DNA of 64,000 nt from Trichinella spiralis (GCF_000181795.1 NW_003526944.1:4620479-4684478), one strand, 5' to 3'. Positions 1-64,000 are shown, numbered from the stretch's first letter. A program made the numbers and translations. Notes: generated by a model not told the origin, from the sequence alone.

Positions 1-639
1 GGATAATTGTTTTCCATCAAAGTTTTCCCAAATATGGGACACTTAACCAGTAAATTACTTAATATGGACATGGATAATCACATTTCTTATTTTTTGAAAC
101 AAAGTTCTTCTTTTTATATGTAATGTGGAATAGTGTATATATGTTTTGGACTTAGCAAATGATGCTTTTAAATAGCTTTGTCTTTTTACATTTCGCTGAT
201 TACAGAAGATTATTTCAATGTGCTACATTAAGCTATTGTTTCAATATTTGTTTACAACTATTATTTATCATTATGATTTGTGCTCTTGAGCGTTCAGCAG
301 TTCCCTTTGTGCATTAGCTCACGTTGATTCTTTGAGATGCAAACTGATATTCACTATTATTTATTCATATTATTCGAAAAGATATCTCTAACCTATGACG
401 CAGAAAAAAGCAGAAGCTAGTGATGAACCCTGAAGAGTGAAATAAAGGAAAATAGAATTGACGGTCTTGTTCTTAACAAATTAAATATTTCATTCTCTTT
501 TGCTTTCAGTTTTGTTTGGTAAAATGATTTCGAAATGCAACAGTTTTTTTTTAATCTGGAATGTTGATCATTTGGTTATCATCGTATTACAACAATTGCA
601 ACTTGATTGTTTAGTCAACTCAGTAGTCGGTTTACTTTA

Positions 640-3600
640 GATATTGAAAAACAAATTTAATACAGTTTACACAAAATATACAATCACAGATGTTTATTTT
701 AAACAAAATTCCAGCAAACAATGATTTATATAGAAATCTGATAAAACAACTGTTTTCTAAATTTGATATTTATAGAAGGAACAAATACTACATTGCATCA
801 AAATTTCATTCCTATCTGTTCATTTTGACTAATTCTCATTTCAGAAGCCACCTAATCAAAGAAATTACGTTTAAAACATTTTAAGGCTTACGAATGCTCT
901 AAGCGATAAAACCAGGAACAAATGTTATTTGAAGAAAATACCTCTTCGTTCGATTCTTTAAACATTTGAGATAAATCTTCACGAAATCATTTTACTTGCA
1001 TACTTATTTATACTATATATTTTATTTCTCTTCTTTAGATTCGCACTAATATCGCATACTTCTGCTATCGCTGCTTTTCGTAAAATGGCCAAAAATTATT
1101 TGTCATAATTTCTGCTTTCTTTGAATGCTGGTTGCTTACAATAATGAATGATGGTGTTATGGAGAGTTTCAGCGGAAATTGCCCTGTAATTGTAAAATAA
1201 ATGCTTCTAAAGTTAGCACATTGTGCCTAGTTTAATACTTAGGAATGTCGTCCATCTGAAAATTCCACGAAACAGAACTAAGATGCGTGATTTGGGCATT
1301 TGATGAAAGTGGGCATTGAAAATGAACAACTTGGTGCAATATTTCACTTGTTTGGGAATTCCATTTTTCCTTCATTATCAGCCCGTAATGATTGCTTCGA
1401 TGGAATTTGTTTCAAAACAAGCTGAAATGGAAATATATACTTCAACGTGCTGGTTTCTGTTTGTTTATTTTTTCGTTATGCTAATATTTGTTGATTTTTC
1501 AACTTATTTACCATCAACATTGATTAATACCTGATTGTCATAACGTACGCCTTGAATGTCTCAATTGTTTGAAAAAACAGTTACTACATGGAATATAATG
1601 CTGTTTATGACTATTACTATACAATTAGTCCAAACTTGTCTCTTTTTGAATTAATTTTTTATTTTTAGTTGTAGCTGATTAACACATTTGAAAATGTGGT
1701 TTTAATGTAGTAGGTTACGATAACAAATGTATAGAAGAGTAATGAAAGTAAATAAATTAACAACTGATCACAACTAAATGCCAAAATGTATATTTCCCAA
1801 TCTTTTGAGATATTTACTTAGAATTTTAATAAAAGTAATGGGATATTGTTAGGAAAGCGCAGCGTAATTGCATTTGTAATAATTGAAAGACTAAAAAAGA
1901 AGTACTGTGCAGGACTGACGTCCATAAATTTGTAATAACACGCAGTCGCTGATTTTTTGAAAGATTTTATAAAACAAATAGTTTTCAAATATCACATTTA
2001 TAGACGTAACAAATGTAACATGATATAAAAATTAAATTCCCATCTCGTCATGTTGACTTATTCTCATTTCAGAAGCGCAATGAAAGAAATTACGTTTAAA
2101 AAATTTCAAAGTTTAAGAATGCTGTAAACGATAAAGAACAGTCAAGAACAAAGTTTCTTTGTTGAAGATACTTATCTTGGCTGAATTCTGTTACCGTTTG
2201 CGAGAAATCTTCGCAAAAGCATTTTCTTTGTATACTTATTTATTCTGTATATTTTATTACCTCTCGTTTTCTTCCCACCTAATATCCCATTTAGGTTCCG
2301 GTTTCAAAGTAATAACTCGACAAATAGTGAAGTAAAGACATTTGAATAGAATAGACAAACAGTTTGGCCACGTTCGCTGTTGTTTTCTAATTTGTTCTGA
2401 TCGATTTTGTACTTTTCGAAGGGAATCATTTAATCAAAAATTTTCTAAATTTCACGGGCTGTAGCTTTTGGAATTTCATGAATAACTGCTTGAATTTTAC
2501 GAATAACGCTCTTGAAAATTTTGAATTTTTTGATTGAACAAAATTTCCTATATTTTTTAATTTTGAGCAATCCAATTTTTCTTCACATAGATTCATAAAC
2601 AACAATAGGTTTATGATGAAGTTTCCATGAGTTTTTAAATCTACATTCGAAAATGGATAGATCTACATTCAATAATATACCATTTAATTTGAATAAAAAG
2701 TAATAACTTTCATATATAAGTAAATATTGGCTTTGTAACTATGTCATTATGCTATTACTGACTAAAACTGAAATCATTCCACCACAAGCTATGGCACATT
2801 CTACTTCCTCAGACTTCAGCTTGACCCACTTTCAAGAATGTTATCCCAATGGTTATTCAGTTTATTAGTGTGTAAAATAGCCATCATGAAGCGCGTTCAA
2901 CTCTCCTCAGTATCATCTACAATTACAGGGTAGGTTACGTTTTATTACTGAGCTCCCTATCTGATTATGTTTGAATGACTTCAATCAACCTCTTACCTCT
3001 TAGTCAGAAATTAAGTGTGAACATTATTATGTAAGCTAAATGTGCATATCTTTTCAATAATATGCAGTGACTGATTAAATGTATAAGCTAGTAAACTTAT
3101 TAGATAGGAAATTTCAAATTTACAGTAGAAATAATGTAATTTACGATGAATATTCTTGTCCAATTTTGTTATTTTGAGTAATTCTTAAATCTGCAGACCA
3201 ATCCATCAATAAAATTTTGAAAAATGAAAATTAAAGTTTGAGTGATGCAGTAATCTCTAAACAAAAATGGGGAATATGTTATTCAAATTTGAAAATATTT
3301 TTGGTGAAAACTTTAAATGTTTTTATGTAAAGTTCAGCGTAATGACTTTCTATGCATGCTTATATATTTATTTCATTTTATTTTTCTTCATTTTATTCCC
3401 ACTAATATCGCATTTCTCGGACTTCACTGTATTGCGAAAAAAGGCCAAAAATGTTTTCTTCGAAATTACTACTTTTCTTGAATGGTGGATATTCAGAATA
3501 TTAAAGATGGCGTTATAGAGAATTTCAGTGAAAATTGACAAGTAGTTTTGGAAAAAATGGCCTCTGAACTTTGCGCATTCCATCTATCTTAATACACATA

Positions 3601-4670
3601 ATACGTTAATACTTGCGCAATCTTATTAATCTGAATACAACTTCATACAGGAACGTTGCACATCTGTAACCACAGCGAAATGGAACCAGGATGCATGATC
3701 TTCAGCGAATGTAGCATTTCTGACACTTGTGTGAGCTATGCATTCAACTTGTGCTGCCTTGTTCAGTATTTTGCTTGTTTGCACAATCCATTTTTCCTTC
3801 ATTTTCTGCCGGTTTTGATTAATTTGTTGAACGTTGTTTTAGAATAATCTGAAACGGAAAAAAATACTTCAACATTCTCATTCTCTATTAATTTATCTTT
3901 TTATAATGCTTGATTGAAATGAATTTTAAAGTTTATCTTCCTTCAACATGGATTAATCCCTGAATGTCAAAACGTACGTCTTGATTGTCTGAATTTGTTC
4001 GAAAAATTATCATTTCAATTAATAAGATATAGTGGATGGTTTTTAGTATTCAATTAGCTTCTTATTGATACCAAACATGTCCTTCTTTGAATTCTGTTTC
4101 GCTTTTCAATTCTAGCTATATGCCGCATGTGAAAATGTGCTTTTACTGTGGCACTTTGCGATACCAATTGTATGAAATTGTAATAAAAGTAAATAAATTA
4201 AGAATTCATCACAACTAAGTGTGCCCCTTCATGGTATTTTTTTCAATAGTTTGAGATATTTACTGTTCAGTAAACGTAATGGAATGTTACTATAAAAGGG
4301 CAACGAATTCATTATTGCAATTGTATATTATATGAAATTATATGAAAACAGTATTGCGATCACAAATTTTGAATAATATGCAATCCATGAGTTTATGCGA
4401 AATCTGATAAAACAACTGGTTTTCAAGTTTTACATTTGTGAAACGGATAAATGCAATATTGCATAAAATTTGCATTCCCATTTCTTCATTTTGAATAATT
4501 ATCATTTCAGAACTGCAATTAATCAAAGAAATTACGTTTAAAAAATTTAAAGGTTTAAGAATGCTGTAATCGTTAAAGAAAAGTCAGGAACAAATTTTAT
4601 TTATTTTTGAAACCTTTTTCGATCAGTTCTTTATCTTTCTCAGAGACAACTTAACAAAACGCATTTCCTA
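640..4670 (-). pseudogene. Decayed tandem array of about three copies of an unidentified multi-exon gene
   Basis: Block TCATTTCAGAA...AAAGAAATTACGTTTAAAA...GAATGCT recurs at ~835-900, ~2060-2125 and ~4500-4565, and ~1000-1880 aligns with ~3350-4330. Minus-strand exon-like pieces are homologous (LAILRKAAIAEVCDIS vs LAFFRNTVKSEKCDIS) but carry stops and frameshifts. Confidence 0.5.
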
Positions 4671-5400
4671 TTATAGGGACGACTGAACTACACAAGTGTA
4701 TTTGATTCCGGGTCTAGTAACCATTTCTCCCAGTGAAGACCGTCTAGTGGTTATCATCGAAATTTCATTGGTTGTCCCGTAGATAAATTTCATTGGCTGC
4801 GTTGCCCAGAGTAGCGACTGCTTAACTCTAATTTTCCTATGCTAACAGGGCATGTAAGGCACATTCTTTATGCAAATTCGTCAGCGAACACCATGTTTCA
4901 GTTCAATAAAGTTTACTGGGGTACATCAGAGCAGCAACCAATGAAATACAGGGGAATGAAGTAGACAGAGTTCTTTGGGGAAATCATCTCTACCCCTCCC
5001 GACCTATTACCCCACTTTGAAGGGCTTCAATTGCGCCTTCTCCGTTCTCACCAACATTCGAGACTATCACTAATTCTTTCTTTCTATCGTTGCTGTATTT
5101 TACGAGTCCGATCTTTCTAGTCCTTCACGTTCACGACATTTGTTGATACGTGAGTGATCTTGATATGATGCTGTCTCTTCGTAATATTGACGACGCTGGA
5201 CACTTCTTAAATAAATTGATCACAACGACGGCATAAGTACCAACTCTCAATATTGACAACCTGGAATTATGGCTCATCCACCTCGAAAACTTTCACTTCC
5301 AGCAAGTCGTTGGTGAGGTTTGAAAGCTGCACCTGTCACTTAGCGCGATGCCTGAAGAAGCAGCCTGCGAGTTCCAGGACTTTCTCCTGATCGCTTGATT
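4671..5400 (+). mobile_element. Decayed LTR retrotransposon 5' end: LTR-like segment plus gag N-terminal remnant (Ty3/Gypsy-like)
   Basis: GC-richer insert that truncates the third tandem copy. AATAAA then ...TACA at ~4905-4925. ~5237-5397 reads VPTLNIDNLELWLIHLENF...*KLHLSLSAMPEEAACEFQDFL, resembling the Gypsy gag N-terminus (P-F...LWF...E..F...K...LP...DLL). 4800-4880 resembles 19040-19118. Confidence 0.5.
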
Positions 5401-6874
5401 TCTGTGGTACTGATTCACCCGTGAGCTTTGTGCGGTGCCCATCGCTCTTTAACCATTTTAAGGACGTATTTCCAAAAGACAGTTTTGTTTTACATGAACA
5501 CAGCATACAAAGCATAAAAAGGAAATAAAGAAGATGAAATGAAGAAAAGTGAAAAAATTCTATAATTATTTAGTTAAAGTATACTTCAAAAAAAATCAGA
5601 GAAAGAATTAATAATTGAAAACACAGTATATGTATTACTTAAATTGCTAAATTATCGAAAAGAATTTTACTAAGTAATTCACACATGAGATTGTGGCACA
5701 TTATATCCATAGTTATTATTTTATTTCACTGATGTTCCATTAATGATGGGGGCGAGTAATTAAGGTGCAAGAGTAAAAATGTGCATTCAGGTAAAAATGT
5801 AGTACTGAAAATTATTCTCCTGATGCTTTGCTATGAATGCATGCAAGTTTAAGTATATTTAAGAATTTTACAGTCTGAAGATGCGCAGAACTTAAAATAC
5901 TTTTGAAACAAAATTCTCAATTACATATAATTGAACGTTGACATTTTGTAAAAATGCATATTTCAATTGATATTTCGCGTAATTGTCTAGATGTAACTGT
6001 AGAATTCAATTAGAGGTATTCAATTTGCATTTGCATAAGGCATTCAATTTCATTCTCTACTGTAATGGTCAAATATGACTAAGAGCATTGTGTTTTCCAT
6101 TATGGAAAACAAAAAATACCGTTTTTTATACAGAAATTATTTAATTTTATTCTCACTTCATGTTGCTTTTGAAGTTTTATATCATTAGGACATTACATAA
6201 ATCAACATTTTCATCCAGCTACCTTTGCGTGTCAGAGGGTGCAACCAACGCAAGCAATGGGCACAGTGTGCACACTTATTGCTTATATTGTGTTGACATT
6301 ATGTTCAAATTCATCATTTGGTAGCATATTCAACTTACTTAAGCAGGCTTTTAACGTTGCATGCGCCATGTCTGAGATTTATGCAAATAGGGGCCGTTTG
6401 AAAATTGCCTTCATATTAACCATTCACAAGGTATATTGACTTTGTAAACTGAAAGCAGCGTTGAACAACATTTGCCCAGTTCATTTGCGCATTATGCAAT
6501 GACGAAGGCATGTTCCTAGATATAGAAAATGTTATCTTTTGAAACAAAGGCGTGGTGCAGTTTCAACTAAAATTAGCATGCAATTTCAATTTGTTTGCTT
6601 TTGAGCTTATGCGTGACCATCATAATATTTGTTCAACAAAATGAGAATTAGTTTCATACATATTATTAGATAGGAATGAACTTTATGTAAATTTTCCTGT
6701 GGCTACTATTAGTTGCTCTAGAAACTCATTTCAAATGATTGTAGGCGAACGAGGTGCGGCGAATGAACAATGGCGCTTTCAATGCAATGACAGACGAAGA
6801 AAACCATTAAAAATGGCTTTGTTTTTTTATTTATTATAACATTATTTCATTAAATTAATTCTTCTACATTTAGA

Positions 6875-9800
6875 TACAGAAGAATAGAAGATAAAAGAAG
6901 ACATCCCAAAGACAAGGGTAAGTTAGGTAAGTATAATTCTTTGAGTTAGTCTAATTAGTTAAACTTCACTGAGGAGTTCTTGAGTCTGTAATTTATATAA
7001 ATTCGAGCTGTAAGTTATCGAGCATGATTGTTTGTTAATTAGAGTAATTGGATGTAGATCATGAGTATTATTATAATTAATTTGAGTGGCTTTCCGCATT
7101 TGAACGTTTTCATGTCCCATGCCTTTTGAGTTGAGTTTAGGGTTCATTTGCGGAAAGAGAAATGGTTGAATAATTTGTCGATCATTTCAAAGGACAATTT
7201 TTGAGCATAGTGAGTTTGTAGCACTGCTATAGTTTGAGTATTAGAATAAGTAATTGCTTGAGAATAGCAGTGCAAGGATAGGAGGAATGTGAGATAGGGT
7301 GGTGTGCAGGAGTTCGACGGGTTACACTGCACGACGCGACCCTAACCGTATCAAATGATCAAAGTCCATATTTTCAAAGCTCACCTCTTCCTCTCCCGGT
7401 TGCGGTACCAGAGGCCTGCCGCCTTGCTCGGATCCCAGCAATGGGATCTCAAGCAAGGTTTTTTTTCAGCCCGGCCGCCCCCGCGCCGCCCCCCGCCCTC
7501 CTGCCCGTTAACGGGGACTTCCCTCGGCGGAGTCTCCTAGTCCCGTGCTGGCCAGAGACCGGTTTTAAAGAGATGACCCTGTCCATTTGTGTGGAAATGG
7601 ACGTTGTTTGAAATCTTGTGCAATGGGATTTCAACACCTATGTGAATTCGTAAGACGTATCTGTCCTAGAGGCAGTTATGCAAATTCGCAATTGACGTAG
7701 TGCTGAGACTCTGTTTCAGTGCCAATCTAGTGGTGATCGTTACTCCCCCAAGAGGAACGGTAAGCGTCGCTATGCGTTTGTGTTATTGTTACGCCGGCTC
7801 TGACACTTGGCCAATGATTGACATCAGATTTGCCGTCACACCTTTAACTAGTTCATTTGGCGTTGCACCTTTCATCAGTTTAGGCATAATACATTTGAAA
7901 TTAATCTCCGTTGAGAGTTTCCCCATATAATCATGCTAAATAGTTAAAATCTGTTAAAAATTTCTACATTAATTTTTTCATTTAGGAACTTAAATGATAA
8001 ATAAAATATAATGTTCATTCATCTTATAATTGGGCAATTTCACTTTATGTTTACATTGCACTGTTTTAAAGTAGAAAAGTTTATCAGTTTTTCATTTACA
8101 TTAAATCATATAAAAGATTTTAATTATTCATTAATTTCATACTGATAATAATATATTTTTAGTGTAAAGCAGTTTTTTACTTTAAACAATGTAATGTAAA
8201 AGTAGATTTCTACTTTAAAACAGTGCAATTTAAACGGTTAAGAGGGGTGCAATATAGTAAACAATAAATTAACAATAATATATTTATTAATTATTGATGA
8301 ATTAGCTATTGTTTGAATATAAATTTTTTACTTATAAAATGTTAATCGGGGTCTCCTTTAATTAGGTAATGGGAAAAGTAAACTTGGTATAAATGAAATA
8401 AACAATTAGCTTAGGCAAGGTGCAACGAGTTTAATCATTTTATAAATAGGAAGTAATCTTCTATAAATAGAATGTTATTAATCCGTAACATGTAGGAAAA
8501 CAATGTATTAAATGAGATTAATTTTAATATGCTAATTAGAAAGTTTAAAAGGCAACGTAAATGCAACACTGAGTATTTTAATTTTTAATTAGGTTAAATA
8601 ACGTCACTCGTAACTGCATATTTTAGCAGTGAGAGTTTTTTAATTAATGATTAACATACAATGTAAACACAAAAGTGGGTCATAATATTTCTAATTAAGT
8701 ATAATGACATCACTCGTAACTACATATTTCAGCAGGGATATTTAGTAGTTAATTAGAGGGTTTTAATTGCAAGCAAAAAACAGCAACTTACAGTAGTCAG
8801 ATTTATTCGAAAAGATAAGTAGGCATAATACATTAAATCAATAATGATGAGTTGTAAATCATACGGTAAGTATGCAAACATGAGTTGGTTCTGCAGGACA
8901 GTACATTAATATTGAGTATCAGGTGTGACGGCAATTTGATGTGCATGAGGCGGCAAGGCTTTGTAGGCGTAACGGTTCACATCTGCCTAGCAACGCACGC
9001 CATCTGGTGCGGAAGCTACGTCTTCGGCGGATCAGAATGGCCATCTGGTCCGTCGAGGGTGGATCAGATGGATCCACCCAAGGTCATCTCGGCCAAAATC
9101 GTGAGGCCAGCACGTGGGCTAGGAGGCGATGATGCCTTGGGGGTCCCCGGGGCAGGAGGGCGGGGGGCGGCGCGGGGGCGGTCGGGCTGACCGAAAGGCA
9201 GGCCTCCACCGCAACCGAAAACTTTTTTTTAAAAAAAATTCACAAAAAAAAGCAACCTTCCCCCCCGCTGAATCGACGAAAACGCGAAATCTCCCCCACC
9301 CTCACGATTTTTTCATGNNNNNNNNNNNNNNNNNNNNNNNNNNNNNNNNNNNNNNNNNNNNNNNNNNNNNNNNNNNNNNNNNNNNNNNNNNNNNNNNNNN
9401 NNNNGGAAGGGAGCTTCACGCTCCAGGATGGGGCCCATTTTTGGTCTCTCCATCCTCCACCTGCATTAAATATTTCAAGTCCCATTTCCGGCATGTTTGC
9501 CATTTCGCAGAACTCATTTATGCCAGACTTTATCTGTTTGTTTGTATTACATTGCACATTTATCTTTTTTTTTGAAAAATAAACTTTTTCATTAATAAAG
9601 AATTGTTGTTGTTGTTGCATTGCTCTTGGTTTATATTAAAAGAAAAAAATTTTTTTTCTTACTTTTAAATAGATTATTAATTTACATGTATTACGTGTAT
9701 TATTTCATTTTCCCCCATTTTAACTGTTTTGTTTTTGTTCCTATAAACTAATTAATATTGCTGGCTGGCAACTAGTAATGGCAAACATGATTTTTCCCTT

Positions 9801-10070
9801 TTTAACTAATCCTACATGAGCATCATCGTTAAGAAATAACGCAGTATTGGTCTTTTGTTACGTCTGTGTATTGTGTCTTTGTAATGAAGAAGCTTTCCAC
9901 ACTCGACTTTGCCAAATCGTATCTATCTTCTCCAACTTGCCTATACTTACCTTACTTGACCAACGAACGCAATTGACCAACATACGCAACTGACCAACAA
10001 AAAATTCGATCCAACCTATCCATATCTGATTACCAATCTTGGTTTTCTCCACTTGTCTTCTTTCTTCTCC
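6875..10070 (+). ncRNA. Putative very large structured RNA (or single-stranded foldback element), unclassified
   Basis: Nested long-range helices: 6894-6903/10054-10063, 6920-6935/9942-9957, 7397-7406/9208-9217, 7466-7506/9150-9190 (41 bp, one G-U), 7830-7843/8921-8934, 7846-7856/8880-8890, 7861-7871/8417-8427, 8055-8077/8207-8229. Many local hairpins; mismatches mostly G-U in + sense; GCAA, GAAA and cUUCGg loops; no credible ORF. Confidence 0.6.
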
Positions 10071-10649
10071 ATGTGCATTATTTTCCATGGTTTATTACGT
10101 GTTTACTTATTTGTATGCAATGCTTTTCATGTGTCAGAGGTTTTACAGAGTCAAACTCAAAAAGAATCAGAGAAAAAATATTTGGAGAAATAAATTGAAA
10201 AAAAACAATAAAATGTATGATATAAGAGGAAAAAAAGAGAAAATAAAAAAATCAGAAGAAATAATGGGAGAAGTTCAAAAATCGATAAAATGTATAAAAT
10301 AAAGAACGGAAAAATAATGTTTGAATAAATGGGAAAAAGTTTGAAAAATATCAATAAAATAAATTTGTTTAAATTGTTTTGAAATTTGTTTCGAAAACTG
10401 TTAGAAATCAAATTAAATGTAAAATGCAGAAACAAAAAAAGCCAAAATTAAAAATTATTTCGACACATGAAAAGCAGTTGCATACATAAATTTTGCTGCG
10501 TGAAAGACCAAGTACTGCATTAATTCAAAACTCAGCCATGTAGGTTGGTCGTTAACTTAATTACAACTATGGGATAACTTCGCCCTTTCGAAGTATCCCA
10601 ATCCCAGACCTACAGAANTGGGGTCCCCAGGAANTTTGNCTTCTCTTGN

Positions 10650-10756
10650 TCTGCTTCGTGTCGTCCTCGATCTGCTTCGTGTCGTCCGCGATTCGTTTCG
10701 TGCCCTCCGTGATCTGCTTCGTGTGGTCCCTCGATCTGCTNTCATGTCGTCCGCGT
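10650..10756. repeat. Minisatellite with ~21-bp unit GATCTGCTTCGTGTCGTCCTC, about 5 copies
   Basis: Directly visible tandem units; reads TTRSRSR repeats on the - strand; low-quality N-containing region. Confidence 0.8.
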
Positions 10757-12241
10757 TTTCACGTTTTCTTTTCTTTATTGGTCACATCTGTAANAATGCT
10801 AATTGATAAATCAAAAATTCTTCCCGCNTTTATCACATTTCANTTTANTTTGAAAAAGGNAGTTGAAATGCACAANTTATAGTNNCANCCCAATGAGGAC
10901 TATGTNAAAATTCNGGAATGACCTTAACANTTTAAAATNTCAGTCAAGATATNAAGCTATNCCGATANGAACGCTATNAANCAAAAANCACTGACNTTAG
11001 TNGNAAAACACGCCCTTCCGCATGGTCTGAAATTTCATATTTGCAAAAATTCNAAAAATNGNCCTACANNAAANNGGNAAATCNNNCCGCNAAAATGNTT
11101 TCNNTNAAAATATNAAGCACNCTCGNNGNGTANGNTGACAAACAAAGTTAACCGAACAAAAGATGTAATTTACCAAATGGCTCTGATGCTGTGAAATTTG
11201 AAAAAATAATTTAAAGTGAAAATAAAGTTAATTAATTTTCAATCTTTCTAAAGATGAAGTCATATCTAGTCTTAATATGAAAATTAAAAAGAACAGTTTT
11301 ACAGTGAAAAATATCTCACTCATATACTGTATACTACAAGCTTGAATAATTTCATTAAACTAAGGAATAACTTCACCCTTACGAAATATCATTAGCCGTG
11401 CTTCACAGAATCACAAGAAATCGCATTTACCTCTTCTGTTCTCTTCTCTTATTCTGCTTCGTGTCGTCCGTGTTTTCACATTTTCTTTGCTCCATTCATT
11501 AAACCTGTAATAATGATATTAAATCAAAAGTGTTCTCACTTTATCACAAAGTAGAATTACAAATAATATAATAATTAACTGCTATTTAATTAAAAAGAAA
11601 TTGTTTACAAAATGAGTATACAAAGTTTTAAAAAAATAACAAGCAGAAAAGTGGAATACTTGTCTGTAAATCTGAAACGGCCTTCAGCAGCTACTTAACG
11701 CCCGTAATGAACTGAGAGAACGTTCAACGAAGCTACCAATTGCCACGTAAATTAAACAAACAAACGCAACCTTACTGATGATAAGGCAGCGTTATAGCGA
11801 TCCTTATTTGCATAGTGTAGCGTTAGAAACCGGTTTTTAGTGCGTTAGAACTTTTGGCTGAAGATAAAAGCTAAACTAAGCCGCGTTACAATATGAGCAA
11901 AAGAAATGCTCTTCTAAATTCTACCAATAAGGAAAGGACTATTTAAAAATTCAAAAATGACCTTGACATTTACATTTTAGTCAAAATATAAACTATGGAA
12001 CAAAAAACGCCATAACAAAACAAAATTCACTTAGACAAAACACTTACGTATGTCTGAAAATTTTCTTAAGTTTTTATTCAAAGCTAATTTTAAGTGAACA
12101 ATTTGTGTGCAAAAGCTTGCTCGAGTCAGTTGAACGTCCATGTTAGCTAGTGCAATAGTAATTTTCGAATGACCATATTTTAATATTAGGCAAACAAAGC
12201 ATACAGGGTGTATTAAATCAAACTCAAGTGTACGGAAATTT

Positions 12242-13276
12242 GGCGTTTATTAAGTCACTTATCATCTCATGTTGAGAATTCAGAGAAAATATACTGAGAA
12301 AATATGCTCAATATCGATTCTCAATTGCATTGTCAATTGATTTCGAATTATAAATGAAAAAAACTGCCACTTACCGCAAAATGCGTCATCTTCTCAATGA
12401 TGATCTTCATGCACTTTGGATGTTGATTAAAAAATTATTTTTCAGAAATTATTCCAAAAAATAATAATGAATAAAAAGCAAATTTATTATTTGTGATTTG
12501 ATATTGGTCTTCAGTTAATTTTCCAATCCAAACGCAGTGCTTCTATCCACGGACGGCCTCAAACTAAAATTATTTCCAATATGTCAACAAAGCGAACGTC
12601 CTAGCATGCAAATTTTTATTCCATTCGTTTCTGCTGATAAATATGGCTACTGTATATTTTTCATTGCCCTTCATTTTCTTAACTGATGCACACTGTTTGA
12701 GGAGAAAATTTTGAAACAAAGTAATTTAATGACAGTTATTTCNNNNNNNNNNGCGTTTATTAAGTCACTTATCATCTCATGTTGAGAATTCAGAGAAAAT
12801 ATACTGAGAAAAATATGCTCAATATCGATTCTCAAATGCATTGTCAAGTGATTACGACTTATTAAATGAAAAAAAACTACCCACTTACCGCAAAATGCGT
12901 CATCTTTCTCAAATGATGATCTTTCATGCACTTTGGGATGTTGATTAAAAAAATTATTTTTCAGAAAATTATTCCAAAAAAATAATAATGAAATAAAAAA
13001 GCAAATTTTATTATTTGTGATTTGATATTTGGTCTTCAGTTAATTTTTCCCAATCCCAAACGCAGTGCTTTCTATACACGGGACGGGCCTCAAACTAAAA
13101 ATATTTTCCAATATGTCACCAAGGGGAACGTCCTTGCCAGCCAATTTTTTATTCCATTGGTTTCTGCTGATAAATAGGGCTACCTGTATATTTTTCATTG
13201 CCCTTCATTTTCTTAACTGATGCACACTGTTTGAGGAGAAAATTTTGAAACAAAGTAATTTAATGACAGTTATTTC
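12242..13276. repeat. ~500-bp direct duplication across an N-gap (probable assembly artefact)
   Basis: 12242-12742 is repeated at 12753-13276, differing mainly in homopolymer length, with 10 Ns between the copies. Confidence 0.75.
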
Positions 13277-16154
13277 AAAATTCAAAAATGACAGTGACAT
13301 TTAAAATAAAGTCAAAATATAAACTATCTGACAAAAAACGCCATAATAGAACCATTGTCTTAGCCAAAACAAAACGCATGTCTTAAGTTTGGATTTGAAT
13401 ATTCAAAAATGACCTACAAAAATGGAACTTATCGAAAAAAGTTTTTCACCAAAATATATAAGCACACTGCTTTTCTGTGCTGAAAACAGAATGAAGCAGA
13501 CAAAAAATGTAATTTAGCAAATTTCTCTGATGTTACAAAATTAAAAAAATAATACAGTAAAACGATAATGAAGGTAAGCAAACTTCTTGTGTGAAAAAAA
13601 TCCGCTGGAATACGTTCCGTCGAACTTAACAAAGCAGCGGTTCATCGGCAGTGTGAAAACTGCTCCTCAGCAGGCTTAACAAGCCTTTATCGTGCAATAG
13701 TGCACCATCGAGCAAGACAACCTTCAGTGGAATACGAACAAGCGGACGTTTCCACTGCCAATTAATATGAAATAATTATTCTATTCATAATAAACGCTGC
13801 ACATTATTACTATTATTTCTGCCATTTATTTTTTATTTTGAATTCATATTTTTGAATACAACAGATTTAAAAGAGAAATGTTTATCAAAAAATCAATTTT
13901 GTAATCGAAATGAAAACGACAGGAGGAAACTGATGACGATTTGAGCATTTCAAAGCTTCAGAATGCTACCAGCAGTTGTGACATCTGCTGTTCAAACCTG
14001 ATTTATATACGCAACTATTGATGAAAATGCCATACAACATATGCAAATTTGAAAATAGCAATCTAACAACATAGACGAAATATAGATATAATAAGTGAAA
14101 ACAGTGGGTGCTGAGTATTTTGGCATTTTCAACAAATCCGAACCGGAAATTATTTGGATTCTTTCAGTTTATGGACGATCGTTTTCATAGTACACTGAAG
14201 CAAAAAGAAAACAATCACGTAAATAATAAACATAACTTTAAAAAACAAATATTTGTTAAAAAATGAATTTAAAAAAAAATCAATTTAAATTCTCATTCAT
14301 TTTCGATCAATGCAATCAGTCTGATGGAATTCATCTATTTGGGATGTTGTGGAAAAGATGCCATCATTGTGATGATGCATTTGGCTTTTCTGGCCCATGT
14401 TCACGTAGCATAGCAGACAGCCTTTACACTTTGGTGCATCAGTACCAAATATGTTGGCAATTTGATATTGCTCTGCATACGAGTGGGCGCAGGACAGCAA
14501 ATCAACCACCAATAAAATAATAAAGAACAAGCAAAAGTTTCCACTGCAATTTGTGATTTTTATATTTAATATGAAGCCAAAATGCTATTATTACTGCCAT
14601 TCATATTTTTATTTCAAATCTCTTTGTTTGAATACAGCATTTTGAAAAATGAAATATTTATCAAAAAATGAATTTTGTTATCAAAATTTAAATTTACGTG
14701 CAGTATGAAATAAAAATACTGCATTCTATTATTATTAGCATAGGATTCTTGCTGTTCTGTGTGAAGCTTTTCTGAAAAGCTTAAAAACGTAAAGCGCCTG
14801 CTATACTGCAGCATGAAAATGAAAATATTTCATTTTATCATTTACATATATGATTTTTGAAATTTTCTGCATGAAATTTATTTGAAAAGTTGTAAAAGAA
14901 TGGGGTGGGGTGTCCGTTGGTCGTCAATTTCAGTGCAACTTCTTCGTTATCACTCATCAATTAGTAGAGCACTTGCAATGTTGATTGCAATCTGGATTAC
15001 GGAAAACATCTTAACAGGTCGTCTATTTGGGTACCGGCGCTACACAAATCGACACATCAACCATCAGTGGAGTACGAACATGCGGACGTCTCCACTGCCG
15101 ATTGAAATAAAACATTTTTTCTATTTATAATTAGGAATATACAAATTATTGTAGCCATTTTATCTTTTATTTTCAACCTCTTTGCTTAAAATTTTGCATT
15201 TTTATTTAAATAATTACCATTTAGATCATTAGGCTTTAGTTTCAATGGTTTCAGTTCAAAGAACAGCAAAATTTATAGTTCTGTTCATGTATTTTTCAGC
15301 AATATTAAAAAATAAAGTTTTCTCAAAATTGTATTACTTTACCTGAATACATTCAGAAATGAAGTTCAAATACATCCGAACCATTGATGACGACATATTC
15401 GTTGTGATTATGTTAATTAAATTTCCATTGTTTGATATAAATCTTTCAACAATGTGCATATAATAAAATCAAGAAAGTGGCATGGGAGATTATTTTTCAA
15501 TTTCACAAATGTAAATTTTCAAATTCGCTATTAACAACATCAAATATTCATATAATTATTGTTCTTGAAAATTGATTTTGTAATACAGACTCCCTACAGT
15601 TGAAAATTTTTGTTTTCCAACTTTGATTCAAACTGAACAATTTATTATGAAATGAAACCGAATATGCGTTGTTAATTTCATTGTTTTGATGCGTCATTAA
15701 AAATTATTCATTTCCATCAATATAAATTATATTAAAAGTTTGTCTACAAAACTGCTGCGTCGAATAATAAAAAAAAAGAATTAATTAAAATTGACACTTG
15801 CTTAATATCAGTAAAATATGATTGAATGATTGAACAATTTTACAATGTGCTTATGCTTCGTTTTTTAATATGCTTACACTTTGAATGTGAGAAACATGGC
15901 AATGGGATGTTAAAGAACATTTCTACCAATTCGATTGATTGTAATTGAATATTATATAAATTTTTAATTAAATAATATTGTCCTGTTAATTTCTTCATTT
16001 CAATATGAACAGTTTAGATATTTGTTTGTCAGTTACTTCGAAATATGGATTCAAACAATCCATCGCCCTAACAGTAATTATCGTGGCAAAAAAAATGTCT
16101 GCCAGTTTACTGGATATGCACATTTTCACATTAAGTCAAAAACCTGAATTACTC

Positions 16155-16290
16155 TTTCCGGATGATGAATAGCTGTTCGGATGTGTCGAATTCCAAATCT
16201 ATCTACGAATAATCTCTTAAAATTCCTGAGAAACAAAAAATATTGCATCGTCTGTGACAATGATCTCTGGCAGGCCATGTTTCGCAATTT
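16155..16290 (-). mobile_element. Ty3/Gypsy integrase core remnant
   Basis: Minus strand reads KHGLPEIIVTDDAIFFVSQEF*E... and FGIRHIRTAIHHPE, matching the rve pattern GLPxxIVSDNG..F.S.EF...GI.H..T.PYHP. Contains stops and a frameshift. Confidence 0.7.
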
Positions 16291-18929
16291 CACACTGCAT
16301 TATTTCAAATCTCAACCATACAGGTTTGTCCTTAGCTTAATTCAACTGGTGGATCACTTCATCGTTTCGAAGTATCCTCATACCAGACCTACAAAATAGG
16401 GACCCACGGGAGACCCTGTATACCTTTTGTTTTCCATTTCTGCTTCATGTCGCCCGCATCTTCATTATTTTTCGAATCGATTAAAATACGAAACATAAAA
16501 TCAAATGCTCACCTTCCTAAGCAGTAAAAATTGTAAATATTATGTTAATTTTAAAATCATATCCTCAAAAATAACCTATTATTGCTTTTCAATTAAACGG
16601 AGAGTTCACAAAATTGAATCATTACAGACTCAACATCCACTTGTCATTTATAATTTGAAGTTATAACGATCACGTGAAAAAGAATGCGACTTCTCATCAT
16701 TGAACTCCACCTCGTTCTTCCACTGCAATGATAAATCATAATTAATAACTTACTAATAATTGAAATAAAGTAGAACAAAAATCATATCTGCTTCGTGGAT
16801 GCTCATCCCGCTTTTCAGTGCTTGCTCATCCTTGTTCAGTCACCGCACATCGTAGCCCTATTATTTTCNNNNNNNNNNNNNNNNNNNNNNNNNNNNNNNN
16901 NNNNNNNNNNNNNNNNNNNNNNNNNNNNNNNNNNNNNNNNNNNNNNNNNNNNNNNNNNNNNNNNNNNNNNNNNNNNTCTGCTTCGGTGGATGCTTCATCC
17001 CCGCTTTTTCAGTGCTTGCTCATCCTTGTTCAGTCACCGCACATCGTTAGCCTATAATTTCTTGAAATGTAACTCACCGATTGACCGCAACTGAATAAAG
17101 ATATTACATAGCCACGTCAGCAGAACAAACTCAGAACTCTGCTACTGATAATGGCAGTGTTTAGAGGAAAGCTGATTTACATAATTAAAAAACAACCTTA
17201 ACATATTGTTATTCAACCTGTTTGTTTGAATGCAACATATTAAAAAAAGAAATATCAAAAAATTAATTTTACAATGAAAATTTCAATTTACGTGCAGCAT
17301 GAAAATAAAAATGTTTCATTTTATCATTTACATATATGATTTTTGCAATTTTCCGTATGAAATTTATTTAAAAAATTTGAACTGATAAGAATGCCTACTG
17401 ATACTCACCAGAGAGTGCAGTCAAAGTCTCACTGAACGTTGACTTTCACCAACCTCCTTGGTGAGCACAACTCATCAGCGGTACCCAAAGTGACACATCA
17501 ACCATCAGTGGAATACGAACATGCAGACGTCTCCACTGCCTATTGCTATAAAATATTTTTTGTATTTATAATTAAATATACAAACTATCATTGCCATTTA
17601 TTTTTTTATTTTAAACATTATGTTTGTTTAGAATTTTATAATATTTTTATTCAAATACTTCCCATTTATATATATTGAAATTCTTTACTTTCGTAATTGA
17701 AATGATTAATATCATAAAAGCACAGCTTTGTTTTTGATAAAACCTTTTTTATAAATAAAAGTGTGAAAATAATAAAACTACAATATCGAAATGCTTGAAA
17801 GGAAAATTTATATATACGTTGCTGACTAATGTATTGCTTTAAATTAATAAAATTATAAGAGAAAAATTTGCACAAAAAGAAATTATTTTTGTCTCCATAT
17901 TAGATCATATTTCGACTATATTATTAGATAATGTTACAAATACATTTTATTAAAATGCTATTCCATAGTTTCTTGCCTCAGTTTAACTCTTTTATTTCTC
18001 CTGATTGCACCACATGTCATGAAGAATATTAATCTGCAACAATTGAATTTCAATTAATTTATGCAAATTTTGAATATCAAAAGAATAATTTACATTCAGT
18101 CGTATTTGTTTCAGAAATATCAAGTGATTTTGATTTTCAAAAAAATTTTATAAAATATAATACGGTTAAAGTAGTTATATGTTAAATGAATAAGAGGCTC
18201 TAAGCAACGCTGATTTGCATAGTACACGCGTAGCCTTTTTGGTTAATTATTTACAAAATGATTATACAACGCTTTGAACGGCCTCAAACTAAAATCCAAT
18301 TTGTCAATAAAGCAAACGAACTCGCATGCAAATTTTTATTTTATTCATTTCTCCTGATGAATAAGACTAGTAGTGGCACATTTTTCATTGCGCTTTATTT
18401 ACTTAACTAATGCACTGTGTTTGTGGAGAAAATTCTGTTCCAGCCATGACAAACATAAAAGCAATTCGCATTGCGGAAACACAAATTTCATCTTCATTAC
18501 AAAATATATTTTAATTATTAAAACTTAGATAAATACAAGAAATGAACTGCATAATCATTTTATATTAAATGCTGGCTTGTTGAAAGAAGTGAGAAAGAGT
18601 AATAATTTGAAGAAGTAATTCACACAGAGTGACAAATTGAACAATCAATAACAGTTATTTGAAAATTCAAAAATGACCTTGACATTTAAAATCCAGTCAA
18701 AATATAAACTATCTGACAAAAAACGTCATAACAAAAACATTGTCTTAGCCAAAACACGCCTCCGCATGTCTTGGAATTTCAAATTCAAAAATGACCTACA
18801 AAAATGGAACTAACTCACTGCAAAAAATCTAAAGTATATGGCTGCGCATTCTGACAAACAAAATTAACCAGAGCAAATATCTCTGATGACGTTGAATAAA
18901 ATATTAATATAAAATGATAATAAATAACT

Positions 18930-19120
18930 CTCGGAGTAGTACCGATTTCCCGCCAACCAAGTCGCCTACTTTTCCCACGTAAATTTCATTCGTTATCGTG
19001 CAGCTAAAATTCAATGGTTGTCAGTCTGATGGGATTAGGTTGCCCAGAGAAAGATCTGCTTAACTCTTAATTGTCTTAGCTAACAAGACACGTCGGGGAC
19101 AATCACTATGCAAATTCATG
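18930..19120 (+). mobile_element. LTR-like repeat related to 4700-4880
   Basis: Shares GTTGCCCAGA...CTGCTTAACTCT...GCTAACA...TATGCAAATTC, in the same order, with 4800-4880. Confidence 0.5.
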
Positions 19121-20519
19121 AAAAGTGTGCAACCTGTACTACGTGGGGATACCGTTCCTGGCGTCGTTGTGTTTTACGTTGAATTATGAACAAAAATCGA
19201 AAATGAAATGCACAAAATCACAGATATTAATACGGATGGTTGTACGGTTTCCACGGGGAAAGAGTACTGATGAATTATGACGCACGCTTCACGTACAACT
19301 ATTTGAAAACAAGCCTGAAAGCAAGCAAATGACATTTGGATACAAAGTTGCATTATGCTGCATTTTAAAGATTATTAAACATAACAGCCATTTTCAATTA
19401 GAATATTAATTACACAACTGGAGCAAAGAGAGTGAGGTAATATGCACATAACAACAACAGATAGCACAACGTACCCTGTTCGACGTCATTAATATTACTA
19501 ATTTCTACGAATTCATTGTTTAATTAACGTAGCAATCAGTTTTTGATATTTCGCTTTTGATAACAAAATGGAAATGATGGCAGAAAATAAAAGTAAAAAA
19601 CAGTTACAAAACAATAACATTTACTGGAAACGTCAGCATAATGAATGAATAGTTTTATGTAATGCCACGCACATGTAATGTGCAGTGATACGTCAGTGAA
19701 ACGTGAGAACCTTTCAAATGTTTTATTTTAAGCAAACACAATACAATGTTCACACATACAATGATCGGCTATTATTAAAAGATAATTACACAGCGCACAA
19801 ATACTGCAAATCAAAGGTTGAAAATTTAATACATCCTCCCTGGCTGGCAGTGGAGGAACTCCATTTACAATCTCGGCTTCAATTAACGTCTTCTTCTTTA
19901 GACGCCTAATTGCACACGTCTGATGGTTGTGTTCACGGCCTTCATCTTACCATCCTTGAATGGATTTGTCGTACTGCTCTCACTTTCTTCGGATTTTTCA
20001 TCCACAGCGTGATGTTAGCGACGTTCCGAAGAAAACGATACTCGTTGAATCACACATCACGATGGCTTGCGAACCCACAACCAACGTTTCCATTAGCTTC
20101 AAACCAACCACTTGCGGTAATTAAAAGGTAGGATCCGTACTCTGGATTTTTTTTAACAATAAATGTTTGCAGAAAGAAAACCATAATCCGGAACTGGTAC
20201 GCAGCTAAAGCAGATCAGTAGTGGATAACAGCTGATTTTGCTAGAGACGAGTTTTGTTTTCATAATAGCAACCATTTTTTCAAACTGTTAATTGTATTCA
20301 GCTGTTTAAAAACGGCACAGCTATCCAGGTCCTTGCCTTAAAAAGCTTTCCAATTGCAAGTGACAGACGGTACTTTTTTGTCATGGTAAATAATCTGCAA
20401 AGTTCTTTCATCGCCGGTGCTTCGACTTTTCTTTCTCAATCTGATGGTAACATCTCAAATGTTCTTGATTTTCATAGAATTCTTTTTTTCACGTTGTGAG
20501 TTGAAGTTCCAGTTTTGTT

Positions 20520-21312
20520 GTATCGCAAGAAAAACGCCTCAGGCCACTTGAACGTTAACTGTACATTGTATGTGGTGTGATTCGTACGTTGCCTCTGAGA
20601 TTCCTGGGAAATCCATTCTCACACGCTATGAAAATTATTCTACCAATTCTGTTTGCACAACAACATTCACATGGAGGTTCACACCTTGTAGGAGTCTTGC
20701 AAAGTAGCTATCGTTTTAGCTGGAACACTCCTTAACCCGAACGGCATGACTTTAAATTAGTACAACCCGAATTAAGTCAGAGACAACGTCAGCCTCGTTG
20801 AACTTGGTTGTAGCTTTCACCAAAGCCAGTTACATTCAGAACTGGGACATATATAGTCAGTAGTTTTGTCTGCAACGCATCAGACTCCGCTATCGTGTCG
20901 TCTAGCTTGTCGAACACTCTGCTGTTGTATCGCTGGTTCCTTCTAGTTAAGCGTCACCAGAAACCACTGGCAACTTGGAATACCGTTAATTCTGAGGAAT
21001 ATTTCAAACGCTTTTAGCCGGGATCACGTTCGGTGCTTGATGTAAATAACGCTGGTTGATGCCAATATAGAGCAGGAAGATCGCTTCTCAAACAGGCCCG
21101 CAATTACAACGCGCCTCTCGCTCGGTGACGCAATTCGATTCGTTAATCTTGACCAGTGCTTCTGGAGGGTCTTCTTCTTCAGCTTCTCGATGAAACATTA
21201 GTGATACACTATTTAGTATCAATCTAGCACAAATACCAGTAACACACGCACACAGCCTGTGCTACTCGCAAATCAACCTCTATCCATTCATATGTGAACA
21301 CATCTATTTACA
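20520..21312 (-). mobile_element. Deleted Ty3/Gypsy element: LTR (21041-21312) plus RT and integrase fragments
   Basis: 272-bp segment bounded by the inverted ends TGTAAATA...TATTTACA. On the - strand ~20770-20720 reads GLY*FKVMPFGLRSVPA (RT motif) and ~20555-20528 reads TFKWPEAFFL (integrase SKWPEA motif). Confidence 0.75.
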
Positions 21313-22053
21313 TCCACGTACATACCGACTGCATAATGATTTTCAGGTGCCATAAAATATACGGTACTTTTTTATAATTGCAATTACATTTCATTTAGTT
21401 GTAACTTCCCGAAATAGAATGGTGTTTTTAGGATTATAAACAAAGAAAGAAAAGAAAAGAAAAAATAACAAACAGTACACCCCAGCATGATGACCAAATC
21501 CTTTTCCACCAGCTACCACCAAATATAAATTATTTATAGCAGAAGAATACTGTATGTTTTGACTCATAGGTTCCTATTGGAGTTATACATTTTACTATTA
21601 TACAACAGCAAAATTTTAAAGTGGTTTATTTATTACTAAAAGACAAAAATTAAAGCAAAATAAACGAAAAAGCAGAATTTTTTTCAGTGTTTTTCTAACT
21701 TGTGAGAGAAAATTTTTTCAAAATGAAAACTGCCTTTTAAATTGGCTTCTACCGATTCTTAGCAACGATATTTTTGCCATCCGATCAAACTGTTGATGAT
21801 TGTTTTACCAGGCAATTGAGTTTTTTACAATTGTAAAAAAACCACTTCATTTCTCATTCAGTTGAAATTCTTGTTTTATTCTTTATTTTAAAAAAGCTTG
21901 TTTTTCAATTAAAATTACAGTAAATGGTGAAGTTGATTTTATCAGTACTTTGAAAGAACTATTCGTGAAGCAAGTTCGCGAACGCAATAATTAACAATTA
22001 TAAATCGAAGATATATTAATTTCCAAGAGCAGCATAATTCATTTACAAATCAA

Positions 22054-23952
22054 ATGAAAAGTTGTGAAGCAATTATTTTTACAGCTCATTTCACTTTTGC
22101 ACTTATTCAATGCGTGGGAAGTTCTGAATTGAAATTAATTTTTACACAAGTGGTAGGTGAAAAGTTCATATGAAAAAAAATCTGATCTTTCACTAATTAT
22201 CGCATTATGCATTATTTTATTGCGAATAATGAATGTCATTCTTTGCCAGTATCAATTTATAATTTTGTTCATTATAGAATTGAATATGATTGAGTGAATT
22301 ATTTAAAATTTTGAAAATTTATGTATTTAAGGTTTTTCTTTTTCTAATCTATACATGAAAAAAAATACATAATTAATGATTTCAAATGCTTGCTTTGTTG
22401 ATAATATATTATCAAACAACGAACCAATGTTCAGCTTTACCGCCACGGTGAACGTACCCCACTCAGCACTTACCCGAATGATCCGTATAAAGAAGACGCC
22501 TGGCCAAATGGATTCAAACAATTGACAGTGGTGAGTGAATTTCATTTAAATAATTTTTTAATGATAAAAAGTAAAAAATGAAAAAACTCGCATTTTTCAA
22601 GGAAGGTTGTCGCCAGCAGTACGAACTTGGAAACTTTCTACGTAGAAAATATTCAAAATTGCTTTCAAAATCGTACAAATCGCACGAAGTATGAAATTAT
22701 AATTATTATTATTATTATTATTAATTAGTTTTTTCTTTTCAATTTTAAATTTCCCCCGTTTGAGATTTATGTACGCTCAACGAACACCAGCAGGACGTTG
22801 GCAAGCGCTGCTTGCAATTTGGCCGGCCTATATCGAAACTTTCAACCAGAACCAAATCCCATTCACACAGTACCAGAAGAAGAGGATTTTGTAGTCAACA
22901 TATCGATTATACATTGATGAATGAATTGCAAAGAAAAAATAATCTGCTTTATTTAAGCTTCTCAGAACAGGCTTACCATGTCCTGGTTATGATTTGGCGT
23001 TTAAGAAAGATTCACGAAAAGTGTTCTCGAAAATTGACAAAGCTAATGAAGATTTTTTCAAATTTGTCTCAAAAATGTCCGGCATTCGCGATGCTAGTAC
23101 AAAAAACATAGGAAGGCTGGTTGGTGCTTTGGAACGTGAAATTAGAAACAACTTCATCATGCCGGATTGGATTTTCGCAGTTTGGTGGGATCCAACGATG
23201 GGCAAGTATCGAACAGTCTACGAGATGTTGTACGACATCAATTCTGTCCGACAATTGACCAAATTCAACTCGAAGAAAAAAGCCCGTTATCAGTCAGGTA
23301 AATAAATTAATAAATTATTTCATGATCAATTTTCAAATGAAAATTTCAACTTTCAAATAATAATAATGAAACTTTGTTCTTGAAAATGTTGATTAATTAT
23401 GAATTTTTTCAATCAGTATAATAATTATCATCAAATTGAATGGATTTTTTAAAAAATAATTGATTAATTATTCTTTTTTAATTCATTATCACGCATGAAT
23501 TTTATTAGGTTTCCTCATTGGAACATTGATGAAAAATATGAAGAGAAAAGTGGACAATTTTAAAAAAGAATCCAAAAAAATGAACATGTACTCAACGGTA
23601 AGTGTTGCTTCTTCGACATGATATAGTCGGTTGTAGCTGGGGTCATTTTCCTTTAATTATTCGTTTAATTTAGCACGACGGCACTGTGATGAGTTTAATG
23701 TACGCTTTGGGAATTGGAAACGACATCAATCCGCCAGTTGGATCTTGCATCATGTTTGATTTGTACAAAAATTCCCACACTGATCGTTTCTACGTGGAAA
23801 TTCAATTCAGAAATGATACCAAAGAACGGCCAATTTCGTTGATCTTACCAAAATGTATGCTTAAATTGTGTCCATTGGAAAAAGTTTACAAAATTTTCCA
23901 AAAAATATCCTTCGATCACGTATCTGAACGAAATGAATTTTGTTCGAAATGA
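22054..23952 (+). CDS. Secreted or lysosomal histidine acid phosphatase (7 exons)
   Basis: Spliced reading [42 protein letters not shown]... (RHGxRxP motif), [24 protein letters not shown] (HD motif); signal-like N-terminus; GT-AG introns. Confidence 0.93.
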
Positions 23953-24583
23953 AATAAACATTCGTATTTAGAAGTTTGTTTGACGTTTTTCGTTAAAAGA
24001 CATCAGATGTGGTGCAGTTTTTGAAATTTAATCGTAATTCATTTTGACAATAATCGCCTTAAATTGCCCAAAATTTGGGTTATAAGAAATATTATTTCCC
24101 CACATAAAATTTAACCAGTTTTCTGCAAATTTTCTTGAGAAAATAACAAACAACATTTATTTAGTAGCGAAAAGAAAAAGAAACAGTTCATTTCACTAAT
24201 CAAAGTAAACTTTACAAATAAATCCTTTTAAAATTGTATAAAAGTGTAAATTGATGATGTTCGTATGCTTTAGTGATTTCAATAATTTCAATAGTTTGAA
24301 TAGATTGAAAAAGTAAATATAAAATTATGAGCGCGAAAATCCTACACGGATCACAGACGATACCTAGATACATACAAACATACCTACATGCATGCACCCA
24401 TGTTGTGTGGGAAATGGAAAAAAAATGAACGCTCTTCGACTGTTTTAGCCCTATGGCGTGTCTTTAATTTATAATATAATCATTTTGATTGAAAATTTTA
24501 GACAACTGAAGGCAACGCAAGTAGATCGCCTATAAAGTGCTCATTTCGTGCTCCCACTGACAGCAGTTGAAGGAAATTTAAAA

Positions 24584-25107
24584 ATGAAAGCTACACTATT
24601 TTTGATTCTGCTTTTCATCACTGTTGCAATTGCTGATTTTCAAATGGAATCAGCTCAAGAAGGTAAATCCAAACCTGTAGCTGAACATTTATTTGATCGT
24701 ATGATACATTTAAAATGCAGATAAACTCTTACGGCGTGTTGTACGGCATTACCATTACGGTCACTACCATCATCACGGCTATCATCATTATCATCGTCCT
24801 TATTATCACCACCACGGATTCATAGGTCCACATTGTACGTATAAAATTTTTTTAAATAAATATTTAGTAATAACAGAAATTATTTATTTTTTTATTCAAA
24901 TTGTGAAACATTTCTAAGATCTATTATTATTATTATTTAATTTTTTTACATTTTACATCTCTACTGACATAATATCTATACTAATAACAATATTAATAGT
25001 AAAATTTCAATTACTTATTTATTTATATTGTACTGTGTTTAATTTATTTAGATCACTCCTACCATCGTCCTTATTATCGACCTTATCATCGTCGATACTG
25101 GGGATAA
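24584..25107 (+). CDS. 82-aa secreted His/Tyr-rich prepropeptide (exons 24584-24662, 24721-24834, 25052-25107)
   Basis: MKATLFLILLFITVAIADFQMESAQEDKLLRRVVRHYHYGHYHHHGYHHYHRPYYHHHGFIGPHYHSYHRPYYRPYHRRYWG*. Both GT-AG introns are phase 1 and keep the frame. Signal peptide, RxxR site and terminal Gly are present. Confidence 0.88.
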
Positions 25108-25993
25108 TTGATATTATACCAAAGTGGATTGTTTATTCATATTATTCAAGTTAAGTAAAATGCCACTTTATAATTTAGTACAATTTCAAATATGCAAATA
25201 AATTCAAATATACAAAAATCACTAATGACTGTGCCAATAATTATCACTTGAAAAATGTCAATAAACTGCAGTAAAAACAAAACAAAATATTTCAATAAAA
25301 AATGTTAATAATCAAATTTACATTATATATATAATTCATGCAAAAACGAGTCCATATTCTGTTTTGATATGTGCAAATTAGATTAACTTCGATGTACAAA
25401 ACAGAAAAACATACATTTTAGTACAAGGTGATTCAGTGAAAATAAACAAATCTAGTGCTTCATTTTCTTGACAAATAAAAGTGACACAATGACAATATTA
25501 TTTTCAACAACTTAATTGCCCATGCAACTTTCAATCAAATTCAAGCATCGCTTAATGAATGTGCTGAACTTTATATTTTAATATTTATGACAAAAATTCA
25601 AAATAAAATAATAACAACAAAGCCAAATAATACAAGTGCATGATAAATATTAATTGAAAATCGTATGTATTTTTGTGTAGAAGCTGATTATTTTTTCATG
25701 CACGTTCATGCAACTTCATCAATAGAAATGAAAGTGAAATAGATAAATATACAAATTTTCTTCTCATAATCTGTTAACTATTCAAGCAATTACTCCCCTC
25801 CCCTCCCCAAATAGATGATTGATTATTTTTTTATTACGAGTTGTTCAAATAATATTAAAAAAACATTTTACTCGGATAAAAATAATTAAGAATAAAAAAA
25901 CATCCCCAAAAAACATACAAGGTAGGTAAATTGAACACCAGAGGCCATGCAGAGGCAAAAAGTGGAAGAAGATGTGTGGTGAAAGTTGGAATT

Positions 25994-27132
25994 TTAGCCA
26001 ATATAAATACCTTTGGATTTATCACTGATTGTGAAGAGGCGATTGAGCGGCTTTACCCGAAGTAGAAACGATTTCGCTTGGCCCGTTAAGTCCGGATGTA
26101 CGCAGATGTAGAAGAGACAGGTGATTGGAAAGAAGCAGTGCTGCAAAATGCGTCCCCAATAAAATGTGTACAAATATCTCGAATTCACCTTCCAGCACAA
26201 CAGGATGGTCGGTATCAGCTGCAAAAAGACAGTGCAGAGGATGAAGCCGCTCAAGCTGCGCAGTGTGGACCGTTGGTGGGATCGTTGGAAGCTTTTCAAA
26301 CCGGAGTTCACTTTCAAATTCCTCGCGCGAACAAACGCCATGTATGCGAACAAGGAGAACAAAGCGCTCATAAACCAGAAACAAATACGCAAAATTGTCA
26401 GTATCAAAAAACATCTCGGTGTGATGACTTCGATGAAAAAACACTTGGAGCGGATTTTGTGATTCGAGTCTTGCTGAAGCGAACAAATCAGATATACGAC
26501 CAACTGCATCCCGGCCAAAAGGCAGACAAGCGACAACAGTCTGCATGTTGATTTGTAAGAGAAAAGACGATCGTACAGTCTGCCAGCAGAGAAGAACAAC
26601 CACCGTTCAAAGGACAACAGCAGAACCACCATTGTGGTGGCGTCGATGCCGAATGTCTGAGGGATGAAGTAAAAATTCAACACGATACACTTCCAAGCTT
26701 CTGTCATGGAAGAAGCCCCAGTGGAGACGTCGAAATAGCGACGCAGAAGTGAAAATGCTGATCCGAAAGCGAAGCATATGCTAGCGAAAGAAAATCCTAG
26801 AAAATTTTTTCAAAATTTCACTTCAACATACAATCAGAAGTACAAGTGAAGCAAATTTTGTATTATTTTTACAAAATATTCGAGCTCACTGTAGTTCGGA
26901 TGATTGAATTCAAGTAGAAATAAAAATCCACAATAAAATTACCTTTTAATAAAACAAGATCAGCTCGTCGTCCGTTACGTTTGTAAATAAAGTGAAGCAT
27001 CAGTGCGCTCAAGATGACCGTGATTATGCTGTTGACAATGCCAAAGATTAGCATAAAGTCCGCGTAAGCGTAGTTGACTTCAGCAGATTGTGCTGCAGAA
27101 ATTTCTTTCTTGTTGAACGTTTCGTTGGACAT
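25994..27132 (-). CDS. 7TM rhodopsin-class / chemoreceptor-like GPCR, paralog 1 (exons 27132-26943, 26796-25994)
   Basis: About seven hydrophobic segments, LSFERW (DRY-equivalent), TM7 YICVHPD, C-terminus KGIYIG. Confidence 0.85.
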
Positions 27133-29397
27133 TGCTCTTGCTTATGAATCAGTGCAAATCTGAAAAATCAACTATCCGAACGTTTCATTACCCCCAGAAC
27201 ACTGTAAATAGCTGATTAAGCTGATTATTCAAGAACAATACGCCTAATGCTAGCCAGCAGTGATGAATTGATTTAAAGGCCCTTTATGTAGCATTATTAT
27301 GAAAAAAGTTGGTGAATATTTATTAAGAGACACTATACACTGAACAAACGTCTTCCCATTAACAAGCAAGTTTAATAAGAGCTGCAAGTGCCAAGTGAAC
27401 GATGTTACTTTTATACAAGTTCTAAGAAAAATTTCCAACTTTGGATTAAATTAAAATAATTATTTTTCACTTAACACGTGCCTGCTGCAATTTTCCAACA
27501 TTTCTGAAAGTAAATCATCAATTATTGCATTATTGTTATACAATGAAATGAAGTATTATTCTGTATTTATAAAATTCTGTTGCAGACTTTAGTTCAGTAA
27601 TTTATTCATTACTGTTTTTCACTTAAATGTTCGTAGAAATGTTTTCCTTAAATTTTCATTATTATTAAAAGTTTAAATCTGCTGCTATACTGATGTGGAA
27701 TACATCAAAAATAGAAATTTTACCTGAAAATAGAATAAAATAATTCTTTGGAATAAAATACCATGCAAGAGAAATTAACAATTAGAACAAATAAATTCAA
27801 ATAAGTTTTGTGATGCAGTACCTAGTTACATCTTGTGATCTGATGTTAAAAAAATAATACATATATACATACATACATACATACATGCATAAATCCGCGA
27901 ATAAGTTATTTTTATTCACCAATAACTAACTAGCAATAGTAAGTCTTCTACGGACACTTCCTTACCAATAACTTAGGTTTCTCGAGAGAGATTTGCACAG
28001 TATATAATTTGCACTTATTTTCCGAAACGCCATTAACATTCATTGTAAATGAATTAATTATTGAACTTTCAAAAGTACAATTAAAATTCTGAACAAGTTT
28101 TACTTTTTATTTTTAATACATCTGAAACTCATTTGTTAACATTTATGAAATTACTATTATTATTATTATTATTATTGTTGTTGTTATTATAAGAAAAGAT
28201 GAAGGCTTTGATTGTAAAAATGAAAAAAAAATAATTTGTATCTATGATACAATGATCAAATTGCAATTCAAAATTTTTATATAATTTGAAAATATTGCCT
28301 ACATCACAGAAAAATTGATTACAAAAAGTGAAATATAAAATGAAATTAAAAAACATTCGCTTCATAATTTATAATTATAAATTGAAATGAAGAAAATTTG
28401 AATTGAAATGAATTAAATCATAAAGTGATATTAAAATGAAATAAGAAATAAATAAATAAAAGTCGCCTTTCAAAATGAAGAGGGGATTTATTGAAATACA
28501 AAGACATTTTGTTTTTTTTTGATTTCACACACATGCAGATAAATATGAGGAAATAATTTCAAAGCAAACTTTCAAAGGTTTCAGTAGGCTTCTTTTTGAA
28601 AAGTACGTTAAATGTAATGAAAAAACTGAAAACTTCAAAACCTATTGAATTATTATTTCAGATGTTACTGTATATATGCATGTATGTATACATGTATTAG
28701 CAATCATAAGATAATTAATTATTAAGTTGCTTAAGAAATGATGAAAAAAAATTTCAAAGCTAAAATTATTGATCCTGTTCATAGAATAATTTCAATTGAA
28801 ACTGTTCTCAAAAATAATTATTCAAAATGGAGAAATTTTCATTTCAGCAAAAGCAAATCTTTGAAGCGTTTAAACATTTCAAATGCAATTTGATAAGCAA
28901 AGGCAAGCGAAGAAAAAAGCGATTTTACAAAAAATGAACAATCAACTTGAAAAAGCGTTGAATTCACACAAATTGGCAAATCCAAGCAACATCTGACGGA
29001 CCGTTATCAATTGCTAATAAAATTTTCAAATTTCAATAAAAAATCAAATAAATAAATAATTTTACAGTAAACAAAGAAGAATGAATATTATTAAATGAAC
29101 CGTTCGATTATCGGAAACCGTTTGGATGGAATATTGTGAAACTTAAGGTTGGTTGAATTGCATTTATTTAGTATGTATAAACTGAAAAAACAGACAACAG
29201 TAAAATTCATATACATGATTATAGTAATGTACAGTGTAAATTGTGATTTTACTTTGTGAAATCTTTGAAATAATTTGGTAAGAATAATTTGGTAAGAAAA
29301 ATAATTGGATGAGATTCAATTTTCATATATTAGAATCAAAGTCGAAAGAAAGATGATCATTCTTACCTTGCAAGCAGAATTGTTTCTGCTGACGTGC

Positions 29398-30662
29398 TCA
29401 GCCAATGTAAACTACCGATGTTTCATTCTTTGATATCATACGCTTCAAGCGTTGCAGCCGTTCAAATGTGGCGGTTCCGTACAGGATGGAAAAATCCGGA
29501 TGAATGAACATGTAGCATAATATTGACGTCGACTGGAAGATGTTGTCGCATACCGTCGCAGCGTCGTACATCCACACATTCGAGGCGTTCTTGTAAGTGA
29601 ACAAAAATACAGTCCAGGGGAACAGTTGCAGTACAACTGTCAAGCAGAACAGCAATATCAAAGCTCTCAGTATCGATCCTTCCCTGGCCACGCGTATAGC
29701 TCTTAGACTTTCTGTGATGGTTCTACTTTTGGAGTGGAATGTGAAAAATGCCGCCGCATACAGTACTGCAGAACCCAAGCCGACCAGTATTTTCAGAAAA
29801 ATGTAAATCGTGTAATAAGTGTTGCCAACAATTTGAGAACGACGACACGTTCCAAGAATCCACTCGTTTTTATGATCGAAAGCAAGAAAGTATGAAACGA
29901 GAAAATCTACCAAGCCTGTCATAAAGGCGAATACAATTAGCATGCTTGTAGTTTTGTACGAAAAAATAAGCTGGTGCAGTTTTCGGCTGCTGAAGTACAA
30001 ATAGCGTTCCAGAGACAATAGCAGAGTTATAGAAAAGTGACCATTCACGCCCAGAACGTTCAGAAGAGTGCTCAAATGGGCAGCACATTCGAACGGTCTG
30101 ACCGAGAACGGTTCATACGTGAACAACAGCAACCGCTCTAGTGCAATTTCTGCCCTGGCAAATGATGTGAAGATGTTGGCAATGATGAATCCTGATAAAG
30201 AATATCATTTTCAATTATGCAAATTTCAATTCAAAATTTTATCTACTTATTACACGAAATTAAATTATTTGCACAACTTTATTTTCAGCATTTTTCAGAG
30301 CAATATATTCATTCTCTGAAATAATAATTCAAACTAACTTCAAATTTAAACAAATATACCAAGGCTTCGGATTAATTCAAGATATAATCGGTTTTTCTTC
30401 AAATATAAGCTTACGATAATGTTGAAAATTATGAAAACAAAACAATATAAATAGTAAAAGTGCGCTTGCCTTTAATTAAATTTTGTTCAGGTCTCCTGCC
30501 TTTACGCTTTATTATTTGCGCTAAAGCGAAGACGCTGAGCAGAATTGCAATGGCACCGTTGATTGATACAAAAAGAAGCAACGGCGAATTCCACGAGCCC
30601 CAACTCTGCGGATTTGGATAATCTGTTGAATAATTGCCATCCGCATCAAACAAATTAGCCAT
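29398..30662 (-). CDS. 7TM GPCR-like, paralog 2 (exons 30662-30470, 30191-29398; GC-AG intron)
   Basis: MANLFDADG...KRKGRRPEQNLIK|GFIIANIF..., LSLERY, YMFIHPD, C-terminus SVVYIG. Confidence 0.85.
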
Positions 30663-31015
30663 CCGATCTATTTGCACTAAAACTACAAACAAACAGAAAA
30701 ACAAAGAATAACAATATCAATAGATAAGTATGTTTATCACTTTGAAAAATTTGCAAATTATTTTAACTAAGTAAATTAAACAAGGAAAAAATAAAACCGG
30801 CACGTTTTTATAGGAAATACCTATCTGTAAGGAAATCACTTTGGCATTTTAATTTTATTGAAGGGTTTTGCAAAATTGATAAGCTGTATGAAAATAATAA
30901 AATGATATTAATACAAAGTGAACAATTGATCAACCGCAAAATATTTTCACAAATCAACAATAGAAACGTCAACGCTTTTAATATGCGTAAAAGAAAGCGG
31001 AATTTCTCTCACTGA

Positions 31016-31019
<4 letters not shown>

Positions 31020-31053
<34 letters not shown>
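31020..31053. repeat. (TAA)n microsatellite
   Basis: Directly visible; similar tracts at ~28155, ~32605 and ~46063. Confidence 0.9.
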
Positions 31054-31054
<1 letters not shown>

Positions 31055-32602
31055 AGAACAAGCCTGACTTGATGATGATAACCATGAATACTTCTCCATC
31101 AGATTTATTAGAATAGCCTTGTCCACCTTTGCTCCTTATCAAATGTTATTAATCTTCTGCACGCAATTTACCTCATCAACCTTTTCGACTGGAAAACAAT
31201 TGCCAATATGTTAATATGAAAATTTTCATCACCTTATTTGTCGATACATTAGCGAAAAATTCAAGTTCATAATTTAAATGATAAAAATTAAAAGCAAATC
31301 AAAATGAAATAAATCTTACGTTCAACACTTCTACCCTAAAGTTACAAAATGTCAATCAAATATGCATCAATAAAACTGTCGAATATTCAATGTTGATCGG
31401 GCAAACAGTTATCCGATACGACGGAATGTTAAAATTTTCATAAAATTATTAAAATTGTCATCAATCATCAAAATAAATATACACTGTTAATAATCATTTT
31501 CTGCCTATGATGAATGTATTTGAATTTTCATTAAATTACGTGACATATTGTTTGTTTGTTCTATTTGCATAAAACAGCAGCTAATCTAACTAATAATTGA
31601 AAAACAGTTACACAAGTTTTAGACTTTGATCCTACATCAGCTTTACAATAAAAAAATTATTGTAAAAAATGGAAAAAGAAATGCTCGTTATACCTCAGTA
31701 ATATTTTCCCCAAGAAACAAATAAACAGTGCAACAAGCTTCGGTTGATTAAAGCATCATCATCATCATCTTCTTCATCGGAAGTAGCAAATTTAAAACAA
31801 GCAGATATGCTCGATATTATCGAAACCATTGCATTTAATCAAAAGGAGTGTTTCTGCGAATATGAGCAATTATGTTTGTACATTCAGATTATCATCATTA
31901 GCGACAGCAGCAGCAGCAAAGCCGGATGCTTCACAAATTAGCATAAAATTGATTTCAACACTAGACGCTTTTGGCTTCGGTGCAATTTATCGCAGCTTAC
32001 TTTGGTTTTCAGTTGCCAGTTGCAACGTCGCCTTGAAACTGAATAACTGTCAAAATATCAAGTGAAACAAAAACGACTACCAAATTACACCCGTCTGCCA
32101 TTAAATTGAATTTGAATTTTTAATTATTTCCAATAATAAATATTCATGCAACATGAATGGTCATGTTCATTGAATATTAATGAGTTTAAGCATGAATATA
32201 AATACGCACAACTTTTATTAGACTTTGAAATGGAAATTTTGTTTAATAAATTGAAAAGAAAAAAAACACAAATGTACATTTCATGCAAATGAGTTGAACT
32301 GTCAAAATACAATAATAATATTATGTAGAATAATACTGTGTATAATTGAAGGAAAAGAAAAAACAATAAAGAATATCATCTTTAATTATTAATTAATTGT
32401 AAGAAAACGACGAAGATTTTAAATTTCATCGCTGATGATGAAAATTATGAAGTAGTTTATAATAAAAATAAAAAAAATCGTTGAACTGTGAATAAAATCA
32501 AATCAAGCATAAAATTCTATAATTTTTTTCATTTTAAAACACTAAAATAAAAACAACATTAAACATAAAAATAGAATTTTTATTGCACACTGAATTTTCT
32601 CT

Positions 32603-32641
<39 letters not shown>

Positions 32642-34419
32642 TTTATTCTATTCATATTAAATGCAATTTTTCAAGAAAATTATAAACTGCAATGCAGCAA
32701 TGTGATCATTAATTATGACCAATTATGGAGAAAATTGTTGAACTTTTACCATCTAATAATTTCAAGAAATATTAAATATATAAATGGTCAAAAAAGCATC
32801 ATTAAACGTTGAAACGGTGTGAAATTGTTCACTAAATTGAATGCCACAATTTGAACAAATTGAAAAATAAAATAAATTTTACCTGCTTTAATATTAAAAG
32901 CATTTTAAATGCTGCTGCTGCTGGTGCTGCTTCATCCTCATCTATCTAAAGTTTTTTGCTTATGTTTTAGCTGTTCGAGGAAAACAAATTCTTATATCGG
33001 TAAACATACATGATACCATTCATCATATCTTATTGTTCAGTGCATCATTTTTCCAACACAACAAAATCAATCATATTCAAATTAAAAATACACCAAAATA
33101 ATAATTATGCTCGTTTTGTACGTATGTAAAATTGCAAAATTCCTAATAATGGAAACTTGAAATCCATCCCAAATGAACAAATTTATCCATCATTCAACAA
33201 CCGACTCTCTTCTTTGTGTAAAAACATCTCTTTCAAAGAATCAATTATTCACTTATTGCACACAATCAACTTACTATTATTTATTTCAAATTAATTAACT
33301 TTATTTAACAAATTACTATAAGTGAATGCTCAAAAAATGATGTACAAACAAAAACCAAAAGAATGGTTGGTTGATTGCAATTGCATATTTCTGTGATTAG
33401 CGATGAAATTCTGTGTCAAAGCATTTTTTAAAAAAAAACTAATTCTGATCCAATAAAATTAAATTCGCTTCATCGAGGAACATATTTAAAAAAAATACAC
33501 AATGGACAATTAATTATTTCACAGTGAAAACGGTTGCCTTGGTCAGCTTGTATAATTTTTTCTTTTGAATACACAATTAATCATTCATCTGTTCATTAGA
33601 TGTTGAACAATGGTAATGAAAATTTGAAAACTGAATAATAAAGTATCCAATAAATGACCATTCAATCACGAAGCCCAGTGCCATTTGGGAAATTTTCCTT
33701 ACCACCCACTGTTCTAAGTGTGATTTTGTGCTAAGATGAAACATTTGAACTGAAAACAAATAAAGATATACATGCAATGTATAATTTATGGGCGAACTTT
33801 TGCTAAATGTAAAATATTCATTTGTCGGGAAAATTTAAAATATTGTAAATAAAGAAGAAAATGATGATGAAATCGAAATGGATTTGGTGTTCAATTTGGA
33901 ATAAAAGAAAAAAAAATTCTCTAATTTTCAACGATGAAATTTTCAATCCAGTCGACCGAAACAATACCACCCGCGGATTTTGATTCACAACGCTTGAAAT
34001 GTACGCAACAATGTGGAGGAAATTGAATTTTTCCAAATCGAGAAAATACACTCGATTCGGACCTGAGAGTCACGTTTCACCAACGATACAGACTGCTGTG
34101 AAAGAAAGTGAAAATTGACAAAGCAATAAAATAGCCATAACAACGTATTGAAACTTCGACCAAGCTTTAAACCCAGCAGAACAACATCGACGGTTACGGT
34201 TGTTTTGTGCTTTTTTGGTTCTTTTTATACTTCGACTGCTGATAATATACAATCAAGTCGGATTTCGTGGAAAAAATATTGCAATTTAAAGTCAGTTTAA
34301 ATATTCAATTGTACGATAGAAAGAACAATTTTCCAAACATCCACATCTACAACCATACAAAAGTTTATGGTCAACTTTGTCCACTGTCGTCGAATTGTAA
34401 CATTTTTTTTTGAAAAAAA

Positions 34420-35774
34420 ATGAATGAAACCACCGGACAAAGCTGCAACACGATTGTGGAATTTGGTCAAAATCAAAGACAAGCTTACACGAACATATCG
34501 GTTCAAATTATATTTCTATTAAACGGATGCGCAGGAATGCTGATTGCATTAATACTGATTATACTGATTCGCAAACGTAAAGGTCAGCGTGCCGATTTAA
34601 CACTACTCGAAGGTAAGGAGAATACAACATTTGAAATGATAAAAATAAAATTCCTAATTTTCACTTAATAATATATACATAGAAAATTTCATAAATTTAT
34701 CATTTTCAATAACAAACAACTCAGTTTAGCATGATATAAATACTTGTGAAACAAAATCAAAAATAGCAAATATCAGAATCAATCATTCAATGACTATCTA
34801 AATTTAGTTCCCCTTATGAATATCATCAACACAAACCGAATTCGCGTATAGGTATTGGAAAATATTTCTATTAATAGCCTGTATTCTCTATTTTAATTCA
34901 ATAATAAAAAGTACAAATTTTGAATTTGATCTATTAGTTACCTTAAAATAATTCTCGCGTTATTCGATCATATTGCTTGTCATTTTCAGGATGTTCAGCT
35001 GGTACGTTCCTGATGTCCTGTAGCCGGGTTCTGGTATCGGCGCAGAGGCTGAAACAAATAAATGAAAAAGTCAAAATGATCACATCAATACAGTGCTTGG
35101 CACTGAGATTGGACTTTCCGTTGGCCATAGTTGGCGAATATATGCTCCACTTGGACATGCTTTTTCTGTCCATTGAACGTTTGTTCTACTTCGTCAGTGT
35201 GGAAAAGCACCGTCGGTGGTTTTCCGTGCGCAACTGCAGATATTTGACATTGTTCAGCTTCTTGGTCGCCCTGGCCAATATGATAATTTGTTACAGCGTC
35301 GTGTTGTCCACACCGAACTACTGTGTGCCTTCGTATTGTCCAAGAACGACGTTCATGTCGTTCACGCATTTCATCATTCACCTGACAATTACCATCTCGT
35401 TGGTCACTGTTGATATTGTATTTTACATGATCGCCTTGCTTGTACACCATTTTCGCAAGGTGCAAAAGTTGAACAGCCTGCGTCGTATACAAGACGCCAA
35501 AGAGAAAACAGTCTTCCACGGTATGCTGTTCGCCTGGTTTGTCATTTTCACAATGAAAATGATACCCTGGATTTCATACTATGTTTCCTACTTTAACGCC
35601 CAGGCGGTCGATTTGCTCGTCGCTGCACAAATACTCGACAATCTGTTCATGCCAATTTCATCGCTTCTATATTTGCTAATCCACCCGGATCTCGGCCGTC
35701 ATTGTAAAGCTGCCATGGCCAGGTTCGCCTTCTTCCATTCCTCCAAGAACACATCCGTCGTCTACATCGGCTAA
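34420..35774 (+). CDS. 7TM GPCR-like, paralog 3 (exons 34420-34612, 34990-35774)
   Basis: RKRKGQRADLTLLE|GCSAG..., LSIERL, YLLIHPD, C-terminus SVVYIG; same intron position as paralogs 1 and 2. Confidence 0.85.
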
Positions 35775-36019
35775 AAATTACCTGCACACGTTCTGCTCTT
35801 TTCATCCGGTTTTCATAATACCGTTATGGTTGTTGTTGTTGTTCTTCTTCTTCTTCTTCTTTTCCCATTAATATCCATTGCTATTAGAAAAATATTAAAA
35901 TAAATAGGTGGAGCTTTATTGTCAAATTTTGCGTTCAAGCAACCCTGAATAGATCAAACAATGAACAAGTTTTACAACTGAAAAAAAACCAAGACATATT
36001 TGTTCTTCCAAGTCCTAGT

Positions 36020-38890
36020 CTAATCGAAATCCTGAAGATCAGATATACGCAATTCGGACAGAGGTGGTAAAGAGAGTCTTGCTTTGGACCATTTTGTGAA
36101 AGCTTTACGCTCATTAGCCGATCCAAAAGAAAACAGCACAGATTTCACACTGAAGAAGACAACATTGGCGTTCATTTGCCTCAACATCTGACCAACTTTG
36201 GACCGACAATGATTACAATGAAGCACAATATCAGGCTCCAAGCGAAAAGCTTCGCTGGGCCAGAGTTGGCGAAAAGCATCCCGATCAACACAAACCACTA
36301 ACGTATCATTGACGTGACGCAAGCTGGATGCGGGAGCGAAATAATAATCACACATTCTGCAGAAAATTCTGTGAAAAAAAAATATTATTCAAATGTACAC
36401 AACTGAACTGATGAAAAACAAAATGGCAACAAGATTTAAAAAAAAAATTTCTCTCACTTGGAGTCCATCATCAGTGAATGGAAGCTATGGGAAGTTTTCG
36501 GCGGGAAAGTGATCAAGTTGCGTTTCGCTTTCAGCTTGGATAGTTCATTTTTGAACCAAACGTTACCGTTCAATTTGATCTTCTTCACCGCTTCCAAAAG
36601 CAAACTTTCTTGCATTTCCAACGTTTTCTCTTTTTTCGAATAAAAACCTTCGTAAGCAATCAAAACAACCGCGCCATTTCCTTTACGAGTACGACCTCCA
36701 AAAATCCAAATTGAACCACAACAACAAATAAATAAATAAACAAATCGAGCAAACCACGCTGTTGAATTTTAGAAATAACACTAGTGACATAGTTGTATCG
36801 GATGACCAAATTGCAAGCTGCCACGTCGATACCTTCTTCAAGAAGCGAAGTTGCAATTAATATTTTGAATTCACCCTCTTTGAATTGCTGCAGTCGATTG
36901 ACCACTATCACCTTGGATCCGGCTAAAATGATCATCAATTCAAAAGAAAAAAAAAGAAAAATCCTCTTTCTCTGCTTACAACGATCCGTTGCACCGCTAC
37001 TGCAGCTGGTTATAAAATTTACACCGTAAATGTCAACATCCGAATCGTCTTTGATACACTGACACAACTGAGCTGCCAGTTTCTTGGTACGCACAAATAT
37101 GAGCACACGGGAATCGGAATCCAAATTGAATTGATTCAATACAATTTTTTTCAACGATTCATACAACGGTGATTTGTAAGCTCGGACAAGTTCACCTTCC
37201 AAAGCTTGTATTTTCCCTGAAAATATCGTTTCAAAAAAAAATTCATCCTTTTTAAATTTGAATATAAACTTCTTACTTTGTTGAATTTGATAAAACATTG
37301 AATCAGCTTGAGAGAAATTTTCAAAATGACAAATATAACTGTTGACGAAATGGTTAAAACCAAGAATGAAAGATGTATGCACTGCAATGTCAAGCGATTC
37401 GTGTGTATGCTTCAGCAGAAAAAAAAAGAATAAATAAAAATTTCAAAATGATCCTCGTCTTCTTTATTCAAATTTCACTTACCAACATTGCATTCAAATA
37501 CGAAAGAGCATTTCGCCTAACCACAGGATCTTTAATTGTCACAACAGCTTGTTTCAACTGTCCCAATTCAGAACGATAATTCGTCTGCATCTTGTCCTGT
37601 AGACGAGTTAACGTGCTGATGTTAATCGCAGTCTGATCCGTCCGTTGAATCAACGCTGGATGGTCAATTGAAAATTTTTATTTTAATTCTTTTTGAATAA
37701 ATTATATATAGAGAGAAAAAAAGATCAAAATTATCTTACAGGAAAGACTGACTTCGAGCGTGCGAAGAATATGCACGAGATCTTTCAAAAATGTTGCATT
37801 CGGTATGGGATCAGGCAAAATTAGGCTTACTGTAAAAGTGTGATGGGAAATTAAGGAGAAAAAACTTTGCTTTAACTTACATTCTGAATTTTTCGAAATG
37901 TAGCGCTTCATTTTTTCACTTTCAGGATCAGCAGCCGACAATGTACCGCAGTCCAAGTTGCAACAAATGCTCAAAACTTTGGAAATAGTCTGAGGTAGAG
38001 TTGCCGCGCTGCCGTAGCATACCGAAGCCGTGGTGCCGACAATCTGCGGCACCGGGCAACGAGCCCTGAAGTAGAAATCCATCAACGCGTTGTACGGATG
38101 GCAGTCGGCAGCGTGGTGGCATTCGTCGAACAGCAACAACGTGAACGAGCTGATATTCAAGTTGAAACTTTCTTCTATACTGTAATTGAGCACGTTCAGC
38201 AAAGTCTGCGCAGTGCAAATCAACAGTTCGTTGTCCCGGGCGGATATGAACGTCGAACTGCCACTTTCACTGTTTCCCAAATAATGCACATCACTGATGT
38301 ACTCTTCGAACAGATTCAAGTGTTGTTCGGCCAACACCACAGTCGGTACGATCAAACATATCTGGAAAAGCATGCCAATGAAATGCACACAATTCGACTA
38401 TTCTATTCATATTCTCTGTACTCACCTTGTATTTTTTGTGCGTCAGTTTTTGATGCTTGATGTGGTTCAGGATCACTTTCAACAGCATATAAGTCTTGCC
38501 AGTACCAGTTGGCGAACAAATCAAAGTATTCTTGCCCAACAGGGCAGGTGCAACAAGATCTTCTTGAAAATCATACAAACTCAACGTTTCTACAAACAGA
38601 ACAAAAATAAAATCGAAACAACAAAATTTGCACATATTTTTATAAAACTCAAATAAATAATCAAATTATCCTATTTTAAAACATGAAATTCATAAATTTA
38701 CATAATTAAATAATCGAAAAGCAGACAATAATCAAAAGTATACACTTTTTTACATTGAAATTATTATAATCATAAACAAACTAATGATTATTTTTTAAAA
38801 CTACATTCTACTCTATGATCATTCATTACGACTGTTTCAACTTATCACAGAACGTACTTTTATGTGTGGCGACTTCATTAAGAGATTCCT
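36020..38890 (-). CDS. RIG-I-like / Dicer-related DExD/H RNA helicase (drh-like); 5' end unresolved, may extend towards ~40 kb
   Basis: Q motif LYDFQ, PTGTGKT, VPTVVL, DECHH, GTTAS, LIFVRT, LIATSLLEEGIDVAACNLVIRYN and QQR|GRTR. C-terminal Zn-binding domain with CRMC...CNHC. Confidence 0.9.
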
Positions 38891-41307
38891 ATAAATTTAT
38901 AAAAAAGAATTAAAATCTAAGAAAGAATAATTAAAAAAAAACTACATCTCAGTTGATTACTATGAGTGAAACGACATCCATATTGCGAGTGAATTAAACT
39001 TTCAATTTGCAACTATTTCAATATCAACACCAACTTTGTGCGAACTATTTGAGAAGGTTTCTAAAAAAAGTACAATTAATAAAGCTGAAAAGTTAATGTG
39101 TAAACGTAAAAATTTAAAAATTTTTCGTCTTCATCATCGTTGCGCAATGTGAAAACAGACGATAACTTGAAACTGTATAAATTTAAAAAGATTATCAAGT
39201 ATAATTAAAAGAAATTATTTATTATTATTATTATTAATATTGACAAAATATTGCCAGTAATTTCTTTTCAACGTATTCACTTTATTACTTTCAAACAATT
39301 CGATTACAACAGATAAAAAATACTTATTGCGGTACAGTTTACGTTGCGTCAATTTTTACCGTATGCAAAACTGCAAAAATTGAAAAACTGAATTTTACAT
39401 CTACACTTAAGTTTCCAATGATAAAATATTTGTACTATTGTCCAATTTAAAGTGTTTAATAATTGAATTGTTCGATTCCAATTTATTTGACGTATTTTCA
39501 ACTTGGAACTGAAATTTCGGTTGTAAAAATATGTAAAAATATTGGCTGAAAATATTTCAAAACGTTAATAGCCCAAGGAAAAATTGATTGCGAAGAACAA
39601 TCGTCGTTTAGATATTTAGATAATGCAGATTACGATGTGATTAAAGAGATTAAGAGCTCGCCCATTATTGCATAAAACAGTGCTTGTTGATTCTGAACGG
39701 TCGAATTGGAACGTGGATAAAGAAAAATACAAATGAAACCGTTTAAATTTTTTTGACAATTACTTATAAATTTACCCTTCGGGAGACGTAATTTCAACTT
39801 TGTCTTAAAGCGTGAATTTGAAATGCTTGGTGTTATCGTGACGTGTGATTTCTGTTGCAATTCGTCTGCGTGCCAACTAGTGTAAGTGAAAATTTTCTGT
39901 AGAATATGCGAGTGGCAAAAAATTAGACGATTATTCTCACATCCAATTTTCCCTTTGTACTTTATGCAAAATTAATTTGATAATTTTCATTGTCAGTATT
40001 AGCATAATTGATCAAATTTAGCTTCCCGCAGTAGGCGATCCCATCCGTAGGATTGTTGCTCTTCGTTTACGACGACAAAAGTTACTATTGTTGAAAAATG
40101 GATTTTTTACAGCATGTTGAAAAAAAATTTTGTATGCAATTTAATAATATTAAAATACATGCCAAAAATTTTCCAGTTAATTTTTCACTATTCCACTTTT
40201 GTTTTCCATTCGCGAAACGACAAGGTTGATTTCATTGTTTTGAAAACAATTTACAACGTTCTTCAGCGGACATAAATTGCAATTTTTCATTTGAAATTGC
40301 TCAGTTGAAATAATAACTACAATTTCAAATAGAAACAATTAACAAATTTCAAAAACAATCAGTGGAAAAAATGGTAGTAAAAAATCGCCCTGATCAAGTA
40401 ACGGGAATCTAATTAAAGAAATCAATATTTTTTTTATTCTTTTTTGTTTTTTGAACTGCCTTTTGTTTTTATTTTATTATTATTATTATTGTTCATTCGC
40501 AACTGTAATGAAATTTGATATTTAAATGAAAGGAACCGACAAACTCCCGAACATACTAAATATAGATAGTCGTATTTATATTGAGAAAGATATATTATAC
40601 TATTTTTGCACTACAGATGACTAAACTATAAACGAAGAACTATAAAAAGCACTAAATATTAATTTAAACAAAATTTTGAAAATTTTCATTAAACAGTGAC
40701 TCAATATCGAAAGTTTCTAGGAAGAATTAATGTTAAATTTTAAATGGTAAAAAAATTTTTCAATTAAATAATTTATTTTATTTTACAATGCATTCGTCAA
40801 AAAATAAAATAGTTTGCTTGAGACAGGCAGTCACATTTGTGCGTTAATTAATTGTGAAGTGATAATTATATTAATTTATTGATCTAAGAAGAAATGTTTA
40901 CAAACAACCACATCAATTTTTGTTTAAAAATAATTAATAAAATTTATGATCAATTGGCAATAGAGCATAAACCTGATTACTTAATTACGGTATTGCGATT
41001 GGTCGCGTTGAACAGTTTTAAAAAGTCATCTCATAAAGTAAATAATTGTTTATTTATTTTAGAAGGATCAAGTAATTTAAATTTTACCAGTGAAGATACT
41101 TTCTTTTTGTGAGTGTCATCAGCAAACTTTTGTTCAAACTGGTATGTTTATAAATTTTAATGATTTTTTAAAATAAATTCTGCTGTTCATGTATTCTTTT
41201 ATTCTGAATATAAAATTTTTTGATTTTTTAAAATATTTTTTATTCAACTGTCAGGTAAGTTTTGGTAAATATTTGATTGTTCATTTTTGTAATTTCCGGT
41301 TTTCAGA

Positions 41308-43827
41308 ATGGGCGTCAATTTGAATTTCGTGATATTTCTTGCGGCGGTTGTTTTTGTTAACTGCGGGAATGATTTTGATTTTAACCTGCCTACGCAACAT
41401 GTGAAATATTTTTTATTTCGACGCCCAGACATTGCAGAAAAGTGCCGTGCTGATAAAAATTGCCCCTATAATGTAAGAAATTTGTTTTGTATAACAACAG
41501 TCTGAATAATTAAAAAGTTATCATTAAACGTTATAAACTTAAATTTAAGTATTTTTTAATATGCATATAATTAAATTATTGTTGTATAAAAAGTAGGTCA
41601 ATAAATAAATTTACAGTGAAGTTAAAATTAAAAAAAAAGAGAGAATGCTTTATTGATGCTTCAGTTGCATAGAATGATAATGTGAAAATAGTTGACGAAT
41701 TTTTTTCAGTTGATGGCTCAACATTTGGATGAATGCTGGGGATATGAACCAAACTGTAACTTTGGTAAACGCAGTTATAGTCGGAAAACAATAAAATGTT
41801 CCAAAAAAGCCCCAGACATTGAGTGAATTTTTGAAATATTTTGAGATTGTGATGAAAAATATGTATTAATAATTTTCATTTAGAAAAAGTCGTAATGCGT
41901 TTTATTATAATGCTGATTTTGGCCTAATCAAGAAACATAATGCAAGCTTGGTTGAACTTTGCTCCCCTGTTAATCTAGTATAGCATTTTAATTTGCATAT
42001 TATAGTGTATCGTTTTTTTTATTTCGAACTTTAGGGTGATACTTCGTTACGTTGCAGTGAAAGTTTTGAATATTGCTACGCGAAGAATATATTTTTTAAC
42101 TTTAATAATTTGAAACATGATATAAACGGCAAAAAGTATGTTTGTTATTTTCTTATTTATAATTTGTTCGTGTTAAGCAGCAGATAATTAAATAAATTAA
42201 TAGATATCGGAGTGATATTATTGGAAAAGGAGATGTAGGTGGTCGGTGTAAATTTCATGAACGAAAATTTAAAAATCTAGCTCTGGATGCATATGATGGT
42301 TATTTGCAAAGTTGGTGAGAATAAATGTTGCGCAATCTTTTTCATTTTCGTTTATTTTCATGCAGATTTGGTATTTTTAGGGCAGCCGAGATGAAATATT
42401 TTCAGCGATTCCCCAGCTTTCAATTGAACGGCAACTATTGTGATGTCATTTTCGATCAACCGACAATTGTCATAAAGCTTGACGCTGGTATGTAGGATGG
42501 TATTTTTTTTGTATTGTAATTGAATTATTAATATTTTTCTTTTTTTTGAAGGAATAAACATGTACCATCATTTCTGCGATTTTATAAATTTATATCTTTC
42601 GCAGCATTTGAATGGCTCATTTCATCAAGATGTGGATATTATTCTTTGGGATACGGTAAAAGTTGTTGTATAAAATTTTATTTTTATTTAAGTTTTTTTG
42701 TATTATTTAGGATGCATCTCCTTATTTTGATATCTTCAGAGAAACGTGGCTGGCGTTTACAACGAAACCGTTGATTGATCTTCAAGATTTTGATGGAAAA
42801 AGAGTTTGATTAATTGTTTTTTGAAATAAATATGATTTTATTCAATTCGCTTCAGGTTTGTTTCCGTGAAGTGATGTTTCCCGTTTTAGCACGTAAAGTT
42901 TTCGGTTTGTATTACAATATGCCAATGGTAAGTTGTGCTTTTTATCTTTTTGTAATACTTTGGTTGTGATTGTTCAGCCAGATTATTGTCGAGCCAGTGG
43001 GTTGGTCCAAGCGTTTAGCCATCATCTGATCCATCGACTTCAGCTAAAGCAGAATGGACCTTTAAGGGAAAAGTTAAGAGTGACTTATTTGGTTCGAAGT
43101 TCTCAATATCGAATAATTATGAACACCAATGAAGTATTTGATCATTTTTTTGGAAAAGATTTATTTTAGTAAAAAAAATATATAATTTTCCAATTTTAAG
43201 ATAGTGAAGCGTTTGAAAGCGGATCCGCAGTTCAGTGTTACCGTTGCTAAATATACCTTGTTCGTCAACATTGCATGTATTTAAAATTAGCATTTATTCA
43301 AATAGAAATTTTCTTTTCCAGGGATATTCCTGTTCTAGAGCAGTATCAAATGTCGCACAATACGGACATTTTCATGTCCATCCATGGAGCAGGATTGACT
43401 CATATGTTCTTTTTACCTGATTGGGCTGTTGTTTTTGAACTGTAAACTTGATACAATGTATTTGAAAAGCCAAAAACAAAAGCTGCTTTTTTTGTTTTGT
43501 TTTTCAGTTATCATTGCGGTGATCCGGAATGTTATCGTGATTTGGCAACGTTGCGAGGTTTGAAATTTTTTGGATGGGAAGACGAAACAAAAGTGCAATA
43601 TCAAGAAAAAGTGATTTTATTATTTTTTTCATTTTTTTTGCTCTCATTCATATATAAAGTTGAATTTAAATTTATAGGATGTGAAAAATCCAAAGTTTAC
43701 CAATTTTTACCTTGATGCAGACGAAGTGATGCGCATTGTTCATTTGGCAGCGGAGTATGTCTGGTCGAATAAACAGTTCCGTCAAGCTCATGCTCGTCTT
43801 CATTCAAAGCCAAAGCGTGAACTATGA
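41308..43827 (+). CDS. EOGT: EGF-domain-specific O-GlcNAc transferase (GT61)
   Basis: Signal peptide; [18 protein letters not shown] and HGAGLTH motifs; C-terminal KREL ER-retention-like signal; many short introns. Confidence 0.92.
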
Positions 43828-44056
43828 TCAGTGATTGTTAATTATTTGTTGTTCTTATTCCATGCTTTAAAAGCTGCTTAATTTTAATGCCGGGTTATCT
43901 TCTAAGTCATGGAAGAAATGAGTGAAAATTTACTTTGTTTTAAAAAAATTAGCTGCATATTTATGATATTGGTTTTTTTAAAGAATTCCACATTATTTGA
44001 TTCTATTCAAATATTTATAACATGCTTGGATTGTTTGGCAGTTTCAGCAGTTATTT

Positions 44057-44542
44057 ATGGCACAAAGACCGGGTATTTTCAGAACACTGTGGGAGAATTT
44101 TTGGAAATCATTCGAAAGTAAGCCCAAAACTATCATAGGCAAAGATCATTTGGGCAATATTTACTACGTGCACGACCATACTGATCGTACAGTAAAAAGG
44201 TAAATCAAATTATAAATCTGAGGATATTTTATTTTTTTTTAATATTACAGAGGTTACATCCCGGCAGATAGAAACAACTGGAACAACATACCGGTAGAAT
44301 GGCGTGCATGGCTTACTGGTCGAAGGACCGATCCGCCGACAGAGTTGGAAGTTTTATCGAACATAAAGCGTACAAACGAGACTGTTCAACGTTTTTCACG
44401 CAATGAAACACAGGACGTGAAATTGGATTCGGAAAAGAAGATGCACATCGCATCAGGGAAAAGGCCATACCCAAAGCTGAAAGATTTAGAGCAAAGTGTT
44501 CAATCTCGAAAATGTATACCTGGGTATGAAAATAAGCGGTGA
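44057..44542 (+). CDS. NDUFA12/NDUFAF2 (mimitin-like) complex I family protein (exons 44057-44199, 44251-44542)
   Basis: IGKDHLGNIYY...IPVEWRAWLTGRRTDPPT matches the family pattern G.D..GN.YY...P.EW..WL...R..PP. Confidence 0.85.
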
Positions 44543-44704
44543 AAATGTCGAAATGTCATTCTTACAGTAAAAAAATATTATTCTTTGTAATTTCTTTACA
44601 AAGTGACACTGATGCTGTAGACATGCATCACTATGAGTTTCTTTTTTTCTATTCTTTCTTCTTCTTCTTTTTTTATAATTCATATCTTCTGATTGCATGG
44701 GAAG

Positions 44705-45997
44705 ATGCAACAACTGCGCATGGTATTGGTTCGTTGTTTCGCTACAAGACCGATATCACGATTTTACAAATCGGTGGATGTGATGCCTGTCGATTTGAAT
44801 CGTTTTTCAATTCGTCTTGACCAACGCCCTTTGAAAACACCCAAAGGTCGAATTTTGACGGTCGATTCAGAACCTCTGGCATTGTGCATCGCCGTAGAAT
44901 GGTCATCTCAGCGTGCGAATGTCGACTTGGCTCGCATGCATCTAACGACACTCTGCTTCACAGCCATCGACAATCCCAATCAACTGACCAATGGACAAGT
45001 TGTGGACGATCTGTTGAAGCATTTGGAATCGGACACGATTTTCTTCATCAACGATCAGCTTCCTGAACTTGGACAGATGCAAAGAGACAAATGGGGTCCA
45101 ATTATTCAATGGGCTACGGTAAGTAATGCGTTTTACTTGCGTTTCGTCGCTCAGCACTAGTATTGCACCGTTTCATTCACCACCTCTTTAACCAATTTTC
45201 ATTTTCATTCTGTCTCTCTCCTTCTCTCTTCCTCTCTCTTTATCTCACTCTTTTTCCTCTCTAAACATGTACAATTGTTAAATTTGTTTATTCTTTCGGA
45301 AAAATAGTGCAGTAGCATATTTAAATTATACATTATATTGCATTAATTATTATTTGTATTCATGGAAAATTTACTGCATATAAGTAAGAGATGTGCAGTT
45401 TAAGAGATGTTTTCGAATGTTATACTTTAAAGCAGTTGTTTATAAAATTATTCTTCAAATGGAAACTTTTGAACTTAAAGCATATTACAACTTTACAGTG
45501 CTATTTTTATGCATTTTCTTGATTACTGGTAAATATAAAATGTATGTAAATAACCTATTGGTTGTACTGTATAAGGTGCTTAAAAAAGTGGAAAGCTTTG
45601 TGTTACTTTTGTTCTTACTTTTTCCCGTAAGTTGTTGCTGTTGTATTTTAAGCATCGATTTGGTGTATCATTGGCAACACCATCGGTGACCATGTTCCCA
45701 CCAACGCTCGCGGCAAACAGCGTTGCTACGATGCGTCAGTATTTTCTCAGTCGAAATTGGTGTTGGCTTTTGGGATGCAAATTTGCCGTCGACTCGTTGA
45801 ACAGCGTACTTTTGACACTGGCAGCCTGTGAACATCGGCTCGACGTTACCGAAGCGGTCGATTTGGCCACGTTGGAAAGGCAATTTCAAACAAACCGTTG
45901 GGGTCGAATTGAATGGGCCCACGATTTGGAAGAGCAGGAGTTGAGGTGTCGCGTGTCGGCTGGCTTGCTATTTGCCAAATTTGCCTGTTTAGAATGA
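44705..45997 (+). CDS. ATPAF2: Mitochondrial F1-ATPase assembly factor ATP12 (exons 44705-45118, 45653-45997)
   Basis: RFYKSVDV, LDQRPLKTP, ALCIAVEWSSQ, MHLTTLCFTAID, LERQFQTNRWGRIEWAHD; mitochondrial-presequence-like N-terminus. Confidence 0.93.
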
Positions 45998-46513
45998 GAA
46001 CAAAATACAAACGCAACAATCATCGAATATTCGATTGCCAAGCTCAGGATAATTTTTATTCCTTATTATTATTATTATTATTATTATTGTCATCTTCGTC
46101 ATAAATTTGACTTTTTTTTGTTCTTGATCTATGCATGCATGCATGTATGTATTGTTTTGAAGCACTTACACGCACAAAACCACACAGAGACGTACAGACA
46201 CGCACACGCACAGAAACTCAGTTGGAAGAAGTGGCGCCATTTTTGATCGAATTAAGGAATGGCACGTTGGATTTCTCTTAGCTCGTTTTGTTTTTGTTTT
46301 GTAAAGGCTTATGTTGACCCGCTGACCACCGTGACAGGAAAGAGGAAGAAAGTGACGACCAGAAAAGAAGAAGAAGCAGAAGAACAAGAAGAAGAAGATG
46401 ATGATGATGAAGAGGAGGAGGAAGAGGACAAAGCACACACAGATACAGACACACACAGACACACAGACACTACGTATGCTTGACCAATCAATCACCTATA
46501 AAGTTGCACGCGA

Positions 46514-47248
46514 TCAATGATGCGTGTTGTAAAGAAGCATGCGCAGCTTTTCCAATTCGCCACGAAGCATGGACAGTTCGGTACGCAGTTGTAAATTTTC
46601 TTGTTCCAAATAGACGACACGCAGTGCAATTTGTTCCTCTTTCATGCGTCTGGATTCACGGGAACGTCTGGCCGATTCGTTGTTCCGCTTCCTACGTTCC
46701 CAGTAATTGTTGTCTTTCATATGTTCCGGCACAGGTTCGGCTTTTTTCTTCGGCGTCGTGGGCGTGGTGCTGTGGGCCGGAAACGACAGCGCCACCGGAC
46801 CTCCGCCCCCGCCACCGCCATTGGTGATGGTGGTGGTGGCCAGGACTGTCGTCGACGGCTGACTGAATACCGTCGGCATTTGGACAGTATACGACGAAGG
46901 TGTGGCCGGCATGGTCGGCCCCACCCCGGTCGGCGCTGTGGTCGAAACCACGTTGCCGGTGGTCGTGGGCCCGCCACTACCGTTGACCAGAGACCCGCCG
47001 CGCCCGTTCGCCGCCCCACCCTGTTGCGCCGCTGCGGCCGCCGCCAACGCGCTCGCCTGAGTGTAAGCTGCGTACATGCTTGTCGGATTCGAAGGGTCGA
47101 AGCCAGCCGCGGACGGCCAGTACAAGCTGGACATGGCCATGTTGGCAGCGTAATTTTTCAAAGCTTTGTTCGGATCAAAACTGCCGGTCGAATGGTTACC
47201 ATTCGACGGCTGTTGTTGTTGCTGTTGCTGTTGTTCAACTGTTGTCAT
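46514..47248 (-). CDS. PAR-family bZIP transcription factor (CES-2/TEF/Pdp1/giant-like)
   Basis: PVPEHMKDNNYWERRKRNNESARRSRESRR basic region plus leucine zipper; Q/A/G/T-rich N-terminus; an upstream exon is possible. Confidence 0.9.
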   Translation of the reverse strand: MTTVEQQQQQQQQPSNGNHSTGSFDPNKALKNYAANMAMSSLYWPSAAGFDPSNPTSMYAAYTQASALAAAAAAQQGGAANGRGGSLVNGSGGPTTTGNVVSTTAPTGVGPTMPATPSSYTVQMPTVFSQPSTTVLATTTITNGGGGGGGPVALSFPAHSTTPTTPKKKAEPVPEHMKDNNYWERRKRNNESARRSRESRRMKEEQIALRVVYLEQENLQLRTELSMLRGELEKLRMLLYNTHH

Positions 47249-50200
47249 CCTGCGCCAAGTTTCTGAATCTGGTCGTCCGTGATTTATCTTATCCTGAACT
47301 TACACAACGCTAAAAGAAAGGGAAAAAAACACACACACACACGTGTTGTTTATACAAAAGGTAAGTTCACTTACACAACTGTGAACGCGATCTGTGTTTG
47401 TCAGCGCATGAATTTTTTCTCCTTAAAAACAGCGCCTGCTTGCAGGGACCATAATTCAATTATTTGTGCATCTTATTTTTCTAAACTCGCGCCTATTGAC
47501 GAATTATTATGCAAATGGTTATCTGTATTGCAATTTACAGATTCTGTTGTAAAGCTCGACTTGCACCAACAAATGAACAATAATAATAATAATCATAATC
47601 ATAATCATAACCGGTAGTAAATAAGGTAAGCTTGTGTTGAACAACAAACGCGACGAATGATAGATGATTCACTGGATTTTTGATGCTTGATTAATGTGAT
47701 AAATGTTCTTTTAACCAGAAAAATAAGAAATCTTCATTTGGAAAAATTTTCCACTCTGAACAACAACTATGAATAGAATGTGCATGGTGTGAATAAATTT
47801 CTACTTAGCAGTATCATGTTCGGTGTGAAGATGGGCAAGTTTGATCAATTTGATCAGAAAGAGAGAGGTTGGAATGGAATGAATTTCCGATAACAACTGA
47901 GCGTGACTCTCGAAAGCGAAATTATTTAATATGTGGAAGTTGATTACGGTCAACGTTCAGGTAGATGACGCAAGTGGTGTTCTAAAATAGAATTTTTTTC
48001 CATTTTAGAAAAAATGATCAAACGAAAATTATTTTCCAGTTGTGTAGTATACAATCATGCAAATTGTGCATCAATACTTTTTTTCCTTTTATTTAATTCT
48101 GCTTTCTTCAGTTGGATGGGAAAAACTGAACTAATTATCCAAATTATACTCGTTCGCGTTCGTATTGTTTTAGAATAATGTTCATTGGAAAATTGTATCA
48201 TTCTTACAAAGGCAGGTCAGTCATCTTATCTTTTATTTCGGAAAAATTATGAAAAGCATGCAATGCAATGTTGAAAAATAGTGAACAATATGTACTGGGA
48301 TTGCACCACGCAATATTTGCCTATTTGCCTTGGAAATCTACATTCGCTTTTCAATTTTCACACTAAAAGCTAATTAGATCAAAAAGGATTAAGAAAAAAC
48401 AAGAGCTTATAATTGTTGGCTTGCATACATATGCGAACCTTAGTTTTTGCTCTTTTCAATAATTATCTAATAGTTGATTAATGACCGCTGGTGACCTGTC
48501 TTTGACGGCCACACTGTCTCTCGTCGCCGGAAGTGAAGCGTATGAGCTGCGCAGAGGGAGGTCAGAATCGATTCACAGTTCTTCTAGCCTAACTTTGGGC
48601 AAAGTTATCATCAATTTTTATCTATACAAGTGCATTGTGCATTTATACATATATATGTGTGTGTGTGCAAAAATTGTTACATATCGTGATATTGAAACGA
48701 ATCGCGGAAGCGCCGAACAAGAAATAATATATGCGGAAATAAGCCATGCACAATGTGCACCTGTGTTCAACTTACTTTATATTCTGACGATAGGGGCTCG
48801 GTAATCGGTAAGGTAACTGATTGCGTGAAGCTGACGTGAAGATGTGGGTGCGAGCTGTGCAATAAGCAAGCCGTCTAGCTGGGATGCTTTTCCAATACTG
48901 ACTAACTTTGGATAAGTATGATCGGTCGACCGAGACGGTTGTGGTTATGTCAGCTGAACTTTCGCCCTAGACGACCACCTTGATAAATGCAGTTGCGTAA
49001 TCGTCGACCCTTGACCAAAAAATATACAAGATTCCGAAATGAGAAAACATCGTTGCAATAGCAGAGTTTTGAAACCGACTGCCTGCAAGGACAGTTTTGG
49101 GTTCTAATAAGCAGGTCAGTTAGCAAATGACCTCAGCAAATAGACTGGCTGAAAACTGACCAATAGCGTAGTTTTAGGACGATTGCGTGTTGATGACCCA
49201 GCCGTTGTCTCGACCATTGTCTCGATCCGGTGGGAAATTCTTCATAATCCTCAGCCCACCCTATTGTATATTTTTAACTAGCCCACTTTTAACTGCTAGG
49301 ATTCCCACGACGGGCGTTGCGCAAAGCTTGTCTACGTCTAGCTTCAGACCTAGCATAGCTGGTTAGCTAATTAAGAGGACCACCGCATCCGTCGTTGGAA
49401 CAGTATTTACTGTTCGGCTGTACGATTGCGTAGAGCCGGTGATGTTGCACAAGATGCAGGTGGGCGCCGGCTTGTGGACTGACGTCGATGCTGTAACCAA
49501 CTAATTCACTTCCATCCCATCCTTCTTTCTCCCCCCCCCCCCTATCCCCTCATTACACCTGCTTGGATCGATACGAAATCCAGTTCAACATGTGAAGAGG
49601 TTCCACTTTCAGATCACTAAAATAAAAAAAAATATAAATGAAAAACATTATTTTGCAGACGAATTAAAGAGCATGGGCAGCTGCGTGCTTTTTCTTTTGT
49701 AAATTTACACATCGCTGAGGCTTAACTGCAACTATTCACGTCGAGCTTTCTTCCATTTATCCAGATTCTGAGCAAAGCAATGTCTATCACGTAGTGATGT
49801 GGTCCATTTTTTCCATTTGTACGATATTTTTCACTTTCATATTCATATATTCACATCTGACATAGACATCGTGTACAAAAGAGGAGTCATTAATTAAAAT
49901 CCCATTGAATTGTGGCTTTGCTTGGAAATTAACACCTTTTCTTCTACTGTTTTTACACCTTTACAGTATTCATTTGTTTGCAAGTTCAATTAATATTTGC
50001 TTAATTAGCTTATTGGAAAATTAGCTTCATATTTTTTTACCGACATGCTAAGATTAGTTTGTTTGCATTTTATTATTTGCTTAATTAGCTTACTGCAAAA
50101 TTAGCTTAATATTTTTTCACCGACATGTTGCTTTATTCTGTTTGCTCGTCAAATGTCAGAGGTCAAGTGTTCAGTCAACACTGTAGGTGAAGATTACTTT

Positions 50201-51321
50201 TTTATCACATAATTAAACATATTGCATATATTTATGTTTACATATTAAATAAATAAATACATATATATATTGGATGATTAATATTATAATCCAATTTGTA
50301 TAATCATAATAACACGCAATTGAAAAGAAATATACGCTAAATAGTTTCCAAAAAAATGTTATCTGTTGTCATTAATGATGAATAAAACAACGGCGCAACA
50401 TCGCACAACTTTTATATGACTGTGCTAATTACTCAAGATCTCACACACGTTAATTTTCAATTCAGGCTAATTAAAACATAACATAGTTAAAAAATATGTT
50501 GCATGAATGAAATGGTGGCATATGCTTGCAATTTCCGATACATGTATATATGTATGTGTAGATTTGGTTTTCAGATTTATTTTTCCCATCTTCTTCATGT
50601 TTTGTCTTATTTATGAGGGTCAACAATTTCCTCTTTTTTGATGGAATGTGGACGTGTGGCATTGTAGAAATGTAGAGAAAAACAAATCACGCAATGCTTT
50701 TTTGACGCCTAGTCGAGGCTGTTGCGCTCAGCTGACCGGCCCAAGTGACCCAGACGATGGTTGCGTACTTTCCAGACGACAGCCGTGCAATATAATTTTG
50801 CTTTTCGATGGTGGTTCTTCCACGTGTTGTGCCTGTCCATCATACTGATGCAACGCATCCTGCTTACTGTGCACAGATAGTCTGTCTGGTGCAGTTGTTG
50901 TTAGCGGTGAAATGAGCCCGGCCAGACGGACGGCGCGTGCTTCCCCCTGTTCTCTCTAATCATTTTTCTGCACAACCATCGGCCCCAGCGGTAAAACAGT
51001 TGTGCTTTTCAATTATTTTATTCAAGCGAGAAAAAGCGGAATGAATAATGGCTATTTTTTTGTATATTTTCCACAACAGAAGGTCTTTGGAAAAATAATG
51101 GGAGAAAAGGTGGAAATTTTTCTTTTTTCTTTTTCATTCCACCAGGGTCTTTAGGTCTAAATCGGGGTCGAGTTTCTCTATACGGTGATAGTAAAACCAT
51201 GCTGCTCGCTTTGCCATTCTTTGCTACTGACCAACCAATGCACAATAATATATAATGAAACCAACTAAAATTCTGTTTTTCCATTTTCAAAATTATCAGA
51301 AAATTTTGTTTCTCTTTTATT

Positions 51322-51357
<36 letters not shown>

Positions 51358-54039
51358 CATGTAAATTTCATAATTGCCAATTGCATCATTCTTACGCATT
51401 GCCGTGTGTAGTTTTATGCTTTCCGAGGAGGATTTGTTGCACAAATAATAATAACAACACACTGAACTTTATTCAAATTTATTTATAATTTTCAAATTAA
51501 TTTCATTCAAATGCAAATAGTATATAATATGCAGTTTTGTAGATATTGATAAAATTGTAATATTTAATTTAAAAAAAGGGGGTTTTTTTCTTCAATGAAT
51601 GGTATTTTTCACTGTTCCATTTTTGCATGATAGAAACAGATAGATGGATAAATTGATTTGGCTGTTGTCAGAATTCGATCTGAAAATCTTGAAGATTAGC
51701 TTATTGCATAATCGACGCCGCGTTGGTGGATCAAATAGACGAATGTCAATTTGATGATTCTTTATCTCTTTTTTCGCTTTATTTTCCTGATTTGCCTATT
51801 CCACACGTGAGCCGTGTGGAAGATCCCGTCGTGGCGGTTAGCTAATATCCATCTTCGGCGTCATTGTTGGCTTTCATCAGGGTTTCAATTTGCATTTCCA
51901 TCGGCCACCTGTGTGGCGGGTTCCCTTTCAACTGACCACGGTCGGCGTTGGTGCCGATTACGCAGACGCCGAACTGATGCGCAACACTGCGTCATGGGAA
52001 AAAGCGGCGGCGAGGCTTTGATCCTTGGCGACATTGTTTTTTTACGCAATTCGCTCCCACAAGCCGCCCACGTGCTATTGTCGGGTCGAATTAAGCTTAA
52101 TTGGCTGTCCGACGCCAATGTGCTCAGTCAGGGGTCAACGAAAAAAGTACAGTATCCGGAACGTGACCGCGAACAATCTCTACAGCCAACAACCAGACAG
52201 ACAGTCGGTAATTTTCCACTGTCCAGGGGATGATTTACAATTACGAGTAATAGTATTTTCTCTCTCTTTTTTAAAGTAAATAAAATCAAATATATTCAGC
52301 AATAAAAATAAGTGTTACGTCATAGATTGACCGGTCACCTGGCTCGTGGTGCGTGCCGACCCAGATAAAGCTGATATAGGCACCACGACCGGGGGTGATG
52401 AGGCAATGGCCAATTGCTGATAAGATTAGACAAAAGAATTGCCACATTTCGACAGTGGAAACATTTACAACAGTTTGTTTGCTGACAAGCTGTCTGCCGT
52501 GGGCGTTGAGAAATCTTATCTCACCACAGGACAAAGGTCAAACAGGATCTGTACGCATGTCTGCGCTGTCGGCGGCATTGCACCGACAAAAACAATATCT
52601 GTGCACATTTTCTTGTTGTGAACATTTTTTTAGAAAAAAAAACATACAATCTGTTTATTTACATTAATTTTTACATTTATTACAAGAAAAAAACCTTTTG
52701 ACAATAAGTAATTATTGTGATTGGATATGGTAATAATTAATAAACAAGTAATACATATATATATTTTTATTTATTTCCAATTTGCGTGTGATTTTATTGG
52801 TTTTTTCACGATAATTTCAAACATGTTTTTATTTAAACCTTCTAAATTATAATGTAATCGTGTATATGTATATATATATATATGTATATTTTTTGTTCTG
52901 ATTCGTATTGCTTTGGTGCACATTTTCAGCTAATGAAATTTCAGTTCGATGTAAATTTGGCAAATGTTTTTACAACCAGCATGCTAATTTCGAAAACAAA
53001 ACTGGATGATTATAAAAATCAACAATTCATTCCAGATAAGATTTTTTTTTCTAAATACCTACAATTTCAATCAATTACCTGTATATTCAGTAACGATTAC
53101 CTTCTCGCGAATTAAGTTTTTTATTTAAAACAAATCGTCTCGACTTGCTTTCTATTGTAAAAAACAATGCTTGCTGTGAGAAGCATCTTGTAATACTGTA
53201 TGTAAAAAATGATTTTCAAGTTTGTTAATTTTTATTGTTGTTGCGTACGATTGAAAATGTTTTATTGCATTAAAAAAACTGGAGTTTTCTTTTTAATTTT
53301 TTAAATTTCAATCTTCGTGCAATTTTTTTTCTCATTTCTGTTTATTTTAGATAAAATATTTGAATATGTAAATGTGTACGTGTTGTTGTGCCTCGTGAAC
53401 AAAAAATTCGTCGTTGCCATTTGTGTAGCTGTTGCTTATTTGTGCATAAAATTGGTGATCTTTACAACAACGGGTCATCTTGGAATTGCGATAAGATATG
53501 TGCAGAAGAACAGAAAGTAGTTGTTGTCATCAATTTTTACGTCTGCGATTTACAACAAACATTTCGTTGTGTTTGTTCGGCTTATCTTTGGCAGCGGTCG
53601 GTCGGCATGACGAGTAAGCAGTGAAATGTGTGCGAATTTGAAAATTTTATTCTACTACTTTCTCAACAACAAGTGACAAACAGTTGTCGTCGTCGTGTTG
53701 AGGAAGTTGGCTTGATGACAATTTGACAACACACCAAGCAGCGTTAATAAAGTGGAAATTTTTCGCATGCTTTCTTTTTCCAATCACAACACCGTCTGGT
53801 GTCGTAGTGAGAAAATGACGTCTTTGAAAAGTTTTGTTTTCACAAATTCAATTTTAATGCAGCATTTATTGTTGTTCAACAGCTGTGTTATTGCTGTTGA
53901 CAAGCATGAGCTTGCATCATTGCTTGTGTTTTTGCATTTTGCTTTGATAACTTTTAAATTATTATTATCATCATCATTGTTCGTATTATTGCTTTTTTTC
54001 GATTGAATTAATTGGTTGAACATTGATTGAATTAGGCTA

Positions 54040-57000
54040 ATGTCGAACCTACCGATGCCAAATCTGCTATTACTTCTACTGCTGTTTTATCAACAACGTA
54101 AGAAAGAATCCTTTGTAAGGCATATGTTTTTTTCTGTTAATTTTAATTTCTAATGATAATAATAATAATAATTTTGTGCATTGTTTGTATGAATTTTAGT
54201 GCATTTAAAAGTAGAATTGACAATGACCATTTTCAGATGTTGTTGAAGCAAACCAGAGCAGCTTGGCTGAATGTTGTTTGGAAGGGAAGAAAGCCTATGC
54301 CATTTCAAAACAGTGTACCAAAACGACAGTGGAGAAGATTGACCAGGCGGGATTTTGTCCCCGAGTGGCAAGCATATGCTGTTTGGTGGCGTTTTACGAA
54401 ACGAAATGTTCTGAAGGCAAGTCAATTGCTTTAGCTGGTGACAGTTGCGAAGCGTTGGATGCTCCGGGCAGGGAGCAGACGAAGGTAATGAAAATAATAT
54501 ATATATGTGTGTGTGTATTTTGCGAGTATTATCATTTTTTTATTCATTCATATTTTCATAACCAAATGATCAGGATGGTTGTTTTCAGGAATGTTGTGAA
54601 TGTTGTTCATTGGCGAAAGAGATGAAAAAGCAAGGCAAACAATGCAACGCGCCCGTTGATTTCAGTGCCAACTGTAAAGCTGTATTCGACCAGTGTTGCC
54701 GTTATGAATCTGCTGCATCCAGGGACGAACAGTCGAACTTGCAGACGGATTTTGCTGAATTTACAGCATCTGTTTCATCAACAAGTTTGTTGATTGCAAA
54801 TGATATGTATTTTGTTTCCATTTTTATTACATTTTTGAATTTTTGTTAAGCGGTTGGCTTGGATTTGTCAGAGCAGTGCAATGAAGAGGAGGAAAAATTT
54901 TGTGAACAACAATGCCGTCGGGTGCCTGGTCAAAAGTCGATCTCGTGCTCTTGTCGTGCCGGCTATATGCTTAATGCCGACGGACGAACATGCTCAGGTG
55001 AGAATTTAACAAATTGAATTGATGTTGTTGATCTGATTAAAAAATGAGCATTTTTTTTCATGCATGATGTGATCGATTGCTTTAATGTGTGTGTGTGTGT
55101 TGTGCTTTGAATGTGAACAATGTCGATAGTCGATAGTGTTTAGATGTGAATGAATGTGAGGAAAATCCACCACCTTGTGATATGGTGAGTCAGCTTTGTG
55201 AAAATACGATCGGCAGCTTTCGTTGCTCTTGCATGAATGGATTCGCATGGAACGAGACGACCAACCTTTGCGTTGGTGGGTTCAGCTTAACTGAATAGCA
55301 ACGGCTTGTTTGCAGCTTGTTTTGCATAACAGTTCTTTTTTATCCTTTCTTCATTTCGAGTATCGTAGAGGAGAAAAATTTTTCAGACATTGACGAATGT
55401 TTGCTTTTTCGTGACAATTGTATTGCTGGCCAACGTTGTATCAATACAATTGGGTAAGCATGTGGAAGCAGTGAAAAAATTTTTTTTAATTAATTAAATT
55501 CAAAATGCTTGCTGTTTTTTGCAAAATTGAATGAATGAATGAATAGAAAAAAAATTACTAAGCTTATGTTTAGTTCGTGGCGTTGCATTCGAACGATGAG
55601 CTGTGGAACGGGATATTATTTGGATTCAGAAAGCGATTCTTGCGTTGGTAAGAATGTGCATTGAAATGACAATTATGCGAGCAATTAATTTTTCTTTTGT
55701 ATGCATTGCGATTTGCTTGGTTATTATTTTTATTTCCATTTGTTCAGGTGAAATTTTGTTGCAATTTTCAAAATCTGTCCAATGAATGGCCTGTTTCAGA
55801 TATCGACGAATGCGCTTTGGGCACGCACAACTGCGGACCGGGATTCACGTGTCGCAACACACACGGCAGTTTCCGCTGCGAGAGGCGCTTTTGTCCTTCC
55901 GGTCAACAGTGGAATAGCACGGCAAAACGTTGCGTTACAATCAGCGGTTGCAGTCATGGCTTCTATTTAGCTTCGGATGGTTCTTGTCAAGGTAATGTTA
56001 ATTTCCAATTGACGATGTGTAGATATTTCTTCAAATGTAGATGTAAACGAGTGTTTAACTCCTGGAACGTGTTTGCCAAATCAACATTGTGAAAATACGC
56101 ACGGTACATACATATATGTATATATATATGTGGAAATTGTTTAACATGCATATTGATGCATATTAATTCCATACTACCTCAGGTTCTTATTATTGTAAAG
56201 ATTTGCCTCGTGCTTGCGCACCTGGATATCAATTGAATCCAGTCACTAGTGTCTGCGAAGGTGTGCAAGTATATGTATTTTTTTCAAATTTTATTTATCT
56301 TTTTTTTACAATTTTATTCATTTAAAATGAAGATATTGACGAATGCATGAAAGGAACTCACACGTGTCCGAATGTAGAATCGTGCGTAAACAGTATAGGT
56401 GGTTATCGTTGCGAATGTAGATCAGGATTTCGATTTAACTCTGTTATTAAAAAATGTGAAGGTTTGTCTTGCAACAAGTTGATGCCAGAAAAAAATTCCA
56501 CTATTGATTGTTTGAAACTTTTCAGATATCAATGAATGCCAAAATCGTAGCAGTGTATTGTGTTCGACGCACGGCAGTTGCGTAAATACTGTAGGTTCGT
56601 TTCATTGCGTCTGTGATCCTGGATATGAATTGTCGTCGGATGGTCGGCAGTGTGTTGGTATGGAAAATTGACATTATTTATTCATTTATTTATTTATCAT
56701 TTTAATTGTTCTATTTTGCATATTTTGCTTTACACAAAGACGTGGACGAATGTCGCACAGGAACTGCCCAGTGTGAGCACCGTTGCGTCAATATACCAGG
56801 CTCTTATCAGTGTGTCTGCGAGCGTGGCTATTCACTGGGCGTGGATGGTCGAAGTTGTGTTGACATTGATGAATGTAAAATGTGGAACACGCAAGGGACA
56901 GCCATGTGTATGGGCAAATGCATCAACACGGCCGGATCGTTCAGGTGCGAATGCCCACCGGGATTTCGTCTGAATTCTGATTCACGAACATGTGAAGGTA

Positions 57001-57799
57001 ATTTTTTGTATATGTATATTTATGCAATTCATTCATTCATTCATTGGTTTGTTTGTTTGTTGCAGATATTGACGAATGTCAACAAGGATTGTGTTCCAAA
57101 GATGATGACATTTGTGTCAATTTGTACGGAGGTTACAGATGTCACCAAATTATTTGCCCCCAAAATTATCAACGTGACTTACGTTTCAAAAAGTATGTAG
57201 ATTTATAGATGTGAATTGTTGTTTATTTATTTGTTCTTTAATCCAACTAACCAATGAATTGCATGCACAGATCATTTTTTTAGATGTTTCAATGCAAGTT
57301 TGTTGTTTGTTTGTTTGTTTGTTTGTTTGCTTGCTTCGTATATGTATGTTTTAGCCGTTGCACGCGTAAAACGTTGTTTTGCTTGCCTTCGGATCGCGAT
57401 TGTATGAACGCACCAATGTCGATATTGTACAATTTCATTGCGTTGACCAACGAATTGCGGTTCCAAGATTTCGGCATGAACGCGTTGCCGTTGATCACAT
57501 TCAACGGTCCGGTGAACGTGGAAACTTCGGTCCAATACGAGCTGCAGCTGGACCGAGTGGTCACGTTGGGTTCCAAAACAGTGAAGCCGGCCACCAGGGC
57601 TTCGTTTTCGGTCCAGAAGCTAATCACCAAGCCCAACGCGGCCGTGTTGAATCTGATCGAACCACTCCAAGGACCCCAACAAGTGGATTTGGATTTGATC
57701 ATGCATTTTCGACATGCGGGCAATTTTGGCGGTCGTTCGTTGAGCAAAATCGTCCTCCACGTATCGGAATACAAAGAAAATCATTTCAGTTTGTTTTGA
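54040..57799 (+). CDS. fbl-1: Fibulin-1, isoform using the proximal terminal exon 57355-57799
   Basis: Signal peptide [24 protein letters not shown], anaphylatoxin-like CC repeats, tandem calcium-binding EGF repeats (DIDEC...C.NT.GS) and a fibulin C-terminal domain. Confidence 0.92.
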
Positions 57800-57961
57800 A
57801 AATTTGAAAAACACCGCATGCAAGCTGCATGTCGCTTTCGAGATGATTGTCTGTTTGATTTTCAGCTACAGTAACAAGCAAAATAGTAGGAAAAAAGAAA
57901 AAAACCAAAAAATAAAAATAACACACAAAAAAATTTTCTAATCCACCCTGGTCACTTTCAG

Positions 57962-58430
57962 TTCTGTAAGAGATGGTTACACGTGTTGGAAAAAGTGCAA
58001 CCCGTTGGATATTGGCTGTTTGGCAAATCGAACCTATTCCATCAGTTATCAGTTCATCGCCTTGCCTGAAATGTCGCCCCGTTTGAAGGGGCCGCTGGAA
58101 ATAAGCCGTGTTTATCCGGAACAAGCAAGTCATCGACGTTGGCCTTTACGAGTTCAATATTCCATCATTGACAATCCGTCGAGACGTTACGATGTACAAC
58201 AACAAGATAACACGGGTTAGTTGTTGTCGTTTTCAAATGTTCAGAATTCATTAATTTTGTGAAAGGAAAACAATGTGTGGTGTTTCTTTTTTTAATTTTT
58301 AGGAATTATATATATGAAATATCCGATTACAAAGAAAACCAACGAAATTATTCGATTGGAGATGAAAATTTACAGCAGCACTAACGTGCTTACTGAGCAA
58401 AACTATGCCTACATAAGTGTATTTAGTTAG
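57962..58430 (+). CDS. fbl-1: Fibulin-1 alternative C-terminal domain (exons 57962-~58215, 58303-58430)
   Basis: TTTCAG acceptor in the same phase as the 57355 exon; reads N|SVRDGYTCWKKCNPLDIGCLANRTYSISYQFIALP...G|IIYMKYP...YAYISVFS*. Confidence 0.82.
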
Positions 58431-59842
58431 TTCGAATTAGTGTAGCTAAAAATTGCTGATTTCATAGCGAAATTATTTCCTAGTCTCCTCTGTTAGTATA
58501 GTACATTTTGCCCTAAACAATAGGGTCCTACGTGTCAAAAATACTACTCGGCAGCAGTAGATGATCTTTGATTTATCCATAACATCTGTAATGCACAAAC
58601 TCATCCAATCTGTTCAACATCAATCACTGTTGATAGGGTGCTGAAAAGCATCATCCATCGTTAAAATGTGTACTTTTCATTTCACAACATTTTTTTTATC
58701 AAAAGTAACAAGTAAAACATATCAATCGTGCAAAGAAGAAGCCCTTATTCCACTTCGAGAACCTTTCATCTGTACTGCTGCTGCGTAAGCAGTTGAAACA
58801 GAATTCAATTTCCATTGCCATCAGGCTAAAAATTACAATTGAAACTACCAATGCAAAATAGCAGCGTATACAAATAAATGACAAATAAATAATACGTGGA
58901 GAATGGATCATTTATTAGCTGTATGCAAGTGGAAAAATGTTATGCCAAGGTGCAAAAATTGTTGTGAAAAACAAAATCAAAGTTAACATATAACTAACTA
59001 GTGATTGAACAAAAATCATACTTGCTCATTAAATTATATAATTAATAAACAGCATAATTATTACTGGAATAATATTAGCACATCTAAACATTTTTTGAAC
59101 ATCATCATTCATATAAATTCATTCACAAAATAATGCAATACATTGACGTATAATATTTATATAAATTTACAAAAATGAAATAAAAATAAATTTTATACTA
59201 ATTAATATTCGTTATGAGGAAAATTATGCTCCTGTAATTTTCCATAAATATCTTATACATGTGACCTATTTCATACTACTGTAGTTTCAATATTTTTTCA
59301 TAAAGATCGCATTAAAATGAAACAAACAACAAATAGAAAACTTTTAATGGATTTTTAAACAAATTCAACATTTACTTTTAACACCTAATAGCTTGTAAAA
59401 TGTAAATTTGTTGATTTTGCATTTTCAAATTTTCCAGTGGAGGCGGTGTTTATTTATACTTGAGCATGTTTTGAAAAGTACCGTAGGCCGTCATTGATCA
59501 CCGTGAACTTGCGTCACGTAAGTAGTGATCGCTCGCTGGCGCTGCTTTGATTACGTGGGTGTTTTTGCTGCCCGACGGTTGTCTTTTCGAAACTTCATCG
59601 CCGTTTTAGGTATTTCATGCGCTTTTCTGCTTTGTTTTATTTCCACTGTTGCGTAAAATTTCACTGATCGTATGTTTCTCTGGAACGCTCAGTTTGGCGA
59701 ATCGCGGTTGTTTGTCAGGCATTTTTCGAAAGCGACATTTTTGCAATTTTTATCTAAATTCAGCATTAAACATGCGCTGTTGCTTTTTTTCGAAGCATTT
59801 CCCATTTAAACATTAACTTTAAATTGCCTTTTTACATTGTAG

Positions 59843-61197
<1,355 letters not shown>

Positions 61198-62195
61198 GTA
61201 ATTAATTTGATGAATAATTCGAATATTGTTTTCTTTTTGTTCTACTCTTGCAAAATACAAATAAATAGACAATTTGTGTTTTTTGTAGAAACTGAGAGAG
61301 AACTGGTATTGTTGGCGAGATATAAATTAAAAAAATCTGTTCGTTCAGTCAGTCCATTGACGCTTCACACACACACACGGCTTGCATTTTTTTTCATTTC
61401 ATTTTTTGAATCTTTGAGCTTCCTGTTGTCATCTTATGCAACGGTACGGCTTGTTTCACGCACTTTTATAATTGTATATCACACGCCCATTATTGAGTAA
61501 CGAAGTTGTTATTATTCTTATTAATTATTCTTATTATTACTATATTACTATTTTACTGGTGAAAAAAATGAATGCTCTGACGATGTGGTCTTTTGTTTTC
61601 TTGAGACGAACGCGTCATGTGCGTGTTGCTTAAAATGATCCGCTGACTTGCTGGTTATTCTTCTTCTTCTTCTTCTTCTTCGTTTGCTGTTTTCGAATAC
61701 ATTTTTTGGGCATCTGCGTTGAACTGTGTATACTCGTTGTGATAACAACCTTTTCGGTTATCCGTTTGTTTCTGCCGTAGTGTTATTCGTGTCTATCTTT
61801 TTTTCCCCTCCATCGAAAAAATGAACAAAAAATATTGTATCTTTAGACGTAATTTAGCGATTCAACCGGAAATAAAATTTCAAATTTACACACTCATATA
61901 TGTATTTTTAGTTTCATTGTTTTTTTCTATTATTTTTTTTCATCTTCATTCTTTGAAGATTTCCACATGCAACTTCAATAAGACTAAGTAAGAGCAGTAA
62001 GGAGAAAAAAAATATATATCTATGTATAGACACGTTGGTTTCCTGCTTTGTTTTCTGACTCTAGATGATGAAAGAGTCGACGACTGTGATGATGCATCCA
62101 CATTGTTGCTCATTTGAGAGTTTGCTCGCATTCGTTGTTGCCAAGCAACGAACCGTGGCTGTTGTGTGTAAATTTAGGTGTGGAGTGGTGTTTCA

Positions 62196-63040
62196 ATGTC
62201 GACAGACGGTCGTCGGTCCCACGTTTGGAATAGTTTCAGAAGAAAAAAATCAGGTAAAAAAAAACAATGAATGACCACCGATTTCAACAATTCAATTTTA
62301 TTTTTCATTATGCGAAATTTATTTATTCAGAATCGATAGACAAAGGACGGCGCCGATTGGACAACAACGGCACTTATGGAACGGTGCGCGAAACTTTGCT
62401 TCGATTGGTACCTCGTAATTCGCTGTGTCGCATGTTTTGTCGTGGTAGTAAATGCAAATATTGCAATCCTGATTTGGTACCGGACAATATGAAAATCATC
62501 GACGGCATCTATTCCACATGGTGAGTGAGTGAATTTTTAATCCGGTGAAGAGGCAGACAAAGACAAAGGAAAAGCATCGTATATCAATGTAGAATTGTTG
62601 ATAATTTTATGTTTGTTTTGTTTCAGGATAACTGAGGATATATTGGCAATTGCAAGACCGTCCGATGAGGGTATCGAACGGTTCCAGTTGATTGAGCAGT
62701 TGGCTAAATGCGGTGTGAAGAGTATTTTCAATTTGCAGCTACCGTTCGAACATGCCCATTGCGGAAATCCACTCACTGAGCACGGATTCAGCTATGATCC
62801 GGAAATTTTCATGGAACACGGCAGTTCAGTGCATTGAAAAATATGAAACTTTTTCTTGATCTCAGTTCCTTTTCCTCCAAAAACCCCCTTAACCCCCAAG
62901 TTTGCCTCCGCTTTGCACTAATCCTTCATCTTTCAGTGGCCCATTACAATTTCGGTTGGCCAGATTTCGGCATTGCGTCAGTTGAACAAATTTTGGACGT
63001 TGTCAAAGTGATGCAGCACGCTCTCGACACTGGTGGCAAA
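62196..63040 (+). CDS. PTPDC1: Protein tyrosine phosphatase domain-containing protein 1, 5' part; no downstream exon identified before the window end
   Basis: Spliced CRMFCRGSKCKYCNP...GIYSTW|ITEDILAIARPS...SIFNLQLPFEHAHCG...GFSYDPEIFM...YNFGWPDFG...DVVKVM..ALDTGGK. The catalytic HCxxG exon was not found in the window. Confidence 0.87.
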
Positions 63041-64000
63041 GTGAGTTTTTGGTGATATTGAATAATCGATCGATTGATTGATCCATTGATTGATTGGTTG
63101 TGTTGATCGACTGAGAAATGGACGCATGCAATTTAAGAAGATAATATTATTCTTATTAACATTTTAAATTATTTATTTGTTCATTTTCATCAGTATGGTT
63201 GTAATGCAGTTGATGTTGTGAAATTTGATAAACTACTTGAATTAACACACACACACATACACGTATATATATAGATAGATGGATAGATTTTTTCTCTCTA
63301 GCACACTCTATAGCTTTTTCACTTTTCAAATCTCTTTTACGTCATCAGAAAATTTTGTGACAGATTTCGTGTAGGCGAGGCGGGTGGAATTCAATTTGTT
63401 CAACTTTCCGTCGGCTTTTCCGTCGATTTTTAAGCTTTCGAAATCGGTCGATAACACACACACACACACACTGGCAGCAAACTTCTTGGCTTTTTTTTTC
63501 TTTTGGCCGTCTTCAAAATTCGACAATATTTTTCTTTCTCTTTCAACATCAACGTCCCCCCCTGGAATAGCTAATTTGCATATTTCATTCTCCTTGTGAA
63601 AAATGAATTATTATTATTATTTGAAAATATTTCAAAACGCCAACAAAACTGCTCCATTTGTTTGTTTGTTTGTTTATTTTTTTGTTGTCTTCTCATTTCC
63701 GGCGTCTGGTCTTGGCTATAGCACGTGTTTGTTTGTTCAATGCATTGCTTTTTGTTGTTGTTGTTTCGCTGAATTTGTCGATCGATTAAAAGAAGAGGCG
63801 GGCGGGAGGGGACGAGCAGGTTTTTATATTTTTCGTTTAAATTTTTTACGCAGATTTTTAAGTGATCAAATTTGTGTTGCGAAAAAAAAATTTTTTTTTG
63901 ATTTTTAAATTCATCTGTTTATTGATTTATTAAAAAAGAAAAACGGAAATAAATGACCGTGATTGAATTCAATTTGTCGGAAATGAAAAAAGTTGCGTCA

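Follow-up and report, generated by a model that had tools for sequence, protein, structure and literature searches.

Several described systems share features with the repeat analysed here. As described in PMC7215508, the LARDs (Sukkula) and TRIM/Cassandra elements of plants are multicopy and non-coding, have structured RNAs and use enzymes supplied in trans, as we posit for the Trichinella spiralis element, but the latter has no flanking LTRs in the intervals searched, resides in an animal and has a non-LTR body whose ends are predicted to pair with each other. Retrozymes, which are LTR elements in plants and non-LTR elements in animals, are likewise presented as non-autonomous, highly self-paired, non-coding repeats (PMC7229834); they are given as 170–400 or ~700 nt long with hammerheads, whereas the Trichinella element exceeds 3 kb and has no hammerhead core in its sequenced part. 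DINE-1/HINE Helentrons resemble it in being ORF-less, in their internal tandem repeats and in having no target duplication (PMC4067079), but their 12–15 bp subterminal inverted repeats were not found in the element, and a kilobase nested fold is not among the DINE-1/HINE features listed in that source. The telomeric repeats of Meloidogyne, a genus lacking TTAGGC, are composite, stranded and G4-forming according to PMC10844300; these are terminal arrays, whereas the Trichinella copy is embedded.

Within Trichinella, ~7.7% of the assemblies is reported as unclassified dispersed repeat (PMC4740406), and a 1.6-kb T. spiralis repeat, X06625, is described as a high-copy diagnostic target that cross-reacts across Trichinella species (PMC6432754). 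The present unit is at least 3.7 kb long with EcoRI sites at 6002 and 7644 (gap excluded) and, compared by description only, may be or overlap X06625; if the two were identical, the sequence would already be known and the fold would still be new. A literature search that was not by sequence, and that missed older subscription papers, found no description of the element. We report an unusual, real fold in an unclassified high-copy Trichinella repeat, located in a stretch of 64,000 nt of T. spiralis DNA (the window).

Anatomy and predicted fold of the repeated unit

An earlier note on this DNA had described positions 6875–10070 as an ORF-less segment folding into one giant nested structure on the + strand. 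The repeated unit extends beyond this fold on both sides, and comprises the following features (X1, X2 and so on denote sequencing runs; pairing values are predictions).

6450–6875, no strand assigned: left-hand section of the unit, flanking the fold; in X1 and X2, summed depth climbs from hundreds to thousands over 6467–6828
6878–6935, +: 5' closing strands; pair probabilities up to 0.84–0.94 with 9935–10068
7090–7396, +: four tidy hairpin domains; z -3.5 on +, -2.9 on -
7128–7318, +: core common to diverged relatives, within the four-hairpin region
7397–9217, +: nested 1.8-kb arm; -680 kcal/mol (block shuffles, about -492); 356 pairs with p>0.9
7466–7506, +: 5' strand of a 41-bp GC stem; partner 9150–9190, 98% complementary, p ~1
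7828–8900, +: AT-rich apical part, varying among copies; internal repeats of 27, 33 and ~106 nt
9139–9190, +: 3' strand of the GC stem with a G-quadruplex-type motif
9318–9404, no strand assigned: assembly gap; true length at least 239 nt, not 87
9405–9800, +: 3' domains 9425/9456 and 9492/9789; z -3.7; p ~1 and 0.35, respectively
9935–10068, +: 3' closing strands; 17-nt repeat of variable number at 9956–10001
10070–10525, +: long hairpin around a purine-rich spacer of varying length, beyond the limits drawn in the earlier note
10514–11240, no strand assigned: right-hand modules; depth high again at 10449–10610

The true left and right ends of the unit are undefined, and the right flank runs into N-rich sequence. 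On the left, 6727–6770 has an inverted copy (82%) at 17026–17069, and part of the family diverges directly behind 6892, as indicated by loose ends in X1 and X6. The hairpin at 7221–7273 contains a G.U run that is absent on the - strand. Certain family members carry an additional repeat copy in the apical part (joint 8653 to 8578). One contig holds 239 unplaced letters ahead of 9405, and the gap is likely a short tandem repeat, since loose ends resemble the sequence on both of its edges. The right-hand hairpin (z -3.6 on +, -0.9 on -) is formed by a 24-nt inverted match, 10112–10135/10462–10486, around a purine-rich stretch at 10140–10455, and joints omit 112–238 nt of this spacer. The right-hand modules recur in decayed form at 11347–12062, 13262–13586, 16294–16411 and 18656–18792. 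As the earlier note held, no credible ORF is present: only three of 101–148 aa occur, within the GC stem and gap, and exact protein look-up matched 0 of the 3.

Thermodynamic modelling indicates that the large nested fold is real and far beyond chance. The minimum free energy (MFE) of 6875–10070 is -984 kcal/mol on the + strand and -898 on the -, against -747 to -784 (+) and -702 to -741 (-) for shuffles in 100-nt blocks (n=4); these whole-fold figures are approximate, because the gap measures at least 239 nt instead of 87. The arm (7395–9220) alone reaches -680, as against -452 to -466 for full shuffles (n=5) and -477 to -503 for block shuffles (n=5), and its excess over shuffles is -188 where ten equally long control tiles range from -26 to +17. 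This signal does not come from the 41-bp GC stem alone, as the inner arm 7780–8980 still gives z -6.7. Scores in 200-nt windows are blind to the fold because its pairing is long-range. High pair probabilities (0.88–1.0) are assigned to the main helices 7397/9217, 7411/9206, 7466/9190 (the 41-bp stem) and 7159/7188 as well as to the hairpin 7221/7273.

The nesting described earlier is thus borne out, but several of its structural details are not. The ends are indeed predicted to pair, at probabilities up to 0.84–0.94, but in the shifted registers 6886/10061, 6915/9953 and 6924/9943; the two registers originally proposed reach only 0.06 and 0.16. The helix given as an example of + strand G-U pairing, AACTAGTTCAT/ATGAGTTGGTT (7846/8890), has p=0, as does closure of the 6961–7218 domain in the one register tried (6962/7217). 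Of the three tetraloops named, GCAA at 7438 is a loop in the model, but UUCG at 9022 and GAAA at 9193 are mostly paired, and the tetraloop argument mostly fails.

The closing helix 6915–6935/9942–9961 also holds two perfect 5' splice-site-like words (GGTAAGT), whose partner stretch resembles the 5' end of U1 snRNA; this pairing may be a mere consequence of the inverted repeat.

Strand asymmetry, copy number and divergence

The argument for an RNA rested on an excess of G-U over A-C deviations on the + strand. Counting G-U within an RNA fold is circular, so strand-neutral tests were used instead, and these uphold a moderate bias only: two of four counts are non-significant and one is too small. 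In the flanks of Watson–Crick helices that both strands share, there are 23 G.T against 8 A.C (p 0.011 by binomial test and 0.05 by permutation with local composition), an excess seen in none of 5 control tiles. Neither of the strand-neutral counts in stems, 8:6 and 50:33 (p 0.08), was significant, and the count of 1x1/2x2 mismatches, 4:1, is too small to test. At p>0.9 there are 356 pairs on the + strand and 242 on the -, and the energy gap between strands is 86, as against 37–60 in shuffles (n=4). The AT-rich arm 7780–8980 has no + preference (z -6.7 on + versus -7.6 on -). The + bias is real but moderate, and is located in 6940–7400 and 10060–10530. An excess of G.T over A.C cannot tell RNA from single-stranded DNA.

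The stretch is present in 20 of 24 sequencing runs under four organism labels, and no run is recorded as RNA. Depth and variants were analysed in four of the 24 (X1, X2, X6 and X7), with organisms C and D outside this set. Summed depth in X1 and X2 climbs from 6–440 left of 6466 to 5,000–31,000 over the element, falls only at the purine-rich spacer and recovers at 10449–10610. Within X1, unique-looking flank contigs have depth 9–12 and the element a summed depth of 5,000–27,000; single contigs of X6 have depth 1,075–1,763 over the element against 4–27 for flank contigs. A depth drop at 6467–6647 in X6 comes from a single study. Summed depth is itself not a copy number, but these figures point to at least tens of copies and likely hundreds. 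At ~300 copies of 4 kb, the family would make up ~2% of the genome, and it is a possible high-copy diagnostic target. X6, which is no more than guessed to be RNA, is uninformative on expression because its ratio of element to flank depth is like that of the DNA runs.

The copies are also diverged, as 90 of 221 pieces in X7 and 187 of 498 in X6 (flanks included) are less than 95% identical. Given this family of many, diverged copies, the very large non-coding RNA proposed earlier does not fit if taken as single-copy. Divergence in X7 is ~1% at 7079–7886 and 9405–9648 and 6–8% at 7857–8208 (7–8% within this apical stretch) and 9796–10162; contigs of both X6 and X7 show 0–1 differences across 9405–9648. 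Divergence thus follows anatomy in X7, the paired GC-rich base being conserved and the AT-rich tip with its minisatellites variable, and relatives differ in the number of their internal repeats. X1 and X2 alone carry homopolymer deletions, with none in X6 or X7, so part of the variation in X1 and X2 is likely read error. An excess of A>G in X1 (46 versus 33 T>C) was considered as RNA editing and rejected as too small.

Forty of 412 variants were listed with their positions, 18 of them inside the fold and 13 on MFE-paired sites, where 11 break the pair and two keep it (partner assumed unchanged). Because most of these break pairs, the fine structure of the AT-rich part is untrustworthy. Among the listed variants in or beside p>0.9 helices of the arm, four of six keep or improve pairing (8226, 8230, 8236, 8975) and two break it (7595, 8437), which is at most consistent with selection on the high-confidence predicted helices.

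One way to account for such a family is a stray rDNA spacer, intergenic or external transcribed, that folds within pre-rRNA. Spacers of this kind typically occur in many copies, contain subrepeats and long GC helices, and fold on one strand; the presence of the element under four organism labels would fit as well. However, the 64 kb contain no rRNA fragments despite several decayed unit pieces nearby, ~40% of the pieces fall below 95% identity, and the subfamilies differ in their bodies; we regard this origin as very unlikely.

The most diverged relatives bear on a further explanation, in which the repeat is a multicopy functional non-coding RNA gene (a hairpin-RNA or miRNA precursor, or a scaffold RNA) spread by segmental duplication and not by its own mobility. 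Two records, of 1,773 nt (X6) and 1,056 nt (X2), match at ~88% and only at 7128–7318, so that what diverged relatives keep lies within the four clean hairpins of 7090–7396, a region in which the summed DNA depth of X1 also peaks (7191–7371). The 1,773-nt relative has depth 242 and the similar 1,056-nt record a single-copy depth of 16, although their organism labels differ and they perhaps represent different loci. T. spiralis is described as having Dicer-made RNAs of 23–25 nt and many lineage-specific miRNAs (PMC4323106, PMC3212509), and RNA from the element is a candidate Dicer substrate. No Rfam match supports such a gene, however, and high copy number with decayed fragments nearby is parasite-like; we consider it distinctly unlikely.

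Class tests and the preferred explanation

By sequence criteria, the segment fails the tests for LTR, TIR, SINE, retrozyme, Helentron and spliced-leader RNA, and for any Rfam family. As previously noted by inspection, known RNA motifs are missing: Rfam gave no match at gathering score over the whole 64 kb, ribozymes included, and E-value scans gave only sub-threshold hits (best E 0.56). No direct repeats of 12 nt or longer connect 6300–6900 with 10070–11400, and local alignments there are at null level, a result that applies to a unit of undefined ends and possibly to a truncated copy. Hammerhead-core patterns occur 12 times in the window and not once within the sequenced part of 6400–10700 (gap excluded); the unit, at more than 3.2 kb, also fails the size criterion of retrozyme monomers (170–700 nt). 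Inverted matching of left and right flanks gives z 0.3 for a TIR, with a weak indirect TIR-like link via the copy at 16977 (z 3.3 and 9.0). Target duplications are absent beyond 7 nt. There is no SINE head, as judged by tRNA genes (0 found), a B box (none) and Rfam (no match), and A or T runs of 10 or more are absent.

Several other candidates were rejected. Spliced-leader RNA was dismissed since 0 of 8 AAG/GT sites have an Sm motif within 20–60 nt, and none of the 15 leaders in PMC7986045 shows likeness by eye. The Sm-like site at 7196 is partly paired in the model, and 1.4 such sites are expected per 3.2-kb strand. A mitochondrial control region was set aside on its GC/CpG-rich stems, the absence of mitochondrial gene pieces and the heterogeneity of the copies. 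Telomerase RNA was discarded on size, the element lying above the 200–500 nt given for animal telomerase RNAs (PMC12921731). Homologue searches returned, for one 21-nt pattern in metagenomes, two loci matching the pattern itself only; viral contigs, searched with two patterns, and prokaryote genomes, searched with one, gave no match, and blastn against plasmids gave only matches of 3–4% coverage in AT-rich sequence.

One alternative is a non-autonomous DNA element, either rolling-circle (Helitron/Helentron-type) or foldback, in which the folding molecule would be a single-stranded DNA intermediate. It would account for minisatellites of variable number, for modules that are reassorted between subfamilies and strewn over the neighbourhood, and for the missing target duplication; HINE/DINE-1 elements are described with central repeats and without target duplication (PMC4067079), and under DNA energy parameters the inner arm 7780–8980 still folds well beyond chance (z -6.7 on +, -9.1 on -). 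Yet inverted matches of at least 12 nt are absent between the flanks, whose ends are uncertain, where HINE subterminal inverted repeats span 12–15 bp, and the G.U runs and + bias are better suited to RNA. A Helitron 3' end consists of a hairpin followed by CTRR; this pattern has 13 matches in the window, none near the flanks, of which the right one may end in N-rich sequence, and two inside the element on the - strand. We judge this explanation unlikely, though worth keeping in view.

That the element is the composite repeat of Trichinella telomeres or subtelomeres, lengthened via an RNA copy, appears highly improbable. The element is composite and stranded with a G-quadruplex motif (two of the three such motifs in the window are the two GC-stem strands) and sits in a mosaic of decayed repeats, but here it is one embedded copy and forms no array. 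Counts of TTAGGC are given as 0 in 10 of 12 Trichinella data sets and 3–6 in the other two, with no motif settled (PMC10760449). The element is a candidate in the genus's unsettled telomere maintenance. Telomerase is inferred to be lost in Trichinellidae in PMC10844300, whereas PMC5405514 reports a TERT of T. spiralis in which all 11 motifs are present. A TTAGGG-type template-like 9-mer, ACCCTAACC, lies at 7339 (+), but six of its nine positions are paired in the model; a further template-like word, GCCTAAGC, lies at 8416 (-). TTAGGG-type words of opposite sense occur at 7133–7146 and 7339–7347, in and beside the core, and could pair with each other.

The repeat is multi-copy and non-coding, with a fold beyond chance, a conserved base, a variable tip and diverged subfamilies. 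A dispersed, diverged multi-copy family requires a copying route, and a kilobase fold on one strand of a non-coding sequence points to an intermediate that is single-stranded and in which the fold is selected. We therefore favour, tentatively, a protein-free, non-autonomous mobile element copied via its folded RNA. The + strand would be transcribed, and the fold would compact the RNA and join its ends. The machinery of an autonomous retroelement, a putative partner, would then package and copy the end-joined RNA through a borrowed reverse transcriptase, and this copying would hold the fold under selection. Such mobility would resemble the action of a LARD interior; LARD identity itself is not claimed. 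The earlier suggestion of a non-autonomous retroelement or structured RNA replicon agrees with a many-copied, non-coding segment that favours the + strand, but none of the supporting features turned up, be it an LTR, a primer site, a ribozyme, a poly(A) tail or a target duplication. If copying via folded RNA is correct, the range of animal non-autonomous elements would broaden to include a non-coding one of several kilobases that has neither LTRs nor a ribozyme and is maintained by its fold. A bolder version, which we hold to be distinctly doubtful, is an animal class of giant LTR-free, ribozyme-free structured-RNA parasites: viroid-like RNAs of 3–4 kb, in hundreds of copies, whose fold alone would recruit a host or retroelement polymerase and which may double as chromosome-end repeats.

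Setting of the element in the window

The first 21 kb of the window contain few genes and many decayed repeat modules. Positions 714–4669 hold decayed tandem duplications of 70–78% identity (1334–2227/3761–4669; 722–1057/1950–2290/4380–4602), and 4801–4879 is similar to 19039–19117. By eye, we take 4700–5500 and 19000–21300 to be broken Ty3/Gypsy-like remnants; the element resembles none of the retroelement-like remnants in other parts of the window. Depth at 5200–5380 is 92 in X6 and at single-copy level in X1. To the right of the fold, 10514–18811 is pieced together from five or more decayed repeat modules present in several copies, and the word TCTGCTTCR occurs seven times on the + strand within 10650–16977. 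Direct repeats of 90–92% flank N gaps at 12243–12742/12753–13276 and 16787–16866/16977–17060, and are likely unmerged contig overlaps.

Beyond this region, a spliced histidine-phosphatase-like gene lies at 21700–23952 (+), with a weak PF00328 match in its last exon. Two hydrophobic ORFs of ~270 aa at 25994–26809 and 29398–30204 (-) have no Pfam matches and, judged by eye, look akin to each other and to receptors; further ORFs in the window match animal Pfam families. The ORF at 46514–47248 places the window in Trichinella: its bZIP product shares 83% identity with a protein of Trichinella pseudospiralis and 53% with Trichuris proteins.
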